From positions 1 through 64,000 of the forward strand of contig DAOWGI010000004.1 of NCBI GenBank assembly GCA_030637655.1: 64,000 nucleotides of DNA, read 5' to 3'. Positions 1 through 64,000 of this stretch are shown piece after piece (position 1 is the stretch's first letter; each line of letters begins with the position of its first letter). The position numbers were made by a program, and so were the translations under genes. The notes under the pieces are model-generated. The model did no database searches and had not been told where the DNA came from. It saw only the letters and a list, made by a program, of their open reading frames with translations. Source of the stretch: a candidate division FCPU426 bacterium. Lineage in GTDB: Bacteria; Oederibacteriota; JAAXVQ01; JAUVAV01.

Positions 1-193
1 CTATGGGATGATGAATACCACCATAGGCAATCAAGCTACCAATTGTCTGCTGCCTTTAGGCCCGGCAGCATTTAATTTAAAACTCGGTAATACAGTTATC
101 TTCCATCAGCGCTGCCCGGAGATGACAGTAAGATTAATCGCTCATTTTGGACTTGCGTCAGCGAATAAAAGGTTGGTGGCTGATGGACGGTAA
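1..193 (+). CDS. 3' end of an upstream gene (partial), possibly the C-terminus of a beta-helix protein of an eCIS-type locus
   Basis: Frame is open from position 2 to TAA at 191-193 (YGMMNTTIGNQATNCLL...). The family guess rests on context and my recollection of a GNQATxC-like ending. Confidence 0.35.
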   Translation, partial: YGMMNTTIGNQATNCLLPLGPAAFNLKLGNTVIFHQRCPEMTVRLIAHFGLASANKRLVADGR

Positions 194-258
194 ATAAGAA
201 ATCAATAATTTATTGAGAAAAATAGTGGATTATACCTTTATAAAATGGAGGTCAAAAC

Positions 259-1344
259 ATGAGCGCCAGAGAAACTAAAAAGACTGTAACCAACGGTGAT
301 ATTGAAAATATTGATAAAGTATTATCCCGGGGTGATGGTTTTCGGAAAATGGGCTTGGCTCAAGTGCAGCAACTGCAGACTGTCAAAAGCCGGTCCCTGG
401 AGCGGGAAAAACAACGCTTAAGTGAAAAGCTGGGCGTTGATCATCCCAGGGTCAAAGCCATTGCCGCCCGGCTGGAATTTAATAATAATCGTATGTCGGT
501 TTTGAAAAAAGAAATCACCAAGCTGGATATCAAAGTTGCTGATGTTGACCGGAACACAGTCATGATCCATGGCCGGATACTGGATAAGCATCAACAACCG
601 CTGCCAGGATTAACCGCGGCCCTGGCTGATGAAAAGGGTAAATGGATCCGTGCCTATGGCTACAGCAGCAGTGATGAGAAAGGCTATTTTAGTATAAAAG
701 TTGCACCGGACCAAACAGAAAAAGAAGATGTTATTGAAACTGTTTATTTATTGGTAACTGATAGAGCGCAAAAAGTATTATATCTGGATAAAGCCGGCAT
801 TGTGCTGGATGTCGGCAGAATTCATTATAGAGAAGTGGTACTTAAAAAAATGATTGCGCCCACTCCGCCGGCTGGTGATCATGAAAATGTTATTCTTGAT
901 CCTGATGTCTGGAAAGTTGTAGGACGCCTACGCAACCGCAAACAGGAACCATTGCGTCAAGTAGAGGTCAGTCTATATGATAAAGATCAAAAATATGATG
1001 ATCTCCTGAAATCAACCACGACAAATGATCAGGGTGAATTTGAACTGATTTACCGAACGGAAGATTTTAAAGAAGGGGCCGATAGCTGGCCGGACTTATA
1101 CTTAAAAGTCATGGATAAAGACGGGCAGGTTTTGCATGAGACAAAAAAAGCCGCCCGTTTTAACGCGGGACGCGTGGAACAATATGATATTACCATTGCT
1201 ACTGCTGCTAAAACCGAAGAGCCGGCAGAAAAGAAAAAGGAGGTCAAACCAAAAGTTTCCTCTGAGCAGATAAAAAAAGCCAAGCCCCCAAAAAAGATTC
1301 CTGGGAGTGAGAAAAAAAATATCAAGAAGCGGCCCGGGAAGTAA
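259..1344 (+). CDS. Hypothetical protein: N-terminal coiled coil, two carboxypeptidase-regulatory/transthyretin-like beta-sandwich domains, Lys-rich tail
   Basis: GGAGG RBS. Two repeats of the pattern (V/I)xGRxxDxxQxPLxxxxxxLxDxD...xxxDxxGxFxI (HGRILDKHQQPL..SDEKGYFSI; VGRLRNRKQEPL..TNDQGEFEL..PDLYLKV). Confidence 0.65.
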   Translation: MSARETKKTVTNGDIENIDKVLSRGDGFRKMGLAQVQQLQTVKSRSLEREKQRLSEKLGVDHPRVKAIAARLEFNNNRMSVLKKEITKLDIKVADVDRNTVMIHGRILDKHQQPLPGLTAALADEKGKWIRAYGYSSSDEKGYFSIKVAPDQTEKEDVIETVYLLVTDRAQKVLYLDKAGIVLDVGRIHYREVVLKKMIAPTPPAGDHENVILDPDVWKVVGRLRNRKQEPLRQVEVSLYDKDQKYDDLLKSTTTNDQGEFELIYRTEDFKEGADSWPDLYLKVMDKDGQVLHETKKAARFNAGRVEQYDITIATAAKTEEPAEKKKEVKPKVSSEQIKKAKPPKKIPGSEKKNIKKRPGK

Positions 1345-1349
1345 TCGCG

Positions 1350-3032
1350 ATGAAAACGCGGGCCGGTCAGCATCAATGGCTTAAGCACGCCAAGTCCATC
1401 CAGCCGGCGCTGCAAAGAGCAAGCGCCGTTCTGCCTGCGCCCTTAAGCACATCTGATGGGATATCCAAAATCTGCTCCTGTGAAGGCGATTGTCCCACTT
1501 GTCTGCCAATACCAACCAAACATGTTATAGGCCAAGAAGGCGATCCTTATGAAAAAGCAGCGGATAGGACCGCTCAAGCGGTTTTAAGTAATCCCGGCAA
1601 CATTAAACCAAAGAACTCACCAACAAATCGTTTTATGCCTGCCTCACGATATCAGGGCCAGGGAACATCGATGGCTGCTAATGAACGGCAATATTTTGAA
1701 GATCGATTCAGGCAGGATTTTAGCCATATCCAAATTCATCGTGATGATTATGCCCGGCAATTAACCGCCGGCTTAGGCGCCCGGGCTTTTGCCTATGGTA
1801 ACCACCTGTATTTTAACAATAATGTTTATTCCCCCTTCACAGCTGAAGGGCGAAGGATTATTGCCCATGAATTGGCCCATACCAATCAGCAGACCCAAGC
1901 AGGACAAGCAAAAGCGCAATGCTGGCCGGCCTCAAATCATCAGACCATTACTAAAGAGGTGGTTAATGCCCACTTTGCCGGACAACTCAGTAGTGACGCA
2001 TTGTTAAAACTGGCTTTTTATGCCGGGCAGTTAGATCAGCGGGGATGTAATTATGTTTATTATGCCCAGGATTTTATTTTAGCCAAAACGCCGATTATCG
2101 GTCCAATCATCAAAAGTCCATCGATTCCTATTTTGTCGTTTTTCACCGCCAAACTAAGGAATTACGAAGCACCAAATCATGGAGAGGCCAACTTATACAA
2201 ATATCCTGGTACTAAAACTGAAGAGAACAGGCAACGCATGATTGAGCATCTGGAAAAAGCCAAAAGCATGATCTCTAAAAACGGGCTTACCAAACAGGCC
2301 ATGGTGTATTGGGGCATGGCCTTACATGCTGGTCAGGACCGGGGGTCCCATCAGGAAGGCAGCAAAGGCAAAGGCCATGATCGTAAAAAGGATGATGCCG
2401 GCAATCCCTGGAATTGTGATAGTCCCAAAGATAATTCCGGAGGTTATATTGTTGCTAAAAATCATACCAAGACCTTAATCAGCAATATGTTGAGAGCCCT
2501 GAGTCCAACGCACCTGTCGGCATTAAAAACTGTGAACTTCGGTAGCCTGGCCGGTCAACCGGGTCCGCAGGTGGGCACCTTACCAACACCGGCTAGTCCG
2601 GGTATTCCAAAAGACCACACCTCAAGACGGCTGATGTACCTGACTATCATGAAACGCATGATTTATGGCAAGGATGATATGCCTAAACGATTATTTGGTA
2701 TGATGCCCTTAATGACCAAAGTGGGCTTAAGCATCAGCGGCAGGCATAAAAAAATGCTGACCGTTGAGCCCCAGATTGGTCTTCGGGTGATGAAGCCAAC
2801 ACCATTATCCTATCTTGATGTCTTTACCGGACCAGCAGTCGGTGTTGGCCTGGATCAAAAAAAAGGAGCCTTTGGCTGGGCTCTGTCCGCGCAACTGGGC
2901 TTGATCGGCGAACAGGATGATCTTAATCTAATGCTCAATCAATCCTGGACAACAGCCGGCAGTACCACAGTGATAGGCTTTGGCGGAACCTTTGATGAAG
3001 TCAAACTCATTGAAAAAATATTCGGGAGGTGA
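1350..3032 (+). CDS. DUF4157 (eCIS core domain) protein with Zn-dependent phospholipase C/S1-P1 nuclease-like cargo and beta-rich C-terminus
   Basis: CSCEGDCPTC leader; DPYEKAAD; FEDRFRQDFSHIQIH..ARAFAYGNHLYF..GRRIIAHELAH; then W-x4-H (WPASNH), LD, NH and GMALHAGQDRGSH metal-binding motifs. Confidence 0.8.
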   Translation: MKTRAGQHQWLKHAKSIQPALQRASAVLPAPLSTSDGISKICSCEGDCPTCLPIPTKHVIGQEGDPYEKAADRTAQAVLSNPGNIKPKNSPTNRFMPASRYQGQGTSMAANERQYFEDRFRQDFSHIQIHRDDYARQLTAGLGARAFAYGNHLYFNNNVYSPFTAEGRRIIAHELAHTNQQTQAGQAKAQCWPASNHQTITKEVVNAHFAGQLSSDALLKLAFYAGQLDQRGCNYVYYAQDFILAKTPIIGPIIKSPSIPILSFFTAKLRNYEAPNHGEANLYKYPGTKTEENRQRMIEHLEKAKSMISKNGLTKQAMVYWGMALHAGQDRGSHQEGSKGKGHDRKKDDAGNPWNCDSPKDNSGGYIVAKNHTKTLISNMLRALSPTHLSALKTVNFGSLAGQPGPQVGTLPTPASPGIPKDHTSRRLMYLTIMKRMIYGKDDMPKRLFGMMPLMTKVGLSISGRHKKMLTVEPQIGLRVMKPTPLSYLDVFTGPAVGVGLDQKKGAFGWALSAQLGLIGEQDDLNLMLNQSWTTAGSTTVIGFGGTFDEVKLIEKIFGR

Positions 3033-3035
3033 TTC

Positions 3036-3401
3036 ATGAAAATACGAGTACTTGAAAAACAAGCTGACAGCAAAACATCGGCTCATCACTTTCAGCCTCA
3101 GGAGAAAACAGCTTCTCCGGTCATGGAAATGATGAGTCCACCATCTCCAGATTGCCTCTATGAAAGCGATTATCCCACTTCTCTGCCAGCGCAAGCCAAG
3201 CTACAGGTTGGTCAAGCGAATGATCGCTATGAACAGGAAGCTGACCAGGTCGCTGAGTCAATCGTTGGAAACACCCACACCCAATCTGTAACACCAACCA
3301 ATAGTATATCCGCGCCGCTTATCCAAAGACAAGCGGAAGATGAGGAAGCACCATTTCCGGAAGAAGAAGAGGAGGAAGAAGAAGAGCCAGCAGAGGGGTA
3401 A
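3036..3401 (+). CDS. Truncated/degenerate DUF4157-family leader (no DUF4157 core, no cargo); possible pseudogene
   Basis: CLYESDYPTSLP aligns with CxCxGDCPTCLP of the neighbours; LQVGQANDRYEQEADQVAE; PLIQRQ followed by poly-Glu; ends at tandem TAA TAG. Confidence 0.65.
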   Translation: MKIRVLEKQADSKTSAHHFQPQEKTASPVMEMMSPPSPDCLYESDYPTSLPAQAKLQVGQANDRYEQEADQVAESIVGNTHTQSVTPTNSISAPLIQRQAEDEEAPFPEEEEEEEEEPAEG

Positions 3402-3456
3402 TAGGAAAATAAACAGCTGCTACTTTTGAAATAAAAAAATAGGCGGCCAATATAAA

Positions 3457-4743
3457 ATGAAAACAAAAGCTATTGATAATAAAAAGAGCAGTCAGCCGGA
3501 GGTTAAGAACCCGGAAGTCCAAAATACCGGGCCGGCCACGACCCTGGACATGAATAGTGGCTTGGCTAAAATATGTCCCTGCGAGGGGTCGTGTCCCCGC
3601 TGTTCATCCCTACAGACAAAAATTAAAAGTGGATCATCTAATGATTACCATGAGAAAGAGCAACTTTCCAGGTACGTGCCGGCCTACCCCAACAGTTCCG
3701 GAACAGACAAGCAACCCAGGCAGGGGTCATTTCAAGCAGTTCCGATGGGCAAAGAAAATAATAATGCTTTTTATAACGCTCTACGCGGAACGGGTATGGC
3801 GTTGACTGAAAAAGAACGGGAACAATTTGAACCACGCTTTGGGACGGATTTTAAAAATGTGCGCCTGCACAATTCACTCCGGGCGTATAAATTAGCCGAC
3901 CAAATTCACGCGCGGGCATTTACCTATAAAAACAACATTGTATTTAACCGTGGAGAATATAATACAACGTCCTATGCCGGACAAAAACTATTGGCTCATG
4001 AATTAACCCATGTTATTCAGCAAACCAATGCCGCTAATATAATGCCGGAAAAAATCAGTAGTGTTGCCGGAAACCAACAAGTAATACAGCGCGAATTTGA
4101 TCGTACCCGGTTACAAACCTACTTAAATGAAACCTATAATAGCTCAGTCATTGAAAGCCGCAGGGAATATGCCATTACCCAGTTGTTGGATCATAAGAAC
4201 GATGTACTAAGTGCTTGCCGTCAGCATGGTGTTGATAAACCTTCTTTTCCAGCTGCTGTGATTTGGCAGGAATTATATTTTAGAGGTGCTGATTTAACCA
4301 GCGGGGCACAAGATGTTTGGTCTGTATTTGGTCCCCTTGGCGGGGGTAATTGGTCATTAGGCCTTGCCCAGGTTCGACCAAGTACTGCGGCCCAGGTGAT
4401 AGGTGATATCCCGTTTAGGCCGCGATCGGAAATGGCCACGACGCAGGAAGAATATGAGGAATTACCCTGGAATTTAAGAGCAGCCTACCGTGCGTTGCTT
4501 GCCTATGATGTTAACTATAATGTTTATATTGCGGTTGGCTATTTAAAATTATTAAAGGAACGCCGCTATGGCACCAGCAGCTGGACCTCTTTAAGTGAGC
4601 CTCAATTGGAGTTGATAGCATCAGAATATAGTCATGGACCCTATCCCATGCGCCATACCACACCTAATCATAACGGAAGACAAGCCATGACGATTTGGTG
4701 GGGCGGCTGGTTCGGGACAAGTTGTGTTCAGGCAGAGTTTTAA
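3457..4743 (+). CDS. DUF4157 protein with lysozyme/lytic-transglycosylase-like cargo
   Basis: CPCEGSCPRC leader; FEPRFGTDFKNVRLH..ARAFTYKNNIVF..LLAHELTHVIQQ; after VIQR: AAVIWQE (putative catalytic Glu), SLGLAQV (GLxQ motif), YNVYIAVGYL. Confidence 0.8.
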   Translation: MKTKAIDNKKSSQPEVKNPEVQNTGPATTLDMNSGLAKICPCEGSCPRCSSLQTKIKSGSSNDYHEKEQLSRYVPAYPNSSGTDKQPRQGSFQAVPMGKENNNAFYNALRGTGMALTEKEREQFEPRFGTDFKNVRLHNSLRAYKLADQIHARAFTYKNNIVFNRGEYNTTSYAGQKLLAHELTHVIQQTNAANIMPEKISSVAGNQQVIQREFDRTRLQTYLNETYNSSVIESRREYAITQLLDHKNDVLSACRQHGVDKPSFPAAVIWQELYFRGADLTSGAQDVWSVFGPLGGGNWSLGLAQVRPSTAAQVIGDIPFRPRSEMATTQEEYEELPWNLRAAYRALLAYDVNYNVYIAVGYLKLLKERRYGTSSWTSLSEPQLELIASEYSHGPYPMRHTTPNHNGRQAMTIWWGGWFGTSCVQAEF

Positions 4744-4764
4744 AACTATTTAAAAGGTGCATCC

Positions 4765-6762
4765 ATGAAAATAAGACAAAGCCATAATCCATATCATTTA
4801 CACAAAACCATGTTTAACCCTAACCAGGGGAACCATGGACAGCATCAGGTTGCCGGCCCTTTGACTGACTTATGGGGAAGCCAAAGATATGACTGTCCTT
4901 GCGAAGGCACTTGTCCTAAATGTTTACCACTTCAAATGAAAGAAAAAAATAACACCAGGAATAATCATTTGGAAATGGAAGCCGATCATCTGGCCGCGCA
5001 ATGGACACAAGGAGAACGATCAAATTTACTAAGCACTATAGGCAACCAAGTCCATATTCATCATGATGCAACCGCTCATCAGGCCGCAGAAGGTATGCAT
5101 GCCAGAGCCTTCACCAGGGGTAAGCATATCTATTTCAATCACGGTGAATATAATCCCGGAACACCTAAAGGCCAGCAGTTGCTTGCTCATGAAATGGCCC
5201 ATGTTCATCAACAGGCAAAGCAAAAAACACCGGCCATCCAAAAAAATGACAAAGGCACAAAAAAAGAAGCCGCCCCGAATGTCACCACACTAGTGCCCTG
5301 GTCAGTGGGAACATCTGTATATTTTGATTTATTGGTTGATACATTCAGCGGACAAGTAACCGAACGTGATGTGATTAAAGATCGAATTGGCCTCAACATA
5401 TCTTTACCGGTTAAGCTGGAATTAAACTTAAATACTGATAAAGCCACTGGTACTCAGACAGTGGGCATGACACCTTATTTAAAGGTTAATAAGCAATTTG
5501 TCAAAATACCTGTTCCCGGCAATAGTTTGCCCACAATAACCTTATCAACAGGTTCTAAAGGCGAAGTCATGATTAATGGATTTAATGTGAAAAAAAATCC
5601 CAAAGGACTTATGCTCACAAAAAAAGTGACTATTCCCTGGCCTGGAAAAGATAAAGAAATAGAAATAACAGTAGGTACTATTGAAGGTATGACCACACCG
5701 GCTGCCACCACAAAATCAGGTCATTTAAAAGCACCTCAAGGTGGGTTCACTTCATTAAGACAACTGCTTCCTTTTATTATGGGCAGTCAAATCAAACTAA
5801 GTGCGCTGCTCTATGGTGAACAAACCTTTACCATAAGTCCTGGCAAAGGTGGGCAAGGATTGGCTTTAAGCGGCAAGTTGACGCTTAATATTGTATTAAA
5901 AGGAAGTGCTCATGATATTAAAGCGGATGTTTCTTTAAAACTTGGAACTAAGGAAGAGAATCCTGCAATCCCGATAGAGCAAAACGTTGTGCTTCCAATA
6001 ACCAAAACAAGCAAAGGCATTACCTTTACGTTACCGGGATTCAATAAAAAAATAGAATTGGTTCCAACCACCAAAGCCCTGAAAATGTTCGCCGGACCTT
6101 TGCAAGTCGGTGCATTGTCACCAGTTAGAAAAAGTTTCCCCGGCACACCACCATGGGTACCGAAGCCCATAACACCACCGCTTTACAGTCCCTTAAGTAT
6201 ACCCGGCAGGACAAGCATGCCTTTAGGTGGATTAAGATTTGAAGTAGACAACATGTTTTTAATGCGATCAATGATGAACGATTTACTTAGTCCCAATTCA
6301 ACCATTCTCTCAATGCTTCCAGGCAAAGATTGGAAAAAAGGATTAACAGCCACAGGAAAGCAATTGCGGCAAGCCAGTGAACATTTTGAAACTGATATGA
6401 CGGCGCTTATGTTAAATGGTGTCAAACGGTATCTTTCAATCAAACATGGATTCCAAACAAATGCGTCTTCAACCGGTCAAAAAGCATGGCTGGCACCTTC
6501 CATAGGCATAAGCGGCAACTTGCCGTTTAAACAATTAAAACTGTTTTTTTATGCAGGGGCCGGGCTGCCGATAGGAATGCATCATATTGGTAAAAAAACT
6601 GAGAAAGCCTTGAACTTGAGTTTATATACTGATGTGGCGTTATCCGGAACAGAGGATGAATGGTCAACAGCTATACGTTATCAAGTCGGCACAGGTGACG
6701 TACCTCATGCCGGTTTTTTAATGTTTGATTTCGCATTTGATGAAAGCCAATGGTTTAAATAA
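4765..6762 (+). CDS. DUF4157 protein with a large uncharacterised beta-rich C-terminal region
   Basis: CPCEGTCPKC leader; LEMEAD; VHIHHD..ARAFTRGKHIYF..LLAHEMAHVHQQ; after AIQK about 500 aa rich in T/K/G/P with alternating-hydrophobic strands. Confidence 0.8.
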   Translation: MKIRQSHNPYHLHKTMFNPNQGNHGQHQVAGPLTDLWGSQRYDCPCEGTCPKCLPLQMKEKNNTRNNHLEMEADHLAAQWTQGERSNLLSTIGNQVHIHHDATAHQAAEGMHARAFTRGKHIYFNHGEYNPGTPKGQQLLAHEMAHVHQQAKQKTPAIQKNDKGTKKEAAPNVTTLVPWSVGTSVYFDLLVDTFSGQVTERDVIKDRIGLNISLPVKLELNLNTDKATGTQTVGMTPYLKVNKQFVKIPVPGNSLPTITLSTGSKGEVMINGFNVKKNPKGLMLTKKVTIPWPGKDKEIEITVGTIEGMTTPAATTKSGHLKAPQGGFTSLRQLLPFIMGSQIKLSALLYGEQTFTISPGKGGQGLALSGKLTLNIVLKGSAHDIKADVSLKLGTKEENPAIPIEQNVVLPITKTSKGITFTLPGFNKKIELVPTTKALKMFAGPLQVGALSPVRKSFPGTPPWVPKPITPPLYSPLSIPGRTSMPLGGLRFEVDNMFLMRSMMNDLLSPNSTILSMLPGKDWKKGLTATGKQLRQASEHFETDMTALMLNGVKRYLSIKHGFQTNASSTGQKAWLAPSIGISGNLPFKQLKLFFYAGAGLPIGMHHIGKKTEKALNLSLYTDVALSGTEDEWSTAIRYQVGTGDVPHAGFLMFDFAFDESQWFK

Positions 6763-6855
6763 TATGAATAAATAACATGCCGTGCATAATGAGGCGCATA
6801 ATTTTTATATACTCAAGAAGAATGTGAGCACTAGCTCAGTGGAGGACCTAACCCT

Positions 6856-8337
6856 ATGCGCATTAAAATGGTTGCTCCAAACAAAGTTGCACCTAACGCT
6901 ATTGTTCAAAAAAATTCCTCCGTGTCCCTACAGCCCAATCAAACAGGATTAGCGCAAGATAAGCGAGTTGAACAATGCCTCTGTGATGGTCATTGTCCAC
7001 GATGTTTACCGCTACAACCAAAACGAAAAAATGAGAATCCTGGAAATGTTCCTGTCACCACTGCTGATCTAAACGTCCTAAAGCAAGGCGGAAATCCATT
7101 ACCAAAATCAGAGCAACAATTTTTTGAATCGCGTTTTGGACATGATTTTAGTGGGGTAAGAATTCACTCTGGGGCTCAGGCCAATCAGTTGGCTGAACAA
7201 TACAATGCCAAGGCCTTGACAAGTGGTAAGAATATTGTATTTAATGCCAGGGCTTATTCTCCTGGGACCAAAGCAGGCCAACGCTTGCTGGCCCATGAGT
7301 TGACTCATGTACTCCAGCAACGATCCGGGAAAAACACGCCTGAGTTGCAATGCAAATACCAATTGGAAAAAGATTTATATGACTTTGTCCAGGACCAACC
7401 ACGTTTGGCTTCCAGTAAAATAGGTTCCAGTCCGGACACATTTTATTATCCCAGCAAATATAAAAAAAACACGAAGAAAACCGCTTTTGTGGTCGCGGGG
7501 ATTCACGGCAATGAAAAGAGTGCCTGGAAATTAGGCAAGCGCGCCCAATCCAATTTGCAAGCTGGTACACCGAAACCGGATTTTCACACGATTATTATTC
7601 CGCGGGCTAACCCCACAACACAACGTTCAGCCGGAAAAGGACTTGCCTATGAAAGCGACCTTAATCGGGCGTTTGGAACCGGTTACACCAGCCCCAATCC
7701 CTATGCCGCTACCATAACCAATGTGGTCAAAGAGTTTGATCCTGAGCAGGTACTTAGCATCCATAGTATTAGCAGTTCCCAAAAGGTTGGAATTTATTTG
7801 GACCCAATTCATGCCCGTAAAAAAATGACGCCAGCCGCAATAAAAGCACTGCTGCCAAAGAACAAGGATATTAAAAAGCTATATAAGCTGCTAAAAAATA
7901 AATTGCGGGCCAAGAAAATGAATCCAAATTTAATCTGGGACCTCATGATTGACCGCTTATCTTATCCCGACATCACAACACCTTTTTTTAAAGAAATCGC
8001 CTATATTTTTAAGGATGAAAACAAAGCTGCCATGGAACTGACAGAAAAAATGATTACTGCGGTAAATCCTGCCGCGACCACAACCTTGACCCCTGGAAAT
8101 AAACCCAGCAAAGCGTTTCCGACACCACTTTATCCGGATATTTCCAAATCCGCTGCTTATAATTTATTATATCCGCAGCAACAGCAGGTCCAAAAAAAAT
8201 CAATTAGTTTAGGTGAATGGCTTTCCGGTCATGGAAAGACAGTGGTAACAATGGAATTACCCCAGTGGCAGGGGTCAAAAACCTGGGCAAAGATATTGCC
8301 TTTTTTAAAAGCCATTTGGAGGTTTCTTAAATTTTAA
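6856..8337 (+). CDS. DUF4157 protein with M14 metallocarboxypeptidase (MpaA/AstE-like) cargo
   Basis: GGAGG RBS; CLCDGHCPRC leader; FESRFGHDFSGVRIH..LLAHELTHVLQQ; then AGIHGNE (HxxE), ANP, DLNRAF, SIHS and TMELP, the M14 signature order. Confidence 0.85.
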   Translation: MRIKMVAPNKVAPNAIVQKNSSVSLQPNQTGLAQDKRVEQCLCDGHCPRCLPLQPKRKNENPGNVPVTTADLNVLKQGGNPLPKSEQQFFESRFGHDFSGVRIHSGAQANQLAEQYNAKALTSGKNIVFNARAYSPGTKAGQRLLAHELTHVLQQRSGKNTPELQCKYQLEKDLYDFVQDQPRLASSKIGSSPDTFYYPSKYKKNTKKTAFVVAGIHGNEKSAWKLGKRAQSNLQAGTPKPDFHTIIIPRANPTTQRSAGKGLAYESDLNRAFGTGYTSPNPYAATITNVVKEFDPEQVLSIHSISSSQKVGIYLDPIHARKKMTPAAIKALLPKNKDIKKLYKLLKNKLRAKKMNPNLIWDLMIDRLSYPDITTPFFKEIAYIFKDENKAAMELTEKMITAVNPAATTTLTPGNKPSKAFPTPLYPDISKSAAYNLLYPQQQQVQKKSISLGEWLSGHGKTVVTMELPQWQGSKTWAKILPFLKAIWRFLKF

Positions 8338-8576
8338 CTGGGAAAAAGGTGCCAAGCACAAATGACTTTGAATTTTATGTTCAGGCTTGATTATAAAGAA
8401 TATTCCGGTTTGAGGTCGCATTTTGCGACCACCTCTATAAGCTTAAATTTTCAGCGGCTGTCAAGGCATTGCTTTACAGAAAGCCATAAAAGCGGTACAA
8501 TCTACGCTTCATTCAGTGCAAAAGATCAATAGGCACACACTATGGGCTTGACGTTAGGTAGTGTTTTAAAGAAGAG

Positions 8577-10196
8577 ATGAACGATATGAGTTACGCAAGT
8601 GAAATCAGTAAAAGAAGGACCTTTGCCATCATCAGCCATCCGGATGCCGGGAAAACCACGCTGACGGAAAAATTTCTGCTTTTTGCCGGCGCCATTCAAA
8701 GCGCCGGGGCGGTTAAATCCAACAAGATCAAAAAAAGCACCATGTCCGATTTTATGGAAATCGAGCGCCAGCGTGGTATTTCGGTCGCCTCAGCGGTTAT
8801 GAGCTTTGAATACCGTGGTTTGAAAATAAATTTATTGGACACCCCGGGACACAAGGATTTTTCGGAAGATACCTACCGGACGCTGACGGCTGTGGACAGC
8901 GTGATACTCATTGTGGACAGCGTCAAAGGGGTTGAAGAACAAACGGAAAATTTGATGAAAGTCTGCCGGATGCGAAAAACCCCGGTGATTATTTTTATCA
9001 ACAAGCTTGATCGCGAGGGGCGCAGCTCCTTTGATTTGCTGGACGAAATTGAGAGTAAAATAGCGCTTAAGGTTCTGCCTTTGAGCTGGCCTATCAGCCG
9101 CGGCGCGGATTTCAAAGGTGTTTATAGTCTATATGAGAAAAAAATCCGGCTTTTCGATATTCATCCAACCGAGGCTGAGGACGCGATTACGATCTCTGAT
9201 TTGCACAGTGCAGAGTTGGAAAGGACAGTCGGGGAGGTGTTGGCCGGCCAATTGCGCGAGGATGTGGAATTACTTAGCGGAGTTTACGGTTTTTTTGAAA
9301 AGCAACAGTATCTGGCGGGAGAAGTGGCGCCGGTATTTTTCGGCAGCGCGCTGAACAATTTTGGTGTCAAGGAACTGCTGGATACGTTTGTTGATATCGC
9401 GCCGTTGCCCATGCCCCGCGACTCGGATCAACGCGCCATCCTGCCGGAGGAAGAGGCCTTTAGCGGGTTTGTCTTTAAAATTCACGCCAACTTGGATCTG
9501 CGCCATCGCGATCGTATCGCTTTTTTGAGAGTTTGTTCCGGAAAATTCGAACGGAACAAATTTTACCGGCACGTGCGTCTGAAAACCAATCTGCGCTTTT
9601 CTAATCCAGCCAGCTTTCTGGGGCAGAAAAAAGACGTGATTGACGAAGCCTATCCCGGTGATGTGATCGGCCTGTATGACCGTGGAAATTTTAAAATCGG
9701 CGATACTCTGACCGACGGGGCGGCATTCACGTTTCAAGGCATTCCCAGTTTTTCCCCGGAGATCTTCCGGGAACTTATCAAAACCGCCTTAACCGGCAAG
9801 CAATTGGAAAAAGGAATTAAGCATCTCACTGACGAGGGCGTGGCGCAGTTGTTCACCATGGATGACGGTCGGCGCAAGATTATCGGCACTGTAGGGCAGC
9901 TTCAATTTGAGGTTATCCAGTACCGTCTGGAACATGAGTACGGAGCCAAATGCCGGTTTGAGCCACTGGCTTTTTACAAGGCCTGCTGGATTACGTCACA
10001 CAATCTTATCCAGTGGGAAGACTTTTGCCGGTACAGATCCGACCGTATCGGTCTGGATAAAGACGGGCGTCCGGTTTTTTTCGTTGAATCGGAATGGATG
10101 CTGCATCATTATATAAAACAATATGCGGATATTGATTTTCGCCTAACCTCAGAGATCAAGGCCGTGCCTCCGGCAAAAGAGACTGCGATGGCGTAA
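8577..10196 (+). CDS. prfC: Peptide chain release factor 3
   Basis: [56 protein letters not shown]. Confidence 0.97.
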
Positions 10197-10242
10197 GGCC
10201 GTGGGGACGTGGATAGGGATATGTCAGTGAACCAATGGAAAG

Positions 10243-10344
10243 AAAATTAACCGCCGATGAACGCGGATAGACGCAGATATTTATAGCTTAAGAGATAAAA
10301 AGAATTTAATCTGTATTTATCGGCGTTCATCGGCGGTTAATTTT
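10243..10344. repeat. Long imperfect palindrome (REP-like element or terminator downstream of prfC)
   Basis: aaaattaaccgccgatgaacgc...gcgttcatcggcggttaatttt inverted arms. Confidence 0.75.
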
Positions 10345-10367
10345 GGTTCCGGTTTATCCGAATTAGG
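10341..10367. repeat. Short dispersed repeat; inverted copy at 54296-54322
   Basis: ttttggttccggtttatccgaattagg versus the reverse complement of ttaacccggacaagccggaaccaaaa. Confidence 0.55.
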
Positions 10368-10412
10368 TTTTTTCCGCTTCACTGACATGATGCTCCTTTC
10401 TGTTAATCCATC

Positions 10413-10442
10413 TTGACACCCAATACTCATCGGTGGTACCAT
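10413..10442 (+). promoter_or_regulatory. Putative sigma70 promoter for the ubiA-GT operon
   Basis: TTGACA-N18-TACCAT with TG just upstream of the -10 box. Confidence 0.5.
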
Positions 10443-10485
10443 TTTTCCAACATCTCCATAATAAACTTATTCTACAAGGAAAATC

Positions 10486-11358
10486 ATGAAGCAGCTGACT
10501 GCGGTTCTTCAATTGATACGGCCCAAGCAGTGGACCAAGAATTTGGTGGTCTTTGCCGGGTTGATGTTTACCGGCAGTTTTTTTAATCTTGAGCTTTTTC
10601 TGCGTGTTTCGCAGGCTTTTGTGATCTTCTGTCTGGCAGCCGGCGCGATCTATATTTTAAATGATATAAAGGATACAGAGAGTGACCAACAACATCCGGA
10701 AAAGAAAAAACGGCCTTTAGCTGCTAAAAAGATCAAGCCCCGGACCGCACTGATTGTCTCTATGTTCTTATTGCTTGTGAGCTTGGGCTGGAGTTTTCTA
10801 ATCGCGCCGATCTTTTTCTACTCAGTACTGGGGTATATTCTGCTCAATTTTGCTTATACTTGGGGCTTGAAAAACCATGTAATTTTAGATGTGTTTATCG
10901 TGACCTGCGGTTTTGTAATCCGCGCGGCAGCCGGTGCCTGGATTATTGAGGCGCCCATCTCGCCCTGGCTCTTGATCGTGACCACCTTGCTGGCGCTCTT
11001 TCTGGGTTTCGCCAAACGCCGGCACGAGTTGATCACCATGGGCGATCATGCGACCAAGCATCGGAAATCTTTGGGCGAGTACTCGCCGGAATTATTGGAT
11101 CAGTTCATGAGTGTGGTGGCCTCATCCACCATTATCGCGTACTCTTTGTATGCCTTTACCTCAACCACTGCGCAAGAGTACCACTATTTGATGCTTACTA
11201 TTCCGTTTGTGATCTACGGAATTCTGCGTTATCTGTATCTGGTGTATCAACGCAATCTGGGCGGCGCGCCGGAATTGATTTTGTTACGGGACAAACCCTT
11301 GATAACTGTCATTTTGCTCTGGGTACTGACAGTGGGTTTTATTATTCACTTAGGATAG
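10486..11358 (+). CDS. Decaprenyl-phosphate phosphoribosyltransferase (UbiA prenyltransferase family)
   Basis: LIRPKQWTKNLVVF, YILNDIKDxxxDxxHPEKKKRPLA, FAKRRHEL, TIPFVIYGILRYL; multiple TM segments. Confidence 0.9.
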   Translation: MKQLTAVLQLIRPKQWTKNLVVFAGLMFTGSFFNLELFLRVSQAFVIFCLAAGAIYILNDIKDTESDQQHPEKKKRPLAAKKIKPRTALIVSMFLLLVSLGWSFLIAPIFFYSVLGYILLNFAYTWGLKNHVILDVFIVTCGFVIRAAAGAWIIEAPISPWLLIVTTLLALFLGFAKRRHELITMGDHATKHRKSLGEYSPELLDQFMSVVASSTIIAYSLYAFTSTTAQEYHYLMLTIPFVIYGILRYLYLVYQRNLGGAPELILLRDKPLITVILLWVLTVGFIIHLG

Positions 11359-11361
11359 GAT

Positions 11362-14300
11362 ATGAAGAAGACAAAAAAACCAACTTCCCAGCTAAGCACC
11401 AAAAAGACCGGAAAAAAAACTAAAAAAAAAGCGGTACTCTTAAAACCTGTGGCGAAAAAAGCAGTTAAAAAAACCATAGTAAAAGGCAAGGTCACGGTAA
11501 AAAAAGGGATTACTTTTCGCACCCCAATTAAAAAAACCAAAGTGGCCGGCAAAACTAAACGTCTGTCCATACGCAGGCCGAAGGCCGAATCCGGTCTGAG
11601 CCGGTGGTTGAAGGAACAATGGCAGGCACTGAAAAATTTTGCGCAGCGCGAACCGGAAAGTGCCTGGTTTAGCGCTGTACTGCTGGCGGCCATGATTCTG
11701 CGCTTTATACAGCCGGATTGGTATATTGAGCGGCAGTTTCATCCGGATGAACGCTGGATTTTTGGTGTGGTCAGCCAACTCTCCTATCCGCAAGCGCCCA
11801 TTGGTCTGCAGTATGGCACTTTTCCCTTGTACTTGCTGGCTCTGATCAAAGATTTTGTGCTCATGATCGCGACCATGTTCGGTCACTTTGATGCGAATCG
11901 TTTTGTGATTGCGGGCGGCCGCGTGCTGTCCGGTTGTTTTGATCTGGTCACAGTCTTCTTTACGTATCTGATCGGACGACGTCTGGTCGCGGGCAGCATG
12001 GGCCGGAAGGTCGGTCTGCTGGCAGCGCTCTTTTTGACCTTCACGGTTTTAAATATTCAGATGGCGCATTACTTTGTGGTGGACGTACCGCTCGGCATGC
12101 TGGTCGCGGCTACGCTCTATTTTTCCATAGGTATTGCACAAACCCAAAGGCGTCTGGAATATATTTTGGCCGGGTTAAGTATTGGTCTGGCCATGGCCAC
12201 CAAGACTTCGGCCGCGCCCCTGGCAGTAGGAGTGGGTATCGCGCACCTGATTGGAATGAGTCAGGTGAAGCCGGGTGAGCGCAGGCGCCTGTGGCAGGAT
12301 TTTGGTCTGGCAATTGGCGTGTCCATAATTGCTTTCTTAGCCGCCATGCCGCACGCGATTCTGGATTGGGACAAATTTTGGAGCAATCAGAATGAGCAGA
12401 GCCGCATCCTGGTTACGGGCGCGGCGGATGTGCCGTACAACCGCCAATATCTGCATACTACGCCTTACTTGTATTACTTTAAAAATTTAATCCAATACAC
12501 CATGGGCCATTTTTTGGGCCTGCTCTCTATACTCACCTTTATTGGTTATCCGATTCTGGGACTGGTGGGTGTAGGCAAGTTCGGCATAAAGCAGCAGTGG
12601 AAAAAAGCGCTCAATAGCATCCAAGCCAATGCCGGTCTCTGGATTATTTTAAGTTATGCTTTGGTTTACTTTTGTGTTGTGGGCACCTCGTTTGCCAAAT
12701 TCAATCGCTATATGTTGCCGCTCACTCCGATATTCTGTTTGCTGGCAGCGCATGCGTTGGTCCGGCTTAAGGCCAAGGTCACGATGGGCTGGCCTAAAAA
12801 GGCGGTTGCCGTTTTCATTGTTCTGGTGGTGGGTGGAACTGTCTTGTGGAGTCTGGCGTTTGTTTCCATTTATCAACGCGAGCATCCCTGGATTGCGGCC
12901 AGCCGTTGGATTCAGGAAGAGTTGCCGGCTGAGACATTGGAAAATGGGCGCAGGCACAACACCGCGATTTTAAATGAAGAGTGGGGCGATGATCTGCCCA
13001 CGCATGTGCAGGGCATTCATCCCAAACGCTTCCGCCTGAACAAGTTCTCTGTGCAAGAGCCGGACAATCCGCGCAAGCGTCAAATGATAATTGATATGCT
13101 GCCCAAAAATGATCTGATTGTCATGGCTGACACGCGTGCGCATGTTGTGTACCGCAGACTGACGGAACGCTATCCGATCAATGCGGCTTATTATGAATTG
13201 ATGTTTGAGGAGAAGCTGGGTTACAAACTGGCAGCTGAGTTTAAAAATTATCCGGGTATTTTTGGTTTAGTGTTTCCGGATGATAAGGCGGACGAGAGTT
13301 TTACTTTGTATGATCATCCGCATGTATATCTCTTTCAGCGCCAAATCCCCACGCTCTCGATCGCGGAAATAACCCGGCGTCTGGATCAGCGGACCGCGAA
13401 AATCAAAGCACGCGGCGCGCAATTTAAAAAAGCGGCGCCCAAAAAAGCGTTACCGGATAAACCAAAGCTTCAGGCCACCCCCTTGCCCACGGTGGTGAAT
13501 AAAAATATTGGCAAGACCAAGGGCAGACCTAAGTTTATCTTAGGCAAGCTTAATGGCTTCACGGCTGCCGCGGCCTGGATCTTGCTTCTTGAGATTATTG
13601 GTTTATTGACCATTCCTTTATGTTTGAGTCTGTTTCCACGTTTGCCGGATTCCGGGGTGGCGCTCTCTAAGATTATTGGCACACTGATTTTAGCCTGGAC
13701 CACCTGGTTTCTTGTATCTGCCGGAATTTTTGAGCACCGGCAAAGTACCACCCTGCTCATACTTGTGATCTTAGGCGGTATTTCGGTGTATTGGGCTTTA
13801 AAGCGCAGGACGGAAATTGAGGAGTTTATCGCGCAACGCGGCAAGCTGTGGTTAAGCGCAGAGATTGTTTTTTTGGTGGCCTTTGTCGGGTATCTGCTGA
13901 CCAAACTCTACAATCCGGATATTAACAATCCTTTTGGTCAGGGCTACAATGGCGGCGGAGAACCCATGGGCATCAGTTTCTTCAGCGCGGTTTTTTACAG
14001 TGTGCATTTCCCGCCGTATGATCCCTGGCTCTCCGGGTATTCGATCAATTACTATTACTATGGCCAGGTTATTTTAGGTGTGCTGGCCAAACTGATTGGT
14101 GTGACCCCAAAGTGGTCCTATCAAATTTGTATCTCCTTGTTGTTTGCCCTTACCCTAACCGGGGTGTATGGTCTGGGTTTTGGCCTGACCGGCAAACGGC
14201 GCTGGGGTATTGTGGCCGCTATTGCGGCCGGCATGCTGGGTAATCTGCATACCTTTTTTTATATTCTGGAACCAATGAACCGAGGTATGAATTGGAATGA

Positions 14301-16107
14301 GATTTTTAATAGTATTGGCCGGGTAGGGGCTGATACCTGGCAACATATCGGACGCTTTGAGTTTGTCTGGAATCCCACCCGCTTGATCAAGGGGACCATT
14401 AATGAAATGCCCTGGTTCTCATTTTTATATGGTGACCTGCATGCGCATATTATTGCGATTCCATATTCCTTGCCCATCATTGGCTGGGGTTTGAATGTCT
14501 TGCTGCCGGCTAATCAGAAGACTCAGCTTATGCCGGAAGCTCCCGGCCGGAACGGAACGGAACGCGGTTTGACTTTCTTTGTGACAGCCCTGACCTTGGG
14601 CGCTTTGTCAGCGATCAATACCTGGAATTTTCCGCCCTACGCGCTTTTAATTCTGGGGGTTCTCATAGCTAAAGCATTGCAAGAGCGCAAGGGTCGTGCC
14701 ATGCCATGGAAAGCTTTGGGCCCGGCAATCCTGGGTTGGCTGCGTTTGGTCATCGGCGGCTTGCTTTTACTCTTTTTCTTTCACAAGAATTTTGCTCCGC
14801 AATCCACAAGCCTGGCTTTTGTTAATCCGGAAGTGCGCACGCATATAAGTGAATTGCTGCAATTCTTTGCTTTGGTCATCTTCCTGCTCAGTACCTTCTG
14901 GGCCATGCACTTGGTTCCGGTGGCACGTAATCTGATTACACGCTTAGGCTGGAAACCCAAAGCGCGCAAACCCTGGTGGGATAAAATGCTGTTGGTAATA
15001 CAGACCGGCTGGGATAAATATCCGCTTGCCGTGTATGGCGCTTTGACAGCGCTGGTTGGTTTTATCCTCTTACTCATGTTCAATCAGTTCACCTTGGCCG
15101 TGCTCTCGATCATCATGCTGACTGCTGTATATGTAACCGGCTGGCGGCCTTTGAGTCCGCAATTGCGTTTGACCATGATCATGGCCGTTATTGGCCTGGG
15201 GATTGTGCTGGGTTGTGAGATCGTGCATATTCGGGATTTCATGGGCGTGGGCGGGGATATGAGCCGCATGAATACAGTGTTTAAATTTTATATTGTGGCC
15301 TGGATTTATTTTGCGCTGGTCTCAGCGGTCATTCTGGCGCAGCTATTTAGCGGCAAAAAAGTGGAAATGAAATTGTGGAAGCAATTGATTGCTAAGCCGC
15401 ATTTCTGGCAATTGCCCGCGGCAGTGTTGGGATTACTGGTTTTTTGGGCAGCAGGAAATTACCAGCAAGAGATGACCGGCATTCCCTGGTTGGGAATTTT
15501 TCTTTTCATTAGTATATTACTCGTACCCTGGGCCTGGGCCTGGTGGCCGAAGAAAATGGAATTGCGTTTGCTCTGGGCCACAGTGTTGGCCGGTATACTT
15601 ATCATTGTTTCCTTGTATCCGCCGATTTCTGTTTACAATCGTATGCGCACCTGTTCTAAATTTAAAAATCCGACTTTAAACGGATTTGCCTATCTCAAGC
15701 ATATGCTGCCGGACGAGGCCCAGGCCTTGGCTTGGATCCGGGAGAATATCAAAGAGACCGCGATTATTCTCGAAGCACCGGGCTACCGGGGCTACAATTG
15801 TTTTGATACCCGCATTGCTATTTTTACCGGTCATCCGACCTTGATCGGCTGGATCGGGCAGGAAGAGCAAATGCGCTACAACAATGAGTTGACCGGAAGC
15901 CATACTCGTGACGCTGAGCTGATCTACCGCACCCTGAATATCCGACAGGCACAGAAAGTGATGGACCGCTATCAGGTCGAGTATGTTTTTGTGGGAAAAA
16001 ACGAGAAAAAGAAATTTCCCGGACAAGGAATTCACAAATTTAACGAGTTTATGAAAACCGTGTATGACCAGGACGGGATCAAGATATATAAACGTAAAAC
16101 CAAATAA
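11362..16107 (+). CDS. Large polytopic membrane protein: Lys-rich N-terminus + ArnT/PMT-like GT-C glycosyltransferase + DUF2298 (YYY) domain
   Basis: FHPDER, HYFVVD, GLAMATK (GT-C); PPYDPWLSGYSINYYYYGQ, INEMPWFSFLYGDLHAH, RMNTVFKFY, TGHPTLIGW (YYY family). Confidence 0.85.
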   Translation: MKKTKKPTSQLSTKKTGKKTKKKAVLLKPVAKKAVKKTIVKGKVTVKKGITFRTPIKKTKVAGKTKRLSIRRPKAESGLSRWLKEQWQALKNFAQREPESAWFSAVLLAAMILRFIQPDWYIERQFHPDERWIFGVVSQLSYPQAPIGLQYGTFPLYLLALIKDFVLMIATMFGHFDANRFVIAGGRVLSGCFDLVTVFFTYLIGRRLVAGSMGRKVGLLAALFLTFTVLNIQMAHYFVVDVPLGMLVAATLYFSIGIAQTQRRLEYILAGLSIGLAMATKTSAAPLAVGVGIAHLIGMSQVKPGERRRLWQDFGLAIGVSIIAFLAAMPHAILDWDKFWSNQNEQSRILVTGAADVPYNRQYLHTTPYLYYFKNLIQYTMGHFLGLLSILTFIGYPILGLVGVGKFGIKQQWKKALNSIQANAGLWIILSYALVYFCVVGTSFAKFNRYMLPLTPIFCLLAAHALVRLKAKVTMGWPKKAVAVFIVLVVGGTVLWSLAFVSIYQREHPWIAASRWIQEELPAETLENGRRHNTAILNEEWGDDLPTHVQGIHPKRFRLNKFSVQEPDNPRKRQMIIDMLPKNDLIVMADTRAHVVYRRLTERYPINAAYYELMFEEKLGYKLAAEFKNYPGIFGLVFPDDKADESFTLYDHPHVYLFQRQIPTLSIAEITRRLDQRTAKIKARGAQFKKAAPKKALPDKPKLQATPLPTVVNKNIGKTKGRPKFILGKLNGFTAAAAWILLLEIIGLLTIPLCLSLFPRLPDSGVALSKIIGTLILAWTTWFLVSAGIFEHRQSTTLLILVILGGISVYWALKRRTEIEEFIAQRGKLWLSAEIVFLVAFVGYLLTKLYNPDINNPFGQGYNGGGEPMGISFFSAVFYSVHFPPYDPWLSGYSINYYYYGQVILGVLAKLIGVTPKWSYQICISLLFALTLTGVYGLGFGLTGKRRWGIVAAIAAGMLGNLHTFFYILEPMNRGMNWNEIFNSIGRVGADTWQHIGRFEFVWNPTRLIKGTINEMPWFSFLYGDLHAHIIAIPYSLPIIGWGLNVLLPANQKTQLMPEAPGRNGTERGLTFFVTALTLGALSAINTWNFPPYALLILGVLIAKALQERKGRAMPWKALGPAILGWLRLVIGGLLLLFFFHKNFAPQSTSLAFVNPEVRTHISELLQFFALVIFLLSTFWAMHLVPVARNLITRLGWKPKARKPWWDKMLLVIQTGWDKYPLAVYGALTALVGFILLLMFNQFTLAVLSIIMLTAVYVTGWRPLSPQLRLTMIMAVIGLGIVLGCEIVHIRDFMGVGGDMSRMNTVFKFYIVAWIYFALVSAVILAQLFSGKKVEMKLWKQLIAKPHFWQLPAAVLGLLVFWAAGNYQQEMTGIPWLGIFLFISILLVPWAWAWWPKKMELRLLWATVLAGILIIVSLYPPISVYNRMRTCSKFKNPTLNGFAYLKHMLPDEAQALAWIRENIKETAIILEAPGYRGYNCFDTRIAIFTGHPTLIGWIGQEEQMRYNNELTGSHTRDAELIYRTLNIRQAQKVMDRYQVEYVFVGKNEKKKFPGQGIHKFNEFMKTVYDQDGIKIYKRKTK

Positions 16108-16112
16108 TATAA

Positions 16113-16172
16113 CGTAGGGGCGGGTTCCAAACCCGCCCGCCAGTATTTCGTAGGGGCGGGGTTATCCCGCCC
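16113..16172. repeat. Two GTAG-type REP hairpins
   Basis: gtaggggcgggttccaaacccgccc and gtaggggcggggttatcccgccc. Confidence 0.75.
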
Positions 16173-16192
16173 ACCAGACAAAGGAGAATAAA

Positions 16193-16507
16193 ATGAGCAA
16201 ACCGAAAAACCCGAACCCAGAACAAGGCATGCAATTGCAGGTTGAGGTGGATGATACAGTCGCGCAGGGTGCGTATTCCAATCTGGCCTTGGTGGCGCAC
16301 AATGCTACAGAGTTTGTGCTGGATTTTATTTTTGTGCAGCCGCAACAGCCAAAGGCCAAAGTACGGGCACGCATTATCAGCTCACCCGGGCATACCAAAC
16401 GCTTTTTGCGCGCGCTCACAGAAAACGTAGCACGCTATGAACAGACTTTCGGCGAGATCAAGGAAGTCACTGCCGGCCCGGACGAGGCTCAGATAAAATT
16501 GCACTAG
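16193..16507 (+). CDS. DUF3467 family protein
   Basis: AQGAYSNLALVAHNATEFVLDF..KAKVRARIISSPGHTKRFLRALTENVARYEQTFGEI. Confidence 0.9.
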   Translation: MSKPKNPNPEQGMQLQVEVDDTVAQGAYSNLALVAHNATEFVLDFIFVQPQQPKAKVRARIISSPGHTKRFLRALTENVARYEQTFGEIKEVTAGPDEAQIKLH

Positions 16508-16663
16508 TTACTGGGCTACGAGAATTTTGATCCAGTATAGCTACTTACTGTGAATAAGACCGCTCTTTTCAGCTTGCCGCACTGCTGAGGGAGAATATCG
16601 TAGGACAAGGAATTCACAAAATAAGCCGGTGAATTTTTTTAATAAGCAGGAAGAGGAACAATC

Positions 16664-17908
16664 GTGCAGGATGTTTATATCACCGGAATAGGTTTTGTTA
16701 CGCCCTTGGGTAACCGGCCACAAAAACTCTGGTCGGCTTTATTGGCAGGCAAGAGTGCGGTTGGTCCAATTACTAAGATGGATGTATCGCATCTGCCGGT
16801 GCGGATTGCAGCTGAAATACCTCCACAGGAGCCGGATGAATTTTTATCTTCACAAGAGCTGAGCAGCTGCCGGCCTTCTACGGCCGTGGGTCTGTCGGCC
16901 GCCCGTCGGGCTTTGGCAGATGCCGGTTTGCTGAATCAACAGCAAAAGTCGGTTGTGCAGTCCATGGATTTTTTTCTAGGCAGCACCAGCGGGCAGCTCT
17001 TTGATCATGAGCAAAGTATGCGCTCCCTTTGGCAAAAGACAAGCCGTGAGTTCCCCTTTACGTCCGAGGATAATTTTAAAAACCAGACTACCTATGGGAT
17101 GGTGCGTGATATAGCCGTACGTTTGGGTTTGCAGGCGCAGGCCTGCATGAACACCAATGCATGCACAGCCGGGGCCTATGCCGTTGCCTGGGGCGCGGAC
17201 AGTATACGCTCCGGACAACAAAGCCGAGTACTCTGTGGAGGGGTTGATTTAATCTCTGAATCCATACTGTCCGGATTTTATAATTTGAAATTAATGGCAG
17301 ATGAAAAAAGCCGCCCGTTCGATATCCAGCAGCAGGGCCTGGTGCTTGGCGAAGCAGCGGCTATGCTGGTTCTGGAGTCTGAAGCTTCCTGGCAAGCACG
17401 CCGAGTCCAGCCCTGGGCCAAACTTGAAGGTTCCGGCTGGTTTCACGAAGCGTATCATATGATTGCTCCGGAACCGCAGGGTCTGGGCAGACAGCACAGC
17501 ATGAGGCGCGCGTTGAGCAGAACCGGGAGGTCCGTTGAAGATGTGGGATGTGTGATTGCGAATGGCTATGGCACCAAGAAAAATGATATGGCTGAATTGG
17601 AGGCCCTGCAAGCGATCTTTGGAAAGACCCGTACGCCTATCACCACTCTGAGGCCGCTTTTAGGTCATTCGCGCGGGGCAGAGAGCGTGTTGGATGTGGC
17701 AATCGCCGTTTTGATATTGCAGAACCAGAAGATTCCGGCCATAACCAATCTGGAGCAGCCATATCCGGAGTATACGCTTCAGCTCGTGAAAGACAAACCC
17801 CAAGATGCCGAAGTCCGGGTGTGCCTGGTAAATAATTTTGGATTTGGCGGCAACACGATAAGTACGCTAGTCGGTGAAGCCGGGACAGAGAAGCGCAGCC
17901 ATGTCTGA
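16664..17908 (+). CDS. Beta-ketoacyl-ACP synthase (FabF/type II KS-like), atypical active site
   Basis: VYITGIG..TPLG, NACTAG (catalytic Cys), SRPFD, GEAAA, LGHSRGA, NNFGFGG; the usual HGTxT is ANGYGT. Confidence 0.88.
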   Translation: MQDVYITGIGFVTPLGNRPQKLWSALLAGKSAVGPITKMDVSHLPVRIAAEIPPQEPDEFLSSQELSSCRPSTAVGLSAARRALADAGLLNQQQKSVVQSMDFFLGSTSGQLFDHEQSMRSLWQKTSREFPFTSEDNFKNQTTYGMVRDIAVRLGLQAQACMNTNACTAGAYAVAWGADSIRSGQQSRVLCGGVDLISESILSGFYNLKLMADEKSRPFDIQQQGLVLGEAAAMLVLESEASWQARRVQPWAKLEGSGWFHEAYHMIAPEPQGLGRQHSMRRALSRTGRSVEDVGCVIANGYGTKKNDMAELEALQAIFGKTRTPITTLRPLLGHSRGAESVLDVAIAVLILQNQKIPAITNLEQPYPEYTLQLVKDKPQDAEVRVCLVNNFGFGGNTISTLVGEAGTEKRSHV

Positions 17909-19082
17909 GCGCATCGTAATCACCGGAGTGTCGGCCATGAATGCCTTGGGAAATGATTCCAAGCTCATGTGCATGCAATTAAACCAAGGAGACAATGACC
18001 CGCAAGCCTTTATCTCCTCACAGCCCGAACTCCAACAGGCCAAATACCGACCTTTGGCCAATGTGCTGGCACCACCAAGTCCCAGCAGTGGTTGGCGTCA
18101 AATGACACGGGCAGCGCAAATGGCCTGTCAGGCTGCGGTTGCCTTGATGCGCGAGAGCGGTCTTTCGTTCTTCTCCTTTTCCCAGGGGTGTGACATCGGA
18201 ATGCTGCAGGCTTTTAATCCGAATATTCACGGGCCCAAAATTCGCAGTCTGTTGATGCAAAAAAATCACCGGTTTATCTCACCGCTATTTTTTACAAACT
18301 TTGCTCCCAACTCCGTGTCGGACCATGTGTCGCGTTTGCTGGGAATTCACGCTTTTAATTACACCATTACCAACGGAGGCACCTCAAGTCTGGAAACCTT
18401 GGGCATGGCCGGGCAAGCTCTGCAGAACGGGCGCGCCCAGGGAATACTAGCCGGCGGGGTTCAGGAAGCCAGTGAGGAATTTGTGCATGGATTTGCTTTT
18501 GGAGGAAAAAGCGGGGGAGCGATCCAGGTCTGGCAAGCGGGTGCCATAACCGTGGGCGAGGGCTGTGCCTGGTTATTTTTAGAAAAAGAGGGAGCAATCA
18601 AAGCGCGTCAGGCCAAACCCCGGGCTTGGCTGCTGGGTTATGGGATGCGGTTCGCACCTGCGGACGCTGGTTCCGGAACCCAAGCCGCAGTGCTGGCAGC
18701 TGTGCAACAAGCCCTGCAGGCTGCCAAGAGCGCACCGGAAAGCATTGGGAGCGTGTTTGTGGCTGCCAATGGGGACGGTGAACAGGATTTGGCTGAAGCG
18801 CTTGCCTTGCGGAAGGTGTTTGGAAATGTCCTGCCACCGGCTGTGGCACTCAAAGGTGCACTGGGAGAGACCCACTTTGCCAGTGGAGCCATGGCTGTGG
18901 TTGCAGCGATTCTCTGTTTGGAAGCCCAGTGTATACCAGCTACCCAATCGCTGGCGCAAGGCAAAGCCGCAGAACTGCTGGGACTGAGTTCTCAGGCGCG
19001 GACTGTATCGGCCCGTCGTGCCCTGGTTTTGTCGGTTGAGCATCCGGGCCAGGCGGCTGCGGTGGTGCTCGAAGTCGCCTGA
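17901..19082 (+). CDS. KS-fold chain-length-factor-like subunit (non-catalytic)
   Basis: RIVITGVSA, SPLFFTNFAPNS, GEGCA, KGALGE; catalytic Cys absent (NGGTSS) and both His absent. Confidence 0.8.
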   Translation: MSERIVITGVSAMNALGNDSKLMCMQLNQGDNDPQAFISSQPELQQAKYRPLANVLAPPSPSSGWRQMTRAAQMACQAAVALMRESGLSFFSFSQGCDIGMLQAFNPNIHGPKIRSLLMQKNHRFISPLFFTNFAPNSVSDHVSRLLGIHAFNYTITNGGTSSLETLGMAGQALQNGRAQGILAGGVQEASEEFVHGFAFGGKSGGAIQVWQAGAITVGEGCAWLFLEKEGAIKARQAKPRAWLLGYGMRFAPADAGSGTQAAVLAAVQQALQAAKSAPESIGSVFVAANGDGEQDLAEALALRKVFGNVLPPAVALKGALGETHFASGAMAVVAAILCLEAQCIPATQSLAQGKAAELLGLSSQARTVSARRALVLSVEHPGQAAAVVLEVA

Positions 19083-19207
19083 TTCATCATACCTGGTATG
19101 CGAATTACCCGCACACCCGAAAAAAATCCGAAAAAAATTATACTGGTTTGCCCCGCTTATTAATGTTACACTTAGAATATTTCCAAAAGGGAGCGTGTAA
19201 TGTTGTT

Positions 19208-19453
19208 ATGTCCGATGTTTTGGAACAAGAGATAAAGAAAATTATTGCCGAGGTGCTGGAAGTTGAACCTGAGGAAATTACCGCCGAAACCTCGACCGAA
19301 CAAATTGCACAATTGGATTCAGTGGCAATGCTGGAAGTGCTGGTCAATATTGAACGTTTTTTTAATATTGAGATTAAAGAAACGGATTTGTCACAAATAA
19401 AACAATTAAGCCAAGTTATTGATCTGGTACGGAAAAAAATGGAAGAAAAATAA
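19208..19453 (+). CDS. Acyl carrier protein
   Basis: About 81 aa, acidic, LDSV phosphopantetheine site, IERFFNIEI. Confidence 0.9.
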   Translation: MSDVLEQEIKKIIAEVLEVEPEEITAETSTEQIAQLDSVAMLEVLVNIERFFNIEIKETDLSQIKQLSQVIDLVRKKMEEK

Positions 19454-19526
19454 AAAAAGTAGGAGAGTTGAAGTTGTTACCAGTTGTACCGGTAAGCCGC
19501 AGGAAGCAGGATCAGTAAAGGATGGT

Positions 19527-22199
19527 ATGCAAAAGGCAAAAGTGAGTAAGCACAACTGGCTTACGTGGTTGGAAGCGGAGCAATTTACACCGTATGAGGT
19601 CGGTGGCAAGGCCTGGAATTTAGGACGCTTGGCCAAAGCCGGATTCCGGGTGCCCAAAGGCGGAGTCGTTCCGTGCCAGGTGTACCGGCATTATCTGCGA
19701 TTTGTGGGAGTATACGCATCCTGCCAAAAAATATTAAAAAAAATTCAAAATTCAAAAAAACTCGCTCAGCCTGAATTGGAAAAAGAGCTTGAACACATAC
19801 GCGACAAGATAGAACAAGGAAAATTTTTTCCTGCCTTAAGAAGGGAACTCGCTCGTCATTGGCAACGCTTGGAGGTGCAACGTTATCCGGTGGCAGTTCG
19901 CTCTTCTTCCAGTACTGAAGATTGCGGCCAAGCTTCGTGCGCCGGAATCTACACCTCCTATTTGCAGGTAATCGGAATAAAGTCCATTATACAGCATATA
20001 AAAAAATGTTATGCCTCTGGTTGGACCATGCAGGCTATGCTCTATTTGCGCAAGATGGGTTTAGTACCTGGAGAGATGGCGGTGGTGATTATGCACATGA
20101 TTCCCGCTGAATCAGCGGGCGTGGCTTTTACCTGCGATCCGCGCACTGGGAACCGGCAGGTCATGGTGATTAATGCCAATTGGGGATTGGGCGAGGCGGT
20201 GGTTAATGGCCGTGTGGATCCGGATACCTACCATATTACCGCCAAATCACAGGTGCCGGAAGTAGCGCACAAACAGAGGGGAAGCAAAGAAGGGCGGGTA
20301 CTTCCCAATATTGAAGGAGGAACCAGGTTTGAAGCCTTTACTCCGGAGGAGATTAAGCTACAGCGCCGGGAGGTTTTAAATGACGCGCAACTGAGTGTTT
20401 TGGGTTGGAATCTAACCCGCTTGCGCGGTGCTTTTTTAGGTGAGCATACACACCTGGATCTGGAATGGGTTTTTAACGGCACGGTATTTTACTGGCTGCA
20501 AATGCGGCCGGTAACCACCTTGCGCTCTCAACCCGGTTACAGCAAGCGGACCTCTGAGATGACCTGGCTGTACAGTTATTTCACGCCCGGAGTGCAATCA
20601 CCCTTAAGCTGGAGTTCTTTGCAGCTGATCCTGGAGCGGATGTTTGTGGCGCCCTTTCAGGCCGCGGAGTATTCGTTTGCCGCCACCCAACACATTGTCA
20701 GATTGCACCAAGGACGGATTTATTTTAATCTGAGTTTTTTAGAGCAGGAGATGTATGCGGCTTTTGGAATATTGCCGGAAGTTTTTGGGGAAGATTTCGG
20801 TGTCCAGCCAACCACCAGGACAGTAAAGCGTCCGGCAACTGTGCGCGAGCAGTGGGGCTGGGGCCGACGCAGTCTTAAATGTCTATGGCAGATGCTGCGG
20901 CAGTATTGGAAAGCGGATATCTTTTTGCAAGAGGTTACGAGCCTGGTCAAGAGTAAGTTGCAAAGCAATATACGGTCATTTACGGACCAGGAATTGATTG
21001 AGCATGGCCAACAGATTTTTACTGTTATGGAGGCCAAACGTTTTGCCTTGCGTTCACAGCTCTTGTATATTTTTGCCAGTGTTATGTACAATGCGCTGGT
21101 TAAAAGTTTGCAGCCGTTGTTTGAAAAAAAAAGCACGATACTGGCCAACAGCCTGCTCTCAGATGAAAAAGAAATGACCGCGGCGGATTACAATTATCAC
21201 TTAGGCCGGATCGCAAAAAAAATAAAAAACGATGCCGACGCAATTCGGTTTTTTACAGCTAATAAATTTGATCCCAAAAAATGGCAAGCGTGCCTGCCAA
21301 AATCGTCACCTGTGCGCAAAGCCTTTGAGCGCTTTCTTAATTTGCACGGCCATCGCGGGGTAGAAGAAATTGATCTAAAAAATCCGCGTTGGAAAGAAGA
21401 TCCTACGTATGTGCTGGAATGCTTGCGGCATATGGTGCAAGCTACAGACTTTTTCAAACTGCAAGAGCAAAAACAGGCGCGCCGGGAGGCGGCGTGGCAG
21501 GAGATCAAAAAGCAGGCCTCTATCCGGCGGCTGTTATGGATCCGATTCTTGGTTAAACACGCGCTGAAAAGCGCTGCTTTGCGGGAACAGGCTAAATCCG
21601 CGGTTATTCTTCCCGTGTCATTATCGAGAACCATAGCATTGGAAATGGGCGGGCGTTTGTGTAAACGAAAGCTACTAAAACAGAAGAAAGATGTATTTTA
21701 TTGCACCTGGCCGGAACTGGTTGAGGTCTTAGAACAACACTGGGATGGCAAGGTTCTGACCGGTTTAGTGCAAGAGCGTCAAGCCGAAGAGGCACTGAAT
21801 AAAAAGCGTCCGGTGCAAGACCGGCTGAGAGCGAGTGCGCAGGGCATACAAAAGCCGGGAGTCAGACGCATTCGTTCCGAAAAAAAACAATTCCAGGGCT
21901 TGGGGATAGCGGCAGGTACGATCCGGGCTCGAGCCAGGCGGTTGCAGCATCCGAACGAAGGGCATAAACTCAAACCCGGTGATATTCTGGTAACCTCCTT
22001 TGTAGATCCGGGCTGGACACCCTTGTTGTTACAAATTTCCGGTCTGGTCATTGAAAAAGGCGGCTATTTATCCCATGGCGCGATAGTGGCCAGAGAGTAC
22101 GGCATTCCGGCTGTTTCCAATGTGCACGGAATCTTGAATCACATCAGAGACAACCAAATAATCACCGTCGATGGAGATTATGGCACAGTAAGGATATAA
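19527..22199 (+). CDS. PEP/pyruvate-binding ATP-grasp + PEP-utilising His-swivel enzyme (rifampin phosphotransferase/PigC architecture)
   Basis: VGGKAWNL, VAVRSSSSTED..SCAG, WGLGEAVVNG, LQMRPVT; HGHRG..EIDL..PRWKEDP; DPGWTPL..SHGAIVAREYGIPAV. Confidence 0.88.
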   Translation: MQKAKVSKHNWLTWLEAEQFTPYEVGGKAWNLGRLAKAGFRVPKGGVVPCQVYRHYLRFVGVYASCQKILKKIQNSKKLAQPELEKELEHIRDKIEQGKFFPALRRELARHWQRLEVQRYPVAVRSSSSTEDCGQASCAGIYTSYLQVIGIKSIIQHIKKCYASGWTMQAMLYLRKMGLVPGEMAVVIMHMIPAESAGVAFTCDPRTGNRQVMVINANWGLGEAVVNGRVDPDTYHITAKSQVPEVAHKQRGSKEGRVLPNIEGGTRFEAFTPEEIKLQRREVLNDAQLSVLGWNLTRLRGAFLGEHTHLDLEWVFNGTVFYWLQMRPVTTLRSQPGYSKRTSEMTWLYSYFTPGVQSPLSWSSLQLILERMFVAPFQAAEYSFAATQHIVRLHQGRIYFNLSFLEQEMYAAFGILPEVFGEDFGVQPTTRTVKRPATVREQWGWGRRSLKCLWQMLRQYWKADIFLQEVTSLVKSKLQSNIRSFTDQELIEHGQQIFTVMEAKRFALRSQLLYIFASVMYNALVKSLQPLFEKKSTILANSLLSDEKEMTAADYNYHLGRIAKKIKNDADAIRFFTANKFDPKKWQACLPKSSPVRKAFERFLNLHGHRGVEEIDLKNPRWKEDPTYVLECLRHMVQATDFFKLQEQKQARREAAWQEIKKQASIRRLLWIRFLVKHALKSAALREQAKSAVILPVSLSRTIALEMGGRLCKRKLLKQKKDVFYCTWPELVEVLEQHWDGKVLTGLVQERQAEEALNKKRPVQDRLRASAQGIQKPGVRRIRSEKKQFQGLGIAAGTIRARARRLQHPNEGHKLKPGDILVTSFVDPGWTPLLLQISGLVIEKGGYLSHGAIVAREYGIPAVSNVHGILNHIRDNQIITVDGDYGTVRI

Positions 22200-22320
22200 G
22201 TAGGGGCGAGGTGCATGTAATCGCCCCACACAAACGATTTAATCGTCCTCAAAACCGGGAATCAATATAAATCACTGCGAAAATGCAATCAGGGGCGAAA
22301 ACATGGTTTCGCCCCTACGG
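22200..22320. repeat. REP doublet (REPIN-like) left of the RAYT
   Basis: gtaggggcg..cgcccc, spacer, aggggcgaaaacatggtttcgcccctac; near-identical direct repeat at 23052-23171. Confidence 0.9.
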
Positions 22321-22383
22321 AATAAAATTTAAAAATATTCTGCAAGGAATTGTTAGAAATATTGTCTATAGGAACACCTGGAG

Positions 22384-23055
22384 GTGATTCTTATGGACAG
22401 ATACCGTCGTCAATCAATTCGTTTAAAGGATTTTGATTATTCACAGGACGGGGCGTATTTTGTGACAATATGTGTTAATCATCGCAAATGTTTATTCGGT
22501 GAAATAAATGATGGCGCAATGATATTGAATGCAGCCGGTGGGATGATTCGGAAATGGTGGGATAAGTTGCAGGAAAAATACCCTATTGTTGAAATCGATG
22601 AATATATTATTATGCCAAACCATTTTCACGGAATAATCCACATCATTGGGAATAAATCAACCGTAGGGGCGAATCCATGTATTCGCCCCTTCAATCCATG
22701 TATTCGCCCCTTCAATCCATGTATTCGCCCCTTCAATCCATGTAATCGTCCACAAAAAAACGGGATCAATACAAATCAATGTAACAAAACCGTTAGGGGC
22801 GAAAACACGGTTTCGCCCCTACAGGGATTGGGTCGATACGTTTCCTGGTTCAAACGGATGACCACCAATGCATATATTCGTGGGGTTTATCAAAAGAAAT
22901 GGCCTATTTTTGATAAAAAATTATGGCAGCGCAATTATTACGAGCGTGTGATCCGCAATGACATTGAATTGAAACAAATCCGGGAATACATTGTGGAAAA
23001 TCCGATAAAATGGGAAACCGATGAAAACCATCCAGATGCAACCAAGCAACCGTAG
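22384..23055 (+). mobile_element. REP-associated tyrosine transposase (RAYT, Y1 HUH family)
   Basis: RRQSIRLKDFDYSQDGAYFVTIC, MPNHFHGII (HUH), LWQRNYYERVIR, YIVENP; flanked by REPs; the stop codon is the TAG of the downstream REP GTAG. Confidence 0.92.
22663..22822. repeat. REP doublet with a 21-bp tandem expansion inside the RAYT reading frame
   Basis: gtaggggcgaatccatgtattcgcccc, about three copies of caatccatgtattcgcccctt, closing aggggcgaaaacacggtttcgcccctac; translated as VGANPCIRPFNPCIRPFNPCIRPFNPCNRP... Confidence 0.9.
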
Positions 23056-23171
23056 GGGCGAATCCATGTAATCGCCCCACACAAACGATTTAATCGTCCT
23101 CAAAACCGGGAATCAATATAAATCACGGCGAAAATGCAATCAGGGGCGAAAACATGGTTTCGCCCCTACGG
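23052..23171. repeat. REP doublet right of the RAYT (direct repeat of 22200-22320)
   Basis: Near-identical 120-bp sequence. Confidence 0.9.
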
Positions 23172-23421
23172 CATTTTTCTGTGGTGAATCTCCCTTAATT
23201 AGAATTTCATCATTTATTCGGCAACAGGAAAGAGGAAAGGGGAAAAGGGGGTGTTCTTCATTGCTGGCCCGGACCATATGAAATTATGAATATTCCGGGT
23301 TAGAGGTTAAATGGTTTACGAAGAACGTCCCGGGTTACGGTTTATGAAGTGACAGCTTTTTAAGAATATGGTACGATCGGCTTGAAAGCGTGTATATTTT
23401 GAATTGTGAGGAATTCAGGAA

Positions 23422-23745
23422 ATGCCATCCGCCCCTGTCCGGAAAAAGATTAAGCAAATGATTGACCGGATTGTGAAAAAATTCCAACCGGAAAAAATCA
23501 TTCTCTTTGGATCATATGCGCGCGGCACAAACACCCGTGACAGCGACATTGATTTGCTGATCGTGATGAAGCATGTTCAGTCCAAGCGAGAGCAGCAAAT
23601 CGCCATTCGTGTGTTGCTGCAAGATGTCGGTATTCCAAAGGATATTATTGTCACAACCAGCGATGAATTTCGCCGTCACAAAAACATCGTCGGGACCGTG
23701 GCCTATCCAGCGGCGCGCGAGGGAAAAATCCTCTATGCCAGATAA
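23422..23745 (+). CDS. Minimal nucleotidyltransferase (MNT antitoxin)
   Basis: KIILFGSYARG..DSDIDLL (GS..DxD motif); overlaps the HEPN gene. Confidence 0.9.
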   Translation: MPSAPVRKKIKQMIDRIVKKFQPEKIILFGSYARGTNTRDSDIDLLIVMKHVQSKREQQIAIRVLLQDVGIPKDIIVTTSDEFRRHKNIVGTVAYPAAREGKILYAR

Positions 23746-24130
23746 AAAGGATATCCGGAACGTTGTCACGCAATGGACAAAAAAGGCGGATCACGATTTG
23801 AAAGTGGCGGAACATACGCTTGGAATCCAAAGGGACTGTCCCACTGAAATCGTGTGTTTTCACAGCCAACAATGTGTGGAAAAATATTTAAAAGCCTATT
23901 TGGTCTCCATTAATAAACCATTTCCCAAAATTCATAATATTGAACAATTGTTCATGTTGTTCCCAAAGCAGTTCTCTTTCAATATATCATCAGAAGAAAA
24001 AGCGAGATTAACCGAATATGCGACCATGGCCAGATATCCGGGGAATGTAGAGCCGATAACCATTACCGAAGCCAAAAAGTCAGTGCTGCTGGCCAAAAGG
24101 ATTCGTCGTTGGGTCAGGCAGTTATTGTGA
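23735..24130 (+). CDS. HEPN domain protein (MNT-HEPN toxin-antitoxin partner)
   Basis: WxxKAxxDL, CFHSQQCVEKYLKAYL, FPKIHNI, ARYP; ATG overlaps the MNT 3' end. Confidence 0.88.
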   Translation: MPDKKDIRNVVTQWTKKADHDLKVAEHTLGIQRDCPTEIVCFHSQQCVEKYLKAYLVSINKPFPKIHNIEQLFMLFPKQFSFNISSEEKARLTEYATMARYPGNVEPITITEAKKSVLLAKRIRRWVRQLL

Positions 24131-24366
24131 GAGCAGCAGTGCAGCGGAACAGTGCTGCGAAAATAATATCAGATGATCTGCTGTACTGTTTGAAGAGCAA
24201 GCGCCAGTCACATAAAAATCCGAATCTTATGTTCGCCCGTGGTGTGTAAGAGCAGGCCCCTGCCTGTGCCCGTATTTTGGGTATGCCTGACCGGGGAAAC
24301 GAGAATGTTTCTGAAACAATGACTTTGGAAAACAGCCTAAGTCATAAAATCACGAACGTCCCGGTT

Positions 24367-24440
24367 CACTAGGATTCATGGAGTATGAGAAGATCAAAGG
24401 AGTGTCTTAACTGCGTGTCCACTAAATTGGGGGAAGATCA
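24367..24440 (+). mobile_element. IS3-family right-end remnant (terminal inverted repeat plus last transposase codons)
   Basis: Reverse complement reads TGATCTTCCCCCAATTTAGTGGACACGCAG, a typical IS3-type terminus; preceded by SLGFMEYEKIKGVS*, resembling an OrfB tail. Confidence 0.7.
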
Positions 24441-24484
24441 GAACGTCTTCATTCACGTGTAATTAAAAATACCGGAGTGGAAAA

Positions 24485-25345
24485 ATGGGCGAGAAACAAA
24501 AAATAGTTATAGTTGATGACGAAGCTGATACAAGAAAACTATTGCGCTTATCGCTAATAGAAATTCATGATAAATATGAGATAATTGAATTCGATAGTCC
24601 GATAAATGCATTGGAAAAAATAAACAAAATTAATAATATTAGTTTATTAATAACAGACATTATGATGCCAAGCATAAATGGATATCAATTTGCACAAATA
24701 TTCAGAGATAAGCATAAAGATATACCGATACTATTTATATCAGTTAGCTCATTTACTCCTGACACATTATTGACCATTACAGAAATAGGAAAAGCTGATT
24801 GCATTAGTAAACCATTTGATCCTTATGAAATAATTGTTCATATTAAAGATGCATTGAATGGTTTTGACATGAGTAGCAACACTGTTAGTTTTGTTGTACA
24901 TGGACAGGATAAAGTAAGATTAGATGAATTAACGAAATTAATAAATGGTGAGTTGGGGCTTAATTACCCAATAAAGTTAAATGAAAAACCATCACGAGGT
25001 TTAACAATAATAGAAAAGCTAGAAAATATAAGTAATGAAAAAATAGATGTAGTTTTTATAATGCTAACTCCAGACGATATGATTTGTGATGAAACTAACA
25101 CTGAGAATAACAATAAAATTAGAAGAGCACGCCAGAATGTAATACTTGAATTAGGATATTTTATAGGACGATTTGGAAGAAAAAGCGGGAAAATAATAAT
25201 ATTATATGATAAAAATGTTGAACTTCCATCAGATATAAACGGTATAGTTTATATTGATATTACGAATGGAATTGAAGAATCAAAAGGAAAAATAATAAAT
25301 GAAATGCAGCATATAACAAATCATAAGAAATCACTTCGGAAATGA
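24485..25345 (+). CDS. Response-regulator receiver fused to a CAP12/Pycsar-type TIR-like domain
   Basis: IVIVDDE..LITDIMMP..SKPF (REC); FVVHGQD..GLTIIEKLE..LTPDD..RARQNVILELGYFIG..LPSDINGIVY (TIR-like); very AT-rich. Confidence 0.88.
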   Translation: MGEKQKIVIVDDEADTRKLLRLSLIEIHDKYEIIEFDSPINALEKINKINNISLLITDIMMPSINGYQFAQIFRDKHKDIPILFISVSSFTPDTLLTITEIGKADCISKPFDPYEIIVHIKDALNGFDMSSNTVSFVVHGQDKVRLDELTKLINGELGLNYPIKLNEKPSRGLTIIEKLENISNEKIDVVFIMLTPDDMICDETNTENNNKIRRARQNVILELGYFIGRFGRKSGKIIILYDKNVELPSDINGIVYIDITNGIEESKGKIINEMQHITNHKKSLRK

Positions 25346-25378
25346 ACCACCCTGGGGCAAGCCCCAGGGTGGTTCATT
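25341..25378. terminator. Perfect hairpin between convergent genes (terminator or GCAAGC-loop REP)
   Basis: aatgaaccaccctggggc-aa-gccccagggtggttcatt. Confidence 0.65.
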
Positions 25379-25432
25379 AAGCCACCAGTTGCTCCCGGCA
25401 CCAGGTTTGAAACTTCGCTCGTCCCCGGTTTT

Positions 25433-25744
25433 TTAACCCCTCTCCACCCACTTGCTCTTTTCTAAATACTCCTTCAAATCAAAGTCCTTATTATCGTCGT
25501 TAAGTTGTTTAATGAGTAAACGCATCATTTTGTCTGGTTGGATTTCCAAGGCAGTGGATAAGCGAAGAAAGTTGCGGATGGCGATGTTGCGGCCGCCGGC
25601 TTCGAGGTCGGCTATAAAGGTCCTATGAACATTGGCTTTTTCGGCCAATTGCTCTTGGGTAAGATGGAGCTTGTTACGCAGGCTTTTCACCACGTAGCCA
25701 AGGCTCTTTTGGATAATGTTCCGTTCTTTAGATTTGGCGGGCAT
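25433..25744 (-). CDS. XRE-family helix-turn-helix regulator
   Basis: LGYVVKSLRNKLHLTQEQLAEKANVHRTFIADLEAGGRNI..LSTALEI. Confidence 0.88.
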   Translation of the reverse strand: MPAKSKERNIIQKSLGYVVKSLRNKLHLTQEQLAEKANVHRTFIADLEAGGRNIAIRNFLRLSTALEIQPDKMMRLLIKQLNDDNKDFDLKEYLEKSKWVERG

Positions 25745-25861
25745 GTTTGTATCATAATTCCTGTGGAAAATAAATAAATAGCAAGTTAGTAACAACGGTA
25801 TTGACGGAAGGCGGGTGCTATGACTAAAATAGAAGAAAGTTAGCACAACGAGGTCAGGCCC

Positions 25862-26245
25862 ATGCCCAATATCCTCATCATTGAAGACAATTCCAATCTC
25901 CGCGAATCCCTGCGCTTGGCGCTGGAGGGGCCATACTATAACGTCCGCTGCGCGCGGGACGCGGAGCAGGGGCTTTTGTATGTGCTCAACTGGGAACCGG
26001 ATGTGGTGATTACGGATTATATGCTGCCGGGGATGAATGGGATGGAATTTATTGATACCGTAGGGAACGGTCGCGACCGTTCCCTACAAATAAACCGTAA
26101 ACCACGCATCATCCTCATTTCGGCCCGGATGGATGCGGAATTGGAACAAAGTGCCAAGACTGCAGGCGCGGACGGGTGTTTGGGAAAACCGTTTGATTTA
26201 AACAGGCTGACTATGATGATTACGGAACTGACAAAGAATTATTAA
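25862..26245 (+). CDS. Single-domain response regulator (CheY-like) with an in-frame REP insertion
   Basis: ILIIEDN, PDVVITDYMLPGMNG, ILISA, LGKPF. Confidence 0.88.
   Translation: MPNILIIEDNSNLRESLRLALEGPYYNVRCARDAEQGLLYVLNWEPDVVITDYMLPGMNGMEFIDTVGNGRDRSLQINRKPRIILISARMDAELEQSAKTAGADGCLGKPFDLNRLTMMITELTKNY
26060..26087. repeat. Perfect 28-bp GTAG...CTAC REP palindrome inside a coding sequence
   Basis: gtagggaacggtcg|cgaccgttccctac. Confidence 0.85.
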
Positions 26246-26358
26246 TGTTTATCACGAAGGCACGAAGGAAAAGTAAAGAGTTCGAAGGAAGGATGGGGTA
26301 AAAGAAAATCCGCAAATAGACAACGATAAAAATATTGCCACTGATGGACGTGATTTGT

Positions 26359-26531
26359 TTATATCTTTTCAATTATCTTTTTTGCGTGGTTGTAAAAATC
26401 ACGTCCTGTTTTCAACAATTTTTCGCACCCTGCTTGTGACCAGCGGTCATAATAGTCCGCGTCTTCACGCAGGCTTTTTGCCAGTTCTAATCCTTCGATC
26501 AAAGGCAGTCTTCATAATCGTTCCTGCTCAT
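26359..26531 (-). pseudogene. Internally deleted HEPN gene remnant
   Basis: MSRNDYEDCL* then, in another frame, ..LELAKSLREDADYYDRWS..KKIIEKI* (R-x-x-ADY HEPN tail); ATG overlaps the TGA of the upstream MNT pseudogene. Confidence 0.6.
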
Positions 26532-27026
26532 TCCTTGGCCTCCCACAAAATGACGCCGCACTCGATTTCCCGGTTGAATGTCGGATTTTTTTCCGCGAAT
26601 TCGGCCGGTGTTTTGATGATCGCCTAGATTTTCCGCTTACTCTTTGATTTTGGAATCAAATCTGCTGTGCTCTTCGGATCCTTGGTTAGTACGAACAGGT
26701 CGATATCACTGTCAGGATAGTCTTCGCCCCGGCTGGCGCTGCCGAAAAGAATTATTTTAATTGCGTCCGCCCGCAGCTATTCCAGGTTGGGCGCCAGTTG
26801 CAGGACGTTGGTCATGACCTTGTACTGCTTGATAACCGGATTGGAATGGTCCGCCGTATACGTCACGAACCGCCCCCGCTGCTGCCGGTTGATCAGTTTG
26901 TATTTAATGAGTTACCGCAGCGCCAGACAGATCCCGACGCGGCTTAAACCGGTATCTTTTAAAATTTCGTTTGGCAGTTTGTTTTGCCCCGGTCGCTCGA
27001 TCAGATACGCCAGGATTTTGAGGGAG
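26528..27026 (-). pseudogene. Winged-HTH-nucleotidyltransferase pseudogene, 5'-truncated, three in-frame stops
   Basis: Manual translation: SLKILAYLIERPG..TGLSRVGICLALR*LIKYKLI..NLE*LRADAIKIILFGSASRGEDYPDSDIDLFV..RKI*AII..GVILWEAKE*. Stops at 26912-14, 26777-79 and 26624-26. Confidence 0.8.
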
Positions 27027-27029
27027 ATT

Positions 27030-27165
27030 CCATGTAATCGCCCTCAAAACCGGGAATTAATATAAATCACGGCGAAAATGCAATCAGGGGCGAAACTATA
27101 GTTTCGCCCCTACAGAATAAAATTTAAAAAGCTGCAAGGAAATTGGTGGAATTCTGTCTAAAGGA
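27030..27165. repeat. Copy of the RAYT left REP doublet plus RAYT upstream region
   Basis: ctcaaaaccgggaat(t/c)aatataaatcac..aggggcgaaa..tttcgcccctac(a/g)gaataaaatttaaaaa..ctgcaagga..tgtcta..gga matches 22248-22373. Confidence 0.85.
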
Positions 27166-27229
27166 ATAACTTTAAATTCACGGGATTCGCCTTCGCTTCT
27201 TCGGAGCTTTGGCGAGACAAGGAGGCACT

Positions 27230-27760
27230 ATGGCTGAGATTATTCCTTTTGAGCGGATTGAGCAGAAGATATATTTTATTCGCGGGAAGAAAGTGATGCT
27301 GGACAGGGATCTGGCGGAATTGTATGGGGTAACGACAAAAGCTCTGAATCAAGGAGTGAAAAGAAATAAGGGACGGTTTCCTGCGGATTTTATGTATCAG
27401 TTATCGGATGCGGAAAAAGATGAACTGGTCACAAATTGTGACCGGTTGCAGAATATAAAACATTCCAGTGTTTTACCCTATGTTTTTACTGAGAATGGTG
27501 TTGCTATGCTCTCGAGTGTGCTTAAAAGCGCACGTGCGGTACGGATAAACATTCAAATTATGCGCACATTTACCAAACTGCGGGAGTTGATATCTATGAA
27601 CAAGGATCTGTTTCAGCGCTTGAATCGGTATGATGCGCATCTGGCTAAGCACGATAAGGAGATCGCCAATGTGTTTGAAGCCATTCAATGCATTATGGAT
27701 TTGCCGGTGATCTTGCGACGCAAACCTAAGCCTATGGGATTTAAGCCAAGGAAGGAATAG
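27230..27760 (+). CDS. ORF6N (KilA-N-like) DNA-binding domain protein
   Basis: IYFIRGKKVMLDRDLAELYGVTTKALNQGVKRNKGRFPADFMYQL..PYVFTENGVAMLSSVLKS..INIQIMRTF; GGAGG RBS. Confidence 0.92.
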   Translation: MAEIIPFERIEQKIYFIRGKKVMLDRDLAELYGVTTKALNQGVKRNKGRFPADFMYQLSDAEKDELVTNCDRLQNIKHSSVLPYVFTENGVAMLSSVLKSARAVRINIQIMRTFTKLRELISMNKDLFQRLNRYDAHLAKHDKEIANVFEAIQCIMDLPVILRRKPKPMGFKPRKE

Positions 27761-27761
27761 A

Positions 27762-27918
27762 GGGAATAAATCAACCGTAGGGGCGATTCCATGTAATCGC
27801 CCCCCGAATTCATGTATTTGTCCCCCCTCGACCATGTAATCGTCCACAAAAAAAACGGGATTAATACAAATCAATGTAACAAAATCGTTAGGGGCGAAAA
27901 CATGGTTTCGCTCCCACA
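27762..27918. repeat. Diverged copy of the RAYT-internal REP doublet, including adjacent RAYT codons
   Basis: gggaataaatcaaccgtaggggcga..cgtccacaaaaaaaacgggat(t/c)aatacaaatcaatgtaacaaaa..ttaggggcgaaaac matches 22648-22822. Confidence 0.85.
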
Positions 27919-27937
27919 CAATTATTTGCTGTTATTT

Positions 27938-28010
27938 GGCGGGCGAGGACACCTCGCCCCTACGATATTGTTTATTTAATTTGCGGGCAGGTTCGGAACC
28001 TGCCCCTACG
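27938..28010. repeat. Two inverted-orientation REP hairpins (..cccctac)
   Basis: gggcgaggacacctcgcccctacg; gggcaggttcggaacctgcccctacg. Confidence 0.75.
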
Positions 28011-28054
28011 ATATTTTATGCTATACTTACGGAATACTCGTTGGGGGATGATGA

Positions 28055-29761
28055 ATGCGACCTGCTATTGTTGCCGGACTGTTATTGCTGCAAGCGGTTA
28101 TGGCTTTTTTTGCCTGGACCAATCCGGTGCTTCCGGATTCCAATGTGTTTTCCGCCTTACTTATTTTTCTGGTACCGATTCCTACCTTTCTCATTGGCTT
28201 TGCGTACGCGCAAACCTCTGGAAATAAATTGTTCGTACTGTGCGGTATAAGCGGGGTTGCCACCTTTTTGCCACCTTCGTTTATGCTCCTGCAGATTGAG
28301 CATTTTGCCTTGATCGGAGCTTTGTTGCTGCTTTTAACCGGCGTCATCCTTTTTCTCTTGTATGGTTTTTGTTATAGCATGTTTTTTCGGTATCTGTATC
28401 TCCGCTATCGTTGGGCCACGCTGTTGCTGCTGCCTGCCATTATTACGGGATTTGAGTTTATACGCATTGCCTTTGCTCCTTACTTTTGGCTGATACCGGC
28501 ACCCAGCCGGATGTTTGCTCATCCGTTGGTTGGAATACTACCGCTTATTCAGATGTCCTCGTTTACCGGTATTTTAGGACCTGATTTTTTAGTCTGTTTT
28601 GTGGCAGTGGTTATGGCTTTTATGCTCTGGGAATATGTGTTGCGCCGGCCCGCTGTTCAGGCCCGGATCCAATTGGAACAGGCCGGGCAGCCCTTGTCCG
28701 GAATTTCATTGCAAAGAGCTTGGAAAACCGGATTTCTGATAAGCGGTATGCTGTTGGTGTTTGGCATCCTGGGAAATATTGACGCAGCGCTGGTTGCGAA
28801 AAAACAGGAGCAGAGCCAACGGATACTGCGTCCGGCCCTGCTGCAAGCCAATTTTAATCCTTCAGGGATGGCCACCTGGGATAGGAACGCAGAAATCGGT
28901 TCGATTCTGGTGTACAGACAGATGATTCTGGAAGCTGCGGAGAAACAGGCGGATTTTCTGGTGTTTACGGAAAATGCGTTGCCCATGACATTGCCGAAAT
29001 GCAAACAGCTCTGGGAGGATATACGATCCGTGTTTGCTGAGGTTCAATTGCCGGCCTTGATCGGAGCCATTACTGTCGCGGATCCCAAACACTCGCTGAA
29101 CATGTGGTATCATGTCAAACCGGACGGCAAGGTGGCCAAGTATTATATTAAACGGTCCCTGGTCCCGTTTGGGGAATACCTTCCCCTGCGCTGGTTGATA
29201 GATCCGGTGCTAGGCGGTATAAATTTCATGTTTAACAAATCGTATGCCATATTAAAAATCACAGCCATTAGCACAGACAACTACGATCTGGTGCGTGGTA
29301 AAAAAGCGGAAGTCTTTACCATTGGTCCCAAGCAGGAAAAAGTATTTCTCGCTGTGTGCGATGAAGCCAAGTATCCTCGGTTTTTCCGGGAAGGGGTCCG
29401 CTTGGGAGGAGAGGCCGTATTTTCGTTGGGCGCGTCCAATTGGTTTCCCTCGCCGGCCTATTTTAATAAACAACTGCAGAATTGCGCTTTCCGGGCAGTG
29501 GAATCGCGGCGCTGGATTGCGCATCTGTCCAGCATGGGCGGCTCGGCACAGGTGGATGCCTTGGGCCAAGTGCGTAAACGCTCGGTGTATAAAAAGCGTT
29601 CGGTTTTGGTTGAACCGATACCCGGTTTGCAGGGACGCTCATTTTACATGCGCTGTGGTGATATTTTTGGGTGGTCCTGTTTATTGTTCGCGCTTTTAGG
29701 TTATGGCTGGATTCTACGGGAACATTTTCAGCAGTATCGGGCCGGTCAGTCCAAAATCTGA
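28055..29761 (+). CDS. lnt: Apolipoprotein N-acyltransferase-like protein (membrane domain + nitrilase domain)
   Basis: IQMSSFTG, LLQAN, FTENA (Glu), KRSLVPFGEY (Lys), AVCDE (Cys), NWF, RAVE, FYMRCGD. Confidence 0.85.
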   Translation: MRPAIVAGLLLLQAVMAFFAWTNPVLPDSNVFSALLIFLVPIPTFLIGFAYAQTSGNKLFVLCGISGVATFLPPSFMLLQIEHFALIGALLLLLTGVILFLLYGFCYSMFFRYLYLRYRWATLLLLPAIITGFEFIRIAFAPYFWLIPAPSRMFAHPLVGILPLIQMSSFTGILGPDFLVCFVAVVMAFMLWEYVLRRPAVQARIQLEQAGQPLSGISLQRAWKTGFLISGMLLVFGILGNIDAALVAKKQEQSQRILRPALLQANFNPSGMATWDRNAEIGSILVYRQMILEAAEKQADFLVFTENALPMTLPKCKQLWEDIRSVFAEVQLPALIGAITVADPKHSLNMWYHVKPDGKVAKYYIKRSLVPFGEYLPLRWLIDPVLGGINFMFNKSYAILKITAISTDNYDLVRGKKAEVFTIGPKQEKVFLAVCDEAKYPRFFREGVRLGGEAVFSLGASNWFPSPAYFNKQLQNCAFRAVESRRWIAHLSSMGGSAQVDALGQVRKRSVYKKRSVLVEPIPGLQGRSFYMRCGDIFGWSCLLFALLGYGWILREHFQQYRAGQSKI

Positions 29762-29784
29762 TCGTGTTTTTTCACCCTCTGCTT

Positions 29785-29908
29785 CAATATACCAAAGGAA
29801 TCCCCGGACTTAGTCCGGGATTACCGCAGTCTCTCTCCATTTTAGGGAGAGGGATAAAAGGTGAGGGTTACCTGAATACCCGGCACTTCACTGCGGGGAT
29901 GATTTATG
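29785..29908. repeat. About 124-bp dispersed palindromic element (copy 1; copy 2 at 57743-57867)
   Basis: caaaggaatcccc..ttagtccggg..ttaccgca..gggagag..ggtgagggttacctgaatac..gcacttca.tgcggggatgatttatg in both. Confidence 0.85.
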
Positions 29909-30126
29909 ACGAAAGAGCAATATCAGCCCCTACTTGGGCGACTTTTCGGGCAAATGGCCTGCTTTCAAAACCCACAAGTTGTGATACAATAATTGGCAAA
30001 ATCCACCTTCGTTTCACGCGCTGACCTACCCCTTGGTGGGAAGCCCGCTTTTAGTACAGATGGCAGCTTCTACCGGCTCGTGTTTTCCAAAAGCGCACAG
30101 GCCGGGAAGGAAAGGAATAAGTATTT

Positions 30127-30567
30127 ATGTCTGAATCCGTGCCCCACGAGGAGGACGCAGCGTCCGGGGAATATTATCCAATTGGTCCGCCGTTTCTTTT
30201 TTATGATCGTGTCCTAAACTGTACGGAAATGAGCTGCACGGTTTTAAAAAACATCACCCGCAATGAATGGTGTATGGCAAGCTTAAGTCCTCAGGGATAT
30301 TGTTATTCTCCCTCGTTGGTTTTAGAATGTCTGTCACAGGCTGCCGGATTTTTGGAGGAACACCGGCAGAAACGAATTTTGCCCCTGCGACTGGCCTTGT
30401 TACGCATAAAAGAGGTGGAAATAAAAAAACTTCCTGTGCCTGGAGACCAATTATTTGTGACAGCATCGTTTTTAAAAGCATGGGAGAGCATGGCAATGTA
30501 CCGGGTGGAGGCTGTGGTTGAGGAAGCGCAAACGGCACTGGCTAATATTATCCTTGTCCGGTATTAA
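30127..30567 (+). CDS. FabZ/FabA-like hotdog-fold dehydratase (divergent)
   Basis: PPFLFYDRV, KNITRNE, LVLECLSQAAG, PVPGDQL; the canonical HFP His is not seen. Confidence 0.75.
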   Translation: MSESVPHEEDAASGEYYPIGPPFLFYDRVLNCTEMSCTVLKNITRNEWCMASLSPQGYCYSPSLVLECLSQAAGFLEEHRQKRILPLRLALLRIKEVEIKKLPVPGDQLFVTASFLKAWESMAMYRVEAVVEEAQTALANIILVRY

Positions 30568-30581
30568 AAAAAGGATTGAAT

Positions 30582-31295
30582 ATGGAAAAAGCCGTATTGC
30601 AGAAATTAGGCTTATGGGAAGGAGCCTTAGTCCAGTGGAGTCAGAAACTAAGCCGGCATCGTCTGGGTTGGATATTGAAGCATTGGTGTGGTTTAAAGAT
30701 TGAAGGACAAGAGCATGTACGTGGATTGTCGCAGGCTATTTTTGCGCCTACCCATGCCAGCCATCTGGATTTTTGGGCGGTCTTAGAAGGGCTATCTCCA
30801 CACCTGGTCAGACACACCTACATTGCAGCGGCCGGCGATTATTTTTATGCCAATCCGGTGAAGTCGTTTTTGATGCGCGTGTTTTCGTATCATAATTTTT
30901 CCATCAACCGGAAAATTCTGTCATGGTCCGAGTACAAACGCTTACGTCGCATGTTACAGCACGGTTTATCCCTGCTGGCGTTTGCTCAGGGGACGCGTAC
31001 CCGGGATGGCAGTCTGATGCCTTTTAAACCGTTATTAGCCATGCTGGCCTTAGATTGCAATATTCCCTTGGTTCCGGTACTGCTAAAAGGGACGTTTGAG
31101 GCCATGCCTGCGGGCAGTCTGCTTCCGCGTCGTAAAACTATTACGGTTTGTTTTGGAAAACCGCTGGATCCGGTTAAGGAGACAGCGCGTAGCGCCGCCA
31201 AACTCTTAACCAAAAAGGCAAAACATCTCAACGCGCGGTTGATGCTCTCGATCCGGGAGTTGGATGCTCAAACTCCGGCAAAGCCTAATGACTGA
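30582..31295 (+). CDS. PlsC-like lysophospholipid acyltransferase
   Basis: THASHLD (Hx4D), AAGDYF, FAQGTR (usually FPEGTR), PLVPVLLKGT, FGKPL. Confidence 0.85.
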   Translation: MEKAVLQKLGLWEGALVQWSQKLSRHRLGWILKHWCGLKIEGQEHVRGLSQAIFAPTHASHLDFWAVLEGLSPHLVRHTYIAAAGDYFYANPVKSFLMRVFSYHNFSINRKILSWSEYKRLRRMLQHGLSLLAFAQGTRTRDGSLMPFKPLLAMLALDCNIPLVPVLLKGTFEAMPAGSLLPRRKTITVCFGKPLDPVKETARSAAKLLTKKAKHLNARLMLSIRELDAQTPAKPND

Positions 31296-31333
31296 GCGCA
31301 TATCCGGAAAAGACGAAAATCAGGAAGTGTCAG

Positions 31334-32590
31334 GTGAACACAATGGAAGATGTATATGTCAGTGGGATAGGTGTAGTGACAGCGTCCGGCGCAGGTGTGC
31401 AGGATTTTTGGAGTGCACTGACCAGCGGTCGGTCCGGGATCAGAGAAGTCACACGTTTTGATACCCAATGGCTGCCCATTCAGGTGGCTGCGGAAATAAA
31501 AGATTTGGAACATTTGCCGGATCTTTCGCCGGAAGAGGTCCGGCGCTTCGGCCCAATAAATCGTCTGGCCTTAAGCTGCACAAGATCCGCCTTGGCAAAT
31601 GCCAATCTCTTAAATACCAAAGGACAAGCAAAACAATCAAGTATGGAGATGTATCTGGGCACTATTCATGGTGATGCGGGTGAACATATCCGAAAGGGAA
31701 GAAAACTTTGGGATCAGGTCAAACCCAGGAACTGGATCACTCTGGCGCACCATCTAATGACTGATAATGTCTCATTTGGATTTTTACTAAAGACCGCGCA
31801 GCTTTTGGGAATTACCGGCATGCAATCCATTAATACCAATGCATGTACGGCATCAGGGTATGCCATCTGCATAGGCGCGGAACGAATTCGTCAGGGATGT
31901 ACGGATATTGCCCTGTGTGGAGGGATGGATTTGCTGGCTGAGGCTGAATATGTCGGGTTCTGCAGTCTGCGTGCCATGGCACCGGAGAAATGCGCGTCCT
32001 TTGATATTAAGCGTAAGGGCTTGATTATTGGCGAAGGGGGAGGAGTGCTGATACTGGAATCCGGTACATCCCTGCGCCGCAGAAAACAGAAAGCACTGGC
32101 AAAATTGGCAGGCTATGGCTGCTCGAATGATGCGTATCATCTTTCTATTCCGCATCCGGAAGGATGGGGAACTGTGCGCGCGGTATCCGAGGCATTGCGC
32201 GATGCGCAACTCGATGCCAGAGATATTGATTGCATTGTAGCGCACGGTACGGGGACGCCGTTGAATGACCGCATTGAGGCCCAAGCATTTAAACAGGTTT
32301 TTGGCAATCAAAGTGTGCCGGTTACCGCACCCAAGTCCATACTCGGACATTGTATGGGAGCTGCCAGTGCAGTGGAGGCCATTGTCGGCATACTGGCATT
32401 ACAGAAACAGAAGGTGCCTTTTACTTTGAATCATACGGAAACTGATCCGGAATGTCCGGTCAATATTGTGCAGGGAAATGTGCTGGAGACTCAGCTGCAC
32501 ACCTGTTTGACTAATTCCGTGGGATTCGGTGGTAACAATGACAGTTTGATTTTTACCCAGGCGGAAGATGAGGTGCGGCGTTATGCGTGA
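31334..32590 (+). CDS. Beta-ketoacyl-ACP synthase II-like KS (intact Cys-His-His)
   Basis: NACTASG, GEGGG, DAYH, AHGTGTPLND, KSILGHCMGAA, GFGGNN. Confidence 0.92.
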   Translation: MNTMEDVYVSGIGVVTASGAGVQDFWSALTSGRSGIREVTRFDTQWLPIQVAAEIKDLEHLPDLSPEEVRRFGPINRLALSCTRSALANANLLNTKGQAKQSSMEMYLGTIHGDAGEHIRKGRKLWDQVKPRNWITLAHHLMTDNVSFGFLLKTAQLLGITGMQSINTNACTASGYAICIGAERIRQGCTDIALCGGMDLLAEAEYVGFCSLRAMAPEKCASFDIKRKGLIIGEGGGVLILESGTSLRRRKQKALAKLAGYGCSNDAYHLSIPHPEGWGTVRAVSEALRDAQLDARDIDCIVAHGTGTPLNDRIEAQAFKQVFGNQSVPVTAPKSILGHCMGAASAVEAIVGILALQKQKVPFTLNHTETDPECPVNIVQGNVLETQLHTCLTNSVGFGGNNDSLIFTQAEDEVRRYA

Positions 32591-33800
32591 TCGCATTGTC
32601 ATTACCGGAAATCAGTTGCTTTGCGCATTGGGTGAAGATCCGAGGGAAGTTGCCCAAAAGTTGATTGCCAAAGCCAGCGGATTGTCCGAGTATTCCTTTG
32701 TGGAAATGGAATCGCCTCCGCAAGCCTGGTTTGGAGCAGTTATGCTTGATTTGAAAAAAGCCTTGGGCGGCAAAGGCTGGCGGCATCATAACCGTGCCAG
32801 TCTGATGTCCTGTTTGTTGGCCCGGAGACTGTTGGTTACTACAGAATATTCTGCGTGTTTTGAACATGACCCGGTGCAACTTGGGTTTGTGCTGGGATAT
32901 AATCATAATGTGTTTTCCCCGGAACTAATAGAAACCCTTGAAGCGCGGTCTCTGGTGCACTTAAATCCCGGTTTTTTTCTCACAATGTCCACAAACTCGG
33001 TTGCCTCGCAAGTTGCGATATTGGTTAAAATCCAAGGGCTTACTCTGACACATACCACCGGTTGGCTGGCTGGTTTGGAAGCAGTGCATACGGCAACACA
33101 CTTTTTACGCGCTAATCGTGTGCAGCGTGTGCTGGCCGGTGGAGTGGAAGAGGGTATGGTGGAAAATATCTATAGTATGGCAACCGCATTTCAGGGGCCA
33201 AGTCAAGCCGGTGTTGGTATCATTCAAATAGGCGAGCCTAATGCAATACCTGCCGGGGAAGGGTGCGCACTCCTGCATTTGGAAAAAGAGAGAACTGCAA
33301 TTCAAAATCACAGGAAACCGCGTGCGTATGTATCCGGTTTTGGCATGGGAGTACAAATCAAAGAAGCACGAGCCGGAGATGCAACTGCTGCAGTGCAGGC
33401 TATCACAACTGCTCTACAGCAAGCCGGGCTAACAGCCGATGCCATTGACGCGGTTTTTTTGTCTGCCAATGGCAACGCGGCTCAAGACCAGGCGGAAGCC
33501 AGGGCTTTGCAGCAGGTTTTTCAAAAGCAGGTGCCTCCGACGGTTGCCATTAAGGGCGCGTTGGGTGACACCTTTCATGCCGGCGGCGCCATTGCTGTTT
33601 CTGTGGCCATAGCCTGCGCTGAACTAAAAACCATACCGCCGACCCTTCATCTGTCCGATGCCAAGGTTGCAGGCAAAATAAATCTGAGCGCCGAAGCACG
33701 CTCCTGGCCTGCACATTACGTTTTGATTTTATCTTTGGAACAGGATCAAAAAGCAGGGGCTTTAATTTTGGAATTTCCTCCAGAGGAAGGGAGAGCATGA
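32583..33800 (+). CDS. Second chain-length-factor-like KS-fold subunit
   Basis: RIVITG, NPGFFLTMSTNSVASQ, TTGWLAG (no Cys), GEGCA, SANG, KGALGD; paralogous to 17901-19082. Confidence 0.8.
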   Translation: MRDRIVITGNQLLCALGEDPREVAQKLIAKASGLSEYSFVEMESPPQAWFGAVMLDLKKALGGKGWRHHNRASLMSCLLARRLLVTTEYSACFEHDPVQLGFVLGYNHNVFSPELIETLEARSLVHLNPGFFLTMSTNSVASQVAILVKIQGLTLTHTTGWLAGLEAVHTATHFLRANRVQRVLAGGVEEGMVENIYSMATAFQGPSQAGVGIIQIGEPNAIPAGEGCALLHLEKERTAIQNHRKPRAYVSGFGMGVQIKEARAGDATAAVQAITTALQQAGLTADAIDAVFLSANGNAAQDQAEARALQQVFQKQVPPTVAIKGALGDTFHAGGAIAVSVAIACAELKTIPPTLHLSDAKVAGKINLSAEARSWPAHYVLILSLEQDQKAGALILEFPPEEGRA

Positions 33801-34531
33801 CTTATAAAGGGAAAGTGGCGTTAATTACCGGCGGAACCGGCGCGATTGGACAAGCGATTGTAAAGCGCCTGATTAAGCAAGAACTGCGGGTTGGCTTTAC
33901 TTTTCATACTAATCAAGCTGTTGCGGATCAATTGCTGCAAACCGGCACACCGGAAAAAATATGTGCGTTTCAGGTGAGAGATAATGATTTAGCGGAAGCA
34001 CGCAATATTGTGGAGAGAGTAGCCAAGCAGTTGGGGCCGGTAGATTACCTGGTCAATAGTGTGGGCGCAGTGCGCGACAGTATGTTTGTAAAAATGGAGG
34101 AAGCACAGTGGCAGGAAAGTATTAAGATTAATTTACAGGTTCCTTACACCTACGCCCGCGCGGTGTTTTTTAATATGCTGAAGCAACAGGGCGCGATGGT
34201 AAATATTACTTCCATTGCCGGGATAACCGGCGCGCCGGGACAGGCCAATTATGCGGCTGCTAAAGCCGGAGTGCTGGGTTTGACCAAATCATTGGCCCGG
34301 GAAGGAGGGCGTTTAGGTGTGCGGGTTAATGCCATTGCGCCCGGATACATTGTCTCGCCGATGACTGACCGGATACCGCAAAAAATAAAAGACCAGGCTT
34401 TACACATGATTCCAATGGCGCGTTTTGGTAAACCGGAAGAAGTAGCTTATATGGCGGCTTTTTTACTCTCGGAGGAGGCACGCTACATTACCGGCCAAAC
34501 CTTGACGCTGGACGGCGGCCTGGCCATATAA
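33797..34531 (+). CDS. fabG: 3-oxoacyl-ACP reductase (FabG-like SDR)
   Basis: TGGTGAIG, GQANYAAAKAG, VNAIAPGYI, ITGQTLTLDGG. Confidence 0.88.
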   Translation: MTYKGKVALITGGTGAIGQAIVKRLIKQELRVGFTFHTNQAVADQLLQTGTPEKICAFQVRDNDLAEARNIVERVAKQLGPVDYLVNSVGAVRDSMFVKMEEAQWQESIKINLQVPYTYARAVFFNMLKQQGAMVNITSIAGITGAPGQANYAAAKAGVLGLTKSLAREGGRLGVRVNAIAPGYIVSPMTDRIPQKIKDQALHMIPMARFGKPEEVAYMAAFLLSEEARYITGQTLTLDGGLAI

Positions 34532-34550
34532 TGTTGTGGATGTGATCACA

Positions 34551-35888
34551 ATGAAAAAACCAAGCACAAATAAACCGAAAGGCGGCAGACCCACAGTTGC
34601 CATTGTGGCAATTGGTGATGAATTGTTACATGACCGGCTGGATACCAATAGCCATGAGATCCAGACGATATTGCTGCAACACGGTATTGAGACCCAGGTG
34701 CGTGTCGTAGTCGCGGATGAGGTGAGAGCTATTGCCAAGACTCTTCACTCTTTTTTAGCGAATCATAGTTTGATCATTTGCTGCGGCGGTTTGGGACCAA
34801 CACAGGATGATATAACCCGTCAAGCCATTGCCCGGGTATGCAAGCAACCATTATTATTTCAGCCGGCGATGTATCAAACAATAATCCGACGTTTTAAAAA
34901 ACGCGGCGTAAAGATTCCCGACTGCAATAAACAGCAGGCCTGTTTTCCACGCCGGGCGGTGATATTAAAAAACCGATTTGGGACAGCTCCCGGATTTTTG
35001 CTGCAGACTAAAAGTCGGATGATCGCTGCGCTGCCGGGACCGCCCGGCGAATGCCGGGCTATGCTGGAGAAGGAATTGTTGCCGCGGCTCAAGCGCAGCC
35101 GGTTTAAAAACAGCAACCGCGAGGCTGTGCAACACCTGCGGATCGTTGGTATGGCGGAATCCCAATTGCAAGAGATAATAGGACCACGATTAACACAACA
35201 TCCGGATATTCAATTGGGTTTTTTGTTGGAGGGGCCGGGAGAAATACTAATCAAGCTTCAGATCCGGCCAACAAATAAAAAGCAGGCGCAAGCAGCTTTG
35301 CGCTCTGCTGTTCGGGAAGTTCAGCAGGCACTGGGAAAATCGGTGGTGGATAGGCGAGGACGGTCCTTGCCTGAAGTAATCGGACGGCTTTTACTGAAAC
35401 AGAAGCAGACTATAGCTGTGGCCGAATCCTGTACCGGAGGCCGGATTGCGCAACGGTTGGTTTCTATACCCGGTAGTTCGAAGTATTTTGTCGAAGGTGC
35501 TGTGACCTACAGTAATCAGGCCAAACACAGATGTTTACAGGTTACTGCCGCCAGTCTCAAAAAATACGGCGCGGTCAGTGCGGAGGTGGCCATGGCCATG
35601 GCAAAGGGAATGCGCCAAAAGAGCCAGGCGACTTGGGCGTTGGCCATTACCGGTATTGCCGGACCAGGCGGCGGGAGCAAAAGCAAACCTGTGGGATTGG
35701 TGTATCTGGGGATTGCCGGGCCCCAGGGCAGGCGTGCGGCAAAAAAGCTGCAATTGTCAGGTGACCGGGAGCGGATACAATGCTGGAGCGCGACCCTGGC
35801 TTTGGATTGGGTGCGCCGCTGTTTGCTGGAAAAGCAAGCGGTTGGTAAAAGCTTGACGGATTTGAAAAGAATCAAAATTGTACCGTAG
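34551..35888 (+). CDS. cinA: Competence/damage-inducible protein A (MoCF-binding domain + NMN deamidase PncC)
   Basis: IGDELL..DTNS, GGLGPTQDDIT, GTAPG, LPGPPGE, AESCTGG, TYSNQAK, GAVS, TGIAGPGGG. Confidence 0.92.
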   Translation: MKKPSTNKPKGGRPTVAIVAIGDELLHDRLDTNSHEIQTILLQHGIETQVRVVVADEVRAIAKTLHSFLANHSLIICCGGLGPTQDDITRQAIARVCKQPLLFQPAMYQTIIRRFKKRGVKIPDCNKQQACFPRRAVILKNRFGTAPGFLLQTKSRMIAALPGPPGECRAMLEKELLPRLKRSRFKNSNREAVQHLRIVGMAESQLQEIIGPRLTQHPDIQLGFLLEGPGEILIKLQIRPTNKKQAQAALRSAVREVQQALGKSVVDRRGRSLPEVIGRLLLKQKQTIAVAESCTGGRIAQRLVSIPGSSKYFVEGAVTYSNQAKHRCLQVTAASLKKYGAVSAEVAMAMAKGMRQKSQATWALAITGIAGPGGGSKSKPVGLVYLGIAGPQGRRAAKKLQLSGDRERIQCWSATLALDWVRRCLLEKQAVGKSLTDLKRIKIVP

Positions 35889-35940
35889 GGGCGAGGTGCG
35901 ACCGTAGGGAATCCCGTACGATCCCCCATCCGGTCGGGGC
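35885..35940. repeat. Degenerate GTAG REP cluster; supplies the cinA stop codon
   Basis: ccgtaggggcgaggtgcgaccgtagggaatccc... Confidence 0.55.
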
Positions 35941-36017
35941 CTTAGCCCACAAATGAATTCGAAATTAAAAATAAAAGGTTTTGTGCCGTAAATAAAAAAG
36001 GAAACGAGAAGGAGGCT

Positions 36018-36437
36018 GTGACCATGGAAGATAAAAATCCTGAAAAACTATTTGAGATGCTTTTTTTGCAAATGGTCAGGTCCTTGAATGAAGCGGCTAT
36101 GATCCAAATGGGGAAAAGGGTCAATCCCAGCACTGGGAAAGTGGAGAAAAATTTTTCCCAAACGCAGGGGACCATTGATCTGCTGCGCATGCTCAAAAGC
36201 AGAACTAAAAACAACCTGACCAATCAAGAAAAACAATTGCTGGAACAATGCCTGGTTGACTTGGAAATGAATTTTGTGTGCGAGAAAGAGGCAAAAGACC
36301 AAGCGGAGGCAGAGCCGGCGGCAAATGAGAATAAAACAGAGAGCCTGGAGACAAATGAATCGGTGGTAAGTCAGGAAGAGGATGAAGATAGTGACCGCAA
36401 CAATTCTCCCGGCAACCGTCCGGGCATGAATAATTAG
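36018..36437 (+). CDS. DUF1844 family protein
   Basis: AMIQMGKRVNPSTGK..TIDLLRMLKSRTKNNLT.QEKQLL..L.MNFV. Confidence 0.85.
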   Translation: MTMEDKNPEKLFEMLFLQMVRSLNEAAMIQMGKRVNPSTGKVEKNFSQTQGTIDLLRMLKSRTKNNLTNQEKQLLEQCLVDLEMNFVCEKEAKDQAEAEPAANENKTESLETNESVVSQEEDEDSDRNNSPGNRPGMNN

Positions 36438-36438
36438 T

Positions 36439-37023
36439 ATGTCGGAAATACGCGTCTTTGTAGCTGTTCGGCTTTCCCCTAAAGTACAATCACAAATACA
36501 AGCCATACTTTCAGTTTTGCAAGCTATAGAACCAAACCTCAAATGGGTGGCTCCTGTGAATTTGCATTTTACTTTAGCGTTTATAGGCAAGGTCCCGGAA
36601 GAGCTGATTTCCAAGCTGCTGGCCGCCTGTCACACCACGGCAGTACAATATCAGCAATTTGTTTTGCAACTGGGACGTTTGGGCGTTTTTCCTTCTAAAG
36701 GTAAACCGCGTATTGTCTGGTTGGGTGTTACTCAAGGGAGAGATCACCTGCAGGCACTGCAAAACACCCTGGTTAACGCCTTGCAGAGCAGGGGTTGCGC
36801 TCTGGAAAAACGTCTTTTTGTATCACACCTCACCTTGGGTCGCGCCCAAAACGGAAAAACTATTCAGGCCTGGCCAACCTTACAAAAGGTTGCTTTGCCA
36901 AAAAAAATAAAGCTGTCAGTGGGATCGCTGGAATTGATACGATCTGATTTGCAGGCAACCGGACCGAAGTATTTAGTATTGGGATCGTGTCCGCTCTTGA
37001 TACCAGGCCACGGTTCTTTGTAA
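36439..37023 (+). CDS. thpR: RNA 2',3'-cyclic phosphodiesterase (2H family)
   Basis: RVFVAV, LHFTLAFIG and SHLTLGR (two HxT motifs), PRIVWLG. Confidence 0.9.
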   Translation: MSEIRVFVAVRLSPKVQSQIQAILSVLQAIEPNLKWVAPVNLHFTLAFIGKVPEELISKLLAACHTTAVQYQQFVLQLGRLGVFPSKGKPRIVWLGVTQGRDHLQALQNTLVNALQSRGCALEKRLFVSHLTLGRAQNGKTIQAWPTLQKVALPKKIKLSVGSLELIRSDLQATGPKYLVLGSCPLLIPGHGSL

Positions 37024-37965
37024 GGTGTCGGCAAAAGAGTGCTTTCTGGTAAACCCCAATTCTTTTTCTGCTTTGTGCGCGTCAGCCCACCAGTAGTATC
37101 CGCAGTAACTAAGCATATCCAAAGAAAACTTTATATCCAGACCCACCATTCCCAATAATTCCGCCAACCAGGCAAAGCAGGTGAGCGAAAAAAAAGTAAG
37201 AGCATGCGGTTTTTTATGCGGAACAACCGCTACGGTGAGTTGTTCGTAAAATTCATAAGAGCTCAGATTATCTCCGGACAAGATATATTGTTCTCCTGAT
37301 TTTCCTTTTTGCAGTGCTGCCACAACACCCTGGGCAGCGTCTGCTACATCCATAACACAGGAGCCTGACCGTTTGGGATAAAAGACTATAGTGCTGTTCA
37401 AGAGTACGGAAATCAAACCTGTGGAGGATCCTGTCCAGTCTCCGGCACCCCAGAGCATACAAGGCAGGACGGAGACGACCTCAAAGTTCTGATTTGCAGT
37501 TGCCAAGGCGACTTGCTCAGCGGCTTGCTTGGCACGGATATAAGCGTTTTTAAGGATTTTAGCGTTGGGTGCCGGCTGAGCTTCGCTCACCGGTTGAGGA
37601 TATTTATGCGCGCCCAGCACTGCTGCCGAAGAAATATACACCAGGCGTGGTACGCTTTGTGCCTTGGCTGCCGTGCAGATGTTCCGGGTTCCTTCTACAT
37701 GCAGTTTCCAGAGTTTTCGGCGTTTAGAAATGCGCAGGCTGGTCAAGCCGGCAGCGTGAATTACTGCATCGCAACCCTCACAAGCAGATTCCAAGGAGGC
37801 AGGCTTGAGCACATCCCCCCGCTGTACTTCGATGGGTAACGAAGTAAGTGTGTGGGCCGGATCCTCCGGTAAGCAGAGCGCCCGGACGTGTATTTTTTTT
37901 GCCAGTAATTCGCGCACAACGTAGGAGCCGAGAAATCCACTGGCTCCGGTAACCAGAACTTTCAT
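36973..37965 (-). CDS. NAD-dependent epimerase/dehydratase (HpnA/dihydroflavonol reductase-like)
   Basis: VLVTGASGFLG, VIHAAG, YIRAK (YxxxK), GEQYIL. Confidence 0.88.
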   Translation of the reverse strand: MKVLVTGASGFLGSYVVRELLAKKIHVRALCLPEDPAHTLTSLPIEVQRGDVLKPASLESACEGCDAVIHAAGLTSLRISKRRKLWKLHVEGTRNICTAAKAQSVPRLVYISSAAVLGAHKYPQPVSEAQPAPNAKILKNAYIRAKQAAEQVALATANQNFEVVSVLPCMLWGAGDWTGSSTGLISVLLNSTIVFYPKRSGSCVMDVADAAQGVVAALQKGKSGEQYILSGDNLSSYEFYEQLTVAVVPHKKPHALTFFSLTCFAWLAELLGMVGLDIKFSLDMLSYCGYYWWADAHKAEKELGFTRKHSFADTLQRTVAWYQERTRSQY

Positions 37966-37994
37966 ACCTGATGCTTCCTTTCGCATGCAAATGA

Positions 37995-38891
37995 TTACTT
38001 TTTGTTTTGGGAGCGGCCATAAAGGATTTTTACTGCCAGCCAATCCCGAAGGCGGATTGGGAGTAAGGCCTGCAGCCAAAAGTGCCAGGGATGCTGGGCA
38101 ACAATTCTCCGTATGGAAGGGCGTTGGGATTGCAATTCGCGTCGTACGATGCGCGCCAAACGTTCGGGGGACAGGCCGGCTTGGCCCAGGTTTTCAGACA
38201 GGCTGACAAACTTGCCATAATGTCCGGCGGCAATGACGTGCGCATACTTTTTTTTTGTCCATTGCCGGCTTTTTTCGAAAATAGGAGTCTTGATCGGACC
38301 GGGTTGGAGGCTAATCACCGGGACTTTGTCCTGATAAAGTTCTTGTCGCAGGCTATCGGCCAGGGCTTCCAGAGCGAATTTGGAGCAGCAGTACGGACCC
38401 ATCAGCGCGTTGGCAAAGCGACCGGCAGTGGAACTGATCATAATAATTTTACCGTGATCGCGTTTGAGTAAAGTAAGGAATTGCCGGGTTACTGTGAGTA
38501 CGCCGAACAGGTTGACTTCCATTTGTTCTCGAAAATCCGGCATGCGAAGGTGTTCCCAAGGTACGCAGACCGAAATACCGGCATTGTTGATAAGTCCGGC
38601 CAAGGGCAACTCGCCCAGCTGTTGGATAATATTACGCGCTGCGTTGTTAATACTCGTTTCTTTGGTCACGTCCATAAGTATTGGAATACCACCGGCTGCC
38701 TGTAAATATTTGCCATCCGTTGCTTTTCGCACAGTTCCAAATACCAGATAGCCGTGCTGTTGCAGATCCAGCGCAATGGCTTTTCCAATACCCGTGGAGA
38801 CTCCGGTGACCACAACCGCACTGTGGCACTTGTTTTTCAGCGCTGATTTTTCAAGAGTGGTTTTTCGGGATTGACGGGCCAAGAACAACAC
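37995..38891 (-). CDS. Short-chain dehydrogenase/reductase
   Basis: TGVSTGIG, NNAGI, YCCSK, QPGPIKT. Confidence 0.9.
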   Translation of the reverse strand: MLFLARQSRKTTLEKSALKNKCHSAVVVTGVSTGIGKAIALDLQQHGYLVFGTVRKATDGKYLQAAGGIPILMDVTKETSINNAARNIIQQLGELPLAGLINNAGISVCVPWEHLRMPDFREQMEVNLFGVLTVTRQFLTLLKRDHGKIIMISSTAGRFANALMGPYCCSKFALEALADSLRQELYQDKVPVISLQPGPIKTPIFEKSRQWTKKKYAHVIAAGHYGKFVSLSENLGQAGLSPERLARIVRRELQSQRPSIRRIVAQHPWHFWLQALLPIRLRDWLAVKILYGRSQNKK

Positions 38892-38921
38892 CTCACACGT
38901 TGTAACGTAGACAATTAAAAA

Positions 38922-40715
38922 TTATTTTAACACACTCTCCAAAAAGCGACGTGCAATTGGAGCTGCCATGTCCATACCAGTGCCTTCTTTTTCCGCATAC
39001 ACGGCTACAGCTACCTGTGGATTTTCAGCAGGGGCAAAGCAGATAAACCAGCCGTTGAGTCCGTGCCTGGAATCTCCGGTAGTACCGGTCTTGCCGGCTA
39101 CTTGGATATTTTTAATCTGGGCTTTTTTCCCAATGCCATGTTGGACAGTGTCCACCATGAAATGTCTGATGCGATTGGCAGTCTCCGGTTGAATCGGTGT
39201 TCGCAGCACAACCGGAACACCTTGTCCGAGAATTTCATCCTGGATATTTTTTATTTCTTTAATAAAAAAAGGCGCCATCATGCGGCCCTGGTTAGCCACA
39301 GTAGCTGCCAGCATCGCGGCATGCAAGGGTGTCATGGCAATATCAGTGCCCAAACCGCAAGCACGGTCAGCCAAAGCGTAGCGGAAATCATCAACCATAG
39401 GCGCTACGGAAGGTGCAATCGGATAGGAGAAATCCAATAATTCGGACTTAAACGAAAAGGTAATCGGAGCCCCAAACCCGAATTTATTGGAAAATTCGTA
39501 GAGCCGGTCCGGACCTAAGGTGAAGCCGACTTCAGCCATGGCGAGGTTGCAGGAGGTATCCAAGGCTGCTTGGAGCGTATCTACGCGGCCGTGTCGACGC
39601 CAGCACCAGAAGGTTTTTCCGCTATAACGGACTGCGCCGGTGCAATTGACCGGGAAAATCTGTGCCATATCCAGATCGGTTTCCAAGGCGGCGGCAGAGG
39701 TGATGAGCTTGAAGATAGAACCTGGTTTATAGAGTCCTTCCAGGGCTCGGTTTTTCAAGGGTTGGTTCTTATTGCGAGTGATTTTTTTCCAGTCCTGATC
39801 AATCCGATTGGGGTTGTAGGAGGGATGATTAATGGCAGCCAGAATCTCGCCGGTCTTTGGATTCAGCGCAATCAGCGAGCCTTTGCGCCAGCCCATAGCT
39901 TGGTCTGCCGCACGCTGCCACTTGGAATCAATAGTTAGGGTTACTACATTCCCAGGCAGATAGGGTTCCAAAGCTCTTTCCAAACCGGCATTGCCATGTT
40001 CTTTGCTCACGTAGCCGATCAGGTGGGCTGCGTATTGAGCCAAAGGATAATAGCGACGACCGGAATGACGTGCAATGGGAAAACGGGCCAGGGGATTGCC
40101 GCGCCGGTCATAGATATAATATTTAAAGCCGAGTTCTAATTCTTCGCGGGCTTGATTCAATTTAGTTTGCGCGATCTTCAGATCCGGAGTAAAAGACAGG
40201 CTTTTACGATACGCTTCTATGGATTCGGTAAGCTGTCCCAGGGCATGCAAGGAAAGTGCATGCCCCAAGTGGGCTTGGGGATCGCGAGGTGTGATGTCCA
40301 ATGCATGCCGGAACTCAAGTTCAGCCGGGGCGTAAATTCCCCGGCTGAGATATGCTTGGCCGACTTTCACGTGATTAAAGCGCCGGTTGGGTTTTAAACC
40401 ATGCTTGATGGCTTGCTCGTATTTAATCTCCGCCCGTATCAGGTCACCCTGGGCCAGATAGATCAAGCCTATGGCATCAATGGCTTGTGGGTGGTTGAAC
40501 GACGTCTTTAAGACCCGATTGAATTCTATGAGCGCTTGATCAAAATTGCGCTGTTGATAATAGACGCGTCCTTTGTTCATGTGGATCGTGATGCGTATAC
40601 GACCGCCGTAAAGATAAAAGGCAGCACTGAGAAAAACCAAGACAATAATCAGCAAGGTGATTAGGCGGCGTTTTCTCCGTTCCTGCTTACGGCGGCTACT
40701 GAACGAAAGGGGCAT
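38922..40715 (-). CDS. Membrane-anchored TPR-repeat + penicillin-binding transpeptidase (PbpA-like) fusion
   Basis: N-terminal TM helix, about four TPRs, then IYDRRG, RYYP, LTID, PGSIFK (SxxK), SCN (SxN), KTGT. Confidence 0.88.
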   Translation of the reverse strand: MPLSFSSRRKQERRKRRLITLLIIVLVFLSAAFYLYGGRIRITIHMNKGRVYYQQRNFDQALIEFNRVLKTSFNHPQAIDAIGLIYLAQGDLIRAEIKYEQAIKHGLKPNRRFNHVKVGQAYLSRGIYAPAELEFRHALDITPRDPQAHLGHALSLHALGQLTESIEAYRKSLSFTPDLKIAQTKLNQAREELELGFKYYIYDRRGNPLARFPIARHSGRRYYPLAQYAAHLIGYVSKEHGNAGLERALEPYLPGNVVTLTIDSKWQRAADQAMGWRKGSLIALNPKTGEILAAINHPSYNPNRIDQDWKKITRNKNQPLKNRALEGLYKPGSIFKLITSAAALETDLDMAQIFPVNCTGAVRYSGKTFWCWRRHGRVDTLQAALDTSCNLAMAEVGFTLGPDRLYEFSNKFGFGAPITFSFKSELLDFSYPIAPSVAPMVDDFRYALADRACGLGTDIAMTPLHAAMLAATVANQGRMMAPFFIKEIKNIQDEILGQGVPVVLRTPIQPETANRIRHFMVDTVQHGIGKKAQIKNIQVAGKTGTTGDSRHGLNGWFICFAPAENPQVAVAVYAEKEGTGMDMAAPIARRFLESVLK

Positions 40716-40950
40716 AAGGTATTCCTTTATATTTCATCTGTTCGTTGCGCCAAAGAAATGAACATTATGAATTATTATTGATTTTTCAGATTCTAGGCCA
40801 CATAAGTGAAAAAGTCAAGCCTTGGAGCAAAACGAAATGGCAAGATTCATGCGTAGAACAACGGATTCAGGCGGGAACGAATTTTTTCAGTTGTGCTAAA
40901 ATCGGATTAAGGTAAAATACCGATGACGTTGCGCGTCTGAGGAGATCACC

Positions 40951-42492
40951 ATGCCTGATTTTAAAACCCGGTTCACTTCCCCGGTTGGCAAAGGAGTATT
41001 GGGTATTGCGACGCTTTTGGTGGTGACAGCCGTAGTGCTGCGTTTCACAGTGTTTACACCTAAGCCTACGGAGGCACCCCCGGAACCGATCCAACTCACA
41101 CCTATCTTCAAATCCACTCCGCAAGACATTATAAGCTTTGAGGTCAAAGGCCGGGGTGAACACGTATCCTTAACCAAGACCGCACAGGGATGGGTTTTTC
41201 TCTCACTGGAAAATGCGCGCGTGAATCCGCAGGCAGTACAGATTTTTTTAAACACGTTATGTGAATGGACTCCTACCCGTCGCCTGGAAAAGCCGTCGCT
41301 GACTGAGATGCGTGACCCGTTTGACTTTACCGAGAACGCGACGGTATACACGGTTGTGCGTAGTGACGGTAAAAAAACCCAAGTAACAACCGGAAACTAT
41401 GATTTTAATGTCGGGTTGTATGCCACGACAGGAGAATATGAGATCTATGTGATGGATAAAAAAACAGCTTTGGAAAGCAAAGGACTGATGTATTTTTTGC
41501 GGGACCACAATGTGTTTCCAGAGCCTTTGAGCGGAATTATACGTATAAATTTTCGGAACCAGGGCAAGGTCACCACCTTGTCTAAAACCGCGCCCAAACA
41601 GCAGCGCCGGCGCTTGGGCGCTAAGCTGACTTTGCCGGCAGCCGGCAATACCCGGGAGGCGGAAGCCCGGCCCGGTCCCTGGCAAATCGTCTATCCGCGA
41701 AAGTTTCCAGCCAATCAGCAAGTGGTCAAAGAACTTCTGACAGTGATCCGGCAATGGGAAGCCAAAGCCTTTGTGTTGGAAACAGTAGGCACGCGTATGG
41801 ATATGTCACGCTACGGATTGGTTCATCCTGTGGGGGAATTGACGCTCCATACCCAAAACAATCGCTATCCTGTGTATTTGACCTTTGGTTCGCCTCCTGA
41901 CAAGGAGAAAAAAATCTATCTAAAAATCAGTCAACAGTCACAAATTGTTGAGATCAAGACAGATCGGTTTTTAATCCTGGAAGAATTGTTTAGTCATGTG
42001 ACCAGTCGGCAGCTGGCCAATTTTTTGAGCCAAGTGGCCGGAATAGAAATACTGACAGACAAATGGCGGGTAACCATTGCCCGGGATGAAGATCTTTGGA
42101 AAGCGGAGTTGCAGGAACGGTTGGGCGGCAAGCGTTTGCCGTCTGTGCCCCTGGCTTCGGAACCCCGGCAAGTACGTTTCTTTAAAGGGGAGATTCTGGT
42201 CGAAATATTTAAACAGGCGGAATATATTGATTGTCTAACAGTCAAGAATCCATGGTTGCAAAAATTTCAATCTGCGAAAAACGTGATGAAAGTTATTTTC
42301 AATCAGGCCAATGGGAAAGCAATTGATATCTTTACCGTGCGGGAACACCAAGGAATGAAAGAGATGATTTTTTTACATTGTCAGCAGGATAATGAGGTCT
42401 ACCTGGCGGCACGCTCCTTTTATACCGCGATACTTAAGGAAATTCAGTACCAACTCACACGTGATAAATCCTTGGGAACCGTACCGGAATGA
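40951..42492 (+). CDS. DUF4340-like exported/membrane-anchored protein
   Basis: N-terminal TM; repeated pattern W.I..P..FPAN..V..LL....A..FV...YGL..P. Confidence 0.6.
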   Translation: MPDFKTRFTSPVGKGVLGIATLLVVTAVVLRFTVFTPKPTEAPPEPIQLTPIFKSTPQDIISFEVKGRGEHVSLTKTAQGWVFLSLENARVNPQAVQIFLNTLCEWTPTRRLEKPSLTEMRDPFDFTENATVYTVVRSDGKKTQVTTGNYDFNVGLYATTGEYEIYVMDKKTALESKGLMYFLRDHNVFPEPLSGIIRINFRNQGKVTTLSKTAPKQQRRRLGAKLTLPAAGNTREAEARPGPWQIVYPRKFPANQQVVKELLTVIRQWEAKAFVLETVGTRMDMSRYGLVHPVGELTLHTQNNRYPVYLTFGSPPDKEKKIYLKISQQSQIVEIKTDRFLILEELFSHVTSRQLANFLSQVAGIEILTDKWRVTIARDEDLWKAELQERLGGKRLPSVPLASEPRQVRFFKGEILVEIFKQAEYIDCLTVKNPWLQKFQSAKNVMKVIFNQANGKAIDIFTVREHQGMKEMIFLHCQQDNEVYLAARSFYTAILKEIQYQLTRDKSLGTVPE

Positions 42493-42501
42493 TAGTGAGA
42501 T

Positions 42502-43338
42502 TCAGTTTAGCTCATCCAGCACGGCTTGGGTCTTTATTTTGTCTTTTTTCGTTTCAGGCTGCAGATTTGCGGGGCCCGGAAGTTCCAAAGCCTCGAGTAA
42601 CAGTTTGCGTGCCCCTTCCTTTTGCCCCTTGGCAATCAGGGTCTTGGCCAAATCCATCCGTGGCGCGACTTCGTCCGGAGAAAACCCAACCGCTAAACGG
42701 GCATGTTCCAACGATTTGTTGATATCTCCGCAGGCAAGGGGCCATCCCGGCGCTTTGCGATACAAAATACTAAGCACATGATGCGCAGAACCGTCTTTTT
42801 TATTTAGGGCCAACACTTTTTGCATGGCCTCACGAATCGGGTTAATAGCAAACAGACTGTTGAAGATACCGCGTATCTCAGCGGCCCGGCCTTCATTGAC
42901 TCCAAACCAATAATATCCATTGACTTTGTCGGGTGCCGCTTGTTGGGCACGTTGGGCGTATATTTTGCCTTTGTCGTATAGTTCGATTTGCTTTCCTTTA
43001 AGAGCATGATCACCTTGCCACCAATAGCAGCGCGCCAAACGCCAGAGCGCGGAGTAGTGCTGTGGCGCTATGGCTAATATTTTTTCGTAGCCGGCAATAG
43101 CGTCGGGGACTTTGCTGATTTCAGGATCAGGATCACGCCGGTCATACAGAGCGTTGGTTTCAGCCAAGAGCTCGGTCAATTTCGAATCAGTGGTTGTAAC
43201 CAACGGCGCGTCGCTTCCTGTGATAGTGTTTGATTCCGGGAGCGAAGTTCGCGGAGTAGCCGCGGTTTCAGCCAAAGCTGAGGTCGTCAGGAGTCCTGAC
43301 AGGGCAATGATGGATACGCAACGCAGTGTTGAGTGCAT
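42502..43338 (-). CDS. Secreted TPR-repeat protein
   Basis: AAGGAGG RBS, signal peptide, LWRLARCYWW, YYWFG, LYRKAPGWP. Confidence 0.7.
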   Translation of the reverse strand: MHSTLRCVSIIALSGLLTTSALAETAATPRTSLPESNTITGSDAPLVTTTDSKLTELLAETNALYDRRDPDPEISKVPDAIAGYEKILAIAPQHYSALWRLARCYWWQGDHALKGKQIELYDKGKIYAQRAQQAAPDKVNGYYWFGVNEGRAAEIRGIFNSLFAINPIREAMQKVLALNKKDGSAHHVLSILYRKAPGWPLACGDINKSLEHARLAVGFSPDEVAPRMDLAKTLIAKGQKEGARKLLLEALELPGPANLQPETKKDKIKTQAVLDELN

Positions 43339-43664
43339 ACAATCCTCCTTAGTTATTGGTTGAGAATGGAGCCCCACGGGCAAGCCCGTGGTACCCGGAA
43401 TGAATACCCGGCTTCGCCTTCGGCTACGCCGCGGTTATCCGCCCAAGTGGTAGGGCGACATCACGCCATAGCAACTTGCACACTCGTCCCCGGCCAAGGC
43501 CGGGGTCTTCTGCGAAGGCGGATAAAAAAATATTAGCAAGTTTTGCTAACTTCGGCAATATATTTTCTGAAAAAAATAAAAAAAATACTTGTTCCACTCT
43601 GCAAACGTTGTAAAGTAAAAACAACACGGCGCCGTAATATATCAGTGAAGCATTTTTTTAGTTT

Positions 43665-43776
43665 GTCATTCCCGAACGGTTTAATCGGCCCCAACCGGAA
43701 AAGATATATAGGGACGCCTTCAGCAGGAATCCGGTTTTTTAAACCGTATCCCCGATACAAGCATTCGGGGATGACA
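43665..43776. repeat. GTCA(T/C)...ATGAC-type palindromic element
   Basis: tgtcattcccgaa...cattcggggatgaca; same family as 49738-49828, 51857-51963 and 52238-52402. Confidence 0.7.
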
Positions 43777-43896
43777 GGGTGGGGGCTGCATTCACGGATG
43801 AGAAACAAAAAAACGCATGACTGATATATTACACGGTGCCACAGAGAACTTTTTGCGGAAAAAACCGGAAAATTCAGACTGGTTGGGGGCAGACGC

Positions 43897-45000
43897 ATGG
43901 AAAGTGGTTGTATCTATTGCATTGATGATGACGAAGATATTTTGTTACTTTACAAAATAGTGCTGGGACAAGCGGGTCATGAAGTCGTAACGTTCTTGAG
44001 TGGAAAAGAAGCACTTAAAATCGTTGAAAAGCAAAATCCGAATCTGATTATTTTGGATGAGAAAATGCGCAATGATATTTCCGGCATGGAAATATGCAAA
44101 CGGATTCGCAAAAATAAAAAAATTCCTTACATTCCTATTATTATGGTTACTGCTTTGGAAGACAAGCAAGGCAAGATTCGCAGCTTGGAAGAGGGTATTG
44201 ATGATTATATACTCAAACCCTTTGATCATGAAGAACTGTTGGCCAAAGTGATGGTTATGTTGCGAATCAAACGCTTGTACATGGATTTGTTAAAAACCCG
44301 CCAGGATTTGGTGCATGCGGAAAAATTGGCTGCGGTCGGCCAATTGGCTGCTGCCATGGCGCATGAGATACGCAATCCGCTTTCTATTATTAATGCTTCG
44401 GTCCAATTTTTAAAGGGGAAACTGCATTTGGAAAAAGAAGGGCGGGAAGTGATGGAAACCGTGCTGCGGAAAATAACCCAAATCGATGGTACGATTCGTG
44501 AATTGTTGGTCGCTGCCCGCCCCATGAAATTCAAACAGCAAGCCATGGACATAAATAAAAACGCGCGTGAAGTGGTTGGATTTATCAAAGAGAAATGCCA
44601 GGCGCAGGAAGTTGAGCTGCAGCTGGAATTGGAAGACTCGATCTCAGAAGTGATGGGCGAGGAAGAACATTTGCAGCGTGTTTTTTTAAATCTGTTTATC
44701 AATGCGTTGAATAGTATGTCCGCCGGCGGAATCTTGAAGGTGGCAACGCAAGAAGAAGAGGACTCGATCAAGATTACAGTTGAAGACAATGGGCTGGGTA
44801 TCTACGAAGATGATATTGAGCATTTGTTTGAGCCGTTTTTTAGTAAGCAAGCCGGTGGATCAGGATTGGGGCTTTTTGTGGTCAAGATGATTGTGGACGA
44901 ATTTAAAGGCACAATTCAGGTCAATTCCACAGTAGGTCAGGGCACTAAATTTACCATTACTTTGCCTGCAATTCAGAAAAAAAAGCTAAAGCCTATATAA
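43897..45000 (+). CDS. Hybrid receiver-histidine kinase
   Basis: IDDDE..ILDEKM..KPF; MAHEIRNPL (H box), NLFINA (N box), DNGLG (G1), FEPFFS (F), GSGLGL (G2). Confidence 0.93.
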   Translation: MESGCIYCIDDDEDILLLYKIVLGQAGHEVVTFLSGKEALKIVEKQNPNLIILDEKMRNDISGMEICKRIRKNKKIPYIPIIMVTALEDKQGKIRSLEEGIDDYILKPFDHEELLAKVMVMLRIKRLYMDLLKTRQDLVHAEKLAAVGQLAAAMAHEIRNPLSIINASVQFLKGKLHLEKEGREVMETVLRKITQIDGTIRELLVAARPMKFKQQAMDINKNAREVVGFIKEKCQAQEVELQLELEDSISEVMGEEEHLQRVFLNLFINALNSMSAGGILKVATQEEEDSIKITVEDNGLGIYEDDIEHLFEPFFSKQAGGSGLGLFVVKMIVDEFKGTIQVNSTVGQGTKFTITLPAIQKKKLKPI

Positions 45001-45014
45001 GTACTTCCCGATAA
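44987..45014 (+). promoter_or_regulatory. Putative sigma28 promoter for the flgM-like gene
   Basis: TAAA-N16-CCCGATAA versus the consensus TAAA-N15/16-GCCGATAA. Confidence 0.6.
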
Positions 45015-45034
45015 TACTACCATCGGGGAAGGGA

Positions 45035-45418
45035 GTGAATATAATTATGGCAGAAACCAAAATAATTTCATATCGTCAGTGGAGAAATAGTATTGAAAAA
45101 AAAGGTTATTCTTACCATGACGAACTTAGCGATGAATCGCTACAACGCATACATAAGTTTTCCAATACCATAAAGCTTGAAGGCCGTGCTATGCATTTTC
45201 AGCAAGAAGCGAGGCTCACCATGGTGAAATTAAACAAAAAGCAGAATGGTAAAAATGAGATTAGAATGATTCAATCGCTAATAAAATTGTGCAAAAAAGA
45301 AAAAGTTTTTCGTAGCCAACAGGTAGAAAAAATCAAACGTTTAATAAAAGCTAATAAATATCATGTACCGGGAAAAATTGTGGCAAATAAGTGGTTTTCA
45401 GAAGATTCAGTAACTTAG
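45035..45418 (+). CDS. FlgM-like anti-sigma28 factor
   Basis: C-terminal RSQQVEKIKRLIKANKYHVPGKIVANKW resembles the FlgM motif RxEKVxxIKxxIxxGxYxVxxxxIAxK; sigma28 gene nearby. Confidence 0.6.
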   Translation: MNIIMAETKIISYRQWRNSIEKKGYSYHDELSDESLQRIHKFSNTIKLEGRAMHFQQEARLTMVKLNKKQNGKNEIRMIQSLIKLCKKEKVFRSQQVEKIKRLIKANKYHVPGKIVANKWFSEDSVT

Positions 45419-45462
45419 TTCCGAAACTATGGAATTTGTTGCATAGTTGTATTTCACACCTT

Positions 45463-45504
45463 AAATTAAGGCAACAGGTACACCTGTTGCCTTAATTTTT
45501 TTTT
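45463..45504 (+). terminator. Rho-independent terminator
   Basis: aaattaaggcaacaggt-ac-acctgttgccttaattt followed by a T tract. Confidence 0.8.
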
Positions 45505-45578
45505 AAATAATATACCTAATTTAAAAGCCTATTTTCATCCCATGTTTTTACCCAGTCCCTAATTTTCTTGCCATAAAA

Positions 45579-45594
45579 CGGCACGTATCTTGCA
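45579..45594 (+). promoter_or_regulatory. Sigma54 -24/-12 promoter
   Basis: CGGCACGTATCTTGCA: GG-N10-GC with GGCACG and TTGC. Confidence 0.75.
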
Positions 45595-45630
45595 TATGTT
45601 TATTGTACTTTTAAAAATGATGAGGCGTGC

Positions 45631-47028
45631 ATGAAAAAACAGCTTAAGCAGAGAATACTAATTATTGACGATGAGCCGGAAATTTGCTGGATCATAAAAA
45701 AAGTATTGTCTGAGAAAGGATTTGATGTTTTTAATGCCTTTAATGGTGAGCAAGGAATTGAACAGGTAGCCGAAGTGGATCCGGATTTGGTTTTTCTCGA
45801 TATAAAACTCCCCGGTATTGATGGTCTGGAAGTCCTGCGACAAGTGAAAGAAAAACATCCCACTCTTCCCGTAATTATTCTTTCTGCTTTTGATGATGTG
45901 AATGCCGCTGTTCGTGCTATGAAATTAGGCGCCTACGATTACCTCAGCAAACCGCTCAATGTTGACGAAATGCAGATTACGCTAAAGAACGCGCTGAAAA
46001 CCAGGCAATTGATGATTGAGATCAAAGATTTGAAAAAGAAAATCAAGAACAAAGAACAGGAAAACATGGTCTGGTCCTGTCCTGGTATGCAAAAGGTAAT
46101 GGATTTGGTTGAGCGCATTGCCCGTTACGATGTAACAGTGCTCATTTGTGGTGAGAGCGGTACTGGGAAAGAATTGATCGCCGAGTCTATTCACAACCAG
46201 AGTCTGCGTTCTGAGCAGCCCTTGATTTCAATTGATTGCAGCGCTTTGCCGGAAAACCTGGTGGAATCCGAACTGTTTGGTTATGAAAAAGGCGCCTTCA
46301 CCGGCGCCAACGAAAGCCGGCCCGGACGTTTTGAGATGGCCCACGGTGGCACCCTGTTTTTGGATGAGATCGGCAATTTGTCCATTCAGATCCAGATGAA
46401 AATGTTGCGCGTGTTACAAGAACGCAAACTACGCCGCTTGGGTGGCAAACACGAAATTGAAATTGATGTACGCTTGATTACGGCCACTAATACGAAGCTG
46501 GAAAAAGCCATGCAGGGAAATCAATTTCGCGAAGATCTGTATCATCGTTTAAACGAGATCACTATTCAATTGCCGCCGTTGCGCGAACGGCAGGAAGATA
46601 TCAGGCTGATGCTGCAGCATTTTTTGGAACGCTTTAGCCGGCAGTTTAATAAATCCGTGCATACCATTGCTCCGGATGCCCTGGAATTTTTACAGAGTTA
46701 TTCCTGGCCCGGAAATATTCGCGAATTGATGAACGTAATGAAACGAGCGGTTGTTATGGCGAACGACACCATCGAATTCACCCATCTTCCCATGGAAAGT
46801 TTTCAAAAAACCAGACCTCCGGCAAATATTTCCATGCAACCGCTTACCAGTGTGAATCATTCCATTCGCCCTTTGAAAGAGCTTTGTCAGGAGGTCGCGC
46901 GCAAGGTGGAGAGGGAAACAATCAGTCGTGTCTTGCAGGAAACCCGTTGGAATAAAGTCAAGACTGCCCGGCTGTTGAAGATAAATTACAAAACCTTGTT
47001 TAATAAAATGAGGGAACTTGGAATCTAG
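45631..47028 (+). CDS. Sigma54-dependent response regulator (NtrC/AtoC family)
   Basis: [50 protein letters not shown]; Fis-type HTH. Confidence 0.95.
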
Positions 47029-47031
47029 GGG

Positions 47032-47835
47032 GTGGAATTAATGCAGACCATGGAATTAACAGATTGTGAACTTTGGAAAAGATACCAGCAGAAGAAAGAT
47101 ATGTCCGCCAGAGAAGAGTTGCTAAAACGCAATGTGCCGTTGGTGCGTTTTACTATCGAACGTATGACCATTCCACAGAATCGTTCTTGGCTCGATACGG
47201 ATGATCTCATGACCGCGGGAATCATTGGCCTGATCGATGCCGTGGAAAAATTCAATCCGGAATTGGGTGGTAAGTTTTCAACCTATGCGTTTTTTCGCAT
47301 CCGCGGCGCGATCCTGGATGAGATGCGCGCTATGGATTGGGTGCCGCGTTCGGTGCGCCAGAAAACGCGTGAATTGGAACAGGCCTATAAAGTGCTGAGT
47401 GACAAATTGCATCGTCCGGTCACAGATCAGGATTTGGCCAAGTATTTCAAGGTATCGCAAAAACGTTTTCAGAGCATGTTGTCGGATATTTATATTCCTC
47501 CCATGATCTCTCTGGATGAGATACAGGAAGATCGCGAGAAAAAACACCGTGATGTGGTTGCCGCGGAAAACAATCCGGCTGAACGTGACTTGGGCGGTGC
47601 TTTTACCGAATTAGCAGCAAAAGAAGCGCGTGATTTGCTGGGAAATTTGATTGAACGCTTGCCGGAAAAAGAACGCCTGGTTCTCACTCTGTACTATTAC
47701 GAAGAATTGACCCTGAAAGAAATTGCGGCTATTCTGGAAGTGACGGAATCCCGTGTCTGTCAGATTCATGGCCAGGCCATTATTCACTTGAAAACTACCA
47801 TGAAGGCCGAGCGCATGGATTTTGTGATTAAATAA
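47032..47835 (+). CDS. fliA: FliA/WhiG-family (sigma28) RNA polymerase sigma factor
   Basis: GIIGLIDAVEKF, FSTYAFFRIRGAILDEMRAMDWVPRSVR, LYYYEELTLKEIAAILEVTESRVCQIH. Confidence 0.9.
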   Translation: MELMQTMELTDCELWKRYQQKKDMSAREELLKRNVPLVRFTIERMTIPQNRSWLDTDDLMTAGIIGLIDAVEKFNPELGGKFSTYAFFRIRGAILDEMRAMDWVPRSVRQKTRELEQAYKVLSDKLHRPVTDQDLAKYFKVSQKRFQSMLSDIYIPPMISLDEIQEDREKKHRDVVAAENNPAERDLGGAFTELAAKEARDLLGNLIERLPEKERLVLTLYYYEELTLKEIAAILEVTESRVCQIHGQAIIHLKTTMKAERMDFVIK

Positions 47836-47917
47836 TTTTGGGGTTGCTGTTTAAAATATCCGGGTCTATAATTGTTCTGCTCGAATTGCTAATAATTATG
47901 GAGTGAGGATAAAGTAA

Positions 47918-48286
47918 ATGGCAGGGAAAAAGATACTGGTGGTGGATGACCACCAAGAAATGGTAGATTTGATAGAAGAGAGTTTTCGCTTACGGGGATA
48001 TCAGGTGGTCGGTGCGGCCAATGGCCAAGAGGCATTGGCCAAAGTCTACCAAGAAAAACCGGATTTAGTGTTGCTGGATGTTATGCTGCCCTTGATTGAC
48101 GGATATGAGATCTGTCGGACACTAAAATTCAATGAGGAAACCAAGCACATTCCCATCATATTGCTTACTGTCAAAGGTAATGAATCCGATATCGAACGGG
48201 GTTTTGAAGTGCGTGCTGACGGCTATGTGGTAAAACCGTTCGAGCCCTCAGAACTGACTGAATTTGCCAAAAAATTCTTAAAATAA
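47918..48286 (+). CDS. Single-domain response regulator
   Basis: ILVVDD, PDLVLLDVMLP, IILLT, VKPF. Confidence 0.92.
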   Translation: MAGKKILVVDDHQEMVDLIEESFRLRGYQVVGAANGQEALAKVYQEKPDLVLLDVMLPLIDGYEICRTLKFNEETKHIPIILLTVKGNESDIERGFEVRADGYVVKPFEPSELTEFAKKFLK

Positions 48287-48337
48287 TCAAAAGCCCAGGT
48301 CTTTCCTGTCAATCTGTCAGGAAAAGGAGTTTTGGAA

Positions 48338-49051
48338 ATGAAAACGGTTATAAAACGTTACCAGGAATTTGGCCAGGCCAAAAACTGGGATTTAACCCCT
48401 TTGCATAAAAAAATTATTGAGAGTATATTTCATCTGCATGATCATTTCACGGAAATCCAGATGGCTCAGCAGGCAAGTCTGGCCAATGTGCCGCGCAAGA
48501 TCCTGATCACAGTATTGCATCGCCTGGTAGAAGCCGGACTCATTCGTAAAATTTATTTTGGGGAAGACAAGAGTTATTATGAGCATGTGTACGGGCACAT
48601 TCACCATGACCATTTGGTCTGCTTGCAGTGTGGCGCCATTGTTGAATTCCGTGATGAAACAATTGAACAGAAGCAGGCTGTGGTTTGCCAGGAGCATGAC
48701 TTTATCATGGTCAAGCATTCCCTGCACATACTGGGTATTTGTTCTACCTGCCGAAAAAAAACACAGCTCACTCCGGCATCGTTTCCAGCGGAAGAGGATG
48801 CGCAGCAAGAGGGTGAAAGCCTGCCGCTTTCTGCTGTTTTGGATGGTCATGCGGCCAGGGTGGAGCGCCTTGAGGGTGGAGAAGGAATGCAGCGGCGTTT
48901 GCGGGAAATGGGGATATTGCCAGGCAGTGTTGTGGAAGTTATTGCCAACCAATTTGCCGGGCCGTTTATTATCCGGGTCAAGGAAGGCAAACTGGCCATT
49001 GGTCATAACATTACGCATAAAGTCATTGTCCGTGATTTGGGAAAAAAATAA
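48338..49051 (+). CDS. Fur-family regulator fused to a FeoA domain
   Basis: HHDHLVCLQCG..CSTC (Fur); RRLREMGILPGSVVEV..GPFIIRVK..LAIG (FeoA). Confidence 0.88.
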   Translation: MKTVIKRYQEFGQAKNWDLTPLHKKIIESIFHLHDHFTEIQMAQQASLANVPRKILITVLHRLVEAGLIRKIYFGEDKSYYEHVYGHIHHDHLVCLQCGAIVEFRDETIEQKQAVVCQEHDFIMVKHSLHILGICSTCRKKTQLTPASFPAEEDAQQEGESLPLSAVLDGHAARVERLEGGEGMQRRLREMGILPGSVVEVIANQFAGPFIIRVKEGKLAIGHNITHKVIVRDLGKK

Positions 49052-49083
49052 CCACTCAGCAAGAGGGAGAGCAGACGGTTGCC

Positions 49084-49644
49084 ATGAATCATTTTGAAGT
49101 TATGTTAAAAAAGGTGATCCAGCCCAAATGCCTGGCCGGGACAGTGCTGGAAATAGGACCAGGCACCTTGTGGCCGGGACTGCGGTTGCTCCAACAGAAT
49201 GCCCGGTTGGATTTAAAAGGGGTTGGGTATTCTGCTGAGGAGCGAAGCCAAGCTTTGGAAAAGGCCAAACAATGGCAGTGCCGTGCCCGGGTGGAATATT
49301 TGCCACCGCGAGATGAGAAAAAGTTTTTCTTGCCGGATCGTAGTGTAGATGTAGTGATCTCATTCGGCGCTTTGCATGCCTGGCAGCAGCCGGCAGCGGT
49401 TTGCAATGAAATTGCCAGGGTTTTAAAAGTGGGGGGTGGATTTTTTATCGGAGATGTTCGTCAGGATGCCAAATGGTGGTCCAGTGCATTGCTCTCGAAT
49501 CGTACTCCGGGTTTGAAAGCTGTTTATCAGGCAAAAAAACAGTCGCATTCTTTATCGGAATTTCGAGCGCTTCTGGCCGGCACTCGACTGGAGCATGGTG
49601 TAGTCCAGACGCGCGGTCCGGATGTGTGGGTACTCAACACTTGA
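49084..49644 (+). CDS. Class I SAM-dependent methyltransferase (divergent)
   Basis: VLEIGPG, SVDVVIS..LHAW, EIARVLKVGG. Confidence 0.75.
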   Translation: MNHFEVMLKKVIQPKCLAGTVLEIGPGTLWPGLRLLQQNARLDLKGVGYSAEERSQALEKAKQWQCRARVEYLPPRDEKKFFLPDRSVDVVISFGALHAWQQPAAVCNEIARVLKVGGGFFIGDVRQDAKWWSSALLSNRTPGLKAVYQAKKQSHSLSEFRALLAGTRLEHGVVQTRGPDVWVLNT

Positions 49645-49705
49645 AATAAATACCGAAAAAGCGCTTGTGTTTCAATATATACTATGGTATTTTCACTTTT
49701 TTAAA

Positions 49706-49878
49706 CTAGTGCAGTGTCTCTTAATTAACGGTACAGACGTCACCCCGGCATGATTGTAGCCGGGGTCCAGGACTGTGACTTTTTCAAACAAAACCCCTGG
49801 ATTCCGGCTGAAAGCATGCCGGAATGACGATAGAAGCATAAAATCAAATGTACCCATATTTTGGAGACACTACACTAG
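49706..49878. mobile_element. MITE-like element with 15-bp terminal inverted repeats and a nested REP palindrome
   Basis: ctagtgcagtgtctc...gagacactacactag (14/15 match, CTAG at both ends); internal gtcaccccggcatg...catgccggaatgac. Confidence 0.75.
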
Positions 49879-49887
49879 CTTTTTTAT

Positions 49888-49965
49888 GGCGGAGTAGCTC
49901 AGATGGTCTAGAGCACACGGTTCATACCCGTGGTGTCCGGGGTTCAATTCCCTGCTCCGCTACCA
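49888..49965 (+). tRNA. tRNA-Met (CAT), elongator type, CCA encoded
   Basis: Acceptor GGCGGAG/CTCCGCT, D arm TAGCTCAG..GG..AGAGC, anticodon arm CACGG-TTCATAC-CCGTG, T loop GGTTCAAT, ends ACCA. Confidence 0.95.
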
Positions 49966-50090
49966 GCAATTTCGCATCGCGAAATTGCAGAGCAGGTGAG
50001 CAGATGAACAGGAGAACAGTAGGGAAAAGCGAACCTGCGGTCAACTGATCAACTGATCAACTGTTCTGAATTTTGCGATTTAATCTAATT

Positions 50091-50121
50091 GGCCTGAAAG
50101 CAAGTCTTTCAGGCCTTTTTT
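50091..50121 (+). terminator. Rho-independent terminator downstream of the tRNA
   Basis: ggcctgaaag-caagt-ctttcaggcc followed by tttttt. Confidence 0.75.
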
Positions 50122-50184
50122 ATAATAGCACGAGGCCACCAATTTTTTCGGGGGAGTTTCTCCCCCGAAGAAATTGGTGGAGCT

Positions 50185-50212
50185 GTAGAGACGCGATTAA
50201 TCGCGTCTCTAC
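50185..50212. repeat. Perfect GTAG...CTAC REP palindrome
   Basis: gtagagacgcgatt|aatcgcgtctctac. Confidence 0.8.
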
Positions 50213-50366
50213 TTTTATGGGTTTTTGTATTTATATCCCGGTCAATTTATCTCCACATCCCAATGAAGGGAACAGCAATGTATTTTATGTTGTTTTTTTC
50301 TTAAGTCTGCGATATTGTAACCAAATAGATGAACTGTTGGAATAGTTAGTTTCTGGGAGGCATTTT

Positions 50367-51548
50367 ATGGGTCTAATGAGTGAATATATAGCTAGACGCA
50401 TGAGCGCAAAGGACCTTGAGGAGGAGTTGCTGGGTCTAATAAAGCAGTACAATGATTACAGAGGAACAAATCTTTTAGTCATGGCGAGTGCTGTAGGCAA
50501 ACCGATACCCGATATTGTCTTGACACAAGAGGATTTTTATATGATCGCTGATATGCTTTCTAATCCTAGTGATGTTTCGAAAGTGGATATTTATCTAGAA
50601 ACACCTGGTGGTAGCGGTGAAGCTGCAGAAGAAATAGTTGAATTTATTCGAGAAAAGTATGATTACGTCTCTTTTGTGGTTTCAGGAGAAGCTAAAAGTG
50701 CCGGGACTATTATGGTTTTATCGGGAGATGACATTTTAATGACTAAGACTGGAAGTCTGGGTCCTATAGATGCCCAAGTGAGGATAGGCAGATCAACGAT
50801 ATCCGCATTCGATTATATGGAGTGGGTCAAAGATAAGCATCAAGAAGCGGATAAGCAAGGTCGTTTAAATCCTTTTGATGCGACAATGGTTGCCCAGATA
50901 AGCCCTGGCGAATTAAAAGGTGTAAATCATTCGTTGCTTTTTGCCGAAGATTTAGTTGGAAAATGGCTTCAAAAATATAAGTTTAAACATTGGAAAATAA
51001 CTGAAACACGCAAAGCTTCAGTTACAGATACGATGAAAGCGAAACGAGCAAAAGAGATTGCCCAAGAACTGACAAATCATAGCAAATGGAGGTCTCACGG
51101 CAGATCTATCAAGATTGAAGACCTTGAAGAAATCGGGTTGCGTATAACAGAAGTAGACAAAGATGAACAGCTAAGGACGATTGTATATAAAATTCAAACA
51201 GTATGTAGATTACTTTTTAATTCTACGCATACGTACAAAATATTCGCGACCGATAAAGAAAAAATATTTAAGTCTGCAACACCAGTATTAGAGGCGCCCC
51301 GTATTCCACAAAAAGCGCAAGTTCCTGAGGTTGTAGAGGCTGAGGTTAAATGCACGCAATGCGGAAAAGGCATTAAGATTTATGCAAAACTATCAAATAA
51401 TCCGGCTATAGATCAGGATTTTCAACGTCGAGGATTTGTACAGTTGCCAAGGGATAATAAGGTTAGGTGCGATTGCGGTTTTGAAATAGACTTAGGTGGG
51501 TTGAGAAACGAAATCGAATTAAAAACAGGATTAAAGGTTGTTGACTAA
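50367..51548 (+). CDS. SDH-family ClpP/crotonase-fold serine peptidase with a C-terminal Zn-ribbon
   Basis: LETPGGS, AKSAGT, LGPIDAQ, SHGRSI; C-terminal CTQC..CDCG. Confidence 0.85.
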   Translation: MGLMSEYIARRMSAKDLEEELLGLIKQYNDYRGTNLLVMASAVGKPIPDIVLTQEDFYMIADMLSNPSDVSKVDIYLETPGGSGEAAEEIVEFIREKYDYVSFVVSGEAKSAGTIMVLSGDDILMTKTGSLGPIDAQVRIGRSTISAFDYMEWVKDKHQEADKQGRLNPFDATMVAQISPGELKGVNHSLLFAEDLVGKWLQKYKFKHWKITETRKASVTDTMKAKRAKEIAQELTNHSKWRSHGRSIKIEDLEEIGLRITEVDKDEQLRTIVYKIQTVCRLLFNSTHTYKIFATDKEKIFKSATPVLEAPRIPQKAQVPEVVEAEVKCTQCGKGIKIYAKLSNNPAIDQDFQRRGFVQLPRDNKVRCDCGFEIDLGGLRNEIELKTGLKVVD

Positions 51549-51577
51549 TCCTTTGAAAGAGGGGTAAAATAAAGATT

Positions 51578-51757
51578 ATGAAAAACATATCGAAAAAAGA
51601 CGAAGCGAAAGAAAAGGCACTTTTACATTTTCTTTGCAGGACCAAGCAAGGGAAATATGCAAAGATTGATGAAGATTCCTTAGCTTTTGCCCGCGTAAAA
51701 GAAGAACGGGAAGAGAATGAAACTCTGACCGAAACATTTTATTATAACGTAAGCTGA
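51578..51757 (+). CDS. Small hypothetical protein (59 aa), below the ORF-track cutoff
   Basis: Manual translation MKNISKKDEAKEKALLHFLCRTKQGKYAKIDEDSLAFARVKEEREENETLTETFYYNVS*; follows the protease directly, GAGG upstream. Confidence 0.5.
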   Translation: MKNISKKDEAKEKALLHFLCRTKQGKYAKIDEDSLAFARVKEEREENETLTETFYYNVS

Positions 51758-51823
51758 AGAATCATCTATAATACCACTAAATCCGAGTCAATTATTTTAA
51801 ATGTAACCTGTTAAATGTAACCA

Positions 51824-52060
51824 AAATCCACCACCTAATTCGGATACTACTTCGCCGTCATCCCGGACTCGATCCCTTCGACTTCGCTCAGGCCAGGCCG
51901 GGATCCAGAAAAGCCTTTGTTTACAAGAGTCCTGGATCCCAGCTACGACCATGCTGGGATGACGAGTGGTTGTTTGGCAGTTATATACTTGCTGTAGCGT
52001 GATACTGTTTTTCTGGATTCTCTTTTTTATTAAAGGATATTATTTTTTTGACGGCGGATC
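51824..52060. repeat. About 215-240 bp element, inverted copy at 57457-57669; this copy has an extra nested ~24-bp insert
   Basis: Near-identity to the reverse complement of 57457-57669, except cttcgacttcgctcaggccaggcc. Confidence 0.9.
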
Positions 52061-52454
52061 CAGGATGTAAATAATTTATAAATGTTTAACATAATTGTAT
52101 ATATATTCAAATATCTATTATAAAACCCTTGTTATTTCGCTTTTTCTAATGTAAATACATTACAATACAAAATACTTAGGTTAGTATTAATTAGTTGAGT
52201 CTGTTGCGGAAAGCTTTTTTTATTTCTTTGTGGTTCCGTCATCCCGGAATGCCTAAATCCGGGGCGGAAGCCAGTCACCCAGCCTAAAGGCGGCTGGGAC
52301 AATCAGGTAAGAAACTTGTTTTGAGGTGAAGTTTCTTAGAAGGTTTTAATTTTAAAGGAATTAAAAGCCACTGGATACCCGCTTACTACATGCGGGTATG
52401 ACAAAACCGACTAAATGCTTAGGCTTCTAGTTAATTTATATAAGGGAGTTTGTC

Positions 52455-54299
52455 ATGGCTGTTACTTTTCGGCAGAAATTATCTGAGGGTATTGTCTTAT
52501 TTGATGGCGCCATGGGTACCATGCTGTATAAAAAAGGCGCCTACATTAATCAATGTTATGAGGCCTTAAATCTCTCAGACTCCAAGCTGGTTTTAGATAT
52601 TCACGCTGAGTATGTCAAAGCCGGGGCGGATGTGATTGAGACCAATACATATGGCGCCAATGGGAAGAAACTCAAAGGATTTGGTCTGGAAGGCAAGGTT
52701 GAGGAAATTAACCGGAAAGCTGTGCAACTGGCTCGGGAAGCGGCCGGCCGGACGGTGCTGGTGGCAGGATCAATTGGTCCCTTGGGAGTCTACTTGCAAC
52801 CACGTGGTCTGATTTCTGAAGCAGAAGCGCGGGAATTGTATGGCCGGCAAATGAGAGCGTTGCTGGCCAACGGTGTGGATCTGCTGATTTTGGAAAGTTA
52901 CGCGGATGTCAATGAGTTGAAACTGGCGGTGGAGGTGGCACGTTCGCTTTCGGATCTGCCGATTGTGGCCCAAGGCTCTTTTAATCAAAAACACGAGACG
53001 GAAATCGGTACTACGCTTGAAACCTTTTTATGCGAAGCCGATACCCTGGATGTGGATGTGATTGGTTTTAATTGTTCCACCGGACCGGCGGACATGCTCA
53101 CCTTGTTGGAAAAAACCATTCCTAAGATCTCAAAACCCATTTCCTGTCAACCCAATGCCGGGATGCCCAAGGTGGTAGAGGGACGTTATTTTTATTTGGC
53201 TTCCACAGAATACATGGCAGAGTATGCCAAACGTTTTATTCAGACCGGTGCCCGGGTGGTCGGTGGTTGTTGCGGCACAGCACCCAAACATGTGAAAGCC
53301 ATGCGTTCTGCGATTCGCGCCCTGTTTCCGGGACAACGTCAAGTAGTGATTGAGAGCAAGGAAACAGTATGCCAAACCACAGTTGCGGAAACTGCGCTGG
53401 AAGCAAAGTCCAAATTCGGAGCGCGTTTGCAACGCGGTGAATTTGTGACCACAGTGGAGATCACCCCGCCGCGCAGTGCGGACCCGCAACCCACTATACA
53501 GAAATGTGAGTACTTGAAAAAATCCGGTATTGATGCGGTAAACATTCCGGATGGGCCGCGTGCTTCTGCTCGTCTCTCACCCCTGGTTTTGGCCATATTG
53601 ATTGAACAGCAGGTGGGTATTGAATCCGTGCTGCACTACACCTGCCGGGACCGGAATATTATCGGCATGCAATCGGATTTGCTGGGTTTGTACGCGGCCG
53701 GAATTAGGAACCTGCTCATTGTAACGGGGGATCCGCCCAAGGTCGGTGACTATCCGGACGCAACAGCGGTTTTTGATGTGGATTCCATAGGCTTAACACG
53801 TATTGTTACCGGCCTGAATCGCGGTCAGGATGTAGGAGGCAATCCGATTCCTTCGCCCTTGGGTTTTGTAAAAGGTGTTGGAGTGAACCCCGGAGCGATT
53901 AATTTGGAGGAGGAGATCCGGCGCTTGCGGCAAAAGATCGATGCCGGGGCGGAATTTATGATCACGCAACCGATTTTTGATCCGGAGATTTTTTTGTGTT
54001 TTCGTGACCGGATTAAGGATATTGCGATTCCGATTGTAGCCGGCGTGTGGCCGCTGGTTTCATATAAAAACGCGGAGTTTATGAACAATGAAGTGCCGGG
54101 AGCCAGTGTGCCGGACGCTATTATGGAACGTATGCGCGTCAAAGGCAGCGGACCGGAAGCGCAGAAAGAAGGGGCGCGTATTGCCGGTGAGGCGCTCTCG
54201 CTGATTAAAGATTCGGTGCAGGGAGCGCAAGTTTCGGCTGCTTTTGGCAAGGTGGAATTGGCAGTCGAAGTGCTCCAACAGGGTGGAGTGCTAACTTAA
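52455..54299 (+). CDS. Bifunctional homocysteine S-methyltransferase / 5,10-methylenetetrahydrofolate reductase (YitJ-type)
   Basis: FDGAMGT, ETNTYGAN, GFNCSTGP, PNAG, GGCCGT; VEITPP, HYTCRDRN, TGDPP, ITQP. Confidence 0.93.
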   Translation: MAVTFRQKLSEGIVLFDGAMGTMLYKKGAYINQCYEALNLSDSKLVLDIHAEYVKAGADVIETNTYGANGKKLKGFGLEGKVEEINRKAVQLAREAAGRTVLVAGSIGPLGVYLQPRGLISEAEARELYGRQMRALLANGVDLLILESYADVNELKLAVEVARSLSDLPIVAQGSFNQKHETEIGTTLETFLCEADTLDVDVIGFNCSTGPADMLTLLEKTIPKISKPISCQPNAGMPKVVEGRYFYLASTEYMAEYAKRFIQTGARVVGGCCGTAPKHVKAMRSAIRALFPGQRQVVIESKETVCQTTVAETALEAKSKFGARLQRGEFVTTVEITPPRSADPQPTIQKCEYLKKSGIDAVNIPDGPRASARLSPLVLAILIEQQVGIESVLHYTCRDRNIIGMQSDLLGLYAAGIRNLLIVTGDPPKVGDYPDATAVFDVDSIGLTRIVTGLNRGQDVGGNPIPSPLGFVKGVGVNPGAINLEEEIRRLRQKIDAGAEFMITQPIFDPEIFLCFRDRIKDIAIPIVAGVWPLVSYKNAEFMNNEVPGASVPDAIMERMRVKGSGPEAQKEGARIAGEALSLIKDSVQGAQVSAAFGKVELAVEVLQQGGVLT

Positions 54300-54467
54300 C
54301 CCGGACAAGCCGGAACCAAAAATATTTGACAAGATTAACAGGATATACGGGATTTTAAATAAATCCCATCAATCCTGTCAAAAGAAATTCTTTGCGCTCT
54401 TTACGGCGAATGTTTTTCTGCTATAAAAAGTACGAGTTTGAGAATTAAGATAGTAAGGAGGGTGTTC

Positions 54468-56018
54468 GTGAAGCATAAACCAGGTTTTGCTAAAACGTCC
54501 AGGCCAGTGCCACCCTGGATGCTTATGCTGACGGTCTTTGTCACCGGAAATGTGATTATGATGCTTGAGGTGGTGGGAACACGAGTGGTCGGACCTTTTT
54601 TCGGTGTAGGTATTTATGTCTGGTGTGCTTTGATAACAGTAGCACTTTTGGCGCTTTCGGCCGGTTACTGGCTGGGAGGTCGTTGGGCGGATGCCAAACG
54701 CCGGCCGGAATTTTTGTTTCTTGCGATTCTAGTGGCCGCGGTGTTTACCTTTTTAATTCCGGTGATGCGCAACCCTTTATTGAATTTTGCCGGACAATTT
54801 GGTGTGCGGGGCGGAGTATTGTTGGGCAGTGCTCTATTGTTTGGCGCGCCGCTCTTTTTATTAGGTGTTGTGAGTCCGTATGCAACCAAACTGTTTACTG
54901 ATCAGTTTGAAAAAATCGGTTCCCGGGTAGGCCTCTTATATTCGGTTTCCACACTGGGAAGTTTTGTCGGCACAGTGGCCATGGGTTTTTATTTGATCCC
55001 GAATTTTCGGATCAGCTCTATTTTGCTGGCTTTGGGATTGGCCCTGCTTTTCATGCCCCTGGTTTACTTTTTACTGGTCCGTGCGCGCAAGTGGCCATTG
55101 TTTGCCTTAGCCGTGATTGTTGGTGTCGGCGCGTTACTCTTTTTTCCTCGCGCGCCACGTACACAACAGTTGAATGATTATGTGAAAGTGATTTATAAAA
55201 CCACCAGTTTTTACGGAGAAATCAAAGTAGTGCAGGCCGGTGAGCAACGGGTATTGCTGGTGGACGGGGTTACCCAATCCGAAGAAAAAATCAAAAACCA
55301 CCAAGTCACTCCGGCGTATATAATCGATATGAACAATTTAATTTCGCGCTATCATCCGACGGCCGGTAAAGCCCTGGTCATTGGTTTGGGCGGCGGCAAT
55401 ATTGTGCATGCTTTACTGGAGAAAAATTTTACCGTGGATGTGGTTGAGATCGATAAAAAAATAATTTTCGTGGCAACCCAATATTTCGGAGTGGACCCCA
55501 AACAAGCCAACATTACCTTAGAAGACGGGCGGCGTTTTGTCCGGAAGTGCAAAACAAAGTATGATGTGGTAGTGCTCAACACCTTTAGCGGCGAATCTAC
55601 TCCCTCGCATATGCTCACGCGTGAATTTTTTAAAGAGGTAAATGGTGTTTTAAATGACTCTGGGATTTCTGTGTTGAACTTTATCAGTTATGTCCAGGGC
55701 CCGCATCGTTTTGCCGCGGCTGCGGTGCAAGCTACACTGCGAGCCGAGAACGATTGGTGCCAGGTCTATTTCCGTGAATCCAAACATAATTTTTCCAATA
55801 TTTTGTATGTAGCAGGACGCGGAGGTGTGGTTCCGGAACCGTTGGAAGATACGGTCTGGGAAGAACTAAAAAAAACAGCTACGATCATTTCCGGTCAAGA
55901 CGATGCGGTGGTATGCACGGATGATTATAATCCGGTAGATTTTTTAAACCGAGTGGTGTATCGCCGCTGGAGACAGTTGGTGATTGATTCTTTGGGCTCT
56001 GACGTGTTGCTCAATTAA
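54468..56018 (+). CDS. Fused MFS-like membrane domain / spermidine synthase-like methyltransferase
   Basis: MMLEVVGTRVVGPFFG, GYWLGGRWAD, STLGSFVGT; LVIGLGGG, VVEID, EDGRRF, TDDYNP. Confidence 0.88.
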   Translation: MKHKPGFAKTSRPVPPWMLMLTVFVTGNVIMMLEVVGTRVVGPFFGVGIYVWCALITVALLALSAGYWLGGRWADAKRRPEFLFLAILVAAVFTFLIPVMRNPLLNFAGQFGVRGGVLLGSALLFGAPLFLLGVVSPYATKLFTDQFEKIGSRVGLLYSVSTLGSFVGTVAMGFYLIPNFRISSILLALGLALLFMPLVYFLLVRARKWPLFALAVIVGVGALLFFPRAPRTQQLNDYVKVIYKTTSFYGEIKVVQAGEQRVLLVDGVTQSEEKIKNHQVTPAYIIDMNNLISRYHPTAGKALVIGLGGGNIVHALLEKNFTVDVVEIDKKIIFVATQYFGVDPKQANITLEDGRRFVRKCKTKYDVVVLNTFSGESTPSHMLTREFFKEVNGVLNDSGISVLNFISYVQGPHRFAAAAVQATLRAENDWCQVYFRESKHNFSNILYVAGRGGVVPEPLEDTVWEELKKTATIISGQDDAVVCTDDYNPVDFLNRVVYRRWRQLVIDSLGSDVLLN

Positions 56019-56025
56019 CAATTCG

Positions 56026-57477
56026 ATGTCTACCCTATCAACTCAGTTCAAAGAAAAATTACACAAGCTGCTGCCAACCAGGGGCGCACTGGTGGTTGGT
56101 GTTTCCGGCGGAGCGGATTCAGTAGCACTCTTGTATCTCTTGGCTCAGCTGGTTCCGGCGGCTGCCACTCGGCTCCGGGTTGTGCATGTGCATCACGGTT
56201 TGCGCGGAAAAGCGGCAGATCGTGATCTTTCCTTGGTGGTCCGTCATTCTCAAAAACTTAACCTTCAGTATCAGCTGTATTATAGTGATGTTGCTAAAAT
56301 CGCCAAGAAAAAAGGGGTCAGTGTGGAAGCGGCCGGGCGCTTGGTCCGGCATGATTGTTTCCTGGACGCAGCCAGGGTAAGCAAAGCGCGCGCGGTGCTC
56401 TTGGCACATCATCAGGATGATCAAATCGAGACGTTTTTGTTACATCTTATGCGAGGAGCCGGCCCAACCGGTTTGTCTGCCATGCAAGCTAACAGAGCCT
56501 TTCCGCATCCGGACGCACCACAGTCGTTACGTCTTATTCGGCCACTCTTGGAAATACCGAAACGTGAGTTGGAGCATTTTTTACGTAAATATAAAATTGC
56601 CTGGCATCAAGACCAAAGCAATCTGAATACTACCTTTACCCGAAATCGTATTCGTCATCACTTGTTGCCTTTGCTGGAGAAAGAGTACAATCCGCAAATC
56701 CGGACGTGTTTGGCCCGGAGTTATGAAATTTTAGCACGCGAAGATGAACTGCTTACAAAACAAACCGAACGTGCGCTGCGAAAACTCGGAAAGCTGCAGC
56801 AGGCCAAGCAGATAAAGATCAATCGTACCTGGTTTCAGCGCCTGCCGCAGGCTATACAATTTCGTCTGTTAGCGCGCGTGTGGGAATCGTTGTGCATACC
56901 TCAGAAAAGTGCCCAACATCTCAACCGGCTTCATAAAGCAATCCAGGGTGGCCATGTTGGACTGAGTTTGCCCGGAGTATGGTTCGCCTGGACGCGAGGT
57001 GAGACCTTGCATTTGGCCAAGCGCCGGCCAAAAGGCGCGAGTCCGGGATTTGCGCTCCCGGTTCGTCAGGGACCAGGGAAGAACCCCAAGTGTCTGTATG
57101 GGGTCGAAAGCAAATCAATATCAGTACCCAAGCAAGTACGAAAAAAAAACCGGAGGCCGACAGAGATTCTGGTGGATGCCAAAAAATGGCCTTCAGCATT
57201 ACAATTGCGGCCATATCAAAGCGGGGATTGGATGAGACCGTTGGGCATGGGCAAGAGTAAAAAATTGATAAAAAAAATACTTTCAGAGATGAAATTGACA
57301 AATGTCCAAAAAAAGAGCTGGCCCTTGTTGGCCAAGGGCTCAGAGATCATCTGGGTCTATCGTGGTCCAATCTCTGAGCGGGTTAAAATTACGGCTACTA
57401 CAAAAAAAGCCCTTAAAATAAGGATTTTTCCGCAAACGCCAGAGCAGGGCAGGATCGATCCACCGTCAAAAAAATAA
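56026..57477 (+). CDS. tilS: tRNA(Ile)-lysidine synthetase
   Basis: VGVSGGADS, HVHHGLR, LAHHQDDQIET, IRPLL, DQSN, RNRIRH. Confidence 0.95.
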   Translation: MSTLSTQFKEKLHKLLPTRGALVVGVSGGADSVALLYLLAQLVPAAATRLRVVHVHHGLRGKAADRDLSLVVRHSQKLNLQYQLYYSDVAKIAKKKGVSVEAAGRLVRHDCFLDAARVSKARAVLLAHHQDDQIETFLLHLMRGAGPTGLSAMQANRAFPHPDAPQSLRLIRPLLEIPKRELEHFLRKYKIAWHQDQSNLNTTFTRNRIRHHLLPLLEKEYNPQIRTCLARSYEILAREDELLTKQTERALRKLGKLQQAKQIKINRTWFQRLPQAIQFRLLARVWESLCIPQKSAQHLNRLHKAIQGGHVGLSLPGVWFAWTRGETLHLAKRRPKGASPGFALPVRQGPGKNPKCLYGVESKSISVPKQVRKKNRRPTEILVDAKKWPSALQLRPYQSGDWMRPLGMGKSKKLIKKILSEMKLTNVQKKSWPLLAKGSEIIWVYRGPISERVKITATTKKALKIRIFPQTPEQGRIDPPSKK

Positions 57478-57669
57478 TATCCTTTAATAAAAAGGAAAAT
57501 ACAGAAAAACGGTATCACGCTACAGCAAGTATATAACTGCCAAACAACCACTCGTCATCCCAGCATGGTCGTAGCTGGGATCCAGGACTCTTGTAAACAA
57601 AGGCTTTTCTGGATCCCGGATCGAGTCCGGGATGACGGCGAGCTAGGATCCAAATTAGGTAGTGGATTT
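57457..57669. repeat. Inverted copy of the 51824-52060 element; overlaps the tilS 3' end
   Basis: Direct sequence comparison. Confidence 0.9.
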
Positions 57670-57742
57670 CAGAAATATTTAAAAGTTGCCTCACCCGAGG
57701 CAGTGTGCTAGGATGAAAATCCATAATAATGCTGTGGATTAT

Positions 57743-57867
57743 CAATATATCAAAGGAATCCCCGAACTTTAGTCCGGGGTTACCGCATCCCCTCTACCTT
57801 TAGGGAGAGAGGATGAAGGGTGAGGGTTACCTGAATACTCCGCACTTCAGTGCGGGGATGATTTATG
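57743..57867. repeat. Second copy of the 29785-29908 element, upstream of ftsH
   Basis: Direct sequence comparison. Confidence 0.85.
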
Positions 57868-57906
57868 TTTTTTATTTTTAGCAGTAATTGTTTTAGGAGG
57901 ACGTTC

Positions 57907-59754
57907 GTGAATAACTCGTTAAAGACATTATCTTTTTGGTTGTTTATTTTTGTGGTTGTCATCATGCTGGTCAATTACATCAATCTGCCCAAACGTATTG
58001 GGCAGAAACAATATACGTATTCGGAATTTTTAAAAGATGTGAAGCAGGGCGAAATTTCCCAAGTGGTTATTGTTCAGAAAGAACAATCCGGCAAAGAAAT
58101 CACCGGGAAGCGGAAAGACGACACCTCGTTTAACCTGATAGCACCCTCGGATGACCCCTTGCTGTTTAATACCCTGCACAATAAAAATGTTGAGATTGTG
58201 AGTAAGATTCCTCAAACCTCAGTGGGACAATGGCTGGCAACCTTTTTCTTTTCCTGGGGTCCGGTGGTTGCTTTTATTTTATTCTGGTTGTACTATCTGA
58301 ATAAAATGCAGGGCGGCGCCGGCGGCGCCATGTCCTTTGGTAAAAGTAAAGCTAAACTGCAAACGGCCAGCAACCGACCGAAGGTGACTTTTGTTGACGT
58401 GGCTGGAGTAGATGAAGCCAAGCAAGATCTGGAAGAAATCATTGAATATTTAAAAGATCCCGGTAAATTTCAACGGCTGGGGGGCAAAATCCCCAAAGGC
58501 GTTTTATTGCTTGGTCCACCGGGAACCGGAAAAACGCTTTTGGCCCGGGCGGTGGCAGGTGAGGCCGCAGTTCCTTTCTATAGTATTTCGGGTTCGGATT
58601 TTGTAGAAATGTTTGTGGGTGTGGGTGCTTCCCGGGTCCGCGATTTATTTGATCAGGGCAAGAAAAATTCACCCTGTATTATTTTTATCGATGAAATCGA
58701 TGCGGTCGGACGTCATCGCGGAGCAGGCTTGGGCGGTGGACATGATGAACGAGAGCAAACCTTAAATCAGCTGCTGGTGGAAATGGATGGCTTTGAGACC
58801 AATTCCGGCGTGATTCTGATCGCTGCGACCAACCGGCCGGATGTCCTGGATCCCGCCTTGTTGCGTCCCGGTCGTTTTGACCGGCAGGTGGTGGTGGACC
58901 GTCCGGATCTTTTAGGGCGGGTAGGTATTTTAAAAGTGCACACCAAGGGCATTACGCTGGGGCCGGATGCGGACATTCAAATTCTGGCGCGACGCACACC
59001 CGGTTTTTCCGGCGCGGATCTGGCGAATCTGGTCAACGAAGCAGCGCTCCTGGCTGCTCGCAGAAACAAACGCGCGGTCTCGATGCCCGAGTTGGAAGAA
59101 TCCATTGAACGGGTGTTGGCCGGTCCGGAGCGCAAGAGTCGTGTAATCTCGAAGAAAGAGAAAGAGGTTATTGCGTATCATGAGTCAGGTCACGCTCTGG
59201 TGGCAAAAATGATTCCCGGCACGAATCCGGTACACAAAGTTTCCATAATTCCCCGCGGCAACACGGCCTTAGGATACACCTTGCAATTACCCTTGGAGGA
59301 TCGTTTTTTGAACATGCGGGAAGAACTCATGGGTGACATCTCAGTACTGCTGGCCGGCCGGGCAGCGGAAGATCTGGTCTTTCATGAAATCACCACCGGT
59401 GCGGCCAATGATCTGGAACGTGTCACGGATATTGCGCATCGCATGGTTTGTGAATATGGGATGTCCAAAGAGATGGGCTCAAGGACATACGGAAAAAAAG
59501 ACCATGAAGTGTTTTTGGGCAAAGATTTGGTAAAAGAAAAAAATTACAGTGAGAGCACTGCCCAGGCCATTGATCGCGAGATCCGCGAAATTGTGACTAC
59601 TGCGTATGAACGCGCATGCAACTTGTTGAAAAAGCATGAAAGCAAGCTGCACAAACTCGCTTCAACGTTGCTGGAAAAAGAAGTCATTGAAGGCGACGAA
59701 ATAAATCAGATTTTGAATAACAAAATGCCGGCACCAAAGCAAGCCAAAGCCTAA
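57907..59754 (+). CDS. ftsH: ATP-dependent zinc metalloprotease FtsH
   Basis: Two TMs, [47 protein letters not shown] before GTG. Confidence 0.98.
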
Positions 59755-59798
59755 GCTGTAACCACGGCCTTTGAAGCCGGCTCCTGGAAAGGAAATGT

Positions 59799-60659
59799 AT
59801 GGGTAGCCCGTTTCGAGGTCCGTTTTTGCAAACCGGATCGATTCGTCTCTCTCTGGCACAAGGGCCCTTGATCATGGGCATCATCAATATTACTCCTGAT
59901 TCTTTTTCGGATGGCGGTAAAATTTCAACACCGGCCCAAGCATTGCAACGCGCCCGGGCATTAGTGGCTGCCGGCGCGGATATTTTAGATCTGGGAGCAG
60001 AATCCACCCGGCCCGGCGCCAGACCGCTGTCTGGAGCAGAGGAACGCGAACAACTGCTGCCAACACTCAAGAAAATCGCGCGCTTATCCGTGCCCATCTC
60101 AGTAGATACCTATAAACCCGAAGTGGCTGCTGCTGCGCTGGATGCCGGGGCGCATATCATCAATGATGTCACCGGCTTACGGCATCCGCTGATGCGCAAA
60201 TTGGCGGCAGAGCGTAAAGTGCCGGTGGTAATTATGCATATGCGGGGTATGCCGCAGAACATGCAAAAAGCGCCACGCTATCATAACGTGGTTCAGGATG
60301 TGAAACATGAGTTGCTGCGCGCGGCCCGGCTGGCAGAACGCGAGGGCGTACAACGCCGCCGGATTATACTGGATCCGGGAATAGGTTTTGGTAAAACAGC
60401 AAAGCATAATTTGTTGTTGCTGCAAAATCTCCATACCTTGGTTGCTGCCGGTTATCCGGTGCTGTTGGGACCTTCCCGGAAATCATTTATTGCCGCGGTA
60501 GTTGGCCGGCAATTGCCGCAGGAACGTGTGTGGGGAACGGCTGCCGCTATTGCCGCGGCTGTAGCGCAAGGCGTCCGAATACTTCGTGTGCATGACGTGT
60601 CAGAGATGAAGCAAGTGGCGCTCGTGGCCAGGGCCATTTCCGTCGGACGGGTGAAATGA
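59799..60659 (+). CDS. folP: Dihydropteroate synthase
   Basis: MGIINITPDSFSDGG, GAESTRPGA, DPGIGFGK, SRKSF, RVHDV. Confidence 0.96.
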   Translation: MGSPFRGPFLQTGSIRLSLAQGPLIMGIINITPDSFSDGGKISTPAQALQRARALVAAGADILDLGAESTRPGARPLSGAEEREQLLPTLKKIARLSVPISVDTYKPEVAAAALDAGAHIINDVTGLRHPLMRKLAAERKVPVVIMHMRGMPQNMQKAPRYHNVVQDVKHELLRAARLAEREGVQRRRIILDPGIGFGKTAKHNLLLLQNLHTLVAAGYPVLLGPSRKSFIAAVVGRQLPQERVWGTAAAIAAAVAQGVRILRVHDVSEMKQVALVARAISVGRVK

Positions 60660-60672
60660 AAAAATGGTGACC

Positions 60673-60802
60673 GTAGGGGCGACCCTTGCGGTCGCCCTTT
60701 GGCAGGGCACCCGTAGTGGGGTTCCCGGCAGGGCTGGGCAGGGCACACGTAGTGGGGTTCCCGGCAGGGCAGGGCAGGGCACCTGTAAAGGGTGTCCCCT
60801 AC
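60673..60802. repeat. GTAG REP doublet with an internal 39-bp tandem duplication between folP and cdaA
   Basis: gtaggggcgacccttgcggtcgccc; two copies of ggcagggcac.cgtagtggggttcccggcagggc; closing gtgtcccctac. Confidence 0.8.
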
Positions 60803-60826
60803 AGGGCCAAGGAGGAAAGGCATATT

Positions 60827-61603
60827 ATGCCTCAAGAATTAACCCGGTGGTATCAACTCATTTTGGATTTTCGCTGGCAGGATGCGGTGGATATTATATT
60901 GGTCACTATTTTAATGTATCGCATCCTGTTGATGCTCCGTGATACCCGTGCCATGCAAATGCTAAAAGGATTCTTAGTATTGCTGGTCTTTGCATTTGTG
61001 GGAGCGCAGTTTCAATTGTATACCATCAACTGGTTGCTCACCAGTCTCTGGGCAGTGTGGTTGATTGCCTTTACCATTATGTTCCAGCCGGAACTGCGAC
61101 GTGTCTTGATCCAGTTGGGACGCCGCCGGATGTTTATGGGCATCCTAAAAGAAGAGGCCAGGTTGTACAAAGAAATTACCGAGGCCTGTCGAGTTCTGGC
61201 GCGCAGAAAAATCGGAGCCCTGATTGTTTTGGAGCGGAATGTCAATTTGAAAAATTATATTGATACCGGCACCAACCTGGATGCCGAATTGACTGCCGAG
61301 CTTCTGGTTACCATATTTGTTCCCAAAACACCCCTGCATGACGGCGCGGTGGTAGTGCGGGAGTGGAGAGCAGTTGCTGCCGGTTGCATCTTGCCCTTGA
61401 CTCAGGATCCTAATGTGTCTAAAAACTACGGAACGCGTCATCGGGCAGCCATTGGCATTACGGAAGAGACCGATGCAGTGGCGATTGTGGTCTCCGAAGA
61501 AAACAGGAGTATTTCCTTGGCAGTGGGAGGCAAGATTACACCTGCCATTGATAGTCAGACCTTAGAGGAAATGTTGACCTTATATGGACCCAAGAGGGGG
61601 TAA
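60827..61603 (+). CDS. cdaA: Diadenylate cyclase CdaA
   Basis: Three TMs, FQPELRR, GALIV, PLHDGA, GTRHRAAIG, VVSEE. Confidence 0.95.
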   Translation: MPQELTRWYQLILDFRWQDAVDIILVTILMYRILLMLRDTRAMQMLKGFLVLLVFAFVGAQFQLYTINWLLTSLWAVWLIAFTIMFQPELRRVLIQLGRRRMFMGILKEEARLYKEITEACRVLARRKIGALIVLERNVNLKNYIDTGTNLDAELTAELLVTIFVPKTPLHDGAVVVREWRAVAAGCILPLTQDPNVSKNYGTRHRAAIGITEETDAVAIVVSEENRSISLAVGGKITPAIDSQTLEEMLTLYGPKRG

Positions 61604-61611
61604 CGCACACA

Positions 61612-62049
61612 ATGCCGAAATCGCCGCGACGTTGGAATACATTCTGGCAGGAAAAGGTGGTGAGCAACTGGCGGTACAAACTATCGGCTTTAGCCGCAGC
61701 TCTTATCATTTGGGCCTACGTTGCCGGTCAGCAATCCATGCAGGCTGTATATAAAGTTCCGGTCTATTTTCAGAATATTCCAGCCGGCCGTATTTTGGCG
61801 AATCCCAAAATACAAAAAATACAGGTGACCATTTCCGGTCGTCGTGACCGCATCCTTTCCCTGAAAGAGCGGCAAATTTGGGTGGCCATCGAATTGTCCA
61901 GCATGAAAGTCGGTAAAAATATTTATAAACTCAACAAGCAGGATATTGTGGTTCCCGGCGGCATCGAGGTCAAAACCTTCACTCCTAAAAAAATCAGCAT
62001 ACGTCTAATAAAAACCAAGAAAATAAAGGAAAAAACCAAGCCTGAATAA
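61612..62049 (+). CDS. CdaR/YbbR-like regulator (single domain)
   Basis: NWRYKLSALAAALIIWAYV, follows cdaA; one YbbR-like repeat. Confidence 0.8.
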   Translation: MPKSPRRWNTFWQEKVVSNWRYKLSALAAALIIWAYVAGQQSMQAVYKVPVYFQNIPAGRILANPKIQKIQVTISGRRDRILSLKERQIWVAIELSSMKVGKNIYKLNKQDIVVPGGIEVKTFTPKKISIRLIKTKKIKEKTKPE

Positions 62050-62065
62050 TGTTTGCAAATTTTAG

Positions 62066-62279
62066 GTAACTACTCAGGTGGGTAAAGAAAGTATTCAAAT
62101 ATTCACGCTTGGCAGGTCACTTTGGTCTTTTTTCAAGCATTGCAAAGCGGAAAACCAAGGTCTAAGCTGGTAACGGGCAATAGGGGGATATGCTTTTCTA
62201 AACCACATTTCCGCAGTTACCGCTGCCACGCTTGAAAAAAGATCAAACCGCCCTGCTCCTGGCAGACCTGAGTAGTTAC
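62066..62279. mobile_element. 214-bp MITE-like element with perfect 14-bp terminal inverted repeats
   Basis: gtaactactcaggt...acctgagtagttac; no ORF inside. Confidence 0.75.
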
Positions 62280-62366
62280 GATTTTAGAGATATTTTTTTG
62301 ATTATTCCGCAAACAAAAGGAACTTTTGGTCAACCATTAGCATAGTACTTATTGAAAGGAGGGCAG

Positions 62367-62906
62367 ATGACCGCGTTGGATCTGAAACTTGCAAAACGTT
62401 TTCAGGCGGGTGATTTGGAAGCTTTGCGAGTTATTGTGGAAACCTATCAAACGCGGTTGTTTGGGATGGGAATCCGCCTGTTGGGTCAGCAGGCGGAGGC
62501 TGCGGATTTTTGTCAGGAGGCTTTCTTGCATGCGTTTGAGAAACGCCGTTGGTATGATCCCAAACGCCCCTTTGAACCCTGGTTTTTTAAAGTGGCGATA
62601 AATTTGGGCAGAGAACGTTTGCGGCGCCGGCGGGAAATACCCATGGGTGATGATATGCCTGTGAAATCCGTGGCTGCGCAGGGAGACCAGGAGTTATTGC
62701 AGCAAGAGAGACAAGCAAAAGTACAGGCAGCACTGGCCAAGTTAAAACCCAAATACCGAGAGAGTTTGGCGCTGCGATTTGAATCGGACATGAGTTTAAA
62801 AGAGATGGCCGCGACTTTGGGCATCGCCTTAGGAACTGTGAAATCCCGGTTGAATCGAGGACTCCAGGCATTCCAAAAAGCCTATGAAAGCGTAGGAGGT
62901 GAATGA
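62367..62906 (+). CDS. ECF RNA polymerase sigma factor
   Basis: GDLEAL, AADFCQEAF, FEPWFFKVAIN, SLKEMAATLGIALGTVKSRLNRG; GGAACTT -35-like box at about 62319. Confidence 0.93.
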   Translation: MTALDLKLAKRFQAGDLEALRVIVETYQTRLFGMGIRLLGQQAEAADFCQEAFLHAFEKRRWYDPKRPFEPWFFKVAINLGRERLRRRREIPMGDDMPVKSVAAQGDQELLQQERQAKVQAALAKLKPKYRESLALRFESDMSLKEMAATLGIALGTVKSRLNRGLQAFQKAYESVGGE

Positions 62907-63385
62907 GTATGCAGTGCGCGCAAGCAGAAGTATGGATTACGCAGCGTGTTTTTACTGCCCTAACACCGGAGCAAGAACAAGAGTTGCAGGAGCATTTGGC
63001 GCAGTGTTCAGAATGCCAAGCCCTGGCCGGAAAGTACAGCCGAGCCGTTGCCGCCCTGGAAGAAAAACCCAAGACCGACCCGGATCCGTATTTGGCAAGC
63101 CGTGTTGTTCATCGGGCCCAGGAACAGACAGCATTGGGGATGAAAAAGTCTACTTCACAATGGTGGCTTTTGGTTCCGGCCAGCCTTGCGGTGTTGGCGC
63201 TGGTCATAGTGACCACACCACGTTGGATAAATTCTCCGGCCATGAGTACGCAGGAAACCATAGACGCGTACACGGAGGATATAAAGGCGCTCGGCTTTTG
63301 GGAGGAAGATGTGAATGGGAACGGGGATACGTTTGATTATGAAAATTATGGTGTGCCTACAGAAGTATCAGAACATTTAATTTAA
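62903..63385 (+). CDS. Zinc-finger (Hx3Cx2C) transmembrane anti-sigma factor
   Basis: HLAQCSEC, single TM; ATGA overlap with the sigma gene. Confidence 0.85.
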   Translation: MSMQCAQAEVWITQRVFTALTPEQEQELQEHLAQCSECQALAGKYSRAVAALEEKPKTDPDPYLASRVVHRAQEQTALGMKKSTSQWWLLVPASLAVLALVIVTTPRWINSPAMSTQETIDAYTEDIKALGFWEEDVNGNGDTFDYENYGVPTEVSEHLI

Positions 63386-63406
63386 CTGAAAAGGGGAGTA
63401 AAAAAA

Positions 63407-63886
63407 ATGAGAAAAAAAATAATGCAGAGAACGTTAGGAGCAGTTCTGGCAGTGGTTTTTCTATCCGGAGTTGCGCAGGCAATGCCGCCGGGGGGTCCGC
63501 ACCATGATCAGAAAGGGCCTATGGAAGGGGATGAACCCCGTTTGCTTGAGAGCCTGCAGCTGACCCAGGACCAGATTCAGTTGCTCAAACAAGAAAAGTT
63601 TGAAAAGCGAAAAAAAGCGATCAAGCTGAGAGCGGAAATGGAGACCTTGCAGATTGATCTGGAAGCAGTAAGCACAGAATCCAAACCGGATGTGGCGAAA
63701 GTGGACCGATTGACAAACGCCATGGGTGTGATTCACGGCAAGATGATCGCCCAACGGGTTAAATCCATCATCTATTTGCGTTCCATACTTACTGCTGAGC
63801 AGATAAAGATCATGGACGCACGAGGACTGCAGTTTGACAGGAAGGGTAAAAAGGGACACAAACCAAGGGGTAAAGGGCGGCGGTAA
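63407..63886 (+). CDS. Spy/CpxP-family periplasmic protein
   Basis: Signal peptide, LQLTQDQ and ILTAEQ (LTxxQ motifs). Confidence 0.85.
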   Translation: MRKKIMQRTLGAVLAVVFLSGVAQAMPPGGPHHDQKGPMEGDEPRLLESLQLTQDQIQLLKQEKFEKRKKAIKLRAEMETLQIDLEAVSTESKPDVAKVDRLTNAMGVIHGKMIAQRVKSIIYLRSILTAEQIKIMDARGLQFDRKGKKGHKPRGKGRR

Positions 63887-63894
63887 TTAGAATT

Positions 63895-63965
63895 GTAGGG
63901 GCGAGGTGCCCTCGCCCACCAGATAAGGGTACATGTATGTAAGGGCGCGGTAACCGCGCCCTTCG
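63895..63965. repeat. GTAG REP hairpins
   Basis: gtaggggcgaggtgccctcgccc; agggcgcggtaaccgcgccct. Confidence 0.7.
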
Positions 63966-64000
63966 CATGTCATTTCGCGCGAAGCGAGAAATCTTTAAGT

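Follow-up and report, generated by a model that had tools for sequence, protein, structure and literature searches.

A row of genes encoding DUF4157 domains, each followed by a different C-terminal part, lies at the very beginning of a contig from an uncultured cold-seep bacterium of a candidate phylum. What do these genes encode, and which secretion machine, if any, do their products serve? We addressed these questions in the window, that is, the whole 64,000-nt stretch that was analyzed, whose position 1 is the start of the contig. The gene-set type itself has been known since 2012, and its N-terminal DUF4157, variable toxins, and absent immunity genes were already described (Zhang 2012, Geller 2021, and the AlgoCIS work). 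Positions 1-8337 very probably represent the 3' end of a PVC-type extracellular contractile injection system (eCIS) operon, whose genes for sheath, tube, baseplate, and ATPase were cut off by the contig break. The window would retain the end of a DUF6519/beta-helix gene, a transthyretin-like (TTR-like) gene, four cargo genes, and one decayed leader remnant.

The array and its shared N-terminal plan

Based on the list of open reading frames, four co-oriented DUF4157 genes lie on the + strand, namely cargo 1 (1350..3032, 560 aa), cargo 2 (3457..4743, 428 aa), cargo 3 (4765..6762, 665 aa), and cargo 4 (6856..8337, 493 aa). None of the four long frames is interrupted, and each has a ribosome-binding site. 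The gaps between genes in the array measure 3 to 93 nt, in keeping with the tight packing noted in a preliminary description of this DNA. That description was right about the four-gene set and its shared plan, but its start, its statement on small ORFs, its reading of the GC content, and most of its cargo labels need revision. Its array start at 259 takes in the gene at 259..1344, which is transthyretin-like and lacks DUF4157, and its absence of small partner ORFs overlooks a 121-aa ORF at 3036..3401 (+ strand) inside the array. At 44.1% GC, the array is indeed below the 49.0% of prfC and the 47.5% found elsewhere in the window, but it is normal for the genome (45.05%). Since 30% of the 7-kb windows of the genome are as GC-poor or poorer, the composition is no sign of foreign origin.

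All four genes match PF13699 (DUF4157/eCIS_core) above the cut-off, with E values of 3.4e-20 to 4e-31 and the domain N-terminal to the toxin part, as had been proposed for every member. The match covers residues 110-184, 116-192, and 81-158 in cargos 1, 2, and 4, respectively, and is partial in cargo 3 (residues 94-153). Among the 99 genomes of the phylum, 6 have a PF13699 match. Preceding the domain is a hydrophilic, basic leader of approximately 60-70 residues, which begins with MKTR, MKTK, MKIR, and MRIK in cargos 1-4 and carries a net charge of +2 to +5 over its first 40 residues. The leader contains a four-cysteine motif, CxC[ED]GxCPxC, at residues 42-51, 40-49, 44-53, and 41-50 (nt 1473-1502, 3574-3603, 4894-4923, and 6976-7005). 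An LQxK motif follows, and three of the four leaders also contain an ExEAD-like motif. The HExxH motif reads HELAH (nt 1866-1880), HELTH, HEMAH, and HELTH, and the xQ(C/R/K) junction reads AQC (nt 1914-1922), IQR (nt 4084-4092), IQK (nt 5236-5244), and LQC (nt 7345-7353). In this order, each cargo is built of a basic leader, a zincin-like DUF4157 domain, a short linker with xQ(C/R/K) at its end, and a predicted toxin domain that is specific to the gene. No signal peptide was seen in any of the four; as judged by hydropathy only, the first 70 residues are without a hydrophobic segment (maximum Kyte-Doolittle value over 19 residues, ≤0.76).

The N-terminal modules are 29-42% identical to one another (E 3e-20 to 4e-30), which bears out the shared leader proposed earlier. 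The C-terminal parts are as unrelated as had been described: comparing cargo against cargo revealed no similar pair among the four, the best E value being 1.6. At the Cys4, HExxH, and junction motifs, the DNA of the copies is only 60-79% identical, yet all four genes keep the motifs. The Cys motif is also present in 7 of 7 PF13699 genes in the same genome and in 17 of 20 DUF4157 domains examined there and in G022, G023, G024, and G028; the three domains lacking it each belong to a gene located among eCIS structural genes. In cargos 1 and 3, the stretch from HExxH to the junction is devoid of Glu. Since the HExxHxxQ-E pattern of Zhang may put the third zinc ligand there, the zincin of these two cargos may be inactive.

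The ORF at 3036..3401 has a GGGAGG ribosome-binding site, and its product aligns with the leaders. In place of an intact Cys motif it has the decayed CLYESDYPTS (nt 3153-3182), and it ends in a poly-Glu tract, with neither DUF4157 nor any Pfam match. It shows 47% identity over 90 aa to the intact, Cys-bearing leader of P0009, a homolog of cargo 1 that is 88% identical over the cargo part that P0009 covers. This ORF is most likely a displaced, decayed leader remnant.

The predicted toxin parts of the four cargos

Judged by sequence, all but one of the toxin domains fall into families that are rare and lack annotation. The toxin parts of cargos 1, 2, and 3 yielded no Pfam match even at E up to 10.

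The cargo 1 family comprises only 12 proteins, the product in the window included, and all carry PF13699. Among homologs that are 32-68% identical, 60 columns are invariant. The residues W192, H197, D229, H277, E279, H326, D330, H334, E336, H343, and D357 do not vary in any of 10 sequences, and Trp192 directly follows the AQC junction. The toxin part is rich in His and Asp, and its C-terminal region is beta-strand-like. It has an HxxxDxxxH motif (H326, D330, H334) along with other His and acidic residues that never vary, a set resembling the one listed for Tox-HET-C. Moreover, it opens with W-x4-H, similar to the mature end of an S1-P1 nuclease of G024 (WAPIGH, following AYG). By this motif resemblance and by comparison with known structures, the invariant His, Asp, and Glu residues may be equivalent to the metal ligands of the Zn-dependent PLC/S1-P1/Het-C proteins, and cargo 1 is possibly a PLC/S1-P1/Het-C-like metal hydrolase. 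Cargo 1 does not match PF07217 or PF02265 at E up to 10, and PF00882 has no match in G000, G023, or G024. A Pfam scan of 10 family members retrieved none of the Zn-dependent PLC, S1-P1, and Het-C profiles, and hhalign comparisons gave E values of 0.23, 0.12, and 0.31. The PLC/S1-P1 label given earlier is therefore one of motifs, which the profile comparisons do not back.

The cargo 2 family counts four proteins, the product in the window among them. Its toxin part contains SLT-like motifs (QELYF ... GLAQVRPSTA), for which the corresponding fold is putative. There is no match to PF01464 at E up to 1, and nothing was found in Pfam, PHROGs, or PDB. Against eight SLT domains, hhalign reported a non-significant E value of 0.059 over 76 columns, versus 0.072 for an unrelated control query; within that non-significant alignment, the E, GLxQ..P.TA, and helix motifs are in register. 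The lysozyme-like label proposed before thus likewise comes down to motifs, with no profile match and an alignment no better than the control. For cargo 3, the toxin part of 506 aa has a single homolog, 67% identical, on G024:C166. Searches of PDB, PHROGs, and plasmids returned no match, and it falls in no known family.

Cargo 4 matches PF24827 at 29.0 bits (cut-off 25). When it is aligned to the MpaA structure 4axv, HGNE falls on HGDE, DLNRAF on DLNRAF, and MELP on VELP; in other words, the HxxE zinc motif, DLNRAF, and the catalytic Glu in ELP correspond to those of MpaA and the AstE-AspA branch of M14. The second zinc-binding His (IHS) was placed by eye only. By homology, cargo 4 is a predicted M14-type zinc peptidase of the MpaA/AstE-AspA kind. 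It differs from MpaA in being fused to an eCIS leader, and it was rejected as an MpaA equivalog, with 25.6 bits against the NCBIfam MpaA model (E 5.5e-6) and a cut-off of 157. Among the labels given to the cargos earlier, M14 has database support, but PLC-like and lysozyme-like are without profile support. The earlier proposal of an attack on the membrane and two peptidoglycan bonds is not supported for the PLC/S1-P1 and lysozyme parts.

Probable connection to an eCIS operon

The window opens inside a gene. A + strand frame at 2..193, open from the first bases, represents the last 64 codons of a DUF6519/beta-helix gene whose 5' part is lost at the contig start. The frame aligns with residues 1142-1191 of a 1196-aa protein of the near-complete relative G023 (64% identity over 50 aa, E 9e-15; 55% over 64 aa in a second alignment), and that protein matches PF20129 DUF6519 and PF13229 Beta_helix. 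Based on this homology, the gene ending at 193 is predicted to be the final large gene of the eCIS with a structural or fibre-like product. Next on the + strand is the gene at 259..1344, which encodes a transthyretin-like/CarboxypepD_reg-like protein (PF01060 TTR-52, E 6.4e-9) whose N-terminus is coiled-coil and whose tail is rich in Lys. Its product is 51% identical to that of G023 at 200136-201230 (E 2e-103), and a copy on G024:C170 (46% identical) precedes a DUF4157 gene. In eCIS of this type, it is the conserved final gene ahead of the cargos.

Similarly, in G023 a DUF6519 protein, a TTR-like protein, and then three Cys-leader DUF4157 genes follow one another, and cargo 1 has an ortholog in this effector array (60% identical over the full length). 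This order closes the 3' end of a full eCIS operon, G023:C3:189724-224839, with matches to Phage_sheath_1C, Pvc16_N, AAA, gp25, Baseplate_J, DUF6519, and, weakly, CIS_tube (E 3e-4). G024:C170 has the same order of a TTR-like gene and then an effector, and G024:C3 carries the same eCIS. The synteny, together with the opening of the window in the DUF6519 3' end, supports the preliminary view of an eCIS effector set whose structural genes lie just to the left.

In the assembly of the window (91.55% complete, 120 contigs), no match was found to sheath PF04984, Baseplate_J PF04865, or gp25 PF04965. Tube PF06841 had no match there, nor in any control genome, so this result says little. Using the eCIS proteins of G023, tblastn detected no structural gene in the assembly beyond the 50-aa tail. 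In the better-assembled G023 and G024, the machine adjoins the same genes. Collectively, an eCIS machine in this organism, whose own assembly holds only the DUF6519 tail and the TTR-like gene, is supported by synteny.

The lack of any structural gene in the 91.55%-complete assembly would also be expected if the cargos were eCIS-independent toxins, the machine having been lost or never present and the DUF4157 proteins being released by, for example, lysis or an exporter that recognizes the Cys-rich leader. Three further Cys-leader DUF4157 genes do stand alone in unrelated surroundings; G028, at 89% completeness, contains a single gene of this kind and no sheath or gp25 match; and DUF4157 occurs very widely, with 63,421 representative clusters at E up to 1e-3. 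However, the first letters of the window already belong to an eCIS operon gene that the contig start cuts through, and the DNA continues past position 1 in contigs of sequencing run X3, one of which extends 148 letters beyond it. Moreover, orphan effectors distant from the operon are described as normal for eCIS (PMC11297309). Together with the synteny, these observations make independence from an eCIS improbable.

Less probable still is that the array is the remnant of a dead eCIS island, with its genes out of use. One member survives only as a leader whose Cys motif is ruined, and the cargo families are tiny (12, 4, and 2 proteins for cargos 1, 2, and 3, own product counted), as would fit such decay. 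In contrast, the four intact frames with their ribosome-binding sites, the motifs kept despite diverged DNA, and the invariant columns of the cargo 1 family speak against decay. Finally, DUF4157-like domains also occur in T6SS effectors (PMC6899460), but it is highly improbable that the cargos are effectors of a T6SS or another contact-dependent system merely sharing DUF4157, as the VgrG2b C-terminal toxin does, given that the T6SS sheath TssC/VipB (PF05943) has no match in G000, G023, or G024, that DUF4157 here is N-terminal to other domains and not the C-terminal toxin, and that the synteny is with an eCIS bearing Pvc16_N and an AAA ATPase.

Proposed route of the cargos and comparison with known systems

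For eCIS cargos, a route may be proposed by analogy with AlgoCIS, in which Cgo1 and Cgo2 are reported to fill the tube lumen (PMC8894135), and cargo loading is reported to need the NTD, with DUF4157 and the CTD dispensable (preprint 10.64898/2026.05.27.728243). Guided by its leader and helped by the AAA+ ATPase of the operon, a cargo probably enters the tube lumen, and the particle would be released and then fire into a target cell. DUF4157 may cut at the conserved junction and free the toxin, as Zhang hypothesized in 2012; in cargo 1, the toxin would then start with the invariant Trp192. The HExxH motifs are reported not to be needed for Cgo1 toxicity in AlgoCIS (PMC8894135).

The producer would most simply be protected because its toxins are made for packaging and have no export signals. 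With no signal peptide in any of the four cargos, cell-wall enzymes made in the cytoplasm could not reach the cell's own wall. The absent signal peptides would account for the lack of immunity genes more simply than zymogen packaging. Immunity genes are described as often absent alongside the N-terminal PVC-metallopeptidase, variable toxins, and proposed autoproteolytic release (PMC3482391), and Geller 2021 likewise describes them as commonly missing in this class.

The array shares with the PVC-type polymorphic toxins described by Zhang 2012 (PMC3482391) a constant N-terminal HExxH domain, variable C-terminal toxins, several members per genome, the frequent lack of immunity genes, and, as predicted by synteny, proximity to phage-tail-like secretion genes. 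In contrast, the account of the PVC-metallopeptidase given there and the passages checked for conserved cysteines and a zinc ribbon do not describe the Cys4 motif, and cargos 1, 2, and 3 lack a match to any tested Pfam model. Similar to AlgoCIS Cgo1 and Cgo2 as reported, the cargos combine a leader NTD, DUF4157, and a variable CTD, have a leader common to the paralogs of one system, and would be encoded in or after an eCIS operon. The AlgoCIS NTDs differ in being described as disordered and system-specific, and the present array has four cargos plus a remnant, with the machine absent from the assembly. [quoted passage not shown] Unlike the EATs of Geller 2021 and Danov 2024, the cargos here are known from genes alone, in an uncultured host. 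The solitary DUF4157 gene on contig C65 of the same genome has a PF20085 transglutaminase-like cargo, which resembles EAT14.

Layout of the array and its shared architecture

[quoted passage not shown] Contig C108, whose first 64 kb make up the window, belongs to a host assembly of 3.28 Mb and 120 contigs, and the cold-seep origin of this uncultured bacterium is taken from the habitat label of the sequencing runs. All genes of the array lie on the forward strand. An open frame running from the first bases to 193 is the 3' end of a DUF6519 protein gene. It is followed by a gene for a 361-aa protein (259..1344), cargo 1 (1350..3032, 560 aa), a leader-only ORF of 121 aa (3036..3401), cargo 2 (3457..4743, 428 aa), cargo 3 (4765..6762, 665 aa) and cargo 4 (6856..8337, 493 aa), while prfC begins at 8577, directly 3' of the array. 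The preliminary description started the array at 259; however, the gene at that position lacks DUF4157 and carries transthyretin-like/CarboxypepD_reg-like domains instead.

The proposal that four genes share a leader and a carrier and differ in unrelated C-termini is borne out. PF13699 (DUF4157, now named eCIS_core) is matched above the curated Pfam cut-off by all four cargo genes, with E-values from 3.4e-20 to 4e-31. Their N-terminal modules are 29–42% identical in pairs, and their C-terminal parts are mutually dissimilar (best E 1.6). Cargos 1–4 start with MKTR, MKTK, MKIR and MRIK, respectively. Each of the four then carries the motif CxC[ED]GxCPxC at residues 40–53, an LQxK-like motif three residues later, and an xQ(C/R/K) junction 12 to 25 residues past HExxH. 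DNA identity among the genes at these repeated motifs is only 60–79%, indicating that they are old paralogs. A hydropathy scan found no hydrophobic segment in the first 70 residues of the cargo proteins, so they lack a Sec signal. The array had also been described as AT-richer than the genes that follow. Its GC content of 44.1% is indeed below theirs, but it is ordinary for a genome of 45.05% (30th percentile of 7-kb windows), and a foreign origin based on GC content was therefore rejected. No Rfam families or tRNAs were found in 1–10500 / 1–12000, and promoter- and terminator-like sites at the array occur at chance level only. Downstream of prfC, a UbiA-like 290-aa gene is followed by a gene for a 1581-aa multi-pass membrane protein (11362–16107).

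The injection machine in relatives and the contig break

Profile searches of the window's own assembly (91.55% complete) matched no sheath, tube, Baseplate_J or gp25; the tube model matched none of the control genomes either, so its blank says little. Among 99 genomes of the candidate phylum, six contain PF13699. Such systems are thus rare in the phylum, to which the present array contributes an eCIS effector set encoded by an uncultured bacterium from a cold seep. One of the six is G023, a genome of the same family as the host with 98% completeness and 10 contigs. Its eCIS operon (C3:189724-224839) contains matches to Phage_sheath_1C, Pvc16_N, AAA, CIS_tube (weak), gp25 and Baseplate_J. Next in the operon come genes for a DUF6519/beta-helix protein (1196 aa) and a transthyretin-like protein (364 aa), and then three DUF4157 genes (1515, 564 and 932 aa), each with the Cys motif. 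In tblastn searches of the window's genome, the DUF6519 protein matches window 5–154 with its final 50 residues (64% identity, E 9e-15), while 259–1197 is matched by the transthyretin-like protein (51% identity), and the 564-aa effector matches 1401–3029 (60% over its full length). The structural proteins of the same operon have no tblastn counterpart elsewhere in that genome. In a second relative, G024, one contig carries this same eCIS, and another has a transthyretin-like gene followed by an effector. A T6SS sheath was not matched in the window's genome, G023 or G024.

The gene order matches the end of the G023 operon, and this synteny shows the array to be the cargo module of an eCIS operon that is truncated where the contig ends, with the machine itself not seen in the genome. 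The suggestion that the structural genes lie left of the window is accordingly supported: the G023 synteny and the DUF6519 3' end at the window start point to that position, but none of these genes is present in the host's own assembly.

Contigs of four sequencing runs (X1–X4) were compared with the region. Contigs of X1–X3 cross the left end of the window, one X3 contig extends 148 letters past window position 1, and a second strain variant occurs at window 112–441, with 28 differences in 330 letters. Furthermore, contig ends and branch points in these runs cluster at the conserved DUF4157 core (window 3733–3765, 3991–4024 and 7285–7320). The strain variant and these loose contig ends explain the assembly break at the window start. 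The branching contigs also indicate that the community holds further effector genes or alleles sharing short stretches of the core. A metagenome scan with the transthyretin-like protein yielded a single weak relative (31% identity) and no extension of the contig.

Other DUF4157 loci were observed in the relatives. G023 encodes a second, different eCIS (C3:615001-630000), whose operon includes two sheath genes and two DUF4157 genes. In a further relative, G022, an eCIS operon on contig C25 encodes a DUF4157 protein of 2188 aa that resembles the tape-measure-like Tme effectors known from Streptomyces. The Cys motif is absent from all three of these DUF4157 proteins. Additionally, the effector arrays of the relatives include genes without DUF4157: in G023, a gene of 356 aa that weakly matches the PQQ_2 beta-propeller model (194519-195589, reverse strand) lies between the 1515- and 564-aa DUF4157 genes, and in G024, two genes of 731 and 306 aa lie at C96:2013-5212 (reverse strand). 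These genes, which have no counterpart in the window, could be accessory or immunity genes.

C-terminal parts of the four cargos

Twelve proteins of the cargo-1 family were found, all fused to DUF4157, and a scan of genome contigs with the family alignment returned only the two relatives already known. Trp192, right after the junction, is invariant in the ten aligned members and is followed by His197; H326-x3-D330-x3-H334 is likewise invariant. This motif set resembles that of Tox-HET-C, which the text of Zhang 2012 (PMC3482391) relates to phospholipase C and S1-P1 nucleases and reports in fusions with the PVC metallopeptidase. Similarly, the mature chain of an S1-P1 nuclease of G024 starts with W-x4-H after its signal peptide, as cargo 1 shows W192-x4-H197 after its junction. 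In PLC/S1-P1 enzymes, the N-terminal Trp serves as a zinc ligand. The PLC/S1-P1 label given to cargo 1 in the preliminary description is in keeping with the motif resemblance, but PF00882, PF07217 and PF02265 do not match the protein, and hhalign against PLC/S1-P1/Het-C-type family members was not significant. We put the chance that cargo 1 is a putative enzyme of this type at about even.

The last ~110 residues of the cargo-1 family (about 450–560 in cargo 1; window 2700–3029) show alternating hydrophobic patterns in the family alignment, and five of the ten aligned homologs end in Phe or Trp (GVSARW twice, GVSTRF, LGGTW and INGVF). These ends resemble the C-terminal signal of outer-membrane beta-barrel proteins, and the region may be a membrane-insertion or targeting part. 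A C-terminal domain common to cargos 1 and 3 was rejected, as it reached E 0.61 only.

For cargo 2, three homologs were found, and the protein shows motifs similar to those of lytic transglycosylases. When aligned by hhalign with eight SLT domains from these genomes, the motifs fall in register, which is in keeping with its lysozyme-like label; however, the E-value of 0.059 is no better than the control, and PF01464 is unmatched. Cargo 3 has a single homolog, and no relative of known function was detected in Pfam, PDB, PHROGs or plasmids. Searches of the PDB by sequence and by profile returned nothing for cargos 1–3, PHROGs gave nothing useful for the cargos, and tblastn searches of plasmids with cargos 2 and 3 returned no match. 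The M14 label of cargo 4 holds. PF24827 is matched above its cut-off, MpaA is matched weakly, and in the alignment with MpaA (4axv), HxxE, DLNRAF and the catalytic ELP are in register; cargo 4 is, by its sequence, an M14-type peptidase. Its top PDB match, 7on7, was discarded as a repeat-protein artefact. Three of the four toxin domains come from very small, unannotated families and offer potential new antibacterial or anti-eukaryotic activities.

Leader, junction and proposed delivery

The array had been described as free of small partner ORFs, which ORF 3036..3401 contradicts: it is preceded by a good ribosome-binding site and can be aligned with the leaders. The sequence at its Cys motif is CLYESDYPTS, and the ORF ends in a poly-Glu tract before any DUF4157. 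It is most closely related to the leader of P0009, which is intact and carries the Cys motif (47% identity over 90 aa); P0009 is a cargo-1 homolog that is 88% identical over the covered part of the cargo. From the EQAAD motif onwards, P0009 matches the window's cargo 1, which has a different leader. The two resemblances together indicate that leaders are exchanged between effector genes, and the ORF is most likely a displaced leader copy left after a swap. Such an N-terminal remnant has its counterpart in classical polymorphic toxin loci, where C-terminal toxin cassettes are displaced.

The steps of loading, firing and expulsion are modeled on AlgoCIS (PMC8894135; 10.64898/2026.05.27.728243) and PVC work. 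The leader would guide the unfolded cargo into the tube lumen, aided by the AAA+ ATPase of the operon; the particle would then be released and fire, expelling the cargo into the target. The text of Zhang 2012 (PMC3482391) proposes that the DUF4157 domain frees the toxin by self-cleavage, and the conserved junction would be consistent with this. Cleavage at the junction of cargo 1 would expose Trp192. Caution is warranted because, as reported in the texts on AlgoCIS, the toxicity of Cgo1 is independent of HExxH (PMC8894135) and DUF4157 is dispensable for cargo loading (10.64898/2026.05.27.728243); moreover, the stretch from HExxH to the junction contains no Glu in cargos 1 and 3. The absence of immunity genes needs no special explanation, since it is common in the class according to the texts of Zhang 2012 (PMC3482391) and Geller 2021, and enzymes that act on the cell wall but lack export signals have no access to the wall of the cell that makes them.

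The leader motif was also followed across DUF4157 proteins, a very large group for which a search at E up to 1e-3 gives 63,421 representative clusters. Among the best 150 of these representatives, 16 (the query itself being one) contain CxC..C..C, usually 90–190 residues before an HExxH and in some cases internally, between two DUF4157 modules. In many of these 16, xQ(R/K) flanks the Cys motif and DxYExEADRVA then follows. In 128 of 291 domains, [ILVM]Q[RKC] occurs no more than 35 residues past HExxHxxxQ, compared with 201 of 1455 control windows. In the host genome and G022, G023, G024 and G028 (another relative with PF13699), 17 of 20 DUF4157 domains examined have the Cys motif. The remaining three are all encoded in other eCIS operons, amid the structural genes. 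This distribution fits a loading tag of one eCIS lineage. No description of the Cys4 motif was found in the text consulted from DUF4157 papers, Zhang 2012 (PMC3482391) among them, although figures or supplements may show it. A tentative and, in our estimate, rather improbable reading combines these features: in a subset of DUF4157 proteins, the Cys4 motif (CxCxGxCxxC) and the xQ(R/K) motifs, which often flank it and recur at the end of the DUF4157 domain, would make up an undescribed module, a small metal-binding knuckle that acts as the loading tag of one eCIS lineage and is enclosed by processing sites, and the junction cut would yield the Trp metal ligand of cargo 1, with the toxin on only after release. 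How DUF4157 cargo is recognized and processed is still open according to the texts of Geller 2021, 10.64898/2026.05.27.728243 and Danov 2024 (PMC11297309), and the Cys-bearing leader and conserved junction are concrete sites for probing both steps.

Three more Cys-leader DUF4157 genes occur in the host genome, singly among unrelated genes, at C30:24020-28546 (reverse strand), C65:19174-20586 (reverse strand) and C81:684-3095 (forward strand). The gene on C65 carries a PF20085 transglutaminase-like cargo (E 3.3e-9), and that on C30 (about 1500 aa) adjoins a reverse-transcriptase-like fragment (28785–29231).
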